Notes under the pieces: model-generated
The model's database searches: none
Told to the model about the DNA's origin: nothing
The model's input: the letters and a program-made list of their open reading frames with translations, nothing else
Assembly: GCA_963765205.1 (NCBI GenBank)
Contig: CAVXVB010000005.1
Location: 416,001 to 480,000 of the forward strand
Length of the DNA: 64,000 nucleotides
Direction of reading: 5' to 3'
Origin: an uncultured Verrucomicrobiae bacterium
Lineage (GTDB): Bacteria; Verrucomicrobiota; Verrucomicrobiia; Opitutales; JABDGR01
Program-made: the position numbers and the translations under genes
In this document: piece after piece, positions 1 to 64,000 of the stretch
Layout of the letters: each line of letters begins with the position of its first letter
Position numbering within the stretch: the first letter of the stretch is position 1

Positions 1-1731
1 CGCGGAACAGGGCCAGAGCCTCCTCGCCGTTGGTGGAGGCGACGGTGGTGTAGCCGTGCATGTCCAGCAGGTTTTTGATGCAGTCGGCAAAGTTCGGGTC
101 GTCCTCGACCAGGAGAATGCGCTCGTGCCCGTTGGGCAGGCCGCCGGGGGCGTCCTCCCGCAGCACGCCCTTTTGCGACTGGGCGACGAGGGCCGGCAGA
201 TAAATGGTGAAGACGGCGCCTTTGTCGGGCTCACTTTGCACGTCAATGCGGCCGTGGTTTTGCTTGATGAGGCTGTAAACCATGGCGAGGCCGAGGCCGG
301 TGCCCTTGCCGACTTCCTTGGTGGTGAAAAACGGCTCGAAGATCTTGTCGCGGATTTCGAAGGGAATCCCGCAGCCGGTGTCCGCCACACTGAGCAGCAA
401 ATAAACGCCGGGGCCATGCAGGTTGAGGCGGGCGGCCTCGAGCGAATCAAATTTGCGCGTGGCCAGGCTGATGGTGATGCGGCCGGCCTCGGCGATGGCG
501 TCGCGGGCATTCAGGCAGAGGTTCACCAGCACTTGCTCAATCTGGCCGGGGTCGGTGAACAATTGCGGCAGCGCCGGCGGCGCGTCCACCACCAGTTCGA
601 TGTTTTCGCGGATGACCGGCCGCATCATCTTCTCGACCTCGCGCACCACTTCGGCCGGGTTGACGGCCTGGGGGGGGATGACACGCGCCGGCTGAAGGTC
701 ATCAGGCGCGCCACCAATTCGGCACCGCGCTGGCCCGCGGTGCGGATGTTGCGGTAGTATTTTTCGAGCGGGTCGTTCGGTTTGGCCTTCAACAGGAGCA
801 AGTCCGCGTAGGAATTAATGATGGCGAGCAAGTTGTTGAAATCATGGGAAATGCCTCCGGCGAGGCGGCCGACGGCGTCCAGTTTCTGCGCCCGGCGGAT
901 GTTTTCCTCGAGCTGGTCCAGTTGGGTCACGTCCCGCAGGATGATGACGCGGCCCGTCGCCGTTCCATCCGGATCGGCCAGCGCGTTGGTTTGGACTTGG
1001 ACGAGGCGGCCCTCGGTCTGGGCGCTCATCAGTAAAAACGGGTGCTCCGGCTCGGTGTGAAAGCCGGGTTGGAGCAAGCGTTCGGCGATTTCCGGCAACC
1101 GGGTGCGGGTTTCGCGCTCACGCAAATCGAGCAATTCCGCCAGGGGCCGGCCCACGCCATCGGTGGCCGACCGGCCCAGCACCTGCTCACAGGCGGGGTT
1201 GAGGTAGGTTACCCGACCGGCGGCATCGGTGGTCAGCACATAATCTTGCAGTGCGCCGAGGGTCGCGGCCAGCCGTTGTTCGGTGGCTTTGCCGACGCGG
1301 TCGAGCCGTGCTTTGTAGAGCGCCATCTCAATGGTGATGAGCACCTCTTTTTCGCGGTAGGGCTTGAGCAGGTAGGCGAAGGGGGCGGTTCGTCGTGCGC
1401 GATCGAGGGTGGCCTGGTCGGAAAAAGCGGTGAGGTAAATGAGCGGCACCGCATGGTTGCGCAGGATTTTTTTGGCGGTCTCCACCCCGTCCTGCGCCCC
1501 CGTGATATTGATGTCCATCAACAGGAGATCCGGCTTGGTCTCGTTCACCAACTGGCAGGCCTGCTCACCGGAAGAGGCGAGGCCCGCGATTTCGTAATGC
1601 CCGCGCTCAAGGATCTTTTGCAGGATAAAGGCCGAGCTAGGATCATCTTCCACGATGAAGATCCGGGCTGGCGCCGATGGGTTGTGCACGGCGCCAGTAA
1701 TTGCGACCGTCGGAGGCGGAGGGATGCTCAT
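1..1731 (-). CDS. Hybrid sensor histidine kinase (REC-PAS-HisKA-HATPase-REC); frameshift at G8 run 670-677; runs off window start
   Basis: ORF 625..1824 gives REC (IFIVEDD..LMDI), PAS and H-box [13 protein letters not shown]. After a frame change at 670-677 the minus strand continues [38 protein letters not shown] and a second REC (ILLVEDD). Confidence 0.88.
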
Positions 1732-1835
1732 GAGCGCGCGCCGAAAGATGCCCGGCGCCAGCAACGGCAGCCTGATACATGGTCGCGTTCCTAATCTTAA
1801 TCCACCCTCCGGGCCTGGTGGCAAGCAAATCCAGT

Positions 1836-1950
1836 CGGGTTAACACCCTAGTTTCTTAAGAATAATCGAGTAGATTTCATGAATTTTGCAATAACACCCG
1901 TGCCTTCACATCTTCACTCGCGCGCAAAACGAACCGGGTTAACACCCTAG
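1836..1950. promoter_or_regulatory. 16-bp perfect direct repeat CGGGTTAACACCCTAG (1836-1851, 1935-1950), likely transcription-factor sites in a divergent promoter
   Basis: Two identical copies 99 bp apart in the AT-rich intergenic region between the kinase and the NarL-type regulator. Confidence 0.55.
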
Positions 1951-2203
1951 ATTTTGAGAAAATATTGTGTAGTTTGCTTAAATCCTGCAATAATACGGTT
2001 GCTTCCATGGCCGCGGTGGGCATAAGAATAAGAAACGGGTGAAGGCTCTTTGATGAAATCTCCGGGCGAAAAAAGAGGCGCTCGCGGCCCCATTTTCTCC
2101 TGTATTTGCCAAGGTTGAAACCTTATTATTAAATAAGTATAATCCCTAACTTGCTTGACGGGCCATTGGTGCGCCCGCCGGCCCCTGTTTCCCAACTCCC
2201 ACC

Positions 2204-2854
2204 ATGAAACGAGTGGTCATTATTGAAGATGAAACGATGTTGCGCGACTTGCTGGCCGAGCTGCTCAAGAATTTCCCGCTCTGCACCCTCGCTGGGGCCT
2301 ATGGCGACGGGCTGGAGGGCTGGAAGGCGCTCCAGAAGGTCAAGCCCGACATGGTGATTTTGGACATCAAGCTGCCGTCCCTCAACGGCTTGGAGATATT
2401 GCGCCGGCTGCGCGAGCAGTTGCCCAACTGCAATGTTCTGCTCTTTAGCGCCTTTTTCAGCACCAGCATGGTGCGCCAGGCCCTCAAGGCCGGCGCCAAC
2501 GGCATCATTGAGAAAACCGCCGGCCTGCCGGAAATGGAAAAAGCCATCCGCGCCGTGCTGGACAGCGGCACCTACCTCGGCCCCGGCGTGGCGGACATGG
2601 TGCGCCGCATCATGATTGAACCGAACAAGGACGATTCCCTGGAAAGCCTGTCCGAGCGCGAACGTGAAGTCCTCCAGTATGTCGCCGAGGGCTACAGCAC
2701 CAAGGAAATCGCCGTCAAACTTTCCATCAGTGTAAAAACGGCCGAGACGCACCGCTCGAATTTGATGACCAAGCTCAACTTGCACGGCATCGCGGGGCTG
2801 ACGCGTTATGCCATTGAGCAGGGATTGATCAAATCCTCGGCTCCACTCGCCTAA
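2204..2854 (+). CDS. NarL/FixJ (LuxR) family DNA-binding response regulator
   Basis: REC (IIEDE, ILDIKLP) plus LuxR HTH LSEREREVL...KEIA..L.IS.KTAETHRSNLM.KL. Confidence 0.93.
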   Translation: MKRVVIIEDETMLRDLLAELLKNFPLCTLAGAYGDGLEGWKALQKVKPDMVILDIKLPSLNGLEILRRLREQLPNCNVLLFSAFFSTSMVRQALKAGANGIIEKTAGLPEMEKAIRAVLDSGTYLGPGVADMVRRIMIEPNKDDSLESLSEREREVLQYVAEGYSTKEIAVKLSISVKTAETHRSNLMTKLNLHGIAGLTRYAIEQGLIKSSAPLA

Positions 2855-4797
2855 GCGCCCGCGCGCGCGCGGGTGTCTGCGACGACGGCATCCATCCAGG
2901 CCGCGAATTTGGGCTGGAGCGCGGCGGCGAGCGCAGGCCGCCCGGCCGGTTCGGCGAGAGGTTCTTTTGCGAAAAAATAGATTTTTAATTTCGGCTCGGT
3001 GCCACTGCCGCGGATCGCGCAGCGCCAGCCGCCGGCCAGTTCATAAAGCAGGAAATCCTCGAGTGGCACCCGCTCACCTTCCTCGTCATGGTGTTCCTGC
3101 AAAAAGTCCTGCACCTGTTCAACTGCGCGCCCGCCCAAGGCGTTGGGCGGGTCGGCGCGCAACGAAGCGAGCGCACGCTGGATTTGCGCTACGCCCGCGG
3201 CGCCTTCGAAGGTCAGGGTGCGCAGGGCTTCCTGGTGATAGCCGAAGCGGGCGGACAAAGCGTCCAGCGCGGCGGTGGCCGTCTCTCCGCGCGCGGTAAA
3301 CCAGGCGGCCAGCTCTGCGCACAGGGCGGCGGTGGCATTGGCGTCCTTGTCACGGGCGGCGTCGCCAGCTAGGCAGCCGTAGCTTTCCTCGGCGGCGAAG
3401 ACCATCCAAGCCGAGTGACGCAGATACAACGCGGCGCACTCGCGCGATGGGAGCGCGGCCAGGTCCGCCGGGGTGCGCAGGTCGCCCGCGGCGGCCAGCG
3501 AAGCGATTAGCCGCAGCTCATATTTTTGCAGTTTGGCGCCCATCCATTTGAAGCCCGTCAGCGTGTTCACGCAACGGACCCCGTGGGCACGGGCCAGGGC
3601 GTCGAGCAGCTGGGTGGTCACGAAAGTTTTCAAAAGCACGGCCTTGGGCGAGCCGGCCGGAGGCAGCCAGCCGAGTTCCTTCGCGCGGGTTAATCGGTAG
3701 TCGGCGAGCAAGGCGCCGAGTTCGTTGCCCGTCAGCGCGCGGTAGCTGCCGTCGGCCTCGCGAAAAACCGCGCCGAGGCGGTCGGCATCAGGGTCGGTGG
3801 CGAGGCCGGCGGCGGCTTGCGTGGCGCGCGCCCGCTCGACCACTTGGGCGAGCGCGCGCGGGTCTTCCGGATTGGGCGAGGGCACCGTGGGAAAGCGGGC
3901 GTCCGGTTGCATTTGCGCGGCCACTTCCACGACCTCCGCGCCGAGCCGGCGCAGCAGGCCGGGAATGACCACGCCGCCCGTGCCGTGCAGCGCCGAGTAA
4001 ACGATGCGCGGGCGGCGTTCGCGAATCAGCGGCGCATCGAACACCACTTGCGTGACGGCGTCGGAATATTTATTTTCAATATCAGAAGATACGATGTGCC
4101 AGCCGGTGCCCTGGGCGGCCGCGGCGTCACGCAACACCGGCCCCAATTCCTGCGGTTGCACGGCGCGCACGGCGGAGACAATGGCGTCCGCCAAGGGTGG
4201 CACGACTTGGCCGCCATGCGCGGCATAAACCTTGTAGCCGTTGTCGTGCGGCGGATTGTGGCTCGCCGTCAGCACGATGCCGGTGTCAGCCCCGAGCGCA
4301 CGCACGGAAAAACTCAATTGCGGCGTCGAGCGCGGGCCGGGGCACAGCCAGGCCTCGCCGCCCAGGCCCGACCACACGCGTGCGCATAATTCCGCAAAAT
4401 AGCGCGAAAAATGCCGCACGTCGTGCGCGATAACCAGCCGCAGGCGCGAATGCCGGGCCGGGCCGGCGGCCTGCACGCTGCGAAATAGGCCCATGGTTGC
4501 GCGCGCGACGGTGACATCGTTGAGCGTGTTTGCGCCGATGGCGGGATGGGCGGGATTATCCACCCCGCCGGGGCCGAGTTCCGTGGGCGCGGGGTGCCGG
4601 CCGATAACGCGGCCTCTCATGCCGCCGGTGCCAAAACTCAAGTCGCGAAAAAAACGGTCCTCCAATTCCTCCCAAGCGTGCGCGGCCTCCAATTCGTCCA
4701 GCGCGGTGCGGGCCCAGGCGGGCAAAAAGGCGTCCGCGCGCCAGGCGGCGAAGCGTTCACGGGCGGCGGGGGAAAGTTGGGGAGGGTTATTATTCAC
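2851..4797 (-). CDS. pgm: Phosphoglucomutase/phosphomannomutase (alpha-D-phosphohexomutase)
   Basis: FGTGGMRG, catalytic TASHNP, metal loop DPDADR, EESYG, RGSGTEPKLK. Confidence 0.88.
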   Translation of the reverse strand: MNNNPPQLSPAARERFAAWRADAFLPAWARTALDELEAAHAWEELEDRFFRDLSFGTGGMRGRVIGRHPAPTELGPGGVDNPAHPAIGANTLNDVTVARATMGLFRSVQAAGPARHSRLRLVIAHDVRHFSRYFAELCARVWSGLGGEAWLCPGPRSTPQLSFSVRALGADTGIVLTASHNPPHDNGYKVYAAHGGQVVPPLADAIVSAVRAVQPQELGPVLRDAAAAQGTGWHIVSSDIENKYSDAVTQVVFDAPLIRERRPRIVYSALHGTGGVVIPGLLRRLGAEVVEVAAQMQPDARFPTVPSPNPEDPRALAQVVERARATQAAAGLATDPDADRLGAVFREADGSYRALTGNELGALLADYRLTRAKELGWLPPAGSPKAVLLKTFVTTQLLDALARAHGVRCVNTLTGFKWMGAKLQKYELRLIASLAAAGDLRTPADLAALPSRECAALYLRHSAWMVFAAEESYGCLAGDAARDKDANATAALCAELAAWFTARGETATAALDALSARFGYHQEALRTLTFEGAAGVAQIQRALASLRADPPNALGGRAVEQVQDFLQEHHDEEGERVPLEDFLLYELAGGWRCAIRGSGTEPKLKIYFFAKEPLAEPAGRPALAAALQPKFAAWMDAVVADTRARAGA

Positions 4798-4881
4798 CGC
4801 AAAGGCGCAAAGGGGGAGGTGATGGGAGAGAGGGGGGGAATAAGATTTATTTTTGGCGGTCTTGGCTGCTTGGCGGTGAAC

Positions 4882-6330
4882 CTAGGCCAGAAGCAAGCCT
4901 TCGGCAAGTGGCGGTTTGGGGTCGAGCGCCTGCCAGCGCGCGGCCACGCTGGCGGCATCGTCACCGAAGAGCGGGCTGATTTCCAGCGCAAAGGATGGCA
5001 GGCCTGACGCGTCCACCGGCACGGTCGCGCCGGCGGCGCGCAACCAGCGCGCGAACTGGCGCAATTGGTCGTCCTGGCACGATTGGACGGAGTCCACGCC
5101 CATGGCGTTTTTTACCGGGGAAAAATCCTCCGCGCGGTCGGTCTCGATGATGGTGGCCTGACGTGCGAAGGGCAGGGCGTCGAACACAAACATTTCGAAT
5201 TTCACGCCATTGGGCTTTTCCGGTTGTCGTGGGCGGCCGGCGGGTCCACGGTCGCGATCTTTTTATCCGCCCGGTGGAAGGGCAGGCGGAGGGTGGCGCC
5301 GCGCGCCGCACCCAGGCGCGCGACAAATTCGCGGTCAAGCACATGGATGCCGATCGAACCGGCACGGTAGCGCAACACGCCGCCGGGGGCGCACTCCTCA
5401 GCCAGTGCGCGCGGCAGGTCGCTGTATTCGACCACGATGACGCGGCCTAGCTCATCGAGGCACAAGTTGCCGATTTTCTCGTCCGGGCCGCGCTTGGGGA
5501 TCATTTTGGTGGACATTTCGGAACCAGTTTCCAGATGGAAGCCAATGAATTCCGGGTCCACGCAACGCACAAGGGGATTGTCCACTTGGAAATAACTCAG
5601 CACCTCAACGTCCTGGGCGCGCAGGGCATCCACCGCGCCGCTGCGCACGAGGGCGCGCAGCGCGCCGCCGTGCCCGTCGGGGCTGAGCGCGATGCGACCG
5701 GGGGCTTCGAGCAGGATTTTGCCATTAAAGTCCACCGCCGGCATGGTGCCTTGCGGGAAAAAATGCACACGGGCTGGTTCGAGGCCAAAAAAATTGCTCT
5801 TTGCGAAAAAATCCTGGGTGGCGGCGTGGTTGGCCGGGCTGGTCATAATCAGCCATGGGGGCGTGGGGCCAAAACGCCGGCCGGCGGCCAAAATTTTCTC
5901 CGCAAAAACTTGAAAAAGCGAATGCCGGCGGACGGGCGTTACAGGAAACGCGCCTTTGGGGCCAGCATAGCCCAGGCGCGTGCCCTGACCGCCGGCCACG
6001 GTGAAGCACGCGACGCACCCGGCACGCAACGCTTCTTCGCCGCGCCGCCGCGCTTGCGCCCATTGGGCGGCATCGCCACCATTTTCCGGCCCGCGCCAGG
6101 CAGGGAGCCGGCCGCAGATTGGAAAAATCAACCGCCGACGGGTGGTCGCTGCGCAAATGTGTTTCCACCAGCCAGGCGATTTCCGCGAGGTCAACAGTTG
6201 CGGCCTGTTCGCTCAAGGCGGCCTGGTCGGCGGGCGTCAGTTGATCCCAAAATTGAAAGACCTGCCCTTGGCCGGCACATTCGTAGGCGTCGCGAATGGC
6301 GGCGGAGGTATCGGCGGGAGCGGATTTCAT
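4882..6330 (-). CDS. UDPGP type-1 family UTP:(N-acetyl)hexosamine/glucose-1-phosphate uridylyltransferase, split by two frameshifts (~6091, ~5243)
   Basis: Three consecutive ORFs give GQGQVFQFW (N-term), AGGQGTRLG..PKG, PDGHGG, QVDNPL, VEYSDL, then KFEMFVFDALP and FSPVKNA (C-term). Confidence 0.85.
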
Positions 6331-6430
6331 GCAACGGCCGGAAAAGAAGGAACGTTAAGGACTGCGGTGGGCGGGGTTGGCGCTGGCATCCGCCGGCGGC
6401 GGCGAAGTTAGGAGGGGAGGCCGCGCCGAG

Positions 6431-6757
6431 TCAAGGTTGCCCGCCGCGCCGGCGCCGGTGAGGGGGGTCCACGTCGAAGCGATAAATGAGTTCGTCGGGC
6501 CGCGCATAGACGAGGCGCTCGCGGGCGATGTAGTCGAGAAAGCCAGGGTCGTGCTGCAGGCGTTGCAAAAATTCCTGGGCCTTTTGGAGTTCCAATTTCT
6601 GCGCGTCAAGCTGGGTTTGCGCCGCGTCCTGCTTTTGACGGAAAAGGTCCACTTGGAGCTGGGCGTCGTGGATCAGTTTCGCGGCGTAAGCGCCGCCGAG
6701 CGCCAGCAGCACCGCCAGCACTCCCGAGAGAAACTTGTAAAACGTCCCGGATTTCAT
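6431..6757 (-). CDS. Septum formation initiator (FtsB/DivIC family)
   Basis: Single N-terminal TM helix, coiled coil, LQHDPGFLDYIARERLVYARPDELIYRF motif. Confidence 0.8.
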   Translation of the reverse strand: MKSGTFYKFLSGVLAVLLALGGAYAAKLIHDAQLQVDLFRQKQDAAQTQLDAQKLELQKAQEFLQRLQHDPGFLDYIARERLVYARPDELIYRFDVDPPHRRRRGGQP

Positions 6758-6827
6758 GGCCTACGCATTAGCGCACACCAACCGGAGAAAAAGGCAAGAC
6801 CAGAAGAAACGCGGCAGGCACAATTTC

Positions 6828-7577
6828 TCAGGCCAGCCCCGCAAGAATCAGCACGGCCGGCAGCGCGAGCGCGCCATCCGCCAGGGCTGGGCCGAGCCGG
6901 GGGTGCGCCAAGGTGTTGGGAAACACGGCGAGGGCGGTCAACGCCAAGCCGGCGGCGGCCAGTCCGGGCCGGCCCACTGCCCTCGCCGCCAGCACGCCGG
7001 CAAACGCGAGCGCCGCCGCGCCACGCGCCGCCACCGGCGGCCCCCAGAGCACCACGGCGCTGCGCACGCCGGCCCGCGCGTCGGCCTCGCCATCCTTGAG
7101 GTCGCAGAGCAGCGCGTTGGCGGCAAACAATGCGAACAGGGCGGCGCCAAATGGCGGGAAGAGCAAATCGGATGCATTCCCCAGCACGGGAAATCCCACA
7201 CTCGCGGCGGTCCACCCACCCGCGACCAAGACGGTTTTGCCCAGCGGCCACTTTTTCCACCGCCGGTAGGTCAGGCCGCCGACCCCCAACACCGCAGCCA
7301 GCGCGATCTTCCACCCTGGCAGCCACCATGCGGCCACCCCACCGGCCAGGCTCGCCACCGCAGCCAGGGTTAGCGCCGCGTCCCCGCGTCGCGTGGGATG
7401 GTCGGCCCAAAAATCCAGCGCATAGGCGGCGACGACCCCTGCGGCAAACAGAACCACGCCAGCTGGCGACAGGGGCCGCCCGGTGGCATGCACAACCAGG
7501 ACCACGGTCGAACAACAAACCGCCAGCGGGCCGAGCAGCCAGACTGCCGCGCAAAATTCTTCCAATTCCTCCTTCAT
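6828..7577 (-). CDS. UbiA prenyltransferase-like membrane protein
   Basis: Multi-TM; Asp motifs YALDFWAD and CDLKDGEADARAGVRS. Confidence 0.65.
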   Translation of the reverse strand: MKEELEEFCAAVWLLGPLAVCCSTVVLVVHATGRPLSPAGVVLFAAGVVAAYALDFWADHPTRRGDAALTLAAVASLAGGVAAWWLPGWKIALAAVLGVGGLTYRRWKKWPLGKTVLVAGGWTAASVGFPVLGNASDLLFPPFGAALFALFAANALLCDLKDGEADARAGVRSAVVLWGPPVAARGAAALAFAGVLAARAVGRPGLAAAGLALTALAVFPNTLAHPRLGPALADGALALPAVLILAGLA

Positions 7578-7701
7578 CGCACAGCTTTCTAACACAATGC
7601 GCGCACGACGGCAACCCTCGGCTCGGGGCGGGACTCGCGGTGGCCGCAAGCCGGCCGCCAGGGCGGGCGGCACGGTCCGGCCAAAGAATTATCAAAAAAA
7701 A

Positions 7702-8819
7702 TTAATCTTTAAGTTTTCTGAGCTTCACCGGGCGGCCGCCGGCGCGGGCGGATTGCAGGCAGGCGTCGAGCACTTGTTGGGTCTGGAGCGAGATGGTTGG
7801 CCAGAACGGGTCGAGGCGGCCTGACTGCGCCTGCCGCGTGAAACTGCGAATCATGTTCACCTCCTGGGCATCGGCATGACTGTTACCGTGCTCGCGGACT
7901 TTCCAGTGGCGCGGACTGGGCATCATGCTGGCATCGCAGCCCACAAACCGGTAATCCATATTGCCGGTGTCGAAGCCGAGCGCGCTGCCCTGGAAGGGCA
8001 GCACGAAGTCGTCGAGCGATAGATACCCGAGCGTGCCGCTGATATGCACCCGTTGCTCGAGCGCAGTGATAAACGCGCAGTAAAAATCGCAGGACGCGCC
8101 GCCGGGGAAAAACAGCTCGCCGGAAAATTCCACCGGCGTCGGCGCCGCGCCGCGCGCCTTGGTTACGCTGGACAAAATTCGCCCGGCCACCCGTTCAGGC
8201 AGTTGCCAGTTCATGGCCCATAACGCGATGCGGATGCAATACCAACCCTGGTCGCCCAACGTGCCCTGTGGTTCAAGCCGGCTGTCGGCGCGGATGTTGG
8301 TCTGATAAAATTGCTGGTCCGTGTTGAACTGGAACGCCGTGCTGATGCGCCGGATTTTTCCGACGGTGTGGCCATCGTCAAGGACGGCGCGCATGCGCTG
8401 GAGCCGCTTGGTGTGCATGAACATGACGCCGTCCATAAACTGGACGCGATGACGCCGGCAGGCGGCGAGCATCTCCTGCAAATCGGCCACGCAGGGGCGC
8501 AGGGCTTTTCACACAACACATGCTTGCCGGCCGTGGCCGCGCGCAGCACCCACTCCTTGCGCAGCCCGGTGGGCAGGGGGATGTAGATTGCGTCGAGGTC
8601 TGGGGCCGCGATCAGTTCCTCATAACTGCCGACGGCGCGCGGCATTTGAGCGAACGGCACTTCCGCCTGGCACTCGGCGATATAGCGCTCGCAACGCGCG
8701 AGGTCGCGGCTGGCTACGGCGGCCACGATGCCGTTTTGCGAGCGGCGGATGGCTTGCCAGATTTTGCGCCCAATTTGGGCGGTGCTGAGGATGCCCCAGC
8801 GGAGTTTGTTTTTTTTCAT
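7702..8819 (-). CDS. Gfo/Idh/MocA family oxidoreductase (frameshift at G4 run ~8494-8497)
   Basis: LRWGILSTAQIG, YIPLPTGL, GKHVLCEKP in one frame; MDGVMFMH and GTLGDQGWY in the next. Confidence 0.85.
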
Positions 8820-8880
8820 GGGCGGGCTTTGCTCCAACGTGGGATATTCACACCCATTGTGCTGGACGTCGTCAATTTTT

Positions 8881-10242
8881 TTAAGGTTCGAATTCGTCGG
8901 CCCACGGTGACGGCAGGGCGGCAATGGCGGCCATGATCCGTTGGGCAATGACCTCATAGCGGTGCGGGTCGCTGGAGCCGGGGTCGTAGTCGCGCGGCGT
9001 GAGTACGCGCCCATAGGTGACACCGAGGCGGTAGAACGGCCGGGGGAGGAATTGGCGGCGGTTGAAAGTTTCGAACGTGCCAAAAATGCGCACCGGCACC
9101 ACGGGCACGCCGGGCTTGCCGGCCAGCAAGCCGATGCCGCGCCGCGCCGGCTGCAAGCGCCCGTCCCGCGTGCGCGTGCCTTCGGGGAAAACCTGCAAGC
9201 CCTCGCCGGCCTTCAGCGCCGCAAACACGCGCTTGAACGCGCCGATGTCGCCATCCCCGTCGCGATCCACGGGAATGCATTTGAGATGGTTAAGAATCCA
9301 GGCCAGCGCGCGGGTGTCCCACAAATCCTTGCGCGCAAAATAGCAAATCGGCCGCGGCAGGAAGCAGCCCGCCAGCAACGGGTCGAGAAAACTTGCATGG
9401 TTCGAGGCAAGCAAAAACGCGCCGGTGGTCGGGATATTTTCGACACCCCTCGCTTCCGCGCGGCCCGCCACCTGCATGAACCCGCGCGCGGCCTGCCACA
9501 CCAGCCGGTAAAACCACGAGAATTGCACCGCCGCTTCGTTGGCGCGCAAAGTCGCGCGGGCGGCCACGACCAATTCGGCGGCGCGCGCGGTTACATCGTC
9601 CAGGCTCAGGTTCGAGGAGTCAATCACCGTCGCGCCAGGCGGGCAAGTCAGAGGGGCGGTGGCGCGCGCGGAGTCGAGCCGGTCGCGCTCGGCCACCGCG
9701 TCGGCCTGGCCCTCGGCGGCGCGGCGGCGTGCGCGCATCGCGGGGTCGGCGGTGAGGAAAATGCGCAGTGGCGCGTCGGGAAAAATCACCGAGCCGATGT
9801 CGCGCCCTTCCATGACCAGCCCGGCAAAGTCCTGCGCGCGCGCCACCGCCGCCTGGCGGCGCTGGTAGTCAAAAAGATAACGGCGCACCGCTGGTTGCGC
9901 CGCGAAGCGCGACACGCTGGCATTGACTTCCGGGCTGCGCAAGGCTTCGGGTTCCGGCGCCTTTCCGTTGAGCGTGAGGAGCGCGGCGCGCCCTTCCACC
10001 CGCGTATCCAGCGGCAAGTTTTGCAGGACGTCGTCCACCGCCGCGGAATTCTCCGGCGCGACGCCCGCGCGGCGCAGCGCGAGGGTCACGGCGCGGTAAT
10101 GCGCGCCGGTGTCCACATGCAAAAAGTTGAACCGCTGCGCGAGGGCGCGCGCCAGCGAGGACTTGCCGGAGGCCGCGCCGCCATCCACGGCGACGATGAG
10201 GAAGGGTTCGAATTGAGGAACGGGCACGGCGGGACTATTCAT
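8881..10242 (-). CDS. cmk: Cytidylate kinase fused to 1-acyl-sn-glycerol-3-phosphate acyltransferase (Cmk-PlsC)
   Basis: VDGGAASGKSS, DTGAHYRA, EGRDIGSVIFPDA, then NHASFLD and FPEGTR in one reading frame. Confidence 0.88.
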   Translation of the reverse strand: MNSPAVPVPQFEPFLIVAVDGGAASGKSSLARALAQRFNFLHVDTGAHYRAVTLALRRAGVAPENSAAVDDVLQNLPLDTRVEGRAALLTLNGKAPEPEALRSPEVNASVSRFAAQPAVRRYLFDYQRRQAAVARAQDFAGLVMEGRDIGSVIFPDAPLRIFLTADPAMRARRRAAEGQADAVAERDRLDSARATAPLTCPPGATVIDSSNLSLDDVTARAAELVVAARATLRANEAAVQFSWFYRLVWQAARGFMQVAGRAEARGVENIPTTGAFLLASNHASFLDPLLAGCFLPRPICYFARKDLWDTRALAWILNHLKCIPVDRDGDGDIGAFKRVFAALKAGEGLQVFPEGTRTRDGRLQPARRGIGLLAGKPGVPVVPVRIFGTFETFNRRQFLPRPFYRLGVTYGRVLTPRDYDPGSSDPHRYEVIAQRIMAAIAALPSPWADEFEP

Positions 10243-10285
10243 TAAAGGCGGCGCGGAGGCAATTGAGTAAGTCTCGCTTTCACGT

Positions 10286-11020
10286 TCAAGGCGCGCGGGC
10301 CAGCGCCAGCAAATCGGCCAGTTCAACTTTCTTTTCGTAAAGGGCCTTGCCGACGATGACACCTTCGAGGCGCGGGTGGGCACGGGCGATTTCCGCCAAG
10401 CGGGCGATGTCCTCGCGCCGGGCCACCCCGCCTGAGGCAATGAGGCGCGCGGGTGTGGCGCGCAGCATGGCCTCCTGCGCCTTGAAATTCGGGCCGGTCA
10501 TCATGCCGTCGGTGGCAATGTCGGTGTGGATGATGGTCTGGATGCCGAGGTCGCACACCCGCCGCGCCAATTCCTCGGCGCGAACCACGGAGACGTTTTT
10601 CCAACCCTCAACGGCGACGCGCCCGTCGCGCGCGTCAATCCCGACCGCCAGTCGTTCGGCGCCGAAACGATGAACGAGGCCGGTGACGAATTCCGGGTGG
10701 GTGCAGGCGCGCGTGCCGATGACGACGCGCCGCACGCCGGCATGAAAAGCCTGCTCAACGTCGTCCAGCGTGCGCAGGCCGCCGCCCAGTTGCACAAGAA
10801 GCCCCGTGGCGGCGATGCGCGCGACGTGCGCGAGGTTGCGCGGCACGCCCTCGAACGCGCCATCCAAATCCACCACATGAACCCAGGTCGTGCCGGCGGC
10901 CTGAAAGGCGAGGGCAGGCTCGACAGGGTCCTCGAAATAGACGGTTTCCTCCGTGGCGCGGCCCTGGGTCAGGCGCACGCACCGGCCGTTTTTGAGGTCA
11001 ATCGCGGGAAAAATCTGCAC
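10286..11020 (-). CDS. hisA: ProFAR isomerase
   Basis: PAIDLKNGRCVRLTQG, HVVDLDGA, QLGGGLR, TDIATDGMMTGPN. Confidence 0.95.
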   Translation of the reverse strand: MQIFPAIDLKNGRCVRLTQGRATEETVYFEDPVEPALAFQAAGTTWVHVVDLDGAFEGVPRNLAHVARIAATGLLVQLGGGLRTLDDVEQAFHAGVRRVVIGTRACTHPEFVTGLVHRFGAERLAVGIDARDGRVAVEGWKNVSVVRAEELARRVCDLGIQTIIHTDIATDGMMTGPNFKAQEAMLRATPARLIASGGVARREDIARLAEIARAHPRLEGVIVGKALYEKKVELADLLALARAP

Positions 11021-11073
11021 GCTGAAACATGAATGTTGCGCCGGGGCGCCGCAACTGCAAAGCGCGCCGGGTC

Positions 11074-13149
11074 TTAATGGCTCTGCAATTTGAGGATGGT
11101 GATGGAGTAGGGGGGCAGTGTGCGGGTGAAGCTGGCGCTGAAGCCGCTCTCTTGCGAGGTGACGGGAACGATTTTCTTCGGCTCGGCGATTGAATTAGTG
11201 TCCGTGAGGCTGTCCGCCTTCATGACCACGGATGCGCCGTCGGAAGCAATGGAGGCCACGCCCTTGATGTCCACGTGCAACGGTGTGGCCGAGGCGAGGG
11301 GGTTGACGAGATTGAGGTAGATGAGGCCGGTCTGGCTGTCGCGCGTGGCGCAGGAATAGAAGGTGGGGACTGGCCGGGGCTGGCCGGGAGGGCCGCCGCG
11401 GCCGCCTTGCGGGGTATAGTCGCGGGTGCCGATATTGGCGGTTTCGCTGGTCAAAATTTCGTCGCCCCGGTTGTTGTTGAACATCACTTGGGCGTAATAA
11501 GCGGGCGAACCGTAGCTGGTCAGTGCATCATAGCCGATCAGGTTGCAGGGCCATTCCATGGATCCGACGGTGCGGGCGCCTTGCGGGTTGCTGACGTTGA
11601 CAAACAAGGGTGCATACGAAGCCATGATGACGACATCGGAATTGCGTTCGAAGCCGGTCATGTAGGCGGCGTCCCCCAGGGCGCCTTGAAAATTCGGGGT
11701 CGGCACGTTGCCGTTGCCGCCGGGCACGCGCGTGGCCCATTCACCTTCAAAAACTTTCGGTCCGTTCCGGTCGTATTTGTCATAAGTGGTCGAGGCGTCG
11801 TCGGATTGCAATTCGGAAGACGTGTAAAGGTGGTGATCCTGCACGTCCCCGGTGCGGTCGGTCGCCCGGCTGGTGAGCCGGCCCTGGGCATTGACACCGC
11901 CGCGGATGGAGGAGTCAATGAGCTGCAGCTTGGGGTATTTGGCCTTGATGGCGTCGTAAAATTGCGTGAAGCGCCCATTGTAGTCGCCGCGCCAGTCTTC
12001 GTTGCCGATTTCGACATAGTTAAGGGTGAACGGAGCCGGGTGGCCGTCCTGAGCGCGTCGCGCGCCCCACTTGGTGTTCACGTTACCCGTGACGTATTCG
12101 ATTTCGTCGAGGGCATCCTGCACATAGGGTTGTAAATCAGGGCCGGCGGCCACTTCACCGTTGCCCAAGGCCAGGCCCGAAAAAACGGCCAACACCGGCT
12201 GCATCTTCAGATCTTCGCACCATTCCAGAAATTCGAGCAGGCCCATGCCGTCGGAGGAACGGTAGCTCCAAGTGCCAGTGTGGCCGGGGCGTTGGGCCAG
12301 GTCGCCGAGGGTTTTTTTCCAATCAAAACGGTTGGCCACGCCGTTGCCTTCGAGGTAATTGCCGCCGGGGAAGCGCAGGAAAGCCGGGTGATAATCCGCC
12401 AGCAATTGCATAAGGTCGGGGCGGTTGCCATTGGGCCGGTCGTTGTAAGTCGGCGGGAACAGTGAAACGAGACTGAACCAAGCCGTGCCGGGCGCATTCG
12501 TCCAAATCAGGAAATTGGCATCCTTGGTCGGCGTGACACTTCCATCGGTTTTTAGGGTCACCTCGTATTTTTGCCAGTCACCCGTGATTTTTGGGATCGT
12601 CGCGTAGGCATAGGTGAGGGGTTGGGTGGTGCTCGAAATAGCGATGCTCAGCGGGCCGGTGAAATGGCCATCGGCCTTGGCGTAGAAGGAGGCGTGATAG
12701 GTGGTGTTCGGCCGCACCGGGATGCCCCAGAAGCCTTCGTTGGCCACGCCCACCCGGAGTTTGTCCGAGGCAGTGGTCGCGGTGAGCTTCAGGCTGACGG
12801 GCAAGGCATCGTTATACTTTTCGGTGGTGTCGAAATCCATGGTGCCACTGGCGCCCGGGTCCTGCACGATGGACCAACGCCGGGGATTGGTGGGAGGGTC
12901 TTGAAAAGTGCGGTTCGCAATCAGTTCGCCATAAAGGCCGCCGTCATAGGCATAATTGATTTCTTCAGTCATAAATCCGTAGAGAATCGGGCTGGAATGG
13001 CCTTTGACTTGATCGGCGTTGATGGTGAGGGTTGCCACTGGGGCGGCGGGTGCTGGCGCATCAGCGGCACACAAGATTCCCGCAGTGGCCGCGAAGACGA
13101 AAAGCGGGCAAATCCACAACAGGGTTTTGGATAAAGGCAGAGTCTTCAT
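11074..13149 (-). CDS. Secreted alpha-L-arabinofuranosidase, GH51 (with CBM-like N-domain)
   Basis: Signal peptide; EEINYAYDGGLYGELIANRTF, FLRFPGGNY, YVEIGNE, VFEGEWA, ERNSDVVIMASYAPLF. Confidence 0.9.
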   Translation of the reverse strand: MKTLPLSKTLLWICPLFVFAATAGILCAADAPAPAAPVATLTINADQVKGHSSPILYGFMTEEINYAYDGGLYGELIANRTFQDPPTNPRRWSIVQDPGASGTMDFDTTEKYNDALPVSLKLTATTASDKLRVGVANEGFWGIPVRPNTTYHASFYAKADGHFTGPLSIAISSTTQPLTYAYATIPKITGDWQKYEVTLKTDGSVTPTKDANFLIWTNAPGTAWFSLVSLFPPTYNDRPNGNRPDLMQLLADYHPAFLRFPGGNYLEGNGVANRFDWKKTLGDLAQRPGHTGTWSYRSSDGMGLLEFLEWCEDLKMQPVLAVFSGLALGNGEVAAGPDLQPYVQDALDEIEYVTGNVNTKWGARRAQDGHPAPFTLNYVEIGNEDWRGDYNGRFTQFYDAIKAKYPKLQLIDSSIRGGVNAQGRLTSRATDRTGDVQDHHLYTSSELQSDDASTTYDKYDRNGPKVFEGEWATRVPGGNGNVPTPNFQGALGDAAYMTGFERNSDVVIMASYAPLFVNVSNPQGARTVGSMEWPCNLIGYDALTSYGSPAYYAQVMFNNNRGDEILTSETANIGTRDYTPQGGRGGPPGQPRPVPTFYSCATRDSQTGLIYLNLVNPLASATPLHVDIKGVASIASDGASVVMKADSLTDTNSIAEPKKIVPVTSQESGFSASFTRTLPPYSITILKLQSH

Positions 13150-13225
13150 GGGGTGGGGTGGAGTGATAAAGCAGAGCCACCCAGCTTGGATTCCGCCGTG
13201 ACAAAGTCCATCCGAAAAAAGCCCG

Positions 13226-14809
13226 TCACGCGCCAACGTCGCCCTGGGTCCAACAGCCATCAATCAGCCGCCACATCCGGCCATTGGGGTTATGGTCGCG
13301 CAAGGCGGCGGGCAGGCGTGCGGCGCGGACATTGTCGTAGCATTGCAGCACGCCAAACCGGCGCAGGGCGGCGGGAATGCCCACGGCGGTAAAGCCCGGA
13401 TGCCCGGTCGCCGGGTAAGGCCCGCCGTGGTTCATCGCCGGGCTGACGGCCACGCCTGTCGGCATCTTGTCGTTGAGCAGGCGGCCCACGCGCCGGCGCA
13501 GGCGCGGTTCCAACTCGGCGCACAGCGCGTCGTCGCTCCCGCGTGTGTCGGAATAAAGGCAGCCGGTGAGGTTGCCTTCGAGGTGTTCCAAAATCGCGCT
13601 TATTTCGCGCGGGTTGCGCGCGACGACCGCGAGCGTCGCGTTGCCGAAGGCCTCCGTTTGCAGTTTTTCCGGCGCATGCAGAAAAACTTCGCCGGACGCG
13701 CGCAACAACGTGTTCGCGTGGCGGTAGCCCGCGCCGCCCACACGCTGCCCGCCGGTGACGAGCTGCGCGCCTGCCGCCTGCAAAGTTCCCACCGCTTCAT
13801 GCATAGCATGGGCCACGCCCGCCGACAACAACGGCGCGGTCGGCGCGGCCTCAAAGCGTTGCTGGACGGCGGCGATAAACGCGTCGGCCGATGCGTCCGC
13901 GATTAAAATAACAATACCGGGGCTGGTGCAAAATTGCCCGGAGCCGAGGAGGCAACTGCCGGCAAATTCCTCGGCGATTTTCGCGCCGCGCTCGGCCAGC
14001 GCGCCGGGCAGAATCACGACAGGATTCACGCTCGAAAGTTCGAGGTAGATCGGCTTGCCTGCGGCGTCGGCGGCGGCCTTGAGCTTCAGCCCCGCGCTGC
14101 GGCTGCCGGTGTAGGCGGTGGCGCCGGTGCGCGGGTCGGCGACGAGGCGCGCGCCGTCGGCGTGGCTGGTGCGGTAAAGCAATTGCACCGTCGCGGGCGG
14201 CAGGCCGGTTTCGTGGAGCGCGGCCAGGGCTTCCTCGGCCAGCAAACGCGTGGTGCCGGGATGCGAAGTGTTGGCCTTGGCGATCACCGGATTGCCCGCC
14301 GCGATGGCTGCCGCGAAATCACCGCCGGCCGCGCTGTTGAATGCGAACGGAAAATTATTCGGCCCAAACACGCACACCGGGCCAATCGGCGCCAGTTGCG
14401 AGCGGATGTTCAGCTTGGGGTCAATCGTCGGCAGCGCCCACGAGCCTTCGAGCGCCGCCGCGGCGGCCTGGCGCAACTGGCCGGTGGTGCGCGGCAACTC
14501 AACGTCCGCCAGGCGCGGCGTTTTCGCCAGCCCGGATTCAAGATGCGCCATTTCCACGAGTTCCGCCGCGCGTTTTTCGATGCGCTCGGCAAATTTAGTG
14601 AGAAATTCGGCGATTTTTTCCGGGGGCGTCGAGCGGAGCAGTGCCGCCGCGCCCGCCGCCGCGGTGAGCGCCGCCGCGCAATCGGCCCAGTCGCTGACGG
14701 GATATTCGTCGGGCAGCGGCTGGCCGAGCGCGGGGTTTTCGGCGCGGAAAACGCCCATCGCGTGGGCCGCGCGCCAGTGTCCGGCAATCAAGATGGGTTG
14801 GGTGGGCAT
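13226..14809 (-). CDS. NADP-dependent aldehyde dehydrogenase, alpha-ketoglutaric semialdehyde dehydrogenase type
   Basis: FGPNNFPFAF, GGDFAAA, YTGS, ELSSVNP, GQFCTSPG, PTGVAV..AMNHGGPYPAT. Confidence 0.87.
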   Translation of the reverse strand: MPTQPILIAGHWRAAHAMGVFRAENPALGQPLPDEYPVSDWADCAAALTAAAGAAALLRSTPPEKIAEFLTKFAERIEKRAAELVEMAHLESGLAKTPRLADVELPRTTGQLRQAAAAALEGSWALPTIDPKLNIRSQLAPIGPVCVFGPNNFPFAFNSAAGGDFAAAIAAGNPVIAKANTSHPGTTRLLAEEALAALHETGLPPATVQLLYRTSHADGARLVADPRTGATAYTGSRSAGLKLKAAADAAGKPIYLELSSVNPVVILPGALAERGAKIAEEFAGSCLLGSGQFCTSPGIVILIADASADAFIAAVQQRFEAAPTAPLLSAGVAHAMHEAVGTLQAAGAQLVTGGQRVGGAGYRHANTLLRASGEVFLHAPEKLQTEAFGNATLAVVARNPREISAILEHLEGNLTGCLYSDTRGSDDALCAELEPRLRRRVGRLLNDKMPTGVAVSPAMNHGGPYPATGHPGFTAVGIPAALRRFGVLQCYDNVRAARLPAALRDHNPNGRMWRLIDGCWTQGDVGA

Positions 14810-14834
14810 GGAAGCAGTTCTTAAATTTTAGAAA

Positions 14835-14862
14835 GGGCGCAATCTAGCTGCGCCCGTTTTTT
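14835..14862. terminator. Intrinsic terminator-like hairpin
   Basis: GGGCGCA-N7-TGCGCCC flanked by an A tract and a T tract. Confidence 0.45.
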
Positions 14863-14886
14863 GATTTTGAGATGAAGTTAAATAAT

Positions 14887-15789
14887 CTACAGCCATTTTT
14901 TCCAGCCGGCGAGCAAGGCGTCAATTTCCTTGTGCTCCTCGGGGCGCAGATTTACGAGCGGCGCGCGCACGGGGCCGCCGGCCAGGCCGATTTGGTCCAT
15001 CATGGTTTTCATCACGGAAACTTCGTAGCCTTTGCGCCGCGCGCGGAATTCATAGAGGGGGATGACCAGCTCGTCCATCAGCGCGCTCAGTTCGGCGGAA
15101 TGGCCGGCGGCGGCCAGTTCGTGCAGGCGCAGGGACAGGCGCGGCGCGACGTTGGCGATGCTCGAGGTGTAGGTGCGCACGCCCATGGAATAGTAGCCGG
15201 GCACCATGTCGTCCCCCGCGCCACCGACCCAGAGCAGGCGCGAGCCGAGTCTGCGGCGAATCATCTGGAAACGCCGGAGGTCGCCCTGGCCGTCCTTCCA
15301 GACCACAAGGGTGGGGATTTTCGCCAGCTTTTCGACGAGCGCCGGCCCGGGGGCGAACCAGTCGCGGCTATAAATGATGAGGCCCAGCGGCGTGGCGTTG
15401 GCGATGGCGCGGTAGTAGGCGAGGACGCCCTCCTCGTCGGGCGCGGGGTAATACGGCGGGAAGGCGAGGATGCCATCCACGCCCGCTTTGGCCGCCGCGC
15501 GGGCCAGCTCGACGGCGAGCGGCGGGTTGAAGCCCGTCCCCGCCAGCACCGGCACGCGGCCCTTGACCTCCTTGACGACAGTCTTGACCACCACAAGGTG
15601 CTCGGCGGGCGACAAGGAATAAAGCTCGCCGGTGCCCGCGGCGGCGACGACCGCGCAGACGGGATGCTTGAGCAAGGCGCGCAAATTCTTGCGCAAGCCG
15701 TCGAGGTCCAGCGACAAGTCGGCCTTGAACGGCGTGACGGGGAAGGAAATGACGCCTTGAAGTTGGCGGCGCAGCTCGGCGGGAGACAT
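14887..15789 (-). CDS. 5-dehydro-4-deoxyglucarate dehydratase (DapA family)
   Basis: SFPVTPF, AAGTGE, PPYY, IYSRD, KDGQGD, SSIAN, GYEVSVMK; adjacent to the KGSA dehydrogenase. Confidence 0.8.
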   Translation of the reverse strand: MSPAELRRQLQGVISFPVTPFKADLSLDLDGLRKNLRALLKHPVCAVVAAAGTGELYSLSPAEHLVVVKTVVKEVKGRVPVLAGTGFNPPLAVELARAAAKAGVDGILAFPPYYPAPDEEGVLAYYRAIANATPLGLIIYSRDWFAPGPALVEKLAKIPTLVVWKDGQGDLRRFQMIRRRLGSRLLWVGGAGDDMVPGYYSMGVRTYTSSIANVAPRLSLRLHELAAAGHSAELSALMDELVIPLYEFRARRKGYEVSVMKTMMDQIGLAGGPVRAPLVNLRPEEHKEIDALLAGWKKWL

Positions 15790-15988
15790 GGGAAGGGGAA
15801 ATTAAGAATTAAGAAGGAAGAATTAAGAAGTGAAGAGAAGGGCGGAGGGGGAGCGACTGAGGCGTCGGCGACTGAGGGCAGGGCGGGAGGGTTTGGGGTA
15901 GCAATACTTGGCACTCTGCGCAAGCCCGCAGATTAGCTCGACAAGGGCCGCGGCGTGCCTGATAGTAACCCTTTGCGCAACGTCGCAA

Positions 15989-16065
15989 CGGGGCGTAGCG
16001 AAGCCTGGTATCGCGCTTGGTTTGGGACCAAGAGGTCGCCGGTTCGAATCCGGCCGCCCCGACCA
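15989..16065 (+). tRNA. tRNA-Pro(TGG)
   Basis: CGGGGCG acceptor stem, anticodon arm CTTGG-TTTGGGA-CCAAG, GGTTCGAATCC, encoded CCA. Confidence 0.96.
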
Positions 16066-16159
16066 GTTCTAAATTTTGGAATTTTGAATAACGAATTACG
16101 AAACGAATTTCCCAATGCAGCATGAAACAATTGGTTCGGCGCCACCGATAGTTCTCATG

Positions 16160-16627
16160 TTATGGATGGGTGATGGCGCTCGTTTCAACCGGATAAAAAT
16201 CCCGACTGAAATCGTTACGTGCTATCTGAAGAACTAAGTTAAGGAAGTGAACGGTATATTCAGAGCCTGGCCCGGATAATTTCGCAAATAACTCGGGATC
16301 CTGCTCATATTTTTGAGCTGTTTTCAAACACAACTCCTTAATTTTCTCGATCTTCTCAGGGGGCAATCGCCAAATTCCATAATATTCTCGTCCAGCAGTA
16401 ATAATCCCATGCATTTCAAGATGTTTTCTGTTCCAGGAGAGTCTATTCTCCAGCCTAGTCTGGTTGGGAGAGATTTCTTCTAGATCATCTTCGCGCAATT
16501 TAATCAACTTCTTCAATTCGATAAACTTCAGCACGCGCCAACGTTCAGGCTTGGCATTGTTTTGAAATTTAAGAATCCCGTAAATCGCCAAGGCAACGAT
16601 ATTATCACCCTGCTTGGATTTATTCAT
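16160..16627 (-). CDS. Low-GC protein with Mrr N-terminal-like winged-helix domain
   Basis: L.EDDLEE..PNQTRLENRLSWNRKHL...GII...GIWRL resembles Mrr_N; no nuclease domain seen; AT-rich. Confidence 0.55.
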   Translation of the reverse strand: MNKSKQGDNIVALAIYGILKFQNNAKPERWRVLKFIELKKLIKLREDDLEEISPNQTRLENRLSWNRKHLEMHGIITAGREYYGIWRLPPEKIEKIKELCLKTAQKYEQDPELFAKLSGPGSEYTVHFLNLVLQIARNDFSRDFYPVETSAITHP

Positions 16628-16730
16628 AGTGATCGGGGGTTGTCTTTGACTTTTTCAATAGCTGGCAGCATCAAGAACACAAGTGAGATTTGAATTGCGG
16701 CAGCGAAGGTTTTGCGGCAATTTAACCACC

Positions 16731-17000
16731 ATGCTGGCGGTTACACTGAACGAGGCCAAGACCAAGCTCACTGCATTGTTGAATGCAGCGGAGCGGGGTG
16801 AGCACGTCCTGATCAAGCGCCAAGGGAAGCGCCCGGTGGCGTTGGTGCTGGTCGAAGGTCACGAACCAGAAGCGTGGCCGGAAATTTCCGCATCCGCATT
16901 GGATGCTTTCGCGGAAGAATTGGCGGCCGAAAAGGCGGCTGGCAATCTATCCTTAATCGGCGCGTCCGCCCGGTCCGCCGCCGCGGTCTTACGCGCCTGA
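16731..17000 (+). CDS. Phd/YefM family antitoxin
   Basis: VTLNEAKTKLTALLNAAERGEHVLIKRQGKRPVALV. Confidence 0.85.
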   Translation: MLAVTLNEAKTKLTALLNAAERGEHVLIKRQGKRPVALVLVEGHEPEAWPEISASALDAFAEELAAEKAAGNLSLIGASARSAAAVLRA

Positions 17001-17003
17001 GGT

Positions 17004-17285
17004 ATGGCCATGGAGAAGCCCATCCTGGCGTCCCGCCGTTTTCGGACGACATGGAAGAAACTGGATGGCCGGCTTAAAGAGCGCGTCATCGACGTGATTT
17101 TGGCGCTGCCGGCCTTGCAAGCTGACCCGCACAAGCACAGCGGCGGGGGCTTTCGGCGGCTTCACCCGGGGGATTTCTGGGAAGCCCGGTTGGATTTGCG
17201 CTGGCGACTTATCCTGCACATCTCCGAAAAAGAAATCGTGCTCTTCGATGTAATGAACCACGACCAAGTGCGCCGCTTGCACTAA
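17004..17285 (+). CDS. RelE/ParE superfamily toxin (probable)
   Basis: 93-aa basic protein 3 bp after the antitoxin; SRRFRTTWKKL, WEARLDLRWRLI, DVMNHD. Confidence 0.72.
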   Translation: MAMEKPILASRRFRTTWKKLDGRLKERVIDVILALPALQADPHKHSGGGFRRLHPGDFWEARLDLRWRLILHISEKEIVLFDVMNHDQVRRLH

Positions 17286-17301
17286 GGTTAATTTTTACCC
17301 T

Positions 17302-18987
17302 TCACGCATTCCACTGGCGGCGGCGGCAGCCCCACCAGACGAAGGCCGCGCCGGCGAGGGCGTGGAGTAGGAGGACGAGCATCGCCACTGACGAATCGGG
17401 GATGAGCGTGCCGGGGTTGGTGGCGGTGTAGGCGTCGTAGAGGTGTTCCGCCGCCATGGATTTGAAATAGCCGGCCCAGCCCCAATAGGCGTTGATGAAC
17501 GGGCGCAAGAACCACACCAGCCAGACCGGCAGCGCCAGCACCACGCCCGATAGCGGCAATTGGAAGCCCACCAGGTAAATCGCCAGCGTCGAGGCTTTTT
17601 CCGCCGAGGCCAGCCACGCCGAAAACGCCAGGCAGACCCACGTCATCGCCACGCAGACCAGCACCAGCGCCAGCGTTTGCGTGAACCAGGGGCCGGGGAA
17701 AACGGCGATGATTTTCACAAACGCCGTCATCCACGCGCCTTGAAAGGCCGCGAGCAGGCCGGTGAAAAAGAGTTTGGACGCCACATACGCGCCGGGCCGC
17801 AAGCCGGTCAGACGTTCCTTTTCATACAGCAGCCGTTCGCCGGCGATTTCGCGCGCGCCGTTGTTGGCGCCCATCAGCGTGAGCAAAATCACTTGAAACA
17901 TGATCAGGCTCGTCACCAGCGAGGAGGTGTGCGCCGCCGCGATCGCGTAGTCGAGTTGCTGCCGCACGGCCTCGACGCCTTCGGGGCGCAGCGGGGGCGC
18001 GGCGATTTGCGGCAGGCCGTTCAACGCGAAAATCACGACCATGACCGGAAAGCCGAAGGTGATGGCAAGCACGAGTGAAAGGTAGCCGTGGTCGCGGAAC
18101 AGCAGGCGCCCGCGCCGGCGCATAAGCGTGAGAAACTGGCTCAGGCCGTCCGGCCGGGTCGCCAAGGCCGCCGCGGCGCGCGGTTGTTCGGCCGGCGGCT
18201 CGTCTGGCGCGGGTTTCGCCGCTAGCGCCTGCGCCCAGCGTTCACGCCAGTAGGATTGGGGATGGGTATTGAGCGCATCGTAGAGTCGCAAAGCGTCCGG
18301 GATGGAAAAATAGACATACAATTCCTCGAGCGTGCCTTGAAAGACGACTTCGCCGGCGTTTAGAACGGTGATCCAGTCAAAATAATTCAGGTTGGCGAGA
18401 TTGTGGATGATGCACAGCAGGGTCTTGCCTTTTTTCCGGCACAGGTTGCGCAGCAGGTCGAGGATGGTGTTTTCCGAAAGCGGGTCGAGGCCCGAGGTTA
18501 CTTCGTCGCAAATGAAGGTGGGCGGATCCACCAGCAACTCGAGTCCGAGACCCAGCCGGCGCAATTGGCCGCCCGAGAGCGAATCGACCAGTTTGTGGCG
18601 GTGCTCGGCCAGGCCGATGACCCCGAGCACATAATCGAGCCGCCCGCCGCGCGCGCCGGTGTCGGCCAGAGTCAGTTCGAGTCCGTAGCGCAGACATTCC
18701 TCGACGGTGAGTTTCGGCTGGGCGATGCTGAATTGCGGGGCAAAAGCTACGCGCCCGAGCAAATCTTCGGGCCGCCGGATGCGTTCATCATTCAGCCACA
18801 CCTCGCCGTCCAGATCCACGGGCACCAACCCGAGCATCGCCTTGACTAGCATGGTCTTGCCGCAGCCCGACGGCCCGATGATGGCGTTCATGGCGCGCGG
18901 ATGGAATTCCACCGTCACGCCATGCAGAATCGGCGGTAGCGACGGGTCGCCCTTGGGCCGGACGGTCAGGTTGCGGCAACGCAGCAC
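17302..18987 (-). CDS. ABC transporter, fused ATP-binding and ABC-2 permease (ABCG-like half transporter)
   Basis: GPSGCGKT, LSGGQLRR, CDEVTSGLD, REIAGERLLYEKER, several C-terminal TM helices. Confidence 0.88.
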   Translation of the reverse strand: MLRCRNLTVRPKGDPSLPPILHGVTVEFHPRAMNAIIGPSGCGKTMLVKAMLGLVPVDLDGEVWLNDERIRRPEDLLGRVAFAPQFSIAQPKLTVEECLRYGLELTLADTGARGGRLDYVLGVIGLAEHRHKLVDSLSGGQLRRLGLGLELLVDPPTFICDEVTSGLDPLSENTILDLLRNLCRKKGKTLLCIIHNLANLNYFDWITVLNAGEVVFQGTLEELYVYFSIPDALRLYDALNTHPQSYWRERWAQALAAKPAPDEPPAEQPRAAAALATRPDGLSQFLTLMRRRGRLLFRDHGYLSLVLAITFGFPVMVVIFALNGLPQIAAPPLRPEGVEAVRQQLDYAIAAAHTSSLVTSLIMFQVILLTLMGANNGAREIAGERLLYEKERLTGLRPGAYVASKLFFTGLLAAFQGAWMTAFVKIIAVFPGPWFTQTLALVLVCVAMTWVCLAFSAWLASAEKASTLAIYLVGFQLPLSGVVLALPVWLVWFLRPFINAYWGWAGYFKSMAAEHLYDAYTATNPGTLIPDSSVAMLVLLLHALAGAAFVWWGCRRRQWNA

Positions 18988-19315
18988 GGATTTGTTCTAA
19001 CGATTTTGCGACATCATGCCACCGGAAAATTTTCCCCACTCACGGGCGCTCCGCCAGTGCCGGGCCCGAAAGAATTTAACGATTTTTTTGCGTGGACGCG
19101 GGCGCGGCAACGGATGTAATTCCTTGATAACCGGGGGCTTCCTTCAGGCCGGTAAAAGATATTGAAAAACATTGGGGCAAAAAAAAGGAGGTTGAAAATG
19201 GCTTATTTACCCCCTAGTATTAAAATCAGTCAAAAGCGAATTCAGCGCCTGAAGATGCGCCGGTTCGATTTTCCAGGCTTCCGCTCAGCTCCCCTATTCC
19301 GCCAAAAAGACGCCC

Positions 19316-20026
19316 ATGCTTTCGATGCCATCCAGGATCCCCACCCGCGCTGGCGCCACGCGGCCCGCGCTGCGCTGCGGCTTTACCTTGTTGGAGTGCA
19401 TCACCGCCATGTGCTGCTTCACGCTGTTGTCACTCGGTGTGTCGTCGGCTGTCATGCAAGCCACGCGGCTCGCGCAGCTCAATATCTTGCGCACGACCGC
19501 TTACACCGTTGCGCAGGGCTACATGGAGCAAATGTTCAGCATCAATGCGGCGAATATCGAAGCCGCTTCCGAGTCGTGGGTCACGAACCCCCCGCCGATC
19601 CCCACCGAAGCGGTCAACTCCCTCGCCGTCAACACCACCAGCATCGAGATCAGCGACCCGCTCTGGGTCAGCCCGATGGCCAGCACGGTTCCCGCGGGTA
19701 CGGCCAACGCGAATTTGACCGCGCGCACCGACGCCGGCTACACCAGCGACATGTGGAATAACAAGCAAGTCATGGTCAACCTCACCACCAGCGGCAATAC
19801 CACCACGCCCATTATCATGAATATGCGGCTGGATGTGACAGTTTCGCGCGCGTGGACACAGGTCACCAACGGCAATACCACCGTCTGGCAAGTCCCGCAA
19901 TCGCCCACCGAACCTGGCTATTTTCTGATTCGGATTGATTTCGAGTTCGAATCCAACGGCTACCTGGCGGCGGGTTGGCAGAACGGCACGCTCCGGATGG
20001 CCCGCAACGATGTCTCGGGACCGTGA
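19316..20026 (+). CDS. Prepilin-type N-terminal cleavage/methylation protein (PilV-like minor pilin)
   Basis: Basic leader, G|FTLLE, hydrophobic helix. Confidence 0.8.
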   Translation: MLSMPSRIPTRAGATRPALRCGFTLLECITAMCCFTLLSLGVSSAVMQATRLAQLNILRTTAYTVAQGYMEQMFSINAANIEAASESWVTNPPPIPTEAVNSLAVNTTSIEISDPLWVSPMASTVPAGTANANLTARTDAGYTSDMWNNKQVMVNLTTSGNTTTPIIMNMRLDVTVSRAWTQVTNGNTTVWQVPQSPTEPGYFLIRIDFEFESNGYLAAGWQNGTLRMARNDVSGP

Positions 20027-20064
20027 AGCCTTCGCTCATTTTTTTGCAAACACGTCTCCGCTCG

Positions 20065-20823
20065 ATGAAACACTCCCGTCATTTTCCTCCGTCCCTGCGC
20101 CAGCGCTGCCGGGCGGGTTTCACGCTCGCCGAAATCGTCGTGTCCATGGGCGTGGCCATGCTGCTCATGGACATGGTCATGCAATACTACGTGGAAAACG
20201 GGCGGTATATGTATCTCAACGAGCAGCAGTTAACGATCAACAAGGACATGCGCGTGCTGACCGCGCAAATGTCCGACGACGCCCGCTACGCGAATTTTTT
20301 CGTGATGTATGCCAATTACACCGCGTGCACCAGTCCCAGCCAGGAGTTGCTCGAGGGCGATTCGGGAGACTATCTGGTGTTTGTCTTTTACGGCACCCCG
20401 GTGACGGGCGCGGCCATCAACGTCCGCCCCATCTCCGAACTCGTGGGCTACTTTCGCGAGCCTTACCAATCGAACCAACTTTACCTCGACCCGATCACGG
20501 GCGCGTCGGTGTCGCTTGAGCCGGTCCATCGCTTTGACCTCAGCGTGGCCAACGGCACCTTGGCGGCGAACCAGTATCTCGAGTCTGCCAATGTCCCGAC
20601 CGGGGGCACCACAACCACCCTCGAGGCGTTGCTGCCGGCCAACACCGCCACGGTGATCGCCTCCTTTCCCATTGTCGTGCAACTGGCCAACGGCCTGGCC
20701 GACGGCTGCCTGTTTCACGACTTCTGGGGCAAAAGCGTCATGATCAACGGGCAGATCGTGCAAGGCAGCAATTACGTCAGCGCCTCGGACACCTATAATT
20801 TCACCATTTCGCCGCGCGGCTGA
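20065..20823 (+). CDS. Prepilin-type protein (PilW-like minor pilin)
   Basis: Basic leader, G|FTLAEIVVSMGV; C-terminal YNFTISPRG. Confidence 0.8.
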   Translation: MKHSRHFPPSLRQRCRAGFTLAEIVVSMGVAMLLMDMVMQYYVENGRYMYLNEQQLTINKDMRVLTAQMSDDARYANFFVMYANYTACTSPSQELLEGDSGDYLVFVFYGTPVTGAAINVRPISELVGYFREPYQSNQLYLDPITGASVSLEPVHRFDLSVANGTLAANQYLESANVPTGGTTTTLEALLPANTATVIASFPIVVQLANGLADGCLFHDFWGKSVMINGQIVQGSNYVSASDTYNFTISPRG

Positions 20824-20856
20824 CGGCCCGCGGCCCTTTTCCACCTGGACATCACC

Positions 20857-23751
20857 ATGAAAATCCTGCCCACTTGGATTGGCCGCGCGCGCGCGCGGCT
20901 GGGCCGCCTGCAGCGCGGTTCCATTCTGCTGCTCACCTTGTTCATCGCTTTCGGCTTGACCCTGATGATCGGCGTGCTCCTGCAGGCCACCGTCACCCAG
21001 GAACGGTTGAACCGGCGCTCCGTCCTGTCCCTCGAGGCGAAAGACGCGGTCGAAAGCGCCACCGAATACGTCATCTCCCAGCTCAAATTGAGCTTCGACA
21101 ACTACCCCTACATCACGGGCAATTATTTCGTCCAAAACCCGATCACCATCCCGGCCAACATCAGCTCCTGGCTCTTCAACGGCACGGATGTCGACCCGAA
21201 CAACGTCACTGTCACGGTCGGGATCGTGCCCAACTCGACCCCGATTTTTATTGATCCGACGAACCCGGCCAACGATTTCGACCCCGACGTGGGGCGCACC
21301 GTCGCCGCCACGGATGTTTACGTTTATGCCAGCGCCACCGCGCAGAATCAATTTGGCACCACCACCGCCTACGGCTCGCAGGCGCTCGAAGTGCGCAACA
21401 GTCCGCTGTTCACCAACGCGGTCTTTTACACCCTGGCCATGGAGTTTTTCCCCGGCCCGGCCATGACCATCAGCGGCCCGGTGCATACCAATGGCGACCT
21501 GTGGGTGGCGGCGGAAACCGGGCTGACTTTTCCAGCCCCGTCTCCGCCACCGGCAAGTTCCATGTGGGCTTCATGCCTTGGGCGAGCAATTGGTCGGCCA
21601 ACGAATCCGGCTATGACGGTCATGACGTTTACTTTCCCAATGGCACCGCCAATGGCAGCACCACGCCCCTCCGTTCGGGCGTGAGCAGCAGCAATTATGA
21701 TTCCAACACCAGCTATTGGGACAGCGCCCAAACCAATTACACGGGCCAGACCTACACCACCTGGCGGCAGATGGCGGCCCATCTGTGGGATGGCAATCTG
21801 CAGGACTCCGCCAACGAAGTGCCCGACGAGCAAGTCACCGGCTACAACGACACGCTTTACCATATCAATGGCACCAACCAAACTTTGAATTACGCCTACG
21901 CGATGATCGAGCCGGTCCAGCCCAGCACCTATCCCAACGGCACGGCCAACCCCTTCAACCTCGGCGCGGGCGAAGCGCAAAAATTTGAGACGCAGGCCGG
22001 CCTCATCGCCAAAGTGCTCACCACGGGCGCCGCCAACATCACCACCAACACGGTCGTCACCGGCAACGTCACCGGCAACAGCGTCGCCAACAACACCATC
22101 GTCAACACCAGCATCGCCGCCAATGAACTCAACATCAACGGGACAGTGGCCGGCATCTACAACGGTGGCAGTATTACCCTCGCTTCCGCTGGAAACATGA
22201 CGATTTCAGGAAATCTTCTCCTCGCTAATGGCACCGCGACCACTTTTTCGGGCAATCTGACCAATCCGGTCGCCGCCACCAATGCCTCCGCCTTCACCCT
22301 CGTCACCCAAAACCAGAATAATAGCACCATCCCCGCCAATGTCACCGGCAACAATCTCACCCAAAGCACCCTGATGGAAACCACGACCTCGTCCTATAGC
22401 AGCTCGACGCACAACACCACCATCACCACCACCCGTTATGTCGGCATGGCCTATGTGGAATTGGACGCCGTGCAATCAACGGTCAATAGCACCACCAACG
22501 CCTTGCAGCCGGTTTACAAGGCCGGCACCGCGATTACGGACTCTTCCGGCGTCGTCACGTATCCCGGCGATATCATCGAGCAGCCGTTGGCGGTGAATTC
22601 CTCGATGATTACGGGCACTTATAATGCCGCCACCGGGGACCGTCACCAACGGCGCCTTGCAAGGCATGCTGACCTTCAGCCCCGCCATCGGCAATATGAC
22701 CAACCAGTCCAGCTACTCCGGCAACATGAACGATATTTGGGGCGGCATGTATGACAATCGCCGCCAGGCGGCGGTTTCCATGGTCAATCTCGACGTGGGC
22801 GCGCTCAAGGCCGTGGTGGACAACAATGCCTCGGGTTATGCCAACACTTCGGCGGCCTTTTTCAACGGCACCGGCAGCGCCGCGTTCAACCCAGCGAACC
22901 AATACAATGGGGTGGTCTATGTCGAGTTCCCCTCGGAGCCCGGCAACCTCTCGCGCACGGACCCCGTCACTGCCAACGTCACCGCCAACGGCTCTGTCAA
23001 CGGCACCACCTATGCGGGCGATTGTGTCATTGATAGCGTGGGCGCCGGCAACACGACTTATGGCGTGGCCATGGGTCTGGGCATCGTCAACGCCACCTCG
23101 AACAGCACTTCGACGGGGGTGCCCAACCCCAATTACACCACGTCCACCATTGGCCAGGCCGGCCGGGTCAACGGCTTCACCCTCGCCACTAACAATGCCA
23201 TGTATATCTATGGCAATTTCAATGCCGACGGCAATCTGAACACGCCGGAAACCAACAGCACGGCGGACACGCTGTATAACTCCACCATGCCGGACGTGCC
23301 CAGCAACCCCGACCCGTCCTGTTGCCTGTCGGCGGATTGCGTCACCGCCCTGTCCGGCAGTTGGTCGAACCGCGGCAGTAAAACCATGGACACCGTGGCC
23401 AGTTCGGGCGCGGTGGAGATTAACACAGCCATCATTACGGGCATCGCGCCGACTTCCGGGAACACGCTCAGCGGCGGGGTGAACAATTACCCGCGTTTCC
23501 TGGAGCAATGGACGACCAACTCGGTCGTGTGCCGCTATCGCGGCTCGATGGTCTGCCTGTTCACCAGCGAAATCGGCAACCAGGGCTGGAGTAATTCCTA
23601 CTTTAGCGCGCCGGTCCGACAATGGGGCTATTACAATCAATTCAAGAATGGATATTATCCGCCCGGCACGCCCAATTCACGCTCCTATTTCCGCGTCAAC
23701 TTCAGTTACATCACCCAGACCCAGTATAATGCCGCAGTCAGCGGGCTTTGA
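20857..23751 (+). CDS. Large PilX-like pilus tip/adhesin protein (~960 aa), two frameshifts (~21530 T run, ~22636 G run)
   Basis: QRG|SILLLTL (no Glu5, PilX-like), ISGPVHTNGDLW, Asn/Thr-rich middle, C-terminal GGVNNYPRFLEQW...YRGSMVCLF...APVRQWGY...PPGTP; three overlapping ORFs join. Confidence 0.72.
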
Positions 23752-23826
23752 ATCCAAGCCGCCGGACGCGGAGCGGAACGCGCGCGTTTGGCTTGCTCCG
23801 GGCTTGATCACGCCCACAATGTCCCC

Positions 23827-24714
23827 ATGTCGTTTTCGGGCAAAATTCACTTCACCTTGTCGTGCGCGCGTCCCGCGCTTCTTTGGCTGGCCTTTGGCTT
23901 GACGCCGCTGGCCCTGGCCGCCGCCGACCCGGCTATCCCAGCTTCGCCGCCGGCCGCCACCACGCCAGCCGCCAGCGCGCCGACCTCCAGCACGCCAGCC
24001 CCGGCTGCGGCAACCGCCCCCGCGCCACTCGTGATTCCGGATTCCGTGCCGGACAACGTCAACCCCTTTGCCGGTCCCGTTAAGCCGGTGCCCTTAAAGG
24101 TGCCCGCGCCCCTTACCTTGAACGTGGACATCAAGCACGCGACCTTCGACGGCTTCACCACCATGCAAATGTTTGTCAGCGGCCCGGATTTTAATTGGAT
24201 GTTTGACCCTTTGGACGACTGGATCCTGGCGCCCGTGGGCTATGGCGAATCCGTCGCCCTGGTTTATAAGCTCAAGCCGGAAGCCCGTTTGTCCCTGACT
24301 TTGTATCCGGCGGATTTAATGCCTGGCCTCACGCTGGCGGAGATTACGCAATACCTGGCCACCGTGCGTGAGCCGAACCCGGATGGGTTTATCCTCCTTT
24401 CCCCCATTCCCCAGGGGGGCGGCAATCTCGAGGTCACCTATTTTTCCAGCTTTCGCGGGCAGGGCGTGGCCTATGCCCTCGTGGGCTCGACGGTGCTCAT
24501 CCACCACCAATGGTTTGTGGACCTTAATAAAGAATATGTTTTGGTGATAGATTTGGCCTGTCCGCCGGCGCTGCTTGACCGGTTGGATCCCCAAGTGCGT
24601 TTCACCCTTGGGAGGAGCCGCGTCCTCAAGGGCTTGGGCATGGATGAGCCCAAGACGCCCGCCCCCGCGCCGCCCGCCGATTCCGGCACCGTGCCCGCCA
24701 AGACGACTCAATAA
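23827..24714 (+). CDS. Secreted hypothetical protein with Pro/Ala-rich linker
   Basis: Signal peptide ending ALA-A, PAST-rich segment, globular C-domain. Confidence 0.65.
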   Translation: MSFSGKIHFTLSCARPALLWLAFGLTPLALAAADPAIPASPPAATTPAASAPTSSTPAPAAATAPAPLVIPDSVPDNVNPFAGPVKPVPLKVPAPLTLNVDIKHATFDGFTTMQMFVSGPDFNWMFDPLDDWILAPVGYGESVALVYKLKPEARLSLTLYPADLMPGLTLAEITQYLATVREPNPDGFILLSPIPQGGGNLEVTYFSSFRGQGVAYALVGSTVLIHHQWFVDLNKEYVLVIDLACPPALLDRLDPQVRFTLGRSRVLKGLGMDEPKTPAPAPPADSGTVPAKTTQ

Positions 24715-24758
24715 CGGCGCATTGACGCGGGGCGCAGGGCGGGTTTTACTCGTCGCTT

Positions 24759-26162
24759 ATGTCCGAAGAAAACGTATATGATTTGGTGGTCATTGGCGGC
24801 GGGCCGGCCGGTTACGCGGGTGCCATCCGCGCCGGCCAGCTCGGCCGCAAAGTCGCCTGCATCGAGATGGAGCGCCCCGGCGGCACCTGCCTCAACTGGG
24901 GTTGCATCCCGACCAAGGCGCTGCTCAAGAGCGCCGAGCTTTACGAAACGATGCGCCATGCCGACGTCTTTGGTTTTCATTGCGAAAAGATCACGGTGGA
25001 TTTTGCCCAAGTCATGCTGCGCTCGCGGGTGGTGGCCGACCAGATGTCGAAGGGCATCGGGTTCCTGTTTAAAAAGAACAAAGTCGAGCACGTCATCGGC
25101 AAGGGTTGTGTCAATGTGCCTGGCTTGGTAGAAGTCACCTCCGGCGAAGCGAAGGGCTGCCTGCTCCAGGCGAAGAACATTCTCCTTGCCACCGGCTGCC
25201 GCGCCAAAGTATTGCCCGGCCTCACGCCCGACGGCGTGCGCGTGCTGACTTCCCTCGAGGCGCTCCAGCTCAAAAAAATGCCCGCCTCGATCATCATCCT
25301 CGGCGCGGGGGCCATCGGCGTCGAGTTCGCGTATTTCCTCAACGCCTTCGGCTGCAAGGTCACGCTCGTCGAGATGCTCCCGCGTATTTTGCCGGTCGAG
25401 GACGAGGAGGTTTCCGCCGGCCTTGAGCGGGCCTTCAAAAAACAGGGCATCGAATGCCGCACTGGTGTAAAGGCCGAAAATATCCGCGTCGAGTCCGCCG
25501 GCGTGAAAGTGGACTTGGTCTCAGGGCAGGGCGGGGCGCGCGCCACCGTGGCCGCCGAGGCGCTGCTCATCGCAGTCGGCGTCGCTGCGAACACGGACGG
25601 CCTCCTTAGTCCCAAGGTCAAACTCAAGATGGATCGCGGGTTTATCGTCGTGGATGGGCAGTATCAGGCCAGTGTCAAAGGCCTCTACGGCGCGGGTGAT
25701 GTCATCGGGCCGCCCTGGCTCGCACATGTGGCGACGTTTGAGGCCGTGCAGGCCGTCAACGGCATGTTTGGCCACGGCACGCCGCGCCGGGTCGAGCGTT
25801 TCCCCGGCTGCACTTACTGCCAGCCGCAAGTCGCCAGCATTGGCCTGACCGAGCGCGCCTGCCAGGACAAGGGCCTCAAATACCAAATCGGCAAATTCCC
25901 CTTCACCGCCTCCGGCAAAGCCGTCGCCGTGAACCACCCCGAAGGCTTTGTGAAAGTCATCGTGGATTCCGCCACCGGGGAAATTTTGGGCGCGCACATC
26001 CTCGGCGCCGACGCCACCGAACTCATCGCCGAATTCGGCCTCGCCATGGAACTCGAAGCCACCTGGGAGGAAATCCACGCCACCATCCACGCGCACCCCA
26101 CCCTCAGCGAAGCTGTCGGCGAAGCCGCCGCCGCGACCCATTCAGAAGCGATTCATATTTGA
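24759..26162 (+). CDS. lpdA: Dihydrolipoyl dehydrogenase
   Basis: GGGPAGY, GGTCLNWGCIPTK, GAGAIG, HAHPTLSE. Confidence 0.95.
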   Translation: MSEENVYDLVVIGGGPAGYAGAIRAGQLGRKVACIEMERPGGTCLNWGCIPTKALLKSAELYETMRHADVFGFHCEKITVDFAQVMLRSRVVADQMSKGIGFLFKKNKVEHVIGKGCVNVPGLVEVTSGEAKGCLLQAKNILLATGCRAKVLPGLTPDGVRVLTSLEALQLKKMPASIIILGAGAIGVEFAYFLNAFGCKVTLVEMLPRILPVEDEEVSAGLERAFKKQGIECRTGVKAENIRVESAGVKVDLVSGQGGARATVAAEALLIAVGVAANTDGLLSPKVKLKMDRGFIVVDGQYQASVKGLYGAGDVIGPPWLAHVATFEAVQAVNGMFGHGTPRRVERFPGCTYCQPQVASIGLTERACQDKGLKYQIGKFPFTASGKAVAVNHPEGFVKVIVDSATGEILGAHILGADATELIAEFGLAMELEATWEEIHATIHAHPTLSEAVGEAAAATHSEAIHI

Positions 26163-26294
26163 GCAGCGGGAACGAGCCGGATGCGGACGCGGGCCGATGC
26201 GCCGGCCTGGTCCGGGGGAAAAATTTGAAGAAATTAAATTTTGGGAGAAATAATTTGAACGGAACCGGCGGCTGCGCGTCTATACCATTCGCCC

Positions 26295-27769
26295 ATGAAA
26301 GATTTTTTGTTGCAGTGGCTGGGCCGCTTCGGCGGCCTGGCCGACGTCCAACCGCTCATCGCGCTGTTCCTCAGCGCCGCGCTACTTGCCGTTTTTTTGG
26401 CGGCATTGTTTGAGGCGCGCCCGGCGCCGGCGCCCGGCACCAGCCTGCTCTGGACGCTCTATCGCCAAACCACCAAACTCATATGGGCGATCCTGCTCGT
26501 TTTCCTGCTCATCGCGGCCCTCTCCCTGCTGAGAACGTATTTGCGGGAGAACGTGGACGGTTTCCGCAGCCAACATGGCCGTGTCACCCAGGCGAATTAC
26601 AACGCCGTCCAGACTATTTGGGGTTCCGAACAGCACCAAGGCGAATTGGGGGTAAGAATCTTTCATGACGAGGAAATCACCGAGCGCATCGAATCGGAGG
26701 ATTTGACCAAGCCGGCCCTGCTGCGGGAAAAGACGGTGCAGGTCAACGTGACAGGCAATCCGTATGTTTCTGAAAATCATACGGTTGCGCTGGTGCAAAA
26801 CCCGCGCCGGAAAGGCTCCGCTTTTTACGATGGCTACGAGACGGACTGCCAGTTTTCCTGGAAATTGCGCAATCCGGCGGACTCGGCGCAAAGCTGCACG
26901 CTGACTTTTCCGCTGCCCGCCGCCCAAGCCATGTATGACGGATTGAGCGCCACGTTGAATGGCGCGGACGTGTTGCCGCAAATGCAAATCAAGGACGCCA
27001 GCCTGGTCCTTGCGCTCGATTTGCAACCTGGCGAGGCGCTGGACTTCCGCATCGCATTCAAAAGCCGCGGGCTTTCGTTTTGGTATTTCCAAGTCTCCCA
27101 GCCGCGGGAGCTGCGCGATTTCACCCTGACCCTCAGCCTTCCTGGCTTGCCCGCCGCCAAGCTCAACTACCCCGACGGTTGCATGACCCCGACGGATATC
27201 AAGCCCACCACCGACGGCCAGGGCACGACTCTGGTTTATCACCTCGATCACGCGCTGTCCGACAAAGGCATGGGCATCGCCCTGCCCCAACTACCCCAGC
27301 CCGGGGAAGTTACTCGCGCGGTTTTGGACGAAACCGAACCGGCGTGGCTGCTGACCTTTGCCATGCTTGCGCTCGGCTTGACCCTGGCTGGCATTCGCCA
27401 AGCCGTCCTGTTGAGCATTCTCTTTGGCACGGCTACGGCGTTCGGCTATGGGCTGTTGGCGGATTTCAGCGACATTCTCTTTGGCTTTTGGGTACTGCCG
27501 CGATCATCTTGCTGCCGTTGTTCGTATTTCTGGCTTGGTTATTGCGCCGCGTGGCGCGTGCGGCCGGCGGGTTTCTGGCCGTTGAATTGCTGTTGCTCGG
27601 CTTGATCTACCCTTGTTCCGCCGGCCTTGATCCTTCCCACCAAACGCTCTACCTCGACTTGTTTGGCCTGCTGCTGCTGGCCTCGAACAGTTGGCTGTTG
27701 GTGCAACGTCTTGAGGTCTCGGCGCCCGCACCCATTCCGCCTGCCGCTGTCAAAACCGCTTTAGGATGA
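26295..27769 (+). CDS. Inner-membrane CreD-like protein (frameshift at GGG ~27490)
   Basis: N-terminal TMs, VQTIWGSEQHQ, RRKGSAFY, periplasmic domain and several C-terminal TMs that continue in ORF 27080..27769. Confidence 0.55.
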
Positions 27770-27803
27770 TCCGCCGCCGCATCGGCCGCCAGCCCGAAAT
27801 TGA

Positions 27804-27867
27804 ACCACGGATGGCACGGATTTCACGGAGAACATTTCCCATCTGTGCTATCCGTGCCATCCGTGGT
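27804..27867. repeat. Palindromic 9-mer-period intergenic repeat (ACCACGGA family)
   Basis: ACCACGGATGGCACGGAT ... ATCCGTGCCATCCGTGGT, perfect 18-bp arms between convergent genes. Confidence 0.8.
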
Positions 27868-27879
27868 AAAAAGCGCACC

Positions 27880-28260
27880 TCAAGCCGGTTTCTTTTCAGC
27901 AAACGCCTCGCCGAAAATTTCCTGATAGACGTGACGGAAGGCCTCGCCGTCAATGCGCGAGTAGGTGTTGTCCTCGGTGGCCTTGCCGGCTTGGTAAACG
28001 GCCTTGCTGATCCAGTGCTGTTTGGCAAAGGCATCGCCGTAGAGTGTGAAGGTTGTGTCCTTGTGCTTGGTCGAAAGCTCCTTGAGGTCCTTGAAAGCCG
28101 GCTCCCACTCGACGGTGAAGACGATGCGCCCGGCGGCATCCTCGGCGGCCCCCTCGGGGTCTTTGGCTTTGGCGAGGGCCAGCACGGCGGCGCGCGTCGC
28201 GGCGGCGAGGGCGGGTTGGGCGGCTGACAAGGCGACCAGGTTGCGGACGGGATTTTTCAT
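27880..28260 (-). CDS. Hypothetical protein
   Basis: 126-aa ORF with genome-like codon usage and an ATG start, downstream of ffh. Confidence 0.65.
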   Translation of the reverse strand: MKNPVRNLVALSAAQPALAAATRAAVLALAKAKDPEGAAEDAAGRIVFTVEWEPAFKDLKELSTKHKDTTFTLYGDAFAKQHWISKAVYQAGKATEDNTYSRIDGEAFRHVYQEIFGEAFAEKKPA

Positions 28261-28261
28261 G

Positions 28262-28388
28262 GATTGCTGATTTATGATTGCTGAATGCTGAATGAAGATT
28301 TCGTTACAGGCGAGAACAAGGTATTAAGGATAGTCGGCTGGGTTTCGGTGTTCAGAATTCAGAAATCAGCATTCAGCAATCAGAATTA
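28262..28388. repeat. Inverted heptamer-period repeat (TGCTGAA / TTCAGCA family)
   Basis: gattgctgatttatgattgctgaatgctgaa ... ttcagaattcagaaatcagcattcagcaatcagaatt. Confidence 0.7.
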
Positions 28389-28404
28389 AAAACACCGGTC
28401 TCAG

Positions 28405-29787
28405 CTAACGCCGGCCAAAACCTCCACCTATTCCGCCCATCCCACCCATTCCCCCCGGGCCGCCCATCTTGCGGCTCATTTCGGCCATCATCCGCTTGCC
28501 TTTGCCGCCTTTGAACATCTTCAGCATCTTGCGCATTTCCTCGAATTGCTTGAGCAGTTGGTTCACGTCGCGCACCTCGACGCCCGCGCCCTTGGCGATG
28601 CGCATGCGCCGGCTGCCGTTGAGCAGTTGCGGTTTTTGCCGCTCGAGCGGCGTCATCGAGAGGATGATGGCCTCGGTGCGCTTGAGTTTGTTTTCCTCCT
28701 TCGCGCCGATTTCAAAATCGCCCATCCCCGGCATCATTTTCATCACGTTGCCGAGCGGCCCGAGTTTTTTCATCTGCCGCATCTGCGCCAGAAAGTCCTC
28801 CAGATTCATGTCCGCCGACTTCATTTTCTCGGCGAGGCGCTCGGTCTCGGCCTGGTCCAGGTTTTCCTGCGCCTTCTCGACGAGCGAAACCACGTCGCCC
28901 ATGCCCAGGATGCGCTGGGCCATGCGGTCGGGGTGGAAGACGTCGAAGTCCGCGCTCTTTTCGCCGGTGCCCGCGAATTTGACCGGCACGCCGGTCACGG
29001 ATTTCATCGAGAGCGCCGCGCCGCCGCGCGCGTCGCCGTCGAGCTTTGTCAGCACGATGCCGGTCAGTTGCAAGGCTTCATGAAAGGCGCGGGCGACGTT
29101 CACCGCTTCCTGGCCGAGGGCGGCGTCGGCCACGAGCAGGATTTCGTGCGGTTGCACGACCTCGCGCACGCGCTTGATTTCCTCGATCAAGTCCGCAGCG
29201 ATTTGCAGGCGGCCGGCGGTGTCGAAAATCAGCGCATCGGGCGGCGGATGCATGGTCGGAACGTGCGCGAGCGCGCCGCGCGCAATGGCCGGCACGTCCT
29301 TGGTCGCGCGGTTGGCGAAGAAGGCGAGATGCTCAGCCTTCGCCAACGTTTCGAGCTGATCAATGGCGGCGGGGCGTTGGGCGTCGCAGGCCACGAGCAG
29401 GGGCGCGTAACCGCGCTTGTGCAGCAGCCGGCCCAGCTTGGCGGCCGTGGTGGTCTTCCCGGAGCCTTGCAAGCCCACCAGCAGCACGCGCAGCGGTCGC
29501 GCGGTGGAAAACTCCGCGGTGCCTTCGCCCAGCAGCCGCACCAACTCGTCGTGAATTACCTTGACCACTTGCTGGCCGGGGCTGACGGACTGGAGGACTT
29601 CCTGCCCGGCGCACTGTTGCTGCACGCGCTCGACAAAGTCGCCCGCCACCTTGAACTGCACGTCCGCCGCGAGCAACGCCGTGCGCACCTCGGCCAGCGC
29701 CTCGGTCGTGTTCTCGGGCGTGAGTTTGGACAGCCCGCGCAATCGGCGCAGGGCGTGGCTCATCCGGTCGGTCAGGGCTTCGAACAT
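28405..29787 (-). CDS. ffh: Signal recognition particle protein
   Basis: [28 protein letters not shown], Met-rich M domain, [11 protein letters not shown]. Confidence 0.96.
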
Positions 29788-29931
29788 GGCGCGAAAAGGG
29801 CGAGCATGAACAGGAGTTGCCCGGCGCGCAATCCTTCGCCGCTTTGCACTTCAAAAATCAGTTACGTCGCAACCGAGCAACATGACCAGGCACTCCCCTG
29901 CGTTCTTCGCGCCTGGCGGTAAAATCAGTGT

Positions 29932-30333
29932 TCAGACTTCCGCGATAAAATCAACCACCCCGGGCGCGGCGGCCGGTGGGGGCGCCATACTTTCGTGGAG
30001 GATGGCGGGGTCCACGTCGTCGTGCTGCATGAGGCCGAGCAGGGCGACCATGGTGCCGGCGGCGAGAAGCAGGCCGGCGAGGAACAGAATCGTCAGCAAC
30101 GGCGCGTCGTAAATCAAGTGCATGAACCAGAAGATGACGCAGAAAAATTTCACGATGGAGAGGGTGACCAGCGTCGTCATGAGCACCCAGGAGGGCAACG
30201 GCAGAAAAATAACGACGATCTCCACACCGGTGAACACAGACAGGAACAGCGCGAGATTGATAAACGCGTGGTAGCGCCGGTTCTCCTGGACGAGAAGCTC
30301 GGCGTGCGAAAGGGCGTGGGCGGCGGCGCTCAT
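29932..30333 (-). CDS. ctaF: Cytochrome c oxidase subunit IV (caa3-type)
   Basis: Three TMs, VKF..V..WFMHL motif, last gene of the cox operon. Confidence 0.8.
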   Translation of the reverse strand: MSAAAHALSHAELLVQENRRYHAFINLALFLSVFTGVEIVVIFLPLPSWVLMTTLVTLSIVKFFCVIFWFMHLIYDAPLLTILFLAGLLLAAGTMVALLGLMQHDDVDPAILHESMAPPPAAAPGVVDFIAEV

Positions 30334-30354
30334 GGGCAAGGTTCGCGGGGGGCG

Positions 30355-31287
30355 TTATTGGGGCGGGTTGTAGCCGGGGATGTATTCGACCAGGTAAACG
30401 GCGGTGAAAATGATGATCCAGACGATGTCCACGAAGTGCCAGTAAAGGCCCATGATTTCGACATCAATGGCCGCGCTGTGCATGTTCTTCTCGAAACGGC
30501 CGGTAAAGGAGTAGAAATACATGGAGACGAGCCAGAGCACGCCGATGGCGACGTGGGTGCCGTGGGTACCGGTCATCAAAAAGAACGTCGAGCCGAAAAC
30601 ACTGTTTTGCATCGAGAGCGACTTTTTCTCGACTTTCTCCTGCTTGAAGGCGGTGACAATCCAATCGTTATGTTTTACGACCTGCTCGGCGGGGGTGAGG
30701 GCCTTGTCCTCCGGCGCGGTGTCGGCCGGGGCGGCCAGCCAGTCAGGATGGGCCGCGAACAGGCGGTGGGCGAGGTCGGCCTTGGCGCGGGTGGCGTCAG
30801 CCGGACCTTCGTAAGTCGAGGAGATGGTTTCGCCGGCGGGGGTCTTCACCGAGAAGGTATACAGCGCATGCCCGTCGAAAAAGTGCGTAAATTCATAGAC
30901 CTGACCGGTGAGGAAGATGAGGCCGAAAATAATCACGCCAATGGTCGCACGGCGAAAACTCTTGATCTGGCCTTTGTGCATGGCCGACACCGCGAGTGCC
31001 ATCAGGAACGAACTCATCAACAGGATGAACGTCGAGAAGGAGGTGAGCTGGATGTCGAACGTGCTCAGGATGTCAATAATGCCCTTGTCCGTCGAGCCGT
31101 AGGGATAGACTTTGCGGTAAACCAGGTGCGTCGAGATGAGCGTGCCGAAGAACATGCAGTCCGACGCGAGAAAGAGCCACATCAGCACTTTTTTCGTCTC
31201 AATCCCGGTGGCGGTGGGCGGATGCGCGTCGTGGGCCTCGGCGGGGCCGGAGGAATCGGCGTGAGCAATGGCGGCGGTGGCGGACAT
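30355..31287 (-). CDS. ctaE: Cytochrome c oxidase subunit III
   Basis: MWLFLASDCMFF, TGTHGTHV, GLYWHFVDIVW. Confidence 0.92.
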   Translation of the reverse strand: MSATAAIAHADSSGPAEAHDAHPPTATGIETKKVLMWLFLASDCMFFGTLISTHLVYRKVYPYGSTDKGIIDILSTFDIQLTSFSTFILLMSSFLMALAVSAMHKGQIKSFRRATIGVIIFGLIFLTGQVYEFTHFFDGHALYTFSVKTPAGETISSTYEGPADATRAKADLAHRLFAAHPDWLAAPADTAPEDKALTPAEQVVKHNDWIVTAFKQEKVEKKSLSMQNSVFGSTFFLMTGTHGTHVAIGVLWLVSMYFYSFTGRFEKNMHSAAIDVEIMGLYWHFVDIVWIIIFTAVYLVEYIPGYNPPQ

Positions 31288-31318
31288 GGGAAGGGGAAAA
31301 TTCGGCGGGCGGACGATT

Positions 31319-33319
31319 TTAATGATGGGCGGCGGCAGGCGCGCGGCCGTAAGCGGGGGTAGGCTTGGGGGGCATGGATTCAAACGGGACGGCAAGGTGG
31401 TAGCCGCCGGGTCCTTCAATGGCCCACAGATAAATGAAAAATGTCGTCGTCACCAAGCCGCTGATCGCGAGATAGCCGCAATAGGGCACCCCCGCGCTCA
31501 TCAGCACGACGCCCATGCCCAAAATGAAGAAGCCGAAGCCCGCGCCCATCGGCATCCAGGACTGGCTGGGCATGTGGACGCCATGCGACACGTCGGCCTG
31601 ATCGTATTCGATGGGAATATCATGATGCTTGGCCATCCACCAAGCATCGCGGCAGGAGACGATGGGCAGGCGGACATAATTATAATCGGGCACCGGGCTG
31701 GGCAGCGACCATTCGAGCGTGCGGCCGCCCCATGGATCCGGACCGCAGCCGCGCTTTTTGCTGCGGACGGTGATGACGAGGTCGAGGAAGCAGAGGAAGA
31801 CGCCGATGCCCAAAATATAGGCACCCATGGTCGAGACAAAATTCCACAGGTTCCAACCCTTGTCCGGCAGGTAGGTGTAGGTGCGGCGTGTCATGCCGAT
31901 CAAGCCAAGGTAGTGCATCGGGAAAAACGCGACATTGAACCCGACGATGACGAGGCCCGCGACCCAGTAGCCAAGTTTCTGGTTAATCATCTTGCCGAAA
32001 ATTTTCGGCACCCAATAATAAATCCCGCTCAACAAGCCCAGCAGCACGCCGCCCAGCAGCACGTAGTGGAAGTGGGCGACAATGAAATAGCTGTCGTGCT
32101 GTTCGGCGTCCGCCGGCGCGGCGGCGTGCATGATGCCGGAAAAGCCGCCGAGCATGAACATCCACACAAAGCCCAGCGAGAAAATCATCGGCACCGTGAA
32201 TTTGATGCGCCCGCCCCACAGCGTGCCGATCCAGTTGAAAATCTTCACCCCCGTCGGCACCGCGATCGCCATCGTCAGCAGCGAGAACGCCGCCGTGGCG
32301 ACCTTGCCCAAGCCGGTCGCAAACATATGGTGACTCCAGACCGCGAAACCCAGCAGGCCGATCACCGCGCCGGAAAACACAATGATGGGATACCCAAACA
32401 ACGGCTTGCGCGAAAACGTCGGCAGCACTTCGGAGACAATACCCATCGCCGGCAGCACCAGAATGTAAACCTCGGGATGCCCGAAAATCCAGAAGAGATG
32501 CTGCCAGTAAATCGGCTGCCCACCACCCGCCACCCGGAAGAAATTCGTCCCAAAGGTGCGGTCAAAGAGCAATTCGGCCAGCGCGATGGTGATGGCGGGG
32601 AAGGCAAAGATGATGAGGAAGGACGTCACCAGCGTCATCCAGGTGAAGACGGGCAGGCGCATCATCGTCATCCCCGGCGCGCGCAGGTTGATGATGGTGG
32701 TGATGAAGTTGAACGCCGCCGCGAGGGAGGCGACGCCGAGGATTTGCAGGCTGAGAATCCACACATCCGTGCCGATGCCCGTGTAGGGCTTTTCCGTGAG
32801 CGTGGCATAGCCGAACCAGCCGCCCCCGGGCACAATGTCCGTGCGCCCGTCCACCGGGTTGAGGACGTGGATGATGTTGAGCAATTGCAGGAGCCAGGAG
32901 GCGTTCAGGAGGCAGGCCCCCGCGAAAAAAGTCCACAAGCTGAAGGCGTTCAACCGGGGGAAGGCCACGTCGCGCGCCCCGATTTGTAGCGGCACCACGA
33001 AATTGAAGAACGCCGCGGACAATGGCATCACGCCCAGGAAGATCATCGTCGTCCCGTGCATGGTGAAGAGTTGGTTATAAAGCTGCGCGGTGATGATGTG
33101 CTGCATCGGGCGCATCAATTGCGTGCGAATCATCAGCGCCTCGACCCCTCCGACGAGGAAGAAGAAGCACGCGGCCCCGCCATACATGACGCCGATCTTC
33201 TTGTGGTCTACGGTTGTAAACCAGTCCCACCAGCCCGTATGCCGATCCGGCCGCGGCAAGCCGACCCCGCTGCGGCCAGGGGGCAATTCGGTTTTGTGGT
33301 TAATGACGACAGTGGACAT
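31319..33319 (-). CDS. ctaD: Cytochrome c oxidase subunit I, A1 type
   Basis: TVDHKKIG, FTMHGT, GHPEVY, WSHHMF, VAHFHYV. Confidence 0.96.
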   Translation of the reverse strand: MSTVVINHKTELPPGRSGVGLPRPDRHTGWWDWFTTVDHKKIGVMYGGAACFFFLVGGVEALMIRTQLMRPMQHIITAQLYNQLFTMHGTTMIFLGVMPLSAAFFNFVVPLQIGARDVAFPRLNAFSLWTFFAGACLLNASWLLQLLNIIHVLNPVDGRTDIVPGGGWFGYATLTEKPYTGIGTDVWILSLQILGVASLAAAFNFITTIINLRAPGMTMMRLPVFTWMTLVTSFLIIFAFPAITIALAELLFDRTFGTNFFRVAGGGQPIYWQHLFWIFGHPEVYILVLPAMGIVSEVLPTFSRKPLFGYPIIVFSGAVIGLLGFAVWSHHMFATGLGKVATAAFSLLTMAIAVPTGVKIFNWIGTLWGGRIKFTVPMIFSLGFVWMFMLGGFSGIMHAAAPADAEQHDSYFIVAHFHYVLLGGVLLGLLSGIYYWVPKIFGKMINQKLGYWVAGLVIVGFNVAFFPMHYLGLIGMTRRTYTYLPDKGWNLWNFVSTMGAYILGIGVFLCFLDLVITVRSKKRGCGPDPWGGRTLEWSLPSPVPDYNYVRLPIVSCRDAWWMAKHHDIPIEYDQADVSHGVHMPSQSWMPMGAGFGFFILGMGVVLMSAGVPYCGYLAISGLVTTTFFIYLWAIEGPGGYHLAVPFESMPPKPTPAYGRAPAAAHH

Positions 33320-33412
33320 GGAAAAAGAGGAAATTAACGGGCCAGACAGGGTGGAGGATAAGGCGAATTTGCCCAATGTGCAAGTGGAGAGGAAGATTTG
33401 TGCGGACTGGTT

Positions 33413-34807
33413 TTACTTCAAAGTCATCAGGAACGCGGCCAGGTCATGAAAGTCCTGGTCGGTGATCGGGGTTTTATTGTTAATATTCTTTTGGATTATA
33501 TCGCGCAGGCCGCCTGCCGCCGTGCCCTGATGCGGATACCACATGAGGTTGCCGGGCTTGTAGTCGTAGGGATGCGAAATCCAGTTGTAGAAATTGTCCC
33601 GCTGCCGAACGGGGTCAATTGCCTTGCCGTCGTTGTCCAGGTTGTCCAGGAAGCCCGCGGCGATCGAAGTGCGCGAAGCCACATGGGTGAGGTTCGGCCC
33701 CCCGGTGGCGGTTGCGGGGGAGCCATCAATCGTGTGGCATTGGATGCAGCCGGCCCGGCCGATGAATAGCGCCGCTCCGCGCTGCTCGGGGGTCGCCAGC
33801 ATCGTCTGGTCCGGCGGCACACCGTCATCCGGGTCGGGGTTGACGGCCGAGAAAAATTTAGCCCAATTTCCACCGGCGGCCGGCGCGGGCACCTTCTTTT
33901 TAGTTTGTTCCACCCACGCAGCAAAATCCGTTTCGCTGACGACCCGCGCGCGGAAGAGCATGAAGGCGTGGGACTCGCCGCAGTATTGCGCGCACTGGCC
34001 ATAGTAGAGTCCATTCTCATACTGGTCGGCGCCGATGGGGCCGTGGTCGTAGCCATCGGTGGCGGCCAGGCCGTCGTCCGGCATCATCCACATATAGTTG
34101 GCCCGGCCGGGAATCAGGTCCACCTTGCCGGCGATTTTCGGCAGCCAGAAGGAGTGGATGACGTTGTCCGAGCGGAGTTGGAAAACCACCACTTTGCCCG
34201 CAGGCATGACAAATTCATTTGCCGTCGTGATGCCGAACTGCGGGTATTCAAAGCTCCACCACCACTGCTTGCCCTGAACGATGATTTCAAGCGGTTTGTC
34301 ATCCTGGGTTTCCGGCACGGTGCCAACCTTGGCATACCACTGGCCCAGTTCCGAGGTTTTCCAATAGGGTTGGTTGGTCGGCAGCGCATCAGTCAGGAAA
34401 ATGGCTTTGAGCGTCGGCACGGCGATAATGACGAGCAAAGCGATGGAGGCCGTAATCAGCGATATCTCAATCATCGGGTTGCCATGGCCCTGCGACGGCA
34501 TGGGCTTGTGCTCGTCACCCGGACGCTCGCGGAATCGCCACACCACCCAGGCCATTGTCCCGCCCACCGTCACGAAAATAAACGCGGATACCGCAACGGT
34601 GATCCAAAATAGCGACAATTGCTCGCGCGAAACCAAGCCGTGGGGGTCGAGTGTGGACTGCGGCTCCTTCATGCTGCACCCAGCCAGGAACCCCCCGAAC
34701 GCCAGCATTGCCACCCACCGCGCTAAATTAGCGAGGCAGGCCCTCCCCCCCGGCGTGGCCTGCCGTAGGTCGTGGATTAATGGGTTATGAAGCGTCTTCC
34801 TCCGCAT
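33413..34807 (-). CDS. ctaC: Cytochrome c oxidase subunit II with fused cytochrome c (caa3), lipoprotein
   Basis: Lipobox LAGC, two TMs, QWWWSFEY, VIHSFW, CuA motif CAQYCGESHAFM, heme motif CIQCH, GPNLTH, KPGNLM. Confidence 0.94.
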   Translation of the reverse strand: MRRKTLHNPLIHDLRQATPGGRACLANLARWVAMLAFGGFLAGCSMKEPQSTLDPHGLVSREQLSLFWITVAVSAFIFVTVGGTMAWVVWRFRERPGDEHKPMPSQGHGNPMIEISLITASIALLVIIAVPTLKAIFLTDALPTNQPYWKTSELGQWYAKVGTVPETQDDKPLEIIVQGKQWWWSFEYPQFGITTANEFVMPAGKVVVFQLRSDNVIHSFWLPKIAGKVDLIPGRANYMWMMPDDGLAATDGYDHGPIGADQYENGLYYGQCAQYCGESHAFMLFRARVVSETDFAAWVEQTKKKVPAPAAGGNWAKFFSAVNPDPDDGVPPDQTMLATPEQRGAALFIGRAGCIQCHTIDGSPATATGGPNLTHVASRTSIAAGFLDNLDNDGKAIDPVRQRDNFYNWISHPYDYKPGNLMWYPHQGTAAGGLRDIIQKNINNKTPITDQDFHDLAAFLMTLK

Positions 34808-35010
34808 GTGAGCAATTCAAAGGTAAACACTGCGCCAAGGCAGCGACCAGCACAAGGAATTTTTATAAAAATCGCCGCCTTCCCACTCAAGCGGGAAGCG
34901 GTTTTCCCGTGCCGCTAACAGCAATGCTAATCCGCCCGCTTACCTCCACTTAAACTATTCCCTGCTGGCATCAGCGGACGCCGATATCGGGGCCGGTGCA
35001 CGCCCCGACC

Positions 35011-35080
35011 TAGGGATTTTGCTTACTAAGATCGCGGCTCAGCCCCAATTGTTGAATTTTATAGGCTTGGTATAGTGGCC
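35011..35080 (+). promoter_or_regulatory. Putative cyc2 promoter: 15-bp box, CCCAATTGTTGA (-35 region), extended -10 TGGTATAGT
   Basis: TAGGGATTTTGCTTA(35011-25)-N18-CCCAATTGTTGA(35044-55)-N12-TGGTATAGTGGCC; same layout at 36817-36887. Confidence 0.65.
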
Positions 35081-35221
35081 AGGTTGTCTGAACGTTCAGC
35101 CAATTCATCCAACCAGCATCACGCCATGAAATACCGCTCATTCCTCCTCCGCCGCCAGGCCCGCCTGGTGCTGGCTTCTGCTTCAGGCAGTCGATCCCCC
35201 CAACAATCAACCGCCCAGCCC

Positions 35222-36610
35222 ATGAAGCGTCATTTCGCTTGGATTGCAACCTTGTGCTTGACCAGTCTTTTCCTTGCTCCGCTTACTTGCCAGGCGGTGC
35301 CCAGTTTTGCGCGACAAACGGGGCTGCAGTGCATTGCCTGCCATACGGAATTTCCCGAACTCAACAGCACCGGCCGGCTCTTCAAGCTGAGTGGCTTTAC
35401 CCTGGCCCCCGTGCCGAGTGATCTTCCTCCATTTGCAATCATGCTCCAGCCTTCGTTTACGCTGACCCGGCAGGACCAGCCTTCGGGCACCGTGACCCCT
35501 GGATTCAAGCCCAACAGTAATTTTGCCCTCACCCAGGCGAGTCTTTTTTATGCCGGCCGGCTGTTTGGCCCCTATGCCTCCGATCTTTTTGGAAAAGACG
35601 GGGCCGCCATCGCGAATAAATTCGGTATTTTCAGCCAAACCACCTACGACGGGGTCGCGGACCGGTTGCATTGGGACAACACGGAATTGCGCTACGCCGA
35701 CAACCACGACTTGGGCGACACTCCGATGATCTACGGCGCCTACCTGAACAACAACCCGACGCTGCAGGACCCGTGGAACACCACGCCCGCTTGGAGTTTT
35801 CCCTTCAGCCAAACCGGTCTGCCCCGCAATAATGCGAACACGGGGGAGGCCAATGTGCCACCGTCGCCTCTGATTGACGGGCCACTCGCCCAAACGGTAG
35901 CCGGTGCAGGAGCCTATGTGTTTCTGGACAACTCCTATTATTTCGACGTGGCCGCCTACCATATGGTCAGCGCGGAACTCCAAAACAGCCTGGGGATTGA
36001 TCCCGACAATGAAACCCAGATCGCCGGCTTCGCGCCCTACTGGCGGCTCGCGTATACCAAGGCCGTGGACAATAATTCCTTTGAGATCGGCACCTTCGGC
36101 CTCGCGGCCGACACTTACCCGGGTCGCAACCAAAGCGCCGGAACGGATGGGACTTTTGATGTCGGCTTTGACGGGCAGGCGCAGTTCGCATTTGGCCACC
36201 ATGACCTCACCGCGATGCTGTCCTGGATTCACGAGCGGGATAACTGGGCCGCCAGCAGTAATCCGCTCGTGGGCGCCGCCACCAACAGTTACGACAGCCT
36301 GCAAAAATTCAAGGCCACGGTGGACTATTTGTATGACAAGACTTACGGCGCCGCCGTGCAGTTTTTCGATGTGGATGGCAGCGATGATCCGGCGCTTTAT
36401 GCCAACAGCGCAACGGGTTCACCAGGCAGCGACGGTGAGGTTTTGCAACTTAACTGGCTGCCTTTCAATAAAGGCACCGGGCCATCGTTTTGGCCCCGCA
36501 GCAACGTTAAATTCTCGCTCTCTTATACAATCTACAACCGTATCAATGGGGCCAGCCACGGCGCGGCGCAAAACAACACCCTCTACCTCGAGGCGTGGAT
36601 CGCGTTTTAA
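35222..36610 (+). CDS. cyc2: Cyc2-type outer-membrane monoheme cytochrome c-porin fusion (putative Fe(II) oxidase)
   Basis: Signal peptide, then VPSFARQTGLQCIACHTEFPELNSTGRLFKLSGF (Cyc2 PxFARQT-CxxCH-P.L..GR.FK signature). Barrel motifs SLFYAG, NNNPTLQDPWNTTP, APYWRLAY, EIGTFG and C-terminal NTLYLEAWIAF recall Acidithiobacillus Cyc2. Confidence 0.87.
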   Translation: MKRHFAWIATLCLTSLFLAPLTCQAVPSFARQTGLQCIACHTEFPELNSTGRLFKLSGFTLAPVPSDLPPFAIMLQPSFTLTRQDQPSGTVTPGFKPNSNFALTQASLFYAGRLFGPYASDLFGKDGAAIANKFGIFSQTTYDGVADRLHWDNTELRYADNHDLGDTPMIYGAYLNNNPTLQDPWNTTPAWSFPFSQTGLPRNNANTGEANVPPSPLIDGPLAQTVAGAGAYVFLDNSYYFDVAAYHMVSAELQNSLGIDPDNETQIAGFAPYWRLAYTKAVDNNSFEIGTFGLAADTYPGRNQSAGTDGTFDVGFDGQAQFAFGHHDLTAMLSWIHERDNWAASSNPLVGAATNSYDSLQKFKATVDYLYDKTYGAAVQFFDVDGSDDPALYANSATGSPGSDGEVLQLNWLPFNKGTGPSFWPRSNVKFSLSYTIYNRINGASHGAAQNNTLYLEAWIAF

Positions 36611-36816
36611 CCGCCCCCGCTTCCATTCGACCATCCCTAATTCCCGGGATCGCTCGTATGCGGGGCGGGCGGGCGCGTCGGCGGGGTGCTCACCCCATTG
36701 CGGGAGAACCGCAATTATCCTAGAATCGGCTGCAGCGTGACTACGGGCCAATCCACGCGGCAGATTATCTATTCCAGCTTCATCAATACCGAATGGTGGG
36801 TCTGCGCGATGAGGCC

Positions 36817-36887
36817 TAAAGATTTTTCTTAGTGAACTAGAGGGGCGCTCCCAATTGTTGACCCGGCGGGATTATGGTAAAATGGCC
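36817..36887 (+). promoter_or_regulatory. Putative blue-copper gene promoter with the same layout as the cyc2 promoter
   Basis: TAAAGATTTTTCTTA(36817-31)-N18-CCCAATTGTTGA(36850-61)-N13-TGGTAAAATGGCC; TTGTTG to TAAAAT spacer is 17 nt. Confidence 0.65.
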
Positions 36888-36902
36888 CTTAAACTTTCTC
36901 CC

Positions 36903-37430
36903 ATGAAAACAAAATCCAACCTAATCGCCCTTGTATTCATCTTGGCGCTCGGCCGGCTCCCGGCCCAAACCGCCCCGGCTACTCCCGCTGCTTCTGCAGG
37001 ATCCGCCGCTCCGGCGGCTTCGGCTGCCCCGGCGACTCCCGCAGTGGCCCCGCTCGTGGTGGACATTGTTGTCAATGATATGATGACCTTCAGTGTCACC
37101 AAAATCCAGGCCCATCCCGGCCAGACGGTTACCATTAAACTTAAGAACACGGGCACCCAGCCCAAGGCGACAATGGCCCATAACTGGATACTGCTCAAAG
37201 CAGGCACGGACTTGAACGCTTATGCGGCGACGGCGGCCACCGACAAGGCCAAGGACTTCCAGCCCAAAGCGCTCGCCGACCAGGTCTTGGCCTCCATTCC
37301 GATGATTGGGGCCGGTGAATCCGGGAGCGTAACCTTCACCTGCCCGACGACACCGGGCACCTACAAATACCTCTGCTCCTGCTACGGCCACTCCATGACC
37401 GGCATGAAGGGCAGCCTCGTCGTCAAGTAA
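36903..37430 (+). CDS. Periplasmic type-1 blue copper protein (azurin/auracyanin/rusticyanin-like cupredoxin)
   Basis: Signal peptide, Pro/Ala linker, MAHNWIL (His ligand), YLCSCYGHSMTGMKG (Cys/His/Met ligands). Confidence 0.88.
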   Translation: MKTKSNLIALVFILALGRLPAQTAPATPAASAGSAAPAASAAPATPAVAPLVVDIVVNDMMTFSVTKIQAHPGQTVTIKLKNTGTQPKATMAHNWILLKAGTDLNAYAATAATDKAKDFQPKALADQVLASIPMIGAGESGSVTFTCPTTPGTYKYLCSCYGHSMTGMKGSLVVK

Positions 37431-37491
37431 GACCCTCGGTCCTCGGTTGAAACCGAGAAAGCCGCATAAGACTGGAAGGCTTTTCCCCGCC

Positions 37492-37698
37492 TTAGACCGT
37501 TGTTCCCGCATCGTCGGGTGCCGTTACCACAGGGATGGGAGCATCGGCAGGCGGGGTTGGTGCGTCCGGAGTGGCCTCGCGCATCGGCGGCGGGTCGTTC
37601 TTCAGCAAAAACAACAATGGGGAAATGGGCACGCCGAGCGCGCAGCCTCCGGCGAAGAGGCCTAAAACCAGCAGTAGAAGGGAGAGGGATTTTTTCAC
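37492..37698 (-). CDS. Small putative lipoprotein (68 aa)
   Basis: GTG start, VKKSLSLLLLVLGLFAGG-C lipobox-like signal, Pro/Asp/Thr-rich tail. Confidence 0.5.
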   Translation of the reverse strand: MKKSLSLLLLVLGLFAGGCALGVPISPLLFLLKNDPPPMREATPDAPTPPADAPIPVVTAPDDAGTTV

Positions 37699-37802
37699 AA
37701 CACGAGTTCCCGCCGGGGATGGGGTGGGGCAGACGTGCCCGGCGACCCACCTCAATAACCGAACCTGGGGTGTGTGGCAACAGGTTTCGGAGGGGGGCTG
37801 GG

Positions 37803-37975
37803 AGAAGGATGAGGGATGAAGCAAATTCAGAATGCGGAGTTCGGAGTGCTGAATTCCCCAATACAACTGACGAAAGTGATTCTCAAAGGTAAAATTTTTA
37901 CCAAACCGCATTCAGCATTCCGCACACCGCATTTTCTTCTTTCATCCTTCCTCCCTCCTCCCTCATCCTTCCTCC
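37803..37975. repeat. Heptamer-period repeat block (GGATGAA / TTCATCC and TTCAGCA families)
   Basis: gaaggatgagggatgaagcaaattcagaatgcggagttcggagtgctgaatt ... ccgcattcagcattccgcac ... tttcatccttc...ctcatccttc. Confidence 0.7.
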
Positions 37976-38794
37976 ATGGCCCTCTACCGCCCATTCGTGC
38001 GCCGCTTCGAGCAGGCTTTGGCCGTCACCCTGCCTGCGCCGGATCCTCGCGATTTTCCCCTGCCGCCGTCCCCCGCCGCCCATGCCCCGGTCGCCTTGCT
38101 CATTTCCCCGCATCCCGACGACGAAGTTATCACCGGCGCGCTGCCCCTGCGTTTGCAGCGCGAAGCCGGCGCGCGGGTCGTCAACGTCGCGGTGACGATT
38201 GGTTCCGACCCGGCCCGCCGTGAACCGCGCCGCCGCGAACTGGAAAAGGCCTGCGCGCTGCTGGGCTGGGAACTCGAAGTTCTTGGCTGGACGAGCGTGC
38301 GGCCCGACGCCGCGCAACGCGCCCCCCAAATGTTTCAAAAACGCACGCAGTCCCTCGCCAAAATCATCCGCCGCCGGCAGCCGCGCTGGATATTTTATCC
38401 CCATCCGCTCGACGCCCACCCGACGCACCAAGGCGTGAGCCAGCTCGCAACTGCCGCGCTGAAAGAATGCGGCGACGCCGTGCCGCCCTGGCGCATTGAA
38501 ACCGAGTATTGGCAGCCAAACCTGAAGCCGAACCTGCTCGTCGAATGTCCGCCGGCATCGCTGGCCCTCCTAGTCGCCGCGCTCTGCTGCCATCAAGGCG
38601 AAATCGCGCGCAACCCCTATCACCTGACGCTTCCGGCTTGGATGGTCGACAACGTCCGCCGTGGCGCGGAACTCGTCACCCGCCCCGGCCAACCCGCCCC
38701 GGATTTCAAATTCGGCACCCTCTACTGCGTCGAGCCGGGATTGCTGCCGGGGTGGCAGGGCATCCAATCAGCGTCATCGAAGTTGACTGCATAG
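37976..38794 (+). CDS. PIG-L/LmbE family deacetylase
   Basis: SPHPDDE, RRRE, DAHPTH, HQGE motifs. Confidence 0.85.
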   Translation: MALYRPFVRRFEQALAVTLPAPDPRDFPLPPSPAAHAPVALLISPHPDDEVITGALPLRLQREAGARVVNVAVTIGSDPARREPRRRELEKACALLGWELEVLGWTSVRPDAAQRAPQMFQKRTQSLAKIIRRRQPRWIFYPHPLDAHPTHQGVSQLATAALKECGDAVPPWRIETEYWQPNLKPNLLVECPPASLALLVAALCCHQGEIARNPYHLTLPAWMVDNVRRGAELVTRPGQPAPDFKFGTLYCVEPGLLPGWQGIQSASSKLTA

Positions 38795-38828
38795 GCAACC
38801 GCGTGCGCTATTCTCCCGCCTGAAAAGG

Positions 38829-38908
<80 letters not shown>

Positions 38909-39061
38909 TAATCAGTTTCGGCATGTCACCATGCCTGCACGTCATAAACCAAACAATCACGATGCCCGACGTACGCGCGCCTGTCAACTCCGCAACATTT
39001 GCTCGTCCACCGAACTTCTAGCTTCCCGCCTGCGCCAAGTTCCGCCATCCTTGGCCGCTTC

Positions 39062-39712
39062 ATGGCTCTGCTCCATCAATTTATTGACCTCTTCCTGCAT
39101 CTCGACACGCATCTTGACCAGGCGGTGTCTGACTATGGCGCGTGGGTTTACCTGCTCCTGGCGCTGATTGTCTTTTGTGAGACGGGCCTTGTTTTCACGC
39201 CGATTCTGCCGGGCGATTCGCTGCTGTTTGCCGCGGGGGCGATTGCGGAGCGCGGCCAGGTGCTCCACCCGGCCCTCATTATCGCCATCCTGATTCCGGC
39301 GGCGCTGCTGGGCGACAACGTCAATTATTTCGTGGGCCGCACCGCCGGGCCGCGCATATTCCGGCGGCCCAAATCCTGGTTCTTCAACCCCGAGCACCTG
39401 CGCCGCACCCAGGAATTCTACGAACGCCACGGCGGCCAGACGATCATTCTCGCCCGCTTCACGCCCATCATTCGCACCTGCGCGCCGTTCGTGGCCGGGA
39501 TGGGGCGCATGAATTACCGGCGTTTTCTCGCTTTTTGCGTGGTGGGGGCGGGTTTGTGGGTTCCTGCTTGCGTTTTGGCGGGCAAGTATTTCGGCGAGCA
39601 GGAATTTGTGAAGAAGCATTTCACGCTGGTCCTGCTGGCGATAGTGGCCATCTCCTTGCTGCCTGCTGCGATTGGTGTCCTGCGGGCGCACCGGGGAGCA
39701 AGGAAAGGATGA
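39062..39712 (+). CDS. dedA: DedA family membrane protein
   Basis: VFCETGL..PILPGDSLLFAAG, GDNVNYFVGR, ARFTPIIRT.APFVAG. Confidence 0.92.
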   Translation: MALLHQFIDLFLHLDTHLDQAVSDYGAWVYLLLALIVFCETGLVFTPILPGDSLLFAAGAIAERGQVLHPALIIAILIPAALLGDNVNYFVGRTAGPRIFRRPKSWFFNPEHLRRTQEFYERHGGQTIILARFTPIIRTCAPFVAGMGRMNYRRFLAFCVVGAGLWVPACVLAGKYFGEQEFVKKHFTLVLLAIVAISLLPAAIGVLRAHRGARKG

Positions 39713-39874
39713 AGGATGAGGGATGAAGGATGAAAGAGGAAACTGCGGAATGGTTGGATCAGCATGGAGACGCAGCGGCCCATTTTGCGCTATAAAATTC
39801 AGCATTCAGAACTCAGCATTCAGAATTTGCTTCATCCTTCATCCCTCATCCTTCATCCTTCATCCTTCCTTCCC
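39704..39874. repeat. Heptamer-period repeat block (GGATGAA xn ... TTCAGCA xn ... TTCATCC xn)
   Basis: aaggatgaaggatgagggatgaaggatgaa ... aattcagcattcagaactcagcattcagaattt gcttcatccttcatccctcatccttcatccttcatcc. Confidence 0.8.
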
Positions 39875-42541
39875 ATGCCCGCCGCGCGTTCAACCAAGCC
39901 AGCCCCCGGCCCGGCGGCTCCCGCCGACGGAGTGCCGGTGGAAAAATTGCCCGGCGCGGACACGCCGATGCTCAAGCAATACTGGGAGTTGCGCCGGCAA
40001 CTTTCCGCCGACACGTTGCTGCTGTTCCGCCTCGGCGATTTTTATGAGTTGTTCTTTGAGGACGCGGTGCAAGGCGCCCGCCTGCTGGGCCTCACCCTGA
40101 CCCAGCGCAACGGCCACCCGATGGCCGGCATCCCCTACCACGCCGCGCCCAACTATATTAAAAAGCTCCTCGACGCCGGCCGCAAAGTCGCCGTATGCGA
40201 CCAGACGGAAACACCTGTGCCCGGCAAGCTCGTCCGTCGTGCGCTGACCCGCGTGCTCACGCCCGGCACGATTCTCGAAGACCACCAACTCGAGGCGGGC
40301 CGGCCGCATTACCTGTTGGCGCTCGCCGCCGACCGCGCCGGGTTGCGTGCGGCGTGGCTCGACCTCACCACCGGCGATTTTCAAATTGCGACCGACGCCG
40401 ACCCCGCGCGCCTCTGGCCCGTGCTGCACGCGCTCGACCCGCGCGAAATTTTGGTGGCGGAATCCCTGCCCGAAAGCGGCCCCGCGCCCGCGGGCTGGGG
40501 CGAGGCGTGGGAGAGTTTGCGGGCGAACCGGCCCGTGTCGCGTCTGCCGGATTTTCAATTCGAGCGCGCGCCCGGCGCGCGGCTGGTCAAGGAAACGCTC
40601 GGCGTGCTCAACCTCGAAGGCTTCGGACTGGACGACGCGCACCCGGCGCTCGGTTGCGCGGGCGCGCTGATTGCCTACGCCACGGACACGCTCTGCGGCC
40701 GCCCGGCGCACCTCCACCAACTGCGCGAATACCGCTCGCGCGAGGCGCTGCTGCTCGACCCCGCGACGCTGCATAATCTCGAAGTGCTGCGCTCCGCGCG
40801 CGGCGCGCGCGAAGGCTCGCTTCTGCACGCCGTGGATGCCACTGCCACTGCGCCGGGCGCTCGGCTGCTCGAGCAATGGCTGGCCGCGCCGCTGCTGGAT
40901 TTGACGGAATTGCGCCGGCGGCAGGCCTGCGTCGGCGCGTTTTTGGAGGAACCTGGCCTCGCCGCGCAGGCGCGCGAGGGGCTGGGCGCGGTGCGCGATC
41001 TGGCGCGCATCCTTTCCCGCCTGCAAAACCGCCTGCGCCATCCGCGCGAATTGGCCGGCGTGCGCGACACCCTGCGCGCGCTGCCGGCGGTGCACGCCAC
41101 GCTGGCCGCGTTGCCGGCGCCCGCGGACGCACTGGCCGGGCAGATTCCGCCCTTCGACGATTTGGCGCTGGTGCTTGAAAAAGCCCTCGCCGAGGAACCG
41201 CCGATTGATTTGCAGGATGGCGGCGTCATCCGCGACGGTTACGACGGCGAACTGGACCGCCTCCGCGCTTTATCCCGCGGGCACAAGACCTGGATTTCCG
41301 ATTTCCAGCGCGGCGAGCAGGAACGCACGGGCATCAAAAATCTCCGCGTGTGCTACAACGGCGCGTTCGGCTACTACATTGAGGTCACGAAATCCAACCT
41401 CGCCAACGTGCCGCCGGATTACATCCGCCGCCAGACCATGACCAACGCCGAGCGCTACGTCACCGAGGAGCTGCGCCAGCGGGAAAAACAGATTCTGCAC
41501 GCCGAGGAAAACGCCCTCGCGCGCGAGGAGGAATTGTTCCGCGGGCTGGTCGAGGCCGTCTTGGCCGAGGCCGGCGCCCTGCGCGCGGCGGCGGCGGCGC
41601 TGGCGGAGGCGGACGTATTCCAAGGCTGGGCCAAACTTGCGCGCGAACGCGATTTTTGCCGGCCGGCGCTCGACGACGGCGATGTTTTTGAAATCGAGCA
41701 AGGCCGCCATCCCGTCGTCGAAGTCATCCTGCGCGCCAGCGCGGAAGGGCTGGCCGGCAGCCGCGCGTTTGTGCCCAACGACACCTGCTTGAGCGCCTCG
41801 GGCGAGCAAATCGCGCTCATCACCGGACCGAACATGGCGGGCAAAAGCACTTATATCCGCCAGGTCGCGCTGATTGCAATCCTGGCGCAGGCCGGTGGGT
41901 GGGTGCCGGCGAAAAAATGCCGGCTCGGCTTGGTGGACCGCGTCTTCTCGCGCCTGGGCGCCAGCGATGAACTGGCGCGCGGCCAATCCACTTTTATGGT
42001 TGAGATGAACGAAACCGCGAACATCCTGCGCCACGCCACCGCGCGCAGCCTTGTCATCCTCGATGAAATCGGCCGCGGCACGAGCACCTACGACGGCCTC
42101 GCCATCGCCTGGGCGGTGGTCGAGCGCCTGCATGGGACGGGCGCGGCCGGCCCGCGCACGCTCTTTGCGACACACTATCACGAATTAACCCTGTTGGATC
42201 AATCACTGCCGCGCCTGCGCAACTATGCCGTGACGGTCAAGGAATGGAACGACGAGATCATTTTTGTCCGCCAGGTCACGCGCGGCGCGGCCGGGCGCTC
42301 CTACGGCATCCAGGTGGCGCGGCTGGCCGGGCTGCCGCGCGAGGTGATTGGCCGCGCGCAGGAAATCCTCGCCGCGCTGGAAGCCGAGGGGCGGGCGTTG
42401 CCGGCCCATGTGCGCCGTTCGCTGGATGCGGCCACCCAGCCCGCTTCGTCAATGACGGGAGAAACTCCGGGCACCCGCGCCTTTGCCGATGGCACGGGTG
42501 AGCTCGCGGAACCAACGGTGCCGCAACTGGAATTGTTTTGA
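39875..42541 (+). CDS. mutS: DNA mismatch repair protein MutS
   Basis: TPMLKQY, FRLGDFYELFFEDA, GPNMAGKST, STFMVEM, DEIGRGTST, FATHYHEL, SYGIQVARLAG. Confidence 0.97.
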   Translation: MPAARSTKPAPGPAAPADGVPVEKLPGADTPMLKQYWELRRQLSADTLLLFRLGDFYELFFEDAVQGARLLGLTLTQRNGHPMAGIPYHAAPNYIKKLLDAGRKVAVCDQTETPVPGKLVRRALTRVLTPGTILEDHQLEAGRPHYLLALAADRAGLRAAWLDLTTGDFQIATDADPARLWPVLHALDPREILVAESLPESGPAPAGWGEAWESLRANRPVSRLPDFQFERAPGARLVKETLGVLNLEGFGLDDAHPALGCAGALIAYATDTLCGRPAHLHQLREYRSREALLLDPATLHNLEVLRSARGAREGSLLHAVDATATAPGARLLEQWLAAPLLDLTELRRRQACVGAFLEEPGLAAQAREGLGAVRDLARILSRLQNRLRHPRELAGVRDTLRALPAVHATLAALPAPADALAGQIPPFDDLALVLEKALAEEPPIDLQDGGVIRDGYDGELDRLRALSRGHKTWISDFQRGEQERTGIKNLRVCYNGAFGYYIEVTKSNLANVPPDYIRRQTMTNAERYVTEELRQREKQILHAEENALAREEELFRGLVEAVLAEAGALRAAAAALAEADVFQGWAKLARERDFCRPALDDGDVFEIEQGRHPVVEVILRASAEGLAGSRAFVPNDTCLSASGEQIALITGPNMAGKSTYIRQVALIAILAQAGGWVPAKKCRLGLVDRVFSRLGASDELARGQSTFMVEMNETANILRHATARSLVILDEIGRGTSTYDGLAIAWAVVERLHGTGAAGPRTLFATHYHELTLLDQSLPRLRNYAVTVKEWNDEIIFVRQVTRGAAGRSYGIQVARLAGLPREVIGRAQEILAALEAEGRALPAHVRRSLDAATQPASSMTGETPGTRAFADGTGELAEPTVPQLELF

Positions 42542-42568
42542 CCCCGGGGCCAGGGCTGGGCGCCGGGT

Positions 42569-43237
42569 TTACGGCGTCGCAGAGTCGGATTCACCCGGCG
42601 GCTTTACATCCCAGGTCGTGATGATATCCACGACGGACACGCCCTGGCCGGGCGAGAGCGCCACGCAATCTTCGTTGATGGGGATGTTGGGGTCCTGGGT
42701 GATGGACAGGGCATTGCCATCCAGCGGTGTCAAGGCGATTTGGTTCACCACATTGGGTGAAATCGTGTGCGGGGTGGAAATATTGGTGTTGTAAACGAGC
42801 CAGAGGTCGTCATTTCCAAACGCATCAATCGGGGTGATGGAATTGGGGTCGTTGCTCAAATCACTGTCCTTGAAAGTGGCGAATTGGATGCCTTGCTTGT
42901 TATAGATCGCGTCACCCTGGTCCGGATTCGCCGTCATGATGTGGACAAAGCGCGGGGCCACGATCTTCAGTTGGAAAGCCGTGTCCTCGGTGACGACCGG
43001 AGTGGGGTTGAAGGTGGGCCAGATTTTGTAGGCATCATGGTAGCTTTCCGCCATCAGCACAAGGTTGTTGAGCTGGACTTTGGTTTTGCTGTCGCGGGCT
43101 TTTTTGACGGCGATGCTGCCGATGGGGATCAGAATGCCGGCCAGAATGCCAATGATGCAGATGACGGTGAGCAATTCCACGAGGGTAAAGCCCGCGCGCG
43201 CGCGCCGGTAAAGAGACGGGTAAAGTAGAAGGTGCAT
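42569..43237 (-). CDS. Prepilin-type N-terminal cleavage/methylation (T2SS pseudopilin-like) protein
   Basis: RRARAG|FTLVELLTVICIIGILAGILIP; DAFGN motif. Confidence 0.85.
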   Translation of the reverse strand: MHLLLYPSLYRRARAGFTLVELLTVICIIGILAGILIPIGSIAVKKARDSKTKVQLNNLVLMAESYHDAYKIWPTFNPTPVVTEDTAFQLKIVAPRFVHIMTANPDQGDAIYNKQGIQFATFKDSDLSNDPNSITPIDAFGNDDLWLVYNTNISTPHTISPNVVNQIALTPLDGNALSITQDPNIPINEDCVALSPGQGVSVVDIITTWDVKPPGESDSATP

Positions 43238-43281
43238 GGGGAGGGGGGCGGAAAGGGTGGGAGGGCGGTCGGGAGGGTGGA

Positions 43282-43992
43282 TTATTGGTCGTAATCACCG
43301 TAGGTCCAGGTCGTGACCCATGAGGAATTGACGGCGTCGTCGTTCAGGTCCTGAATCAGCGAATAAAGGACGATGGTGAGTGGGATGTTGCGCACCACTT
43401 TCGGCACCAGCGGCCCATTGCCATCCGCATCATTGACGCCTTTCACAAACGCATTTTTGTCAATTTCATGGGCCGTGCCGACGTGGACGACGACTCCGAT
43501 GTCCGAGTTGCCAAACCCATCCACCAACAACGGATCCTCGTCGCTGCCGGGGGGCTCGCGGGAGAGCAGGCTGTCATCCACCCGGAGAAAGGGGATTTTC
43601 AGGCGATTATAATTCGTGGCCCCCGGCGAGCTGGCGGTGGTCTGGTAGTTCGCATCGTTCATCAACACCTGGCGCAGGAGGGACTTGTCGTCGTTGAACA
43701 GGAAGGTGTAGTCAATTTCGTGCGGGTTGTTTTCCCACGGCTTCGCCTGGGCGGACAATTCGTTAAATATGGGGTAGCGCCCATATTGCTCCTTGTAGGA
43801 CTCAAAGGCCATGGCGATATTGGTATAGAGCGTCTTTGTGCGGTTATACCGGTTCTTGCGCAGCACCACGCCGATGGTGGGCACGAGGATGCCGATGAAA
43901 ATGGCGATGATGGCGATCACCGTGAGCAACTCGACGAGCGTAAAGCCGCGGGGCAGGCGCGGGCGGCGGAAAGTGGGGGCGGGCCGGGGCAT
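43282..43992 (-). CDS. Prepilin-type N-terminal cleavage/methylation (T2SS pseudopilin-like) protein
   Basis: RLPRG|FTLVELLTVIAIIAIFIGILVP; YKEQYGRYP, DGFGN. Confidence 0.85.
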   Translation of the reverse strand: MPRPAPTFRRPRLPRGFTLVELLTVIAIIAIFIGILVPTIGVVLRKNRYNRTKTLYTNIAMAFESYKEQYGRYPIFNELSAQAKPWENNPHEIDYTFLFNDDKSLLRQVLMNDANYQTTASSPGATNYNRLKIPFLRVDDSLLSREPPGSDEDPLLVDGFGNSDIGVVVHVGTAHEIDKNAFVKGVNDADGNGPLVPKVVRNIPLTIVLYSLIQDLNDDAVNSSWVTTWTYGDYDQ

Positions 43993-44102
43993 AAGGGGCT
44001 ATCCGTAAACTTATCCCTAGCCGCGCACAACTGCAAAGTTTTAGTGAATTATTTTGGCAAATTCTCCTTGCCGCCGGGCCGCCGGCCCCCAGTCTGGCGC
44101 CA

Positions 44103-45029
44103 ATGCCCGCCGTGCCCGACTTTGTCCAGGCCAATACCAACGGCCGCCTGCACGATGCCCGCGCCGCGAGCCTCAGCCCGCTGGATCGCGGCTTCCTCTA
44201 CGGCGACGCCGTTTACGAGGTCTGGCGCACCTATGGCGGCGTCCTGTTTGGCGTGGACGAGCATGAGGAGCGCCTCGCAACCTCCGCGGCGGGCTTGGGT
44301 TTGCGCCTGCCCTTGGACCGGGCGGGCTGGCTGGCCGAGGTCCGCCGCACTATCGCCGCCGCGCGCGCGCAGACCGGCTGGGCGGGCGAACACTACGTCC
44401 GCCTGCAAATCAGCCGCGGCAGCGGTCCTATCGGGCTGGACCCGGCCCTGGCCGGAACCGACCCCACCTGGGTGCTGCTGGTCAAGCCCCTGGCAGATTT
44501 GACGGAGGCGGAATTGGACGCCGGCTTGCGCGTTGAGCTGGCGCGCGTCGTGCGCCGCAACGATTCGCGCACGCTCCCCCCCAGCCTCAAAACCGGCAAT
44601 TATTTGAACAACGTCCTTGCATTGCGCGAGGCCCTGGCCGCCGGCGCGCAGGAGGTGCTCATGGTCAACCTGGCCGGCCGGCTGACGGAAGGCTCGGTGC
44701 GCAATTTCTGGTTCGTCGAAAACGGGGCCGCCTTCACGCCCCCATTCGAGGAGGGCCTGCTCGCCGGCGTCACCCGGCGGATTCTATTCGAGCATGTCGC
44801 GCCCGCCGCCGGCCTCCGGTTGGCCGAAGCTGCGCTCACGCCGGATGATTTGCCCCGTTTTTCGGAATGCTTTGTGACCTCGACCACGCAGGACATCGCG
44901 CCCGTCTCCGCTATTGGCCCGCGCCATTTCCGCCTCGGCCCGGACACCTGGGCGCGCCAGCTCAAAACCGCCTTCCGGGCCTACGTGGAAAAATACAACA
45001 AAGAGCATCCGGAGTTCCGGGTGGTCTAA
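44103..45029 (+). CDS. Class IV aminotransferase (BCAT/D-amino-acid aminotransferase-like)
   Basis: DRGFLYGDAVYE, LKTGNY, TEGS, LLAGVTR. Confidence 0.9.
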   Translation: MPAVPDFVQANTNGRLHDARAASLSPLDRGFLYGDAVYEVWRTYGGVLFGVDEHEERLATSAAGLGLRLPLDRAGWLAEVRRTIAAARAQTGWAGEHYVRLQISRGSGPIGLDPALAGTDPTWVLLVKPLADLTEAELDAGLRVELARVVRRNDSRTLPPSLKTGNYLNNVLALREALAAGAQEVLMVNLAGRLTEGSVRNFWFVENGAAFTPPFEEGLLAGVTRRILFEHVAPAAGLRLAEAALTPDDLPRFSECFVTSTTQDIAPVSAIGPRHFRLGPDTWARQLKTAFRAYVEKYNKEHPEFRVV

Positions 45030-45063
45030 GCGGTTGCTCGCGGCACTGGGCTGGATGCTTTTG

Positions 45064-45148
45064 ACCACGGAGAGCGGAGGACGCGGAGGGAGCAGGTTTG
45101 CAGTTTTTAATTTACAGTTTTCTCCGTGTCCTCTGTATTCCCCGTGGT
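45064..45148. repeat. Palindromic 9-mer-period repeat (ACCACGGA family)
   Basis: accacggagagcggaggacgcggag ... ctccgtgtcctctgtattccccgtggt. Confidence 0.65.
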
Positions 45149-45234
45149 TGGATCTCTTTATGCCATCAACTACTGAACTGATAGAAATTCGCTTTCTTTG
45201 GGTTGTTGGGCGGGAGGCGGGGGTTAAGCTTTAT

Positions 45235-45570
45235 TTAGTGTACGGCGGCGGCGCTTGCGGCCTGCTGCGCGGCGCGAGCGGCAGCCACAGACACGGAGGA
45301 GTTCGAGGCCGCGCCGTTGGCCGAGACAAGCGAAGCGACGCCGGTGCCAAAGCCGCTCATCGGGTTGGACCAAAGGAGGTCTCCCGAAAAGGGATTCAGG
45401 CCATACATATAGCCGTCCACGGACACAACGAGCACATCGCCATCCAGCAACAGGGTGGTATACAGGCTGCCTTGCGGAGCGTGCCACTGCCACACGAGAC
45501 TCCCGGTGGTGCGGTTCAAAGCCGCCACCCGGCGGTTGAACCCGGTAAAGATGAGGTCGTTGATATTCAT
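45235..45570 (-). CDS. Small PQQ-binding-like beta-propeller repeat protein
   Basis: VAALNRTTGSLVW and MYGLNPFSGDLLW tryptophan-docking repeats. Confidence 0.75.
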   Translation of the reverse strand: MNINDLIFTGFNRRVAALNRTTGSLVWQWHAPQGSLYTTLLLDGDVLVVSVDGYMYGLNPFSGDLLWSNPMSGFGTGVASLVSANGAASNSSVSVAAARAAQQAASAAAVH

Positions 45571-45771
45571 GGGGTTGTTACGGAGGGGAATTTGCTTTTT
45601 TAGGATTGTTTGGGTTGGGGTGGGGCTGGAACTGAATTTTTGGGGGTGGAATTTCTTCTGGCAAGCGAGCTTTTGAGTATTCAGCAATCAATATTCAGAA
45701 ACAGCAATTTGCCTTGGCTCCTCGGCCGCCTTATCGCCTCAGTGGCCTCAGTTGCCTTTGTTAGCTCCCCA

Positions 45772-47766
45772 TCACGGGGCCACGTTTTTATTAATCGTGT
45801 TTAGCAGCCGGGTGCGCGTCGCATCAGATATGTTTGCCGATTGGACGGCGGCGGTGGCGGCATTCGGATCCGCCCGCGACCAGACTTGGACGACGTTGTT
45901 CAGTTGGTTGCCCTGCATGGTGGCGGCGCTGATCGAGGCTGCCCAAGTGAAGGCCGCCGGCGAGTCGGTCGCCGACAGGGCGCCGACTTCGGCCCGGGCC
46001 GCCCGGTCGCGTGGATTGCCTGCGGGCAGGGTGTTAATCCACTGCGCAGCCGCGGCGGGGTCCGTTTGAATCCAGTTCGTGGCAACCGTTTGCGTCGCGA
46101 CATCCAGGGTATTGCCGGCAGGCAGGCTGGGCAGCGACGCGGCTGCGGTGGCGGGGTCGGTTGCGCTCCAAGCGCCGATCACCTTGCCATAAGCTGCGTC
46201 TTGCGCAGTGCCCGCAGGCATCTCATTGACGAGGGTGAGTGCTTGTTGCGGGTCCGAGGACGTCATCTGGGTCAGCACCGCGCCGAGGGCGGCCGCGCGC
46301 GTCCCATCGTCGGGGAGCGTTTGCACCCAGGCTGCCGCCGCGGTTGGATCCGCTGACGCGCGACTGGATGCGACCGCCGCCATCATGGCTGCGAATTGGG
46401 GATTATCGGTGCCGAGGGATTCGACATAAGCCGCCGCCGCGTCGGGATCGCTGGCTGCCCAAGTTGAAACGACATTGTTCTCCACCCCGCTTTTGAACGC
46501 CCCGACGGGAGCGGTGCCACTGGCGTCGTCCAGATACTTTAACCACGTCAAATCCGCCTGGGGGTCCTGTTGGGCCCAATTACTGGAAGTTTCTTCTTCG
46601 GACATCATGCGGTATCCGCCGCCGGCGGGCATTTTGGCCAGGTAATCCGCCGCCATTTGCGGGTTGGTCAGGCTCATCGGATCAAGCGCCGTGGTCAAGG
46701 CTTGCTTCAAGGTGCCGCCGGTGGCGTTTTGCAACACCCAGTCCGCCGCCGCTTGCGGGTCATCCTGCGACCAACTGGCCGCCAGTTGCACGGTCATCTT
46801 ATTGCGGTCGGGAACACTGGCAATGTTGGCCACATAGCTGGCCGCCTGCTGCGGGTCCTGCTGGGCCAGGGCGCCAATGGCCGCATTAATCGCCTGGTTG
46901 CGCATGGTTCCGTTCGGCAGTGTCGCGGCATAAGCCAGGGCCGCCTGCGGATCCGCCGTCGCCCAGCCTTGCAGCGCGCTTTGAATGGCCGCGTTGCGGT
47001 CGCGATTGGCGGGCAAATTCATGGCGGCCGCCAGGGCCGCCTGCGGATCCTGGCTGGCCCAGCTGTTGAAGACCTGGCCAATAATCGAGCGATAGGCGCT
47101 GTTGAGGGGCAAACTTTGCAACGCCGCCAGCGCCGCCGCCGGATTGCTGCTGATCATGCTCTGGGCAATTTCGCCAATCACGGATTCCCGCAAACGCTTG
47201 TCGTCAATTTGACCGGCGGCCGCGAGGGCCCCGGTCGGGTCAAAATTGGCCCAGGACGCAAACACCAGGCCAATCACCTCGTCCCGGCCATAACGGTTGG
47301 GCACCGCCGCGGCCCAGCCCAACGCGCTGCTTGGGTTAAGGTGCGCCAGCCGGTCTATCAGGAGGGACAACGCCAATTGATTGTTGCTCGAGGCCGGGCC
47401 GCCCATTCCCCCTTGCATCAGCACCATCATGGCGTAGCCGCCCAGACCGGTGTTGTGCGTGGTCCCGGGCAATTTGACGAGGTAATCCAGCAAAGGCCGG
47501 ATGCCGGCCGCATCCAGGCCGCTCACAAAATCGCCGAGCGCGCGGATCATTTGCAGCGGGTCCTTCATGGCGAGGATGCTTTTGAGCATCGCCAGGCTGT
47601 CGGTCGGGAGCGCCCCGCCGCCGGATTTTTTGGGAGCGGCGGCGACCCGCGGCGGCGGCAGCCTCGCCTCCAATTGCATGATTTTTTTCTGTTGGAGAAA
47701 AAGCGGGATCGCGGCCGCGAGGGCCACGACGAGACAGGTGGCCAGGATCGTGTTTCTTTTATTCAT
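45772..47766 (-). CDS. Membrane-anchored alpha-helical repeat protein (W-x3-DP-x-AA repeats)
   Basis: N-terminal TM, then more than 10 repeats of about 30-35 aa such as WASQDPQAALAAAMNLP and WATADPQAALAYAATLP. Confidence 0.8.
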   Translation of the reverse strand: MNKRNTILATCLVVALAAAIPLFLQQKKIMQLEARLPPPRVAAAPKKSGGGALPTDSLAMLKSILAMKDPLQMIRALGDFVSGLDAAGIRPLLDYLVKLPGTTHNTGLGGYAMMVLMQGGMGGPASSNNQLALSLLIDRLAHLNPSSALGWAAAVPNRYGRDEVIGLVFASWANFDPTGALAAAGQIDDKRLRESVIGEIAQSMISSNPAAALAALQSLPLNSAYRSIIGQVFNSWASQDPQAALAAAMNLPANRDRNAAIQSALQGWATADPQAALAYAATLPNGTMRNQAINAAIGALAQQDPQQAASYVANIASVPDRNKMTVQLAASWSQDDPQAAADWVLQNATGGTLKQALTTALDPMSLTNPQMAADYLAKMPAGGGYRMMSEEETSSNWAQQDPQADLTWLKYLDDASGTAPVGAFKSGVENNVVSTWAASDPDAAAAYVESLGTDNPQFAAMMAAVASSRASADPTAAAAWVQTLPDDGTRAAALGAVLTQMTSSDPQQALTLVNEMPAGTAQDAAYGKVIGAWSATDPATAAASLPSLPAGNTLDVATQTVATNWIQTDPAAAAQWINTLPAGNPRDRAARAEVGALSATDSPAAFTWAASISAATMQGNQLNNVVQVWSRADPNAATAAVQSANISDATRTRLLNTINKNVAP

Positions 47767-47988
47767 GGCGAAAAAGTCGGTTGGGGCCGGCCGGGCGGGA
47801 TGGAATAAACGGGGATAAACTCATGGATTACTGATTTATGATGTTTAAAATTGAATGAAAGCTTGGTCGGGGACGAGCGCATGCCGTCAAGGATCAATCG
47901 CCGGATTTCAGAATTCAGCAACCCGCATTAAAACGGAGAAGAAAACTTTTCATTTTTGATGCAGCGGGGAGTGGAAGCGGGGCTATCC

Positions 47989-48891
47989 TCACCCATTCTG
48001 CTGCGCCAAGTGTTCGAGGCCGCTGCGGGAATTGGAACCGAGGCGTTGGATGACGGCGATGTTGGCCTGGACTTGTTCGAAATACGGGTTCGGGCCGCCG
48101 GGAAACGGGTCGGCGAGGTAGCGGCCAACATCCCCGCATTCGTCGCGGAATTTGGGGAGGACAAACTTGTCCCAAAACGCGGGCGTGCGTTGATACAATT
48201 CGTTGACGGTCTTGAACTGGCGCTGGTCGGGGGGGATGTTGTTGGCCCGGTCGCTTTCCACGAATTCCTCAAACAAGTTGGGCAGCTTGCGCGCGTAGCC
48301 CGGGTCGCTCATCTGGCTCAGGAAATCAGCCGTGCAGACGGCTTGGCCGAGGAGGCGGTGGGCGGGGTTGCCAAACCGCGTGCCGCCGAGGTTGCTGCGG
48401 GGGCCGGTGCAGAGGATGAGCGAGCAGACGCGCTCGATGTCCAGCGCCTCCCAATGTTCCTCGGCGAGAAAGTTGCGGGCAATGTCACAGCCGCGGGGCT
48501 CGTGGATGAGGGTGTGTTTGGCGCCGGTGCCTTCGTCGTCCCCGCGTTTCTTCAGGTAGCCGACGTCGTGCAGGAGCAGCGCATGGTAGGCGATGCGGAA
48601 ATCGCGCGGGGTGAGCACGGGGGTGGCGCGGGCGCGCTGGTGGCCGGCGAGGATGCGCAGGCCGCAGAGCGTGGCCTGGAGCGTGTGCTCGATGTCATGA
48701 TAGGCGGTATCCATCGCCTGGTAGTCGCCCCAGCGCCCGGCAAATACGTCCTCGATCTTCCGCATGACCGGCTGGAGGTAGAGCGCGCGGGCGCCCGGAA
48801 ACATTTCCTCATGCAATTTCTGCACCGCGCCCGCGACCGCCATGGGGTTGCGGGTGTCAGGGTCAAGCAGGGTATAGGTCTGCTGGTTCAT
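47989..48891 (-). CDS. HD-domain metal-dependent phosphohydrolase
   Basis: YHDIEHT, LLHDVGY, HEPRG, CTADFLSQ. Confidence 0.78.
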   Translation of the reverse strand: MNQQTYTLLDPDTRNPMAVAGAVQKLHEEMFPGARALYLQPVMRKIEDVFAGRWGDYQAMDTAYHDIEHTLQATLCGLRILAGHQRARATPVLTPRDFRIAYHALLLHDVGYLKKRGDDEGTGAKHTLIHEPRGCDIARNFLAEEHWEALDIERVCSLILCTGPRSNLGGTRFGNPAHRLLGQAVCTADFLSQMSDPGYARKLPNLFEEFVESDRANNIPPDQRQFKTVNELYQRTPAFWDKFVLPKFRDECGDVGRYLADPFPGGPNPYFEQVQANIAVIQRLGSNSRSGLEHLAQQNG

Positions 48892-48990
48892 CACCACAGG
48901 CCACCGAATCGGAGGCCATGGGGTGAAAATATCCCAAAGCGCCCAATACGCAACCGCAAAAACGACCATGGCGCTCGGTGATATGACCCG

Positions 48991-50364
48991 TTAGGGGGAG
49001 GCGGTGTAGCCACCGGCGCGCAAATCATCCGCGGACGGATTGTCGAGCCTGGGCAGGTCGCGCGTGATGCTGATTTTGCCCACCTCATGGTTTGAGTTGT
49101 TGTCCAGGATATGCAGCTTGAGAGGGGGCAACTCCATGTTCGCGTCGAAGTCTGCGACATCGGGCACCAGCCATTCGCCGCCAACATCGGCCGGACTGGC
49201 GGCCAAATCGCCGGGTTTGTCCGGCGGCAAAACCATGCTCAGGAAATCCTGGTCCGACAGGCCCAGATCGCCTTGCTGGTCCCGGAAGTAGGATTTGAGC
49301 ATCAGGATGGCGAAACGGTTTTCCAGCGTGTCGGGGTGGCCCTGCGTGCCGACCCGGAAGGCGAAGGAGACTTTCTTGGCGTCGGCAATCACGTTGTTGG
49401 GGTCATCCAGATGCACGGTGATGGTCTTGGCCGGCTCAACGTCTGTGCTGTCGGGCGTGGGCGCAATGCGCTTGGACATGTTTTTATAAATGGCCAGGCC
49501 AAGCGCCTTGCCCAGGCTCGGGTCCACGGAGAGCATCATGATTTGGTTCGCGACGATGTGCATGTTGGACAGGTCCACCGCGCGCAAGTCCACCGCTGCA
49601 TAACCGTTGTGCGACTCATAGAGCACTTCACCGACGATCAGCGCCGCTTTTGTGTTGCCAGCCTGCACAAAGGCCCGGTCGGGATAGGAAATGATCAGCT
49701 TGCCGTCATCCTGGCCGAGGGTGAAAGTCGAGTCCTTGAAGCTTTTATTCTTGTCGAATTTGAGGATTTCCTGGCGGACTTGCGCGGTCAAATCAGGCTT
49801 GGCCACATAGGCCGGCTCCTCGAAGGCATAGACGCCGGCGAGGTAAATCTGCTTGTAGTTTTGATCCGCGAGGGAACCGAGCACCTTGTCGCACATGCTG
49901 GCATAAACATCCGGCCATTGCCCCGTGGTGACGGCGAGGGTGGCGGCCTCGGTCGCGGCCACGCCGCTCTTATCCTCCTCGCGTTTGGCGATGGCAATTT
50001 GGCGCAAGCGGTCCTGGTCGGCATTAAGGAGCTTGAGCTTGGCCGTGGCTTCCTTCATCTCCTGGGTGCCTTTCGCATGCTGGGCCGTCAGGTCTGTCTT
50101 GAAGACCGCGTTCGGGTCCGCCTTGGCGGCCTGGTCTTTCTTGCCTTCCTGCATCTCGCGGTTGGCATCGGCAATGTCCTGCACGTTTTGGTTCCATTCC
50201 GCCAGGTCTTTTTGGCTGACCTGTGTCAGGTAGCGCACGACCTCCTTGTCGGAAATCGTCGGCTTGGCCGAGGTGCCGGAGGCCACGGCCGGGCTGGTCG
50301 CCGCGTGTCCAACACAAGTCGCACCGCTCAAAATCACGAGGGTCGCAATGAGGTATTTTCGCAT
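48991..50364 (-). CDS. Secreted hypothetical protein (coiled-coil N-region)
   Basis: Signal peptide MRKYLIATLVILSGATCVGHA; 457 aa; no recognised family. Confidence 0.7.
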   Translation of the reverse strand: MRKYLIATLVILSGATCVGHAATSPAVASGTSAKPTISDKEVVRYLTQVSQKDLAEWNQNVQDIADANREMQEGKKDQAAKADPNAVFKTDLTAQHAKGTQEMKEATAKLKLLNADQDRLRQIAIAKREEDKSGVAATEAATLAVTTGQWPDVYASMCDKVLGSLADQNYKQIYLAGVYAFEEPAYVAKPDLTAQVRQEILKFDKNKSFKDSTFTLGQDDGKLIISYPDRAFVQAGNTKAALIVGEVLYESHNGYAAVDLRAVDLSNMHIVANQIMMLSVDPSLGKALGLAIYKNMSKRIAPTPDSTDVEPAKTITVHLDDPNNVIADAKKVSFAFRVGTQGHPDTLENRFAILMLKSYFRDQQGDLGLSDQDFLSMVLPPDKPGDLAASPADVGGEWLVPDVADFDANMELPPLKLHILDNNSNHEVGKISITRDLPRLDNPSADDLRAGGYTASP

Positions 50365-50583
50365 GGTCATGATGTAACGGAAATGGGGTAAGGCACAAAA
50401 ATAACACAAATATCCCAGAGGCCAAGCCGAAAGAATCGTGGGTTTCCAACGGGCGGCAAATCAGGGTGGGTTTGCGCTGGTTATGAAGACCCGCCTGCGC
50501 GCGGTTCGGTTCCCTTCTCCTTTATCACTTCCAAGACACGCTTGCCGGTTGACTTTCCGGGTCGGACGCGGGAAGTTGCCCCC

Positions 50584-51141
50584 ATGGTCAACGAGGATTT
50601 TACGCTCCTGCGCGATTGTCCTGCCACGCTCATCCCGGCCGGCGATGCGGTCGTGCTGCCCAAAGGCGCGACCGTCACTGTCTCCCAGGCCCTCGGCGGC
50701 GTGCTGACGGTGCGCGATGCCCTCGGCCTCTACCGCATCGGCCCCCGCGACCTCGAGGCCCTCGGCCCGCGCGCCAGCGCCTGGGCAGCCGGCGAGGCCA
50801 AGGAAGCCGCCGCCACGGCTCCGGGTGAATTTTCCGTCGAAAGCGTGTGGGACACCCTCCGGCAGTGCTTCGACCCGGAAATCCCCGTGAATATCGTGGA
50901 CTTGGGCTTGATTTACGACCTGCGCCTCGAACCCGGCGAAAATGGGGGCCAAATGGTTTTAGTGAAAATGACGCTGACCGCCGTGGGCTGCGGCATGGGC
51001 CCGGTCATCGCGGAAGATGCGCGGAGCCGCCTGGTGGCGCTGCCGGGTGTCGCCGGCGCGAAAGTGGACATCGTCTGGGACCCGCCCTGGACCCCGCACA
51101 TGATCTCCGCGGTGGGGCGGGAGAAACTGGGGTTGGAGTAA
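50584..51141 (+). CDS. sufT: Putative Fe-S cluster assembly protein SufT
   Basis: RDC.A.LIP.G N-domain; DPEIPVNIVDLGLIY, MTLTAVGCGMG, VWDPPW. Confidence 0.88.
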   Translation: MVNEDFTLLRDCPATLIPAGDAVVLPKGATVTVSQALGGVLTVRDALGLYRIGPRDLEALGPRASAWAAGEAKEAAATAPGEFSVESVWDTLRQCFDPEIPVNIVDLGLIYDLRLEPGENGGQMVLVKMTLTAVGCGMGPVIAEDARSRLVALPGVAGAKVDIVWDPPWTPHMISAVGREKLGLE

Positions 51142-51279
51142 AAGCTTCGTCGTAAGTGTCAGCCTCCCTCTGCCAACCCAATCTCTACTCAACTCATTAT
51201 GGCATTAAGGTGAAGCCTAGCCTTCTCTGGTTCCTCCTTCGTTGCTTGCTTATCTTCGTTTTTTTGACATAACAATACT

Positions 51280-52200
51280 ATGCCCGGCGTATTAGGATAT
51301 GGTTGGCACGAAGGAAATCGTGGCGAATATTTGGCGCAATATTTTTTGTCGAAATTAGGGGTATCTGCCCCCGTAATCCGGCAAGAAGATATCGGTGTCG
51401 ACTTTTATTGCGCATTGGCAAAAGAAGAAAATAAGAAGCTGATCTTCCACTCACCCTACGCTGTCCAGTCTGGGTCGGCAGAAGCAAAAGAATTTATCTA
51501 TGGCGATTTTACTGAAACAGGAAAATGGAGAAAAGAGGGAATCGAATGGCTATTTTCGCAAGAATTGCCTTTGTTTGTCTGCACAACCGAACGCGCAAAA
51601 GCCCGTTTCCGACTGTACTCTACAAGTGCGATGTGGTTGGTTCGGTATCAATTTGGCCATATAACGCAACTTATTCTTTGCCCTGATGAGTTCCATGACC
51701 CCTTAAATGAATCGCGCAGCAAAGACCCAATTGCCGCTGCGGGGTATGGCGACGGATTCAGTTATAGGATTCCGCTTGGTAATCCTGTAATTGACCTCGA
51801 CATTTTTGAACTAGAAACCGAAAAATCAGCGAAGGCCTGTGACGCCCTTACGCTGGCAATCCAAATCGAACAGACAAATATCACGTTTAGGCGACTCGGG
51901 ATTCATATCGCATCTTGGTTCCCCAATATAAGACCTAACGATCCAACTTCTCTCCGTAATCAGGGAGGCTCGATTTTTTGGAATTCAAATCCCGGACAAA
52001 ACATCGAAGCCCAGATTAATTCCCTTAAAAATATCTCCCTAACACTTGCACTCAATTTCGGAGCCCAAGGTCTCCATGAGCAAATTTCCCACTTAGCTCC
52101 CGTCTTCAAACTTTTCCCCAAACAGGAAATCCCAGAATGGATATTTTCCAAACTTCCTAAAGCTGTCCAGGAAGTTATTGGAACCACCTTAAGCGTTGCA
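51280..52200 (+). CDS. Low-GC hypothetical protein, possible PD-(D/E)XK/DUF4365-like N-terminus; true 3' end uncertain (ORF reads on to 52560)
   Basis: AT-rich ORF; EGNRGEYLA...RQEDIGVDFYC...VQ pattern. The tail beyond ~52200 overlaps kdgK out of frame. Confidence 0.55.
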
Positions 52201-52273
52201 AATACCCCCTCAGTTTTGGCTTCCTCATTCGGCTTTTTTCCCGTTTCCTTGCGTCTCCCCCTGTTCCCCCTCC

Positions 52274-53371
52274 ATGAGCCTCCCCATCAAACCCGCCTCC
52301 GATTGCACCTTCGACATGATCGCCCTGGGCGAAATCATGCTGCGCCTCGACCCCGGCGAGGGGCGCGTGCGCACCGCCCGCGAATTCAAGGTGTGGGAGG
52401 GCGGCGGCGAATACAACGTCGCGCGTGGCCTGCGGCGCTGTTTTGGACTGCGCACGGCGGTCGTCACCGCGTTCGCCGACAACGACGTGGGCCGACTGCT
52501 CGAAGACTTTATCCTGCAAGGCGGCGTGGACACGCGCTTCATCCGCTGGATTCCCTATGACGGGGTGGGGCGCACGGTGCGCAACGGGCTGAACTTCACC
52601 GAGCGCGGTTTCGGCCTGCGCGGTGCGGTGGGCATTCCCGACCGGGGGAATTCCGCCGCCTCGCAAATGAAGCCCGGCCAGGTTGATTGGGACAATATCT
52701 TCGGCAAGCTCGGCGTGCGCTGGCTGCACACAGGGGGCATTTTCGCCGCGCTGTCGGACACCACCCCCGCGCTGGTCGAGGAGGCCGTCCAGGCGGCGAA
52801 AAAGCACGGCGTCATCGTTTCCTATGATTTGAATTACCGGCCCTCGCTCTGGAAGGCCATCGGCGGCAAGGCCCGGGCGCAGGAGGTCAACCGCCGCATC
52901 GCGCGCTACGTGGACGTGATGATCGGCAACGAGGAGGACTTCACCGCCTGCCTCGGCCTCAAAGTCGAGGGCCTCGACGAGAAAATTTCGCACATCGAAA
53001 TTGACGCCTTCAAGGGCATGATTGAGAACGCGGTGAAGGAATTTCCGAATTTCAAGGTCGCCGCGACCACCCTGCGCACGGTCAAAAGCGCCACGCGCAA
53101 CGACTGGAGCGCCATTTGCTGGCACGACGGAAAGTTTTACGAATCCAACGCCTATCCCGACCTCGAAATCCTCGACCGCGTCGGAGGCGGCGACAGTTTC
53201 GCCTCGGGCCTGGTCTATGGATTCCTCAAGCACAACGACGCCGCCCAGGCCGTGCAATACGGCGCAGCCCACGGCGCGCTGGCGATGACCACCCCCGGCG
53301 ACACCTCGATGGCCTCGTTGGACGAGGTGGAAAAAGTCATCGGCGGCGGCGGCGCGCGGGTCGTGCGATAA
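52274..53371 (+). CDS. kdgK: PfkB sugar kinase, 2-keto-3-deoxygluconate kinase
   Basis: [45 protein letters not shown]. Confidence 0.87.
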
Positions 53372-53378
53372 ATTTTCT

Positions 53379-53453
53379 ACCACAAAAAACGCAGAAGACG
53401 CAAAAGACAAAATCTAATTGGGATTTTTTTGCGTCCTTTGCGTTTTTTGAGGT
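53379..53453. repeat. Palindromic 9-mer-period repeat (ACCACAAAA variant)
   Basis: accacaaaaaacgcagaagacgcaaaag ... ttttgcgtcctttgcgttttttgaggt. Confidence 0.65.
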
Positions 53454-53472
53454 AAACCCTTTCTCCTCTCTC

Positions 53473-54252
53473 ATGTCCTACCTCGAAACCCTCTTTTCCC
53501 TCGAAGGCAAAACGGCCGTCGTCATTGGCGGCACCGGCGAACTCTGCGGCGCGATGGCCGAAGGCCTCGCCGGCGCCGGCGCGACCGTCATCCTCGTCGG
53601 CCGCAATCCCGACAAGGCCGCCGCGCGCCTCGCCAAAATCCACCACGCGCACCACTCCCGCGCCTGGTTCGAGTCCGGCGACGTGAAGTCCAAGGACGCG
53701 TTGACGGATTTGCTCGACCGCATCCTGGCCAAGGCCGGCGGCGTGGACATCCTCATCAACGGCGCGGGCGTCAATTCGCCAACGCCGTTCCTCGAAATCA
53801 CCGAGGAGGAATACCAGCGCATCGTGGACACGAACATTAAGGCGGTGTTCCTGGCTTGCCAGGTATTTGGGCTGTATTTTTTGGAGAGCGGCCGCGCGGG
53901 CAGCATCATCAACATCGGCTCGATGGCGGCGATGAAGCCGCTCTCGCGCGTCTTCACGTATTCGGCGACGAAGGCGGCGGTGCATAATCTGTCCGGCAAC
54001 CTCGCGCGCGAATGGGCGGCGAAGGGCGTGCGCGTCAACACGCTGGTGCCCGGTTTTTTCCCCGCCGAGCAAAACCGCAAGGTACTCACGCCGGAGCGCG
54101 TCGCGCAAATCATGGGGCACACGCCGATGAAGCGCTTTGGCGAGGCGGCCGAGCTGGTCGGCGCCACGCTGCTGCTGGCCTCCGACGCCGGCCGCTTCAT
54201 CACCGGCATCGAGCTGTTGGTGGACGGCGGCTTTAACTGCATGGCGATCTGA
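53473..54252 (+). CDS. SDR oxidoreductase, D-mannonate/fructuronate oxidoreductase-like
   Basis: [31 protein letters not shown]; lies between kdgK and uxaC. Confidence 0.8.
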
Positions 54253-54375
54253 AACTGGAATTAAGAATTAGGAATTAAGAATTAAGAAGTAAAACAACAA
54301 TGTCCGCACGCCATTAGCCGGCCATTTTTTATTTTCACCTCGTTTCGTAATTCGAAATTTAATAAATTTATCTTT

Positions 54376-55788
54376 ATGAGCTTTTTGAACGACAACTTCC
54401 TCCTGCCCACCGAACTGGCGCGCACGCTTTACCACCAGGCCGCCGCGCCGGAACCGATTCTCGACTACCATTGCCACCTGCCGCCCAAGGACATCGCGCA
54501 AAACCGCCAGTTCAAGAACCTGTTCGAGGCCTGGCTCGAAGGCGACCACTACAAATGGCGCGCGATGCGGACGAACGGCGTCCCCGAGGATAACATCACC
54601 GGCCCGCTCGACCCCTGGGAGAAGTTTTTGTGCTGGGCCAAAACCGTGCCGCACACGCTGCGCAACCCGCTCTATCACTGGACGCATCTCGAATTGCGCC
54701 GCTATTTCGGCATTGAGACCCTCCTTAACGAACACAGCGCGCGCCGCATCTGGGACGAGGCCAACGAAAAACTCCAGACGCCGGAACTTTCGACGCAGGG
54801 CATCCTGCAAAAATTCAAGGTCGCCGCCGTTTGCACCACGGACGACCCGGTGGACTCGCTCGAATATCATCACGCCCTCGTGGATCAGAACATCGCCACG
54901 CGCATGTTCCCCGCGTATCGGCCCGACAAGGCTTTCGCGGTGGACAATCCCTCCGCTTTCAACGCCTGGATTGCGAAGCTCGAACAGGCCAGCGGGCTGG
55001 ATTGCGCGAAATTCGACGGCTTCCTCGCCGCGCTCGACCACCGCCATGCCTTCTTTCACAGCTTCGGCTGCCGCCTCTCCGACCACGGCCTTGAAGCGAT
55101 GTTTGCCGGCCCGTGTTCGGATATCCAGGCCGCGATGATTTACGATTCCGCGCGCGCCGGCCGCCCCGCGCCGCCCGCGCACGCCCAGGCCTTCGGCTTT
55201 TGCCTGATGCTGCATTTGGGCCGGCTCGACCACCAGCGCGGCTGGACCAAGCAGCTCCACCTCGGCGCCATCCGCAACAACAACCTCTACTTGATGGACC
55301 GGCTCGGCCCCGACACCGGCAGCGATTCTATCGGCGATTTCCCGCAGGCCCGCACCCTCTCCGCCTACCTCGGCGCGCTCGCCAAGGAGGAGCGCCTGCC
55401 GAAAACCATCCTCTACAACGTCAACCCCGCTGACAACTACGTCTTCGCCTCGATGATCGCCAATTTCCAGGGCGGCGGCATCCCCGGCAAATTGCAGTTC
55501 GGCTCGGGCTGGTGGTTCCTCGACCAGATTGAGGGCATGAGGTGGCAGCTCAACGCGCTGTCGAATAACGGCCTGCTCTCGCGCTTCGTCGGCATGTTGA
55601 CGGACTCGCGCTCGTTCCTCTCCTATCCGCGCCACGAATATTTCCGCCGCTTGCTTTGTGGGATGCTCGCGGAAGATGTCGCCGACGGCGCGGCGCCGCA
55701 CGACCTCGATTTGCTCTCGAATTTGGTGCGCGACGTTTGCTTCCGCAACGCGCGCAATTATTTCGGCCTCGCGCTGCCGCCCGAATAA
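54376..55788 (+). CDS. uxaC: Glucuronate (uronate) isomerase
   Basis: [62 protein letters not shown]. Confidence 0.96.
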
Positions 55789-55810
55789 GCGCGCCGCACT
55801 GCTTCCCGCC

Positions 55811-57118
<1,308 letters not shown>

Positions 57119-57126
57119 GAAGGATT

Positions 57127-57203
57127 TTGAACCACGGAGAACCCGGAGAACACAGAGGATTTATATCCCCCTCTCCGTGCTCTCCGGGTCCTCTGTGGTT
57201 CAA
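57127..57203. repeat. Palindromic 9-mer-period repeat (ACCACGGA family)
   Basis: ttgaaccacggagaacccggagaacacagagg ... ctctccgtgctctccgggtcctctgtggttcaa. Confidence 0.75.
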
Positions 57204-57211
57204 TTTTATTT

Positions 57212-58753
57212 ATGTCATACTTGATCGGCCTCGACGTGGGCACCTCCTCGGCCAAAACCGTGCTGATGGACGAACGCGGGCGCGTGGTTTTTACTACCGC
57301 GCCGGCCTACTCCTTTCGCACGCCAAAACCTCTCTGGGCCGAGTCCGACCCCGCCGATTGGTGGGCCGCCGCCGTCACCGCGCTGCGCGAGCTGTTCGCC
57401 CGCTCCGGCGTCGCGCCGGGCGACATCGCGGGCGTGGGCCTGACGGGCCAGATGCACGGCCTCGTGCTGCTCGACGCGCGCGGCGAGGTTTTGCGCCCCT
57501 GCATCATGTGGAACGACCAGCGCACCGCCGCGCAATGCGCCGCGCTCACCAAAAAAATCGGCCGCGCACGCATCCTGCGCCTGACGGGCAACCCCGTGCT
57601 GCCCGGCTTCACCGCGCCAAAAATCGCCTGGGTCGCCGAGCACGAGCCGCAGGTCTTCCGCCGCATCGCCAAAATCCTCCTGCCGAAAGATTACCTGCGC
57701 TACAAACTCTCCGGCGAATTTTTCACCGACGTATCCGACGCCTCCGGCACCTCCCTGCTCGATGTGGCGAAGCGCCGCTGGTCGGACGAGATGTTGCGCG
57801 CCTGCCGCGTCCCGCGTGCCTGGCTCGCGGAAGTCACCGAGTCGCCCGTCGCGTCCGCCAAAGTTTCCGCCGCGGCGGCGAAGGCGACTGGCCTGCGCGC
57901 AGGCACGCCCATCATCGCGGGCGCGGGCGACCAGGCCGCCGGCGCGGTCGGCTGCGGCATTGTGCGGCCCGGCGTCGTCTCCTGCACGCTCGGCACCTCG
58001 GGCGTTGTCTTCGCGCACGCGGATAAATATGCCCCCGATCCGCAGGGCCGCCTGCACGCGTTCTGCCACGCCGTGCCCGGCAAGTGGCATCTAATGGGCG
58101 TGCAGCTTTCCAGCGCCGGCTCGTTCCAGTGGTTCAAAAATAATTTTGGCGGCGAAGAAATCGCTCGCGAACAAGCCGGTGGCCCCAACGCCTACGATTC
58201 GCTCACTGCCGCCGCGGCCACGGTCCCCGCCGGCTGCGAGGGCTTGATTTTCCTGCCTTATCTTTCCGGCGAGCGCACCCCGCACCCCGACCCCAACGCA
58301 CGCGGCGTTTTCTTTGGTCTCACGCTGCGGCATGGCAAGGCGCATCTGGCGCGCGCGGTGTTGGAGGGCGTCACTTACGGCCTGCGCGACGCGCTCGAAT
58401 TGATGCGCGGACTGGGCCTCAAGCCCCGGGAAATCGTCGCTTCGGGCGGCGGCGCGCGCAGCGCGTTCTGGCGGCAAATGCTGGCGGACAATTTCGGTGC
58501 GCCCATCGTGACGGTGAGCGCGGCGGAAGGCTCGGCTTACGGCGCGGCGCTGCTCGCCGGCGTCGGCGCAGGCGTCTGGCCCACCGTCGAGGCCGCCTGC
58601 ACCGCCTGTGTGACGGAAACCAGCCGCGTCCAGCCCCAGCGCGCCGCCGCTGCGGTTTACCGCGATTATTATTCGCATTTCCGCGCGTTGTATCCGATGC
58701 TCAAAGGCGAATTCGCCGCCCTGGCCGCCACGGTGGCGCAGCACCATGGTTGA
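57212..58753 (+). CDS. xylB: Xylulokinase
   Basis: GLDVGTSSAK, TGQMHG, WNDQR, GAGDQAAGA, PYLSGERTP; follows xylA. Confidence 0.94.
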   Translation: MSYLIGLDVGTSSAKTVLMDERGRVVFTTAPAYSFRTPKPLWAESDPADWWAAAVTALRELFARSGVAPGDIAGVGLTGQMHGLVLLDARGEVLRPCIMWNDQRTAAQCAALTKKIGRARILRLTGNPVLPGFTAPKIAWVAEHEPQVFRRIAKILLPKDYLRYKLSGEFFTDVSDASGTSLLDVAKRRWSDEMLRACRVPRAWLAEVTESPVASAKVSAAAAKATGLRAGTPIIAGAGDQAAGAVGCGIVRPGVVSCTLGTSGVVFAHADKYAPDPQGRLHAFCHAVPGKWHLMGVQLSSAGSFQWFKNNFGGEEIAREQAGGPNAYDSLTAAAATVPAGCEGLIFLPYLSGERTPHPDPNARGVFFGLTLRHGKAHLARAVLEGVTYGLRDALELMRGLGLKPREIVASGGGARSAFWRQMLADNFGAPIVTVSAAEGSAYGAALLAGVGAGVWPTVEAACTACVTETSRVQPQRAAAAVYRDYYSHFRALYPMLKGEFAALAATVAQHHG

Positions 58754-60197
58754 GACCTCCGCAAAATTTTCCGCCGCCACGCGCGCACTCGTGCGTGCGC
58801 TCGGTGCCGCGCAAGTGCGCACGGACGAGGCCGTGCGCCGCACCGCGTCGCTCGACAATCTGCGGGTGTCCTTCCTCCCCGCGGCAGTCATTTTTCCGAA
58901 AAACGACGCGGCCATCGCCACTGTGCTGCGTCTCGCCAATCAACACCGCGTTCCAGTGACGCCCCGCGGCGCGGGCAGCTCGACGACCGGCTCGGCCTGC
59001 CCGGTGCGCGGCGGCTGGGTGCTCGATTTGTCGCGCTGGAATAAAATCGAGATTGACCCGCTGGCGGGCCTCGCGCACGCCGGGGCCGGCGCAGTCACCG
59101 CCGCGATTGACGCCGCCGCCGCGAAGCACGGGCTGTTTTACCCGCCGGACCCGTCGTCGCTGCATTATTGCACCATCGGCGGCAACCTCTCGCTGAACGC
59201 CGGCGGGCTGCGCGGCGCGAAATACGGCGTGACGCGCGACTACGTCCTCGCGCTCGAAGGCTTTTTGCCGACGGGCGAAAAAGTGCGTTGGGGCGCGCCG
59301 CTGCGCAAATTCGCCTCGGGCTATAACCTGCGCGACCTGTGGATTGGCGGCGGCGGCACGCTCGGCGTCATCACCGGCGCGACGCTCCGGCTCGTCCCGC
59401 GCCCCGCCGCGCGGCACACGCTGCTCGCCGCGTTTGCGAACGAAAGCGCCGCCCTGCGCGCGGTGCTGGCCATCATGCGCGCGCGGCTCGTGCCCTCGAT
59501 TTGCGAATTTCTGGACCGGCCCACGGTCGTCTGCACCGAGCGCAAATGGGGCCGCCCGGTCTTCCCGCAGGCCCCCGGCGCGGCGCTGCTGCTGCTCGAA
59601 GTGGACGGCTCAGCCGCGGAAGTCGCCGCGCAGAAAAAGGCCCTGGCCCGACTTTTGCGAAAATCCGGCGCGCTGGCCCTGCGCGACACCGGCGACCCGG
59701 CCGCGGCGGAAAAACTCTGGCAAGTGCGCCGCACCTGCTCGCAGGCGATGTTCCAGATGGGCGACGCGAAACTTAACGAGGATGTCGTTGTGCCGCCGCG
59801 CGCCTATATCCCGCTGCTGACTTATGCCCGCGCGCTCAGCCGCGCCACCGGCCTGGCCACGCCGACTTACGGGCACGCAATGGACGGCAATTTCCACGTC
59901 CACCTCATGTATCATCGCAGCGACCCACGCGAATGCCGCCGGGCGGAACGGGGCGTGGCCGAGCTGATGAAAAAAGTCCGCGCCCTCGGCGGCGCCATCA
60001 CCGGCGAGCACGGCATCGGCCTGGCCAAATCGCCCTTCCTGCGCCTGCAACACGCCCCCGCGGAAATCCAGGCGATGCGGGCCATCAAAAAAGCCCTCGA
60101 CCCGCGCAACATCCTCCACCCCGGCCAGATTTTTGACCCTGTCTCCGTCTGGCAGTTTCCGCATGTCAAAGTGAAGTTGCCGTGGGATAAGGACTAG
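58746..60197 (+). CDS. FAD-linked oxidase, GlcD/D-lactate dehydrogenase family
   Basis: PRGAGS, YPPDPSS, GGN...NAGG..KYGVT, GHAMDGNFH, GEHGIG. Confidence 0.87.
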   Translation: MVETSAKFSAATRALVRALGAAQVRTDEAVRRTASLDNLRVSFLPAAVIFPKNDAAIATVLRLANQHRVPVTPRGAGSSTTGSACPVRGGWVLDLSRWNKIEIDPLAGLAHAGAGAVTAAIDAAAAKHGLFYPPDPSSLHYCTIGGNLSLNAGGLRGAKYGVTRDYVLALEGFLPTGEKVRWGAPLRKFASGYNLRDLWIGGGGTLGVITGATLRLVPRPAARHTLLAAFANESAALRAVLAIMRARLVPSICEFLDRPTVVCTERKWGRPVFPQAPGAALLLLEVDGSAAEVAAQKKALARLLRKSGALALRDTGDPAAAEKLWQVRRTCSQAMFQMGDAKLNEDVVVPPRAYIPLLTYARALSRATGLATPTYGHAMDGNFHVHLMYHRSDPRECRRAERGVAELMKKVRALGGAITGEHGIGLAKSPFLRLQHAPAEIQAMRAIKKALDPRNILHPGQIFDPVSVWQFPHVKVKLPWDKD

Positions 60198-60299
60198 CAG
60201 AGGGACAAAGGGACAGAGGCACTAAGGCACTGAGGGCCGAAGTTTGGGTCACTTGTTGGTTTTGCGGTTTGGGCGGCGTCTCTATTATAAACACCCGCC

Positions 60300-61562
60300 A
60301 TGGATGACCACGAACTGCTGCGAGAATACGTCGAGCGCCAGTCGGAGCCAGCCTTCGCCGAACTGGTGGCGCGGCATGTGGATTTTGTCTATGCCACGGC
60401 CTGGCGCGTCATGGGCGATTCGGCGGCGGCGCAGGACGTGGCGCAGGCCGTATTCATTCATCTGGCGCGCAAGGCCTGGACGGTGCGCGACGGCCGCGCG
60501 CTCGTCGGCTGGCTCTACCGCGCGACGTATCGCACCGCGCTCGACACCCGGCGCGGCGAACAACGCCGCCGCCAGCGGGAGACCGACGCCATGATCCTGA
60601 CCGAACAAAACTCCACTTCGCCCGCCGCGTGGGAAAAGCTCGCGCCGCTGCTCGACGAGGCGCTGCAACAGCTCAGTCGCGCCGAGCAAAACGCCGTGCT
60701 GCTGCGCTATTTCGAGGGCAAGACCCTGCGCGAAACGGGCGCGGCCCTCGGCACGACCGAAGACGCCGCGCAAATGCGCGTCAGCCGCGCGCTCGATAAA
60801 ATGCGCACCCACTTCGCGCGCCACGGCATCACCGTCGCGACCGGCGCGTTGGCCGTGGCCCTCTCGGCGAACACCGCCAAGGCCGCGCCCGCCGGGCTGA
60901 CCACGCGCGTGACCGGGACTTCCCTGGCCGGCGCAAGTGGCGCAGGATTGGGCGGAGCAATGTTGAGAATTCTTTTTATGAGCACCAAAACTAAAACAAT
61001 CCTCGCCGTCGTCATTGTCTTGGCTGTTGTCATCGGCTTAAAATTCACCCTGTGGCAACCGGCGGAATCAACCACTTCCGTCAAGACGGCTACCAACCTT
61101 ACCGCGAGCAGCGCACCACCTGCCGCCGCGTTGCCGACCGCCAGACCTCCCGCCATCCTGCCCCCCACCACGCCTCCAGCCCCGGCGAGAAACGTGGCCA
61201 GTTCAACCGCGGTGGTAGCCAACCCGCCGGTCAACGAGCAGGTCAATATTGATGAGGCCACCGTCTTCGTAACGCAGTCAATTCAGACGCCTTTGCTGTC
61301 CTACAAGCTGGCGATGGGGCACTACCCCTCGACGGAAGATGGCTTGGACGCGCTCGTGGATGTCCCGATCCACGATAACGCCGCGAGCTGGAAAGGTCCC
61401 TATTTCAATACCACCGTTGTGCCGCTGGATCCCTGGGGCCACCCATATGAATACGCCTTTCCATCAATTCACGGCCAAGTCGATGGCAGATACGATGTCT
61501 GGTCCGACGGCCCGGACGGCATCAACGGCTCCGCCGACAACATCGGCAATTGGGAGAAATAA
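60300..61562 (+). CDS. ECF sigma-70 factor with TM anchor and C-terminal GspG (T2SS major pseudopilin) head domain
   Basis: Sigma2 (AFAELVARH, AQDVAQAVF, GWLY) and sigma4 (LRYFEGK, MRVSRALDK); TM helix; P/T linker; YKLAMGHYPSTEDGLDALV..WKGPY..DPWGHPYEY..YDVWSDGPDG..DNIGNW. Confidence 0.87.
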   Translation: MDDHELLREYVERQSEPAFAELVARHVDFVYATAWRVMGDSAAAQDVAQAVFIHLARKAWTVRDGRALVGWLYRATYRTALDTRRGEQRRRQRETDAMILTEQNSTSPAAWEKLAPLLDEALQQLSRAEQNAVLLRYFEGKTLRETGAALGTTEDAAQMRVSRALDKMRTHFARHGITVATGALAVALSANTAKAAPAGLTTRVTGTSLAGASGAGLGGAMLRILFMSTKTKTILAVVIVLAVVIGLKFTLWQPAESTTSVKTATNLTASSAPPAAALPTARPPAILPPTTPPAPARNVASSTAVVANPPVNEQVNIDEATVFVTQSIQTPLLSYKLAMGHYPSTEDGLDALVDVPIHDNAASWKGPYFNTTVVPLDPWGHPYEYAFPSIHGQVDGRYDVWSDGPDGINGSADNIGNWEK

Positions 61563-61594
61563 CAGGCCGATAGTCGCAATCGGCGCGTTTCTTC

Positions 61595-61750
61595 CGTCCC
61601 GGGGAGCGCGACCGTCCCGGTCGCTGCGGTCGGCGTCTCGCCGACCGCTTCTTGGCCAACGCGGCGGTGTAGCGCATTCCCCGCTTTCTCAAAGATGTCC
61701 TCGGCGAGACGCCGAGGACGGCGGGCGGGACGCCCGCGCTCCCCGGGACG
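61595..61750. repeat. REP-like composite inverted repeat
   Basis: Perfect 16-bp arms CGTCCCGGGGAGCGCG / CGCGCTCCCCGGGACG; inner complementary pair TCGGCGTCTCGCCGA / TCGGCGAGACGCCGA. Confidence 0.75.
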
Positions 61751-61820
61751 ATAACGCTGCTTCTAAAAGCCCCAAAAAATTCAGCGTTGGTATCAGAACC
61801 AAATGGCCCCGCCCCATTCC

Positions 61821-62528
61821 TCACGCTTCCGGCCCGGTTTGCGCTTCTTCCCAGAGCAGGAATTGGTATTCGCGGCGGCCAATCCAGAGGATAAAGAAAA
61901 ACAGGGCGGCAAGCAGATACGCCTTGAGTAGGAGCGCGACAACGATGCCCGCGACGGCGACGCAGCGGCCGATGTTGAGCGCCCAGCGCGTGGCGCGCAG
62001 GTAATCGAGCTTGAAGGCCAGCAGCGCGCGCAGGATGCGCCCACCGTCCATCGGGAACGCCGGCAGCAAATTAAAACAGCCGAGCACGAGATTGGAAACC
62101 AGCAGGAATTCCAGAATGTCGTGCCAATGCGTAGTCGGCAGCGTGTCGTCCGACAAGTCCGCCGGCCAGCCGCCGAGCAGGGCGAGGCTGAGGCCCGCGA
62201 TAATGAAATTCACCGCCGGGCCGGCGGCGACGATGAGCAATTCCTCGCGCGGGCTTCGCGGTAGTCGGCCCAACAGCGCCATGCCGCCAAAGGGCAGCAG
62301 CACGATGTGCTGCACAGCAACACCCAGCTTGCGCGCGGTCAGCGCGTGGCCGAATTCGTGCAGCACGACGCAGGTGTAAACCAGCGCGACCGCGCCGAGG
62401 CTCTGGAACAAGCCGCGCCAGGGGTGGTGCGGCTCGTCCATCCAGCCCTGCGCGCCGACCACCAGCGGCAGCAGGTAGAACGTCGGGTGCAGCTCGAGGG
62501 TGATGCCACGAAAGCGGAATAACTTCAT
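61821..62528 (-). CDS. Site-2 protease (peptidase M50)
   Basis: HEFGH zinc motif, LLPFGG, AGPAVN, FNLLPAFPMDGGR; 3' part of ORF 61821..63908. Confidence 0.9.
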   Translation of the reverse strand: MKLFRFRGITLELHPTFYLLPLVVGAQGWMDEPHHPWRGLFQSLGAVALVYTCVVLHEFGHALTARKLGVAVQHIVLLPFGGMALLGRLPRSPREELLIVAAGPAVNFIIAGLSLALLGGWPADLSDDTLPTTHWHDILEFLLVSNLVLGCFNLLPAFPMDGGRILRALLAFKLDYLRATRWALNIGRCVAVAGIVVALLLKAYLLAALFFFILWIGRREYQFLLWEEAQTGPEA

Positions 62529-62609
62529 TGACCCGAAGGGCATGAGGATGAATGTTGTTGGGTTCGGAAGGCCGCGAACGCGCCGCCTCCGCCAAGTTGA
62601 ATTCCCATC

Positions 62610-64000
<1,391 letters not shown>

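Follow-up and report, generated by a model that had tools for sequence, protein, structure and literature searches.

The locus raises a question that PMC8406198 states as open, namely the role of the many unverified Cyc2 homologues in organisms that do not oxidise iron, much of clusters 2 and 3 being unverified and found in such organisms (PMC8406198; PMC5566968). Unverified homologues are counted as iron-oxidation markers in metagenome studies. In the window, the whole 64,000-nucleotide stretch of DNA analysed here, a cyc2-like gene and a cupredoxin gene lie beside haem-copper oxidase genes in a sugar-degrading soil heterotroph. The initial annotation proposed an Opitutia-type host, and congener records titled Opitutales support a host of that order. 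At this locus the periplasmic partner can be named and a terminal oxidase proposed, congeners that have or lack the cassette can serve as natural controls, and the operator putatively predicts when the cassette is expressed; a small, direct test is therefore possible. The genes are as follows.

29932..30333, minus strand: oxidase subunit IV, PF03626 (COX4_pro); ATG picked by congener comparison; relatives' cox loci are 57-81% identical
30355..31287, minus strand: oxidase subunit III, PF00510 (COX3); start set from congeners of 307-311 aa
31319..33319, minus strand: A1-type haem-copper oxidase subunit I, 666 aa, PF00115 (COX1), E 2.7e-148
33413..34807, minus strand: oxidase subunit II lipoprotein with CuA site (CAQYCGESHAFM) and fused monohaem c (CIQCH), PF00116 (COX2) and PF00034 (Cytochrom_C)
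35222..36610, plus strand: cyc2, 462 aa, Cyc2-family monohaem cytochrome c fused to a 16-strand porin
36903..37430, plus strand: cupredoxin, 175 aa, ATG start, azurin/auracyanin-B-type type-1 copper protein, Pfam Copper-bind
37492..37698, minus strand: lipoprotein-like ORF, 68 aa, with 45-61% identical homologues in L001, L109, L110, L114, L126 and L127

Assignment to Cyc2 calls for AXPXFAR[Q/K][T/Y] before CxxCH and PXL after it (PMC8406198), and for at least 365 aa with a 16-strand porin barrel. The window protein has all of these motifs, so that its cyc2-like designation is borne out: a hydrophobic leader (judged by eye; helix 4-18 in the AlphaFold2 model) is followed by AVPSFARQT, three residues (GLQ), its one CxxCH (CIACH), TEF and PEL, the spacing being that of the rus-type Cyc2 L209, and the last residue is Phe. 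No match was found to Pfam or NCBIfam profiles, or to the PDB by sequence. The AlphaFold2 model (mean pLDDT 85.5, pTM 0.84) agrees with the predicted barrel, with 16 long strands over the 462 aa, and resembles porins including OprO/OprP (best VIA, Z 21.9, rmsd 3.8, 321 aligned). Identity to the Cyc2 of a rus-type operon in genome G769 is 30-38% depending on the measure (31.5% by tblastn over residues 9-460; 30% over all alignment columns). The value of 31.5% falls inside the published range of 26.7-35.2% among representatives that we take, from the table's grouping, to be cluster 2, identities between clusters being at most 23.1%; cluster 1 and 3 references are absent from the tree. Plasmid matches come from Burkholderiales, Acidiphilium and Hyphomicrobiales, the taxa listed around the A. 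ferrooxidans Cyc2. The window Cyc2 and that of A. ferrooxidans may belong to the same cluster.

The periplasmic cupredoxin of the initial annotation also stands, with copper ligands (His...Cys-x4-His-x4-Met) invariant in 8/8 aligned homologues, and can be refined to an azurin/auracyanin-like protein. NCBIfam scores were 69.3 bits for azurin (cut-off 105) and 22.3 bits for rusticyanin TIGR03095 (cut-off 146.7), both below cut-off, and the best PDB matches were auracyanin and azurin (1ov8, E 5.5e-18; 3ay2), which rules out rusticyanin. Like azurin and auracyanin B, it combines this copper site with an Ala/Pro-rich N-terminal linker; unlike them, it belongs to a Cyc2-linked group and has an additional Cys in the CSCYGH loop, two residues past the Cu-ligand Cys, a feature found in the genus and one other subclade.

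The window azurin is the dedicated partner paralogue of Cyc2. A high-scoring azurin paralogue is present in exactly the three of ten family genomes that carry cyc2, a second, lower-scoring azurin occurs in nine of the ten, and the Cyc2-linked azurins group apart from the family's other azurin. With adjacency to cyc2 in 15/30 sister-family loci and in 7/17 Verrucomicrobia-titled loci, two overlapping sets, the proposed cyc2-cupredoxin partnership proves real. Prediction of the Cyc2-azurin complex lends it weak support. The score was 0.45 against 0.00 for the best control, with at least 50% contact agreement and partner pLDDT of at least 86; the benchmark mark was reached by 116/157 solved and 2/215 mismatched pairs, and at scores up to 0.60 by only 18 solved pairs and both mismatches. 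The azurin domain is basic (computed pI 9.0), and its putative partners, Cyc2 (pI 4.6) and the CuA region (4.8), are acidic. All five cox-linked azurins are basic (pI 8.0-9.2; related rows, small n), and a congener's azurin unlinked to cox is acidic (pI 6.0).

The divergent genes encode a four-subunit A1 oxidase with haem c fused to subunit II, as first described, and Pfam domains and motifs agree. Subunit I scores 663.6 bits against TIGR02891, slightly below the 670.75 cut-off, and contains GHPEVY, RDVAFPRLN, PTGVK, TMHG, WSHHM and HFHY, with D- and K-channel motifs and haem ligands present. Subunit II is above the TIGR02866 cut-off and has a lipobox, a CuA motif and one CxxCH; in the CuA loop Gln replaces the usual Glu in 9/9 genus-level rows. 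With the haem and CuB His, the CuA site and the fused haem c all found, the enzyme is an A1 caa3 oxidase. The expected cytochrome c maturation system is present and of CcsA/ResB type (a PF01578 frame of 738 aa with a ResB-like neighbour on C5), and the haem A and haem O synthase genes ctaA (PF02628) and ctaB (TIGR01473) lie on C8, away from the cox locus. Caa3 oxidases of the Rhodothermus/Flavobacterium type are fed by alternative complex III (ACIII). The window oxidase resembles these in subunit II, a lipoprotein that has both CuA and a fused haem c, and in the ACIII genes of its genome, ACIII presumably being the ordinary electron donor to caa3 here; it differs in that some lineages have gained an outer-membrane entry module by insertion at cox.

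In A. ferrooxidans the rus operon reads cyc2-cyc1-cup-coxBACD-rus (gene order and pathway as given in PMC10654088 and PMC9592645). The window similarly encodes together a Cyc2 cytochrome-porin, a periplasmic blue-copper carrier and, adjoining cyc2, a haem-copper oxidase. It differs in that the carrier is of azurin type, the oxidase genes are those of the host's core caa3, which lie on the other strand, have a separate upstream element and are not accompanied by ctaA/ctaB, and the host is a heterotroph without RuBisCO. No ORF for a cyc1 dihaem cytochrome c4 or for cup/AcoP was found between 29932 and 37700. The absence of cyc1, cup and rusticyanin, the two transcription units, and an accessory cyc2-azurin cassette set against a core caa3 together rule out a rus operon. 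In the G769 operon (cyc2-cup-coxBACD-ctaA-ctaB-rus, by ORF reading and tblastn) Cyc2 and the oxidase likewise have no dihaem cytochrome between them, and the window is therefore not alone in having a chain that lacks Cyc1; unlike the window, G769 has one same-strand operon with a rusticyanin-like carrier and a subunit II without fused haem c.

It had been proposed that the fused haem c of CtaC replaces Cyc1. Caa3 subunit II is core, occurring in 6/6 congeners and 8/9 other family genomes, and cyc2-azurin is accessory (2/6 congeners; cyc2 in 2/9 other family genomes and in 4/401 genomes sampled across the order), and the idea that the fused haem c is a Cyc1 replacement made for Cyc2 is therefore not supported. 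Synteny of cyc2 and cox in relatives is upheld in part. Within the window's own Cyc2 clade, 5/7 rows lie at cox in four placements: between coxII and the 68-aa ORF (window, L127), between this ORF and PIG-L (L126), inside the operon between coxII and coxI (L001), and after coxIV (L129). The 68-aa ORF, to judge from its homologues, is native to the cox locus and marks the insertion point. The strands are divergent in the window, L126 and L127 and the same in L001 and L129, where the cassette keeps its own operator. The remaining two rows have no cox genes beside cyc2: in L002, cyc2 is on an 8.6 kb contig and that genome's cox locus lacks it, and in L137 neither cox nor azurin is alongside. Only a single clade, at the level of a genus, shows cox linkage. 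This linkage was found in 1/80 genome loci and 4/74 metagenome loci (one being the same strain as L001), and in 0/30 sister-family loci within 1.5 kb.

Local shuffling after a single insertion could yield all four placements without selection, and electrons from the same inward Cyc2-azurin step might pass to cbb3 oxidases or ACIII, the caa3 adjacency being inherited. The genome does contain a cbb3 oxidase, another that is cbb3-like and comes with ACIII, and a bd oxidase, all of which suit low oxygen better than caa3, and the regulon described below appears stress- or hypoxia-like. Promoter and operator accompany the cassette away from cox (L002, L137), beyond the genus clade cox genes are missing from the vicinity of most cyc2-azurin pairs, and in L168 the ACIII genes lie directly downstream. 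Against this stand the 5/7 clade rows at cox, one of them within the operon, and the azurin basic charge that tracks cox linkage in the genus; we consider this alternative unlikely.

The cox and cyc2 genes are 414 bp apart, and their junction is bridged by a contig from a DNA run, which may be the source sample (34025-35347, 0 differences). The following non-coding features were identified.

34913..34955, no strand: cox-side non-coding element, conserved in L126 and L127 with 90-93% identity over 42-43 nt
35010..35026, no strand: palindromic operator upstream of cyc2, consensus (C/A/T)TA(A/G)G-N7-C(C/T)TAG
35068..35076, plus strand: putative extended -10 box of cyc2, TGgTATAGT
36816..36832, no strand: second operator copy, ahead of the azurin gene; L126 likewise has one in its cyc2-azurin spacer

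The element has no match in the cyc2-upstream DNA of L001, L002 and L129 and is the probable cox promoter region. The cyc2 operator is conserved in L001, L002, L126, L127, L129 and L137. There are three operator sites in the window (6 strand matches against 0.29 expected) and 17 intergenic sites genome-wide (shuffled mean 1.96, maximum 5); cox upstream regions reach at most 10-11 bits, against 16-26 at cyc2 and azurin. A consensus promoter scanner made no call at the -10 box, which was thus assigned from conservation, TATA(G/C)TGGCC being invariant in 5/5 aligned cyc2-upstream regions. Cyc2-azurin and cox are two transcription units, not one operon, and the cassette would be separately regulated from its own promoter and operator.

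Other operator targets are an adenylate kinase-PPK2 gene, the gene of a SulP transporter, an erythromycin-esterase-like gene together with PEP synthase, a run of same-strand genes that includes Hsp20 and a ribosome-hibernation factor, several PRC-barrel genes, and an operon of PAS kinase and LuxR, with sites kept at orthologues in G003, G006 and G008. We take these to resemble hypoxia genes, and the operator looks common to a stress/hypoxia-type regulon. Such targets would also suit a non-energetic role, in which Cyc2 oxidises Fe(II) or another metal at the cell surface, to detoxify it or to maintain homeostasis, or senses redox state, within a general stress response, the oxidase being a mere electron sink. 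The G003 cassette carries an NRAMP transporter, the spread across the order is patchy, and Cyc2 homologues occur on plasmids of Ralstonia, Caballeronia and Methylocystis. However, energy is conserved whenever electrons enter an oxidase that pumps protons, and the window cassette contains no chemoreceptor, copper oxidase or efflux gene; such a role appears improbable.

On balance we lean towards an inducible inward chain, from Fe(II) or reduced humics through Cyc2 and azurin to caa3, that supplies extra energy to a heterotroph. This reading is based on protein families, motifs, the fold model, gene linkage, co-occurrence and the conserved operator; in its favour, too, the G003 cassette contains hemN. 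Counting against it are the narrow cox linkage, the low operator scores upstream of cox, the oxidases better suited to low oxygen, and the sister family, where in 12 of the 30 loci a close Cyc2 is joined to a multihaem cytochrome in a bc-type operon, so that the Cyc2 family is not tied to oxidases. The accessory cassette would open a further way for electrons into an otherwise ordinary aerobic chain, with induction probably at low oxygen or under stress. The reductant would be small and extracellular, the candidates being dissolved Fe2+ and/or reduced humic quinones; it would enter the Cyc2 barrel and reduce the haem that faces the periplasm. Azurin would then ferry the electron to a haem-copper oxidase. 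The neighbouring caa3 is the most likely one, where subunit II (haem c/CuA) would receive the electron, O2 is reduced and protons are pumped. Fe(II) is favoured as the main donor in this chain, though at less than even odds overall, and humics or mixed donors are less likely. The proposed mixotrophy, in the carbon sense, finds no support, neither RuBisCO nor CdhC being found in the 92% complete genome; the host's carbon still comes from sugars, and the gain would therefore be extra or maintenance energy.

The inward direction is favoured because type-1 Cu sites with axial Met usually lie at +200 to +350 mV. A hypoxic cell might instead discharge electrons by way of azurin and Cyc2, with Fe(III) or humic quinones as acceptors; the chain of A. 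ferrooxidans has been described as reversible, the operator's other targets have their hypoxia-like appearance, and Cyc2 in a sister subclade is coupled to an operon of FAD/Fe-S oxidoreductase, Rieske protein, cytochrome b and hexahaem cytochrome. The potential of a type-1 Cu carrier is, however, usually too high for ferrihydrite or humic quinones to be reduced by it at mild pH (-110 to +110 mV for Fe). Further, the pair adjoins an O2 reductase, and no multihaem surface conduit was found among the genome's CxxCH proteins in our own gene calling, the largest being the pentahaem ACIII subunit. Outward transfer is therefore judged distinctly unlikely, although humics are proposed as the acceptor for Cyc2-carrying lake taxa in PMC6344600.

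The design of Cyc2, blue copper protein and oxidase is already known, as is Cyc2 in Opitutae, and the proposed inward chain would be a known design in a new host. Cyc2 homologues are listed for the Trout Bog Opitutae MAGs TH2519 and TE1800 (PMC6344600, Table S3); family and host class are the same, and a link to iron and humic redox cycling is proposed there, while azurin partner, oxidase linkage and regulation go unmentioned in the part of that paper available.

A broader reading joins these observations, and we regard it as possible but doubtful. Opitutales polysaccharide degraders of soils, peat and humic lakes would carry a portable Cyc2-azurin cassette that a LuxR-family regulon of dormancy/hypoxia type switches on and that selection keeps at caa3, and would draw maintenance energy from Fe(II) or from reduced humic quinones. 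In a sister lineage the same Cyc2 would be joined to a quinone module of bc type. If so, cluster 2 Cyc2 would be a survival-energy device of heterotrophs and not a marker of iron-dependent growth.

The initial annotation had read positions 29932-37430 of the window as a minimal Fe(II)-oxidation chain analogous to the rus pathway, built from a cyc2-like gene, a cupredoxin gene and a divergent caa3 oxidase (cox) operon, and these genes were found where it had placed them. The minus strand encodes A1 oxidase subunits II, I, III and IV, with a lipobox, a CuA site and a fused haem c in subunit II, and the plus strand carries a cassette of two genes:

35222-36610, plus strand: cyc2, 462 aa, with a leader, AVPSFARQT, a single CIACH, PEL downstream of it and Phe as the last residue
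36903-37430, plus strand: azurin gene, a type-1 copper protein nearest auracyanin B and azurins

The locus is real and coherent, its partner type, host and regulation are new, and the substrate of the predicted chain is putative. In the most likely reading, held with slightly better than even confidence, the cassette and oxidase would form an inducible inward chain, in which electrons from a reductant would pass through the Cyc2 haem and azurin to caa3 and O2, as supplementary energy for a heterotroph.

The AVPSFARQT-type motif, CxxCH and PEL match the Cyc2 criteria set out in part of PMC8406198. No sequence match to Cyc2 was obtained in Pfam, NCBIfam or PDB. The proposed barrel was recovered in an AlphaFold2 model (109-row alignment, pLDDT 85.5) with 16 long strands, which resembles porins, OprO and OprP among them, by structure comparison. 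In the ESM Atlas, Cyc2 falls with unnamed 'cytochrome C' clusters at 0.99, and 20% of members carry a porin O/P lead. The family is large, with at least 6,627 members, as 6,627 of the 8,000 scored candidates pass E 0.001. Codon bias gives no clear mark of recent transfer (GC3 at the 12th percentile for cyc2 and the 22nd for azurin). Elsewhere, a plasmid-borne Cyc2 homologue, annotated as hypothetical, lies with a c-type cytochrome by a transposase (L200, CP084173.1, 5959-8255), and an Acidiphilium cryptum plasmid gives a Cyc2 match of equal score and identity.

The cupredoxin proved to be a type-1 copper protein, as had been claimed, and not of the rusticyanin type; a rusticyanin identity was rejected by NCBIfam comparison, and the PDB neighbours are auracyanin B and azurins. 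It is a dedicated partner of Cyc2: this high-scoring paralogue (E ~1e-75) is confined to three of the ten family genomes, exactly those with cyc2, and a second azurin (E 1e-28 to 1e-38) occurs in nine of the ten. Five second-azurin rows form their own branch in the tree, and four further rows were not recovered by pattern. Azurin adjoins cyc2 in 7/17 Verrucomicrobia-titled loci and 15/30 sister-family loci, two overlapping sets; in the latter, a hexahaem cytochrome takes its place in 12 and neither is present in three. Among Opitutaceae, one complete genome (G311) holds two cyc2-azurin pairs. Prediction of the Cyc2-azurin complex lends the pairing weak support, with a score of 0.45 against 0.00 for the best control, in a score range where passing predictions are mostly wrong unless there was prior reason to expect the complex. 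The periplasmic carrier is swappable, since of two close relatives one has cyc2, azurin and then resB-ccsA (L006:11387-15754) and the other cyc2, a monohaem cytochrome c and then resB-ccsA (L011:7770-11271). In one RNA run (X6, share 0.05), two contigs match the azurin gene at 36903-37109 and 37116-37278 with 0 and 1 differences, DNA carry-over being possible; among the matches listed, cyc2 pieces differ by 9-16 letters. None of these matches, azurin or cyc2, was counted as expression evidence. Runs X2-X5 were left out of the habitat inference.

The oxidase belongs to the core of the lineage and the cassette does not. Subunit II with haem c is present in 6/6 congeners and 8/9 other family genomes, and cyc2 in 2/9 other family genomes, both congeners, in 4/401 genomes sampled across the order and in 30/301 of a sister family. 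Three relatives (G001, G004 and G006) keep an intact junction of PIG-L, small ORF and coxII that lacks cyc2; G005, which is 50% complete with a scaffold gap by coxII, was not counted as a true absence. The fused haem c is thus older than the cassette and gives no evidence for a designed replacement of Cyc1. The small ORF, at 37492-37698 on the minus strand, encodes a conserved 68-aa lipoprotein-like product that keeps beside coxII/PIG-L in congeners, possibly a small oxidase-associated protein. The CuA loop of subunit II (33413-34807) reads CAQYC, lacking the usual Glu, in 9/9 genus-level rows and CAQFC in one relative (G007), while another (G008) keeps the Glu.

Linkage of cyc2 and the cupredoxin gene to cox in relatives stood for one clade only. 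cox lies beside cyc2 in 1/80 genome loci and 4/74 metagenome loci (one being the strain of L001), the metagenome rows being a biased sample found through cyc2; among genus genomes, cyc2 is present in 3/7 and at cox in 2/7. In a quick tree of 84 rows with SH-aLRT support (near-duplicates and fragments excluded, three loci giving no usable row), all cox-linked cyc2 fall in one 7-row clade (SH-aLRT 98) nested in a 65-row Verrucomicrobia-type clade (SH-aLRT 100). Five of the seven rows are cox-linked, at four points; L002 and L137 are unlinked.

Placement of the cassette at cox-linked loci
Window and L127: between coxII and the small ORF
L126: between the small ORF and PIG-L
L001: between coxII and coxI, with hemN and NRAMP
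L129: after coxIV; less secure, because the sequence appears to be a chimera at its 5' end, around base 154 and upstream of coxIII

When CoxII and CoxI were combined in an 11-row tree, loci with the cassette interleave with cassette-free ones (L127 with G006, 99.9/99; L126 with G005, 97/97), so the cassette was lost or moved repeatedly. It has nonetheless stayed close to cox across several rearrangements, a pattern suggestive of selection but not proof of it.

Regulation travels with the cassette, as the stretch upstream of cyc2 is conserved whether or not cox is adjacent. In it are a sequence resembling an extended -10 box and, at 35010-35026, a palindromic operator, (C/A/T)TA(A/G)G-N7-C(C/T)TAG; a copy precedes azurin at 36816-36832, and the window holds three sites against 0.29 matches expected. 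With a matrix derived from the sites of five relatives, 18 genomic matches were found. Of these, 17 are intergenic, where shuffling the intergenic DNA gives a mean of 1.96 (maximum 5) and permuting the matrix columns a mean of 1.72 (maximum 10). A second matrix, from 12 non-cyc2 sites, exceeds 15 bits upstream of cyc2 in 6/6 genus-clade loci, 1/27 other loci, 0/14 bc-type loci and 2/600 random genes; L129 and L154 alone had no part in the first matrix. Only four of the ten family genomes contain an exact match to the pattern: G008 and the three that carry cyc2. No FNR-type box was found in the cox-cyc2 intergenic region, and a sigma-70 scan gave no cyc2 promoter (1 site, 1.1 expected).

Beyond the cassette, the operator marks adenylate kinase-PPK2, SulP, PRC-barrel genes, an erythromycin-esterase-like gene accompanied by PEP synthase, a gene run that includes Hsp20 and a ribosome-hibernation factor, and an operon of PAS kinase and LuxR; orthologues in G003, G006 and G008 retain sites. 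This regulon appears to resemble the DosR/NreC-type regulons of hypoxia or dormancy, and its operator may be akin to the NreC and DosR boxes. A detoxifying or sensing role for the cassette is judged improbable; neither a chemoreceptor nor a copper oxidase accompanies it. Regulon regions lie at C9:329-367 kb, C5:108-117 kb and C9:863-871 kb of the host genome (G000) and at loci L283-L289 of G003, G006 and G008. A candidate regulator is the LuxR-type response regulator at C9:334326-335069, with orthologues 66-78% identical in G003, G006, G008 and also G001, which lacks the exact site. The LuxR-type regulator of the window (2204-2854, site at 2133) is a poor candidate, being present in 10/10 family genomes, operator-less ones included. 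Co-regulation of cbb3 was rejected; two sites ~600 bp from the cbb3 operon precede a different, oppositely oriented gene. A family of ~170-aa proteins without a Pfam match is encoded immediately after the operator, repeatedly and across several genomes (G000 C5:111578-112090, C9:332336-332848 and C2 near 77030; L283, L284, L288 and L289).

An Opitutales-type, sugar-degrading host is upheld. Both of the top genome matches carry the title uncultured Opitutales, and kinship estimates make them congeners; the window carries sugar-catabolic genes, with arabinofuranosidase, uronate isomerase and FGGY and PfkB kinases at 11074-13263 and 52196-60197. RuBisCO and CdhC were not found in the 92% complete host genome. 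It holds ctaA, ctaB and, for the cytochrome c maturation that the proposed module presupposes, a CcsA/ResB system. Respiration branches widely, with cbb3 and bd oxidases, a cbb3-like oxidase paired with alternative complex III (ACIII), a [NiFe] hydrogenase and a bc-type set. Electrons could be delivered to cbb3 or ACIII, both at hand in this genome, with the cassette itself lying at caa3 in most rows of its clade; we regard this as unlikely. The hydrogenase cluster lies beside transposon genes (C8:491761-497456), and a Rieske-cytochrome b-dihaem c set is encoded elsewhere (C2:100167-102488); both are putative further supplementary electron routes.

For the inward chain to caa3, charges fit a basic azurin shuttling between acidic partners, and type-1 copper potentials favour inward electron flow; outward transfer, which would run the same carriers in reverse, is given a small chance. 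By analogy, Fe(II) would be the best candidate as a single donor, since the three tested Cyc2 proteins oxidise Fe(II) (PMC8406198, in part), but in a methanotroph from a lake cyc2 responded to dissolved organic matter by up-regulation (PMC12211021). For Leptothrix ochracea, iron oxidation together with organic carbon use has been argued (PMC11412304).

The rus analogy held in part: in operation the chain would resemble the downhill part of the rus pathway, as described in portions of PMC10654088, PMC9592645, PMC5566968 and bioRxiv 10.1101/2021.03.22.436458, but it is not a rus member. The Cyc1-free design is not confined to the window, as a reference genome (G769 C3:236058-244808; L209, L212) has a rus-type operon lacking cyc1, in the order cyc2-cup-coxBACD-ctaA-ctaB-rus (genes named from ORF reading and tblastn). 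G769, whose rusticyanin-like protein is under the cut-off at 137 bits, was chosen because G698 has an above-cut-off rusticyanin but no Cyc2 match. Cyc2 clusters are defined in part of PMC7029218, and Verrucomicrobia homologues, two Opitutae MAGs among them, are listed in PMC6344600 (Table S3, the part covered). The portion of PMC8357290 covered reports Cyc2 in new phyla and names none for its Verrucomicrobia MAG; in a 2026 review (PMC13741234) 'Verrucomicrob', 'azurin' and 'auracyanin' do not occur. The figshare tree of PMC8406198 may already hold such Verrucomicrobia leaves. The open literature, as distinct from subscription papers, yielded no description of Opitutales with a Cyc2-azurin cassette beside caa3 genes and nothing relevant on the operator palindrome.

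A second Cyc2 context occurs in Opitutales, with FAD/Fe-S oxidoreductase, Rieske, cytochrome b and hexahaem cytochrome c genes followed by cyc2 on one strand (L003, L004, L008 and L012-L016, e.g. L004:4902-11371; 12/30 sister-family loci). None of those 30 loci combines it with an adjacent azurin, and of the 18 rows with this arrangement 17 group in a single Cyc2 subclade. This operon is a candidate link of Cyc2 to the quinone pool and NAD(P).
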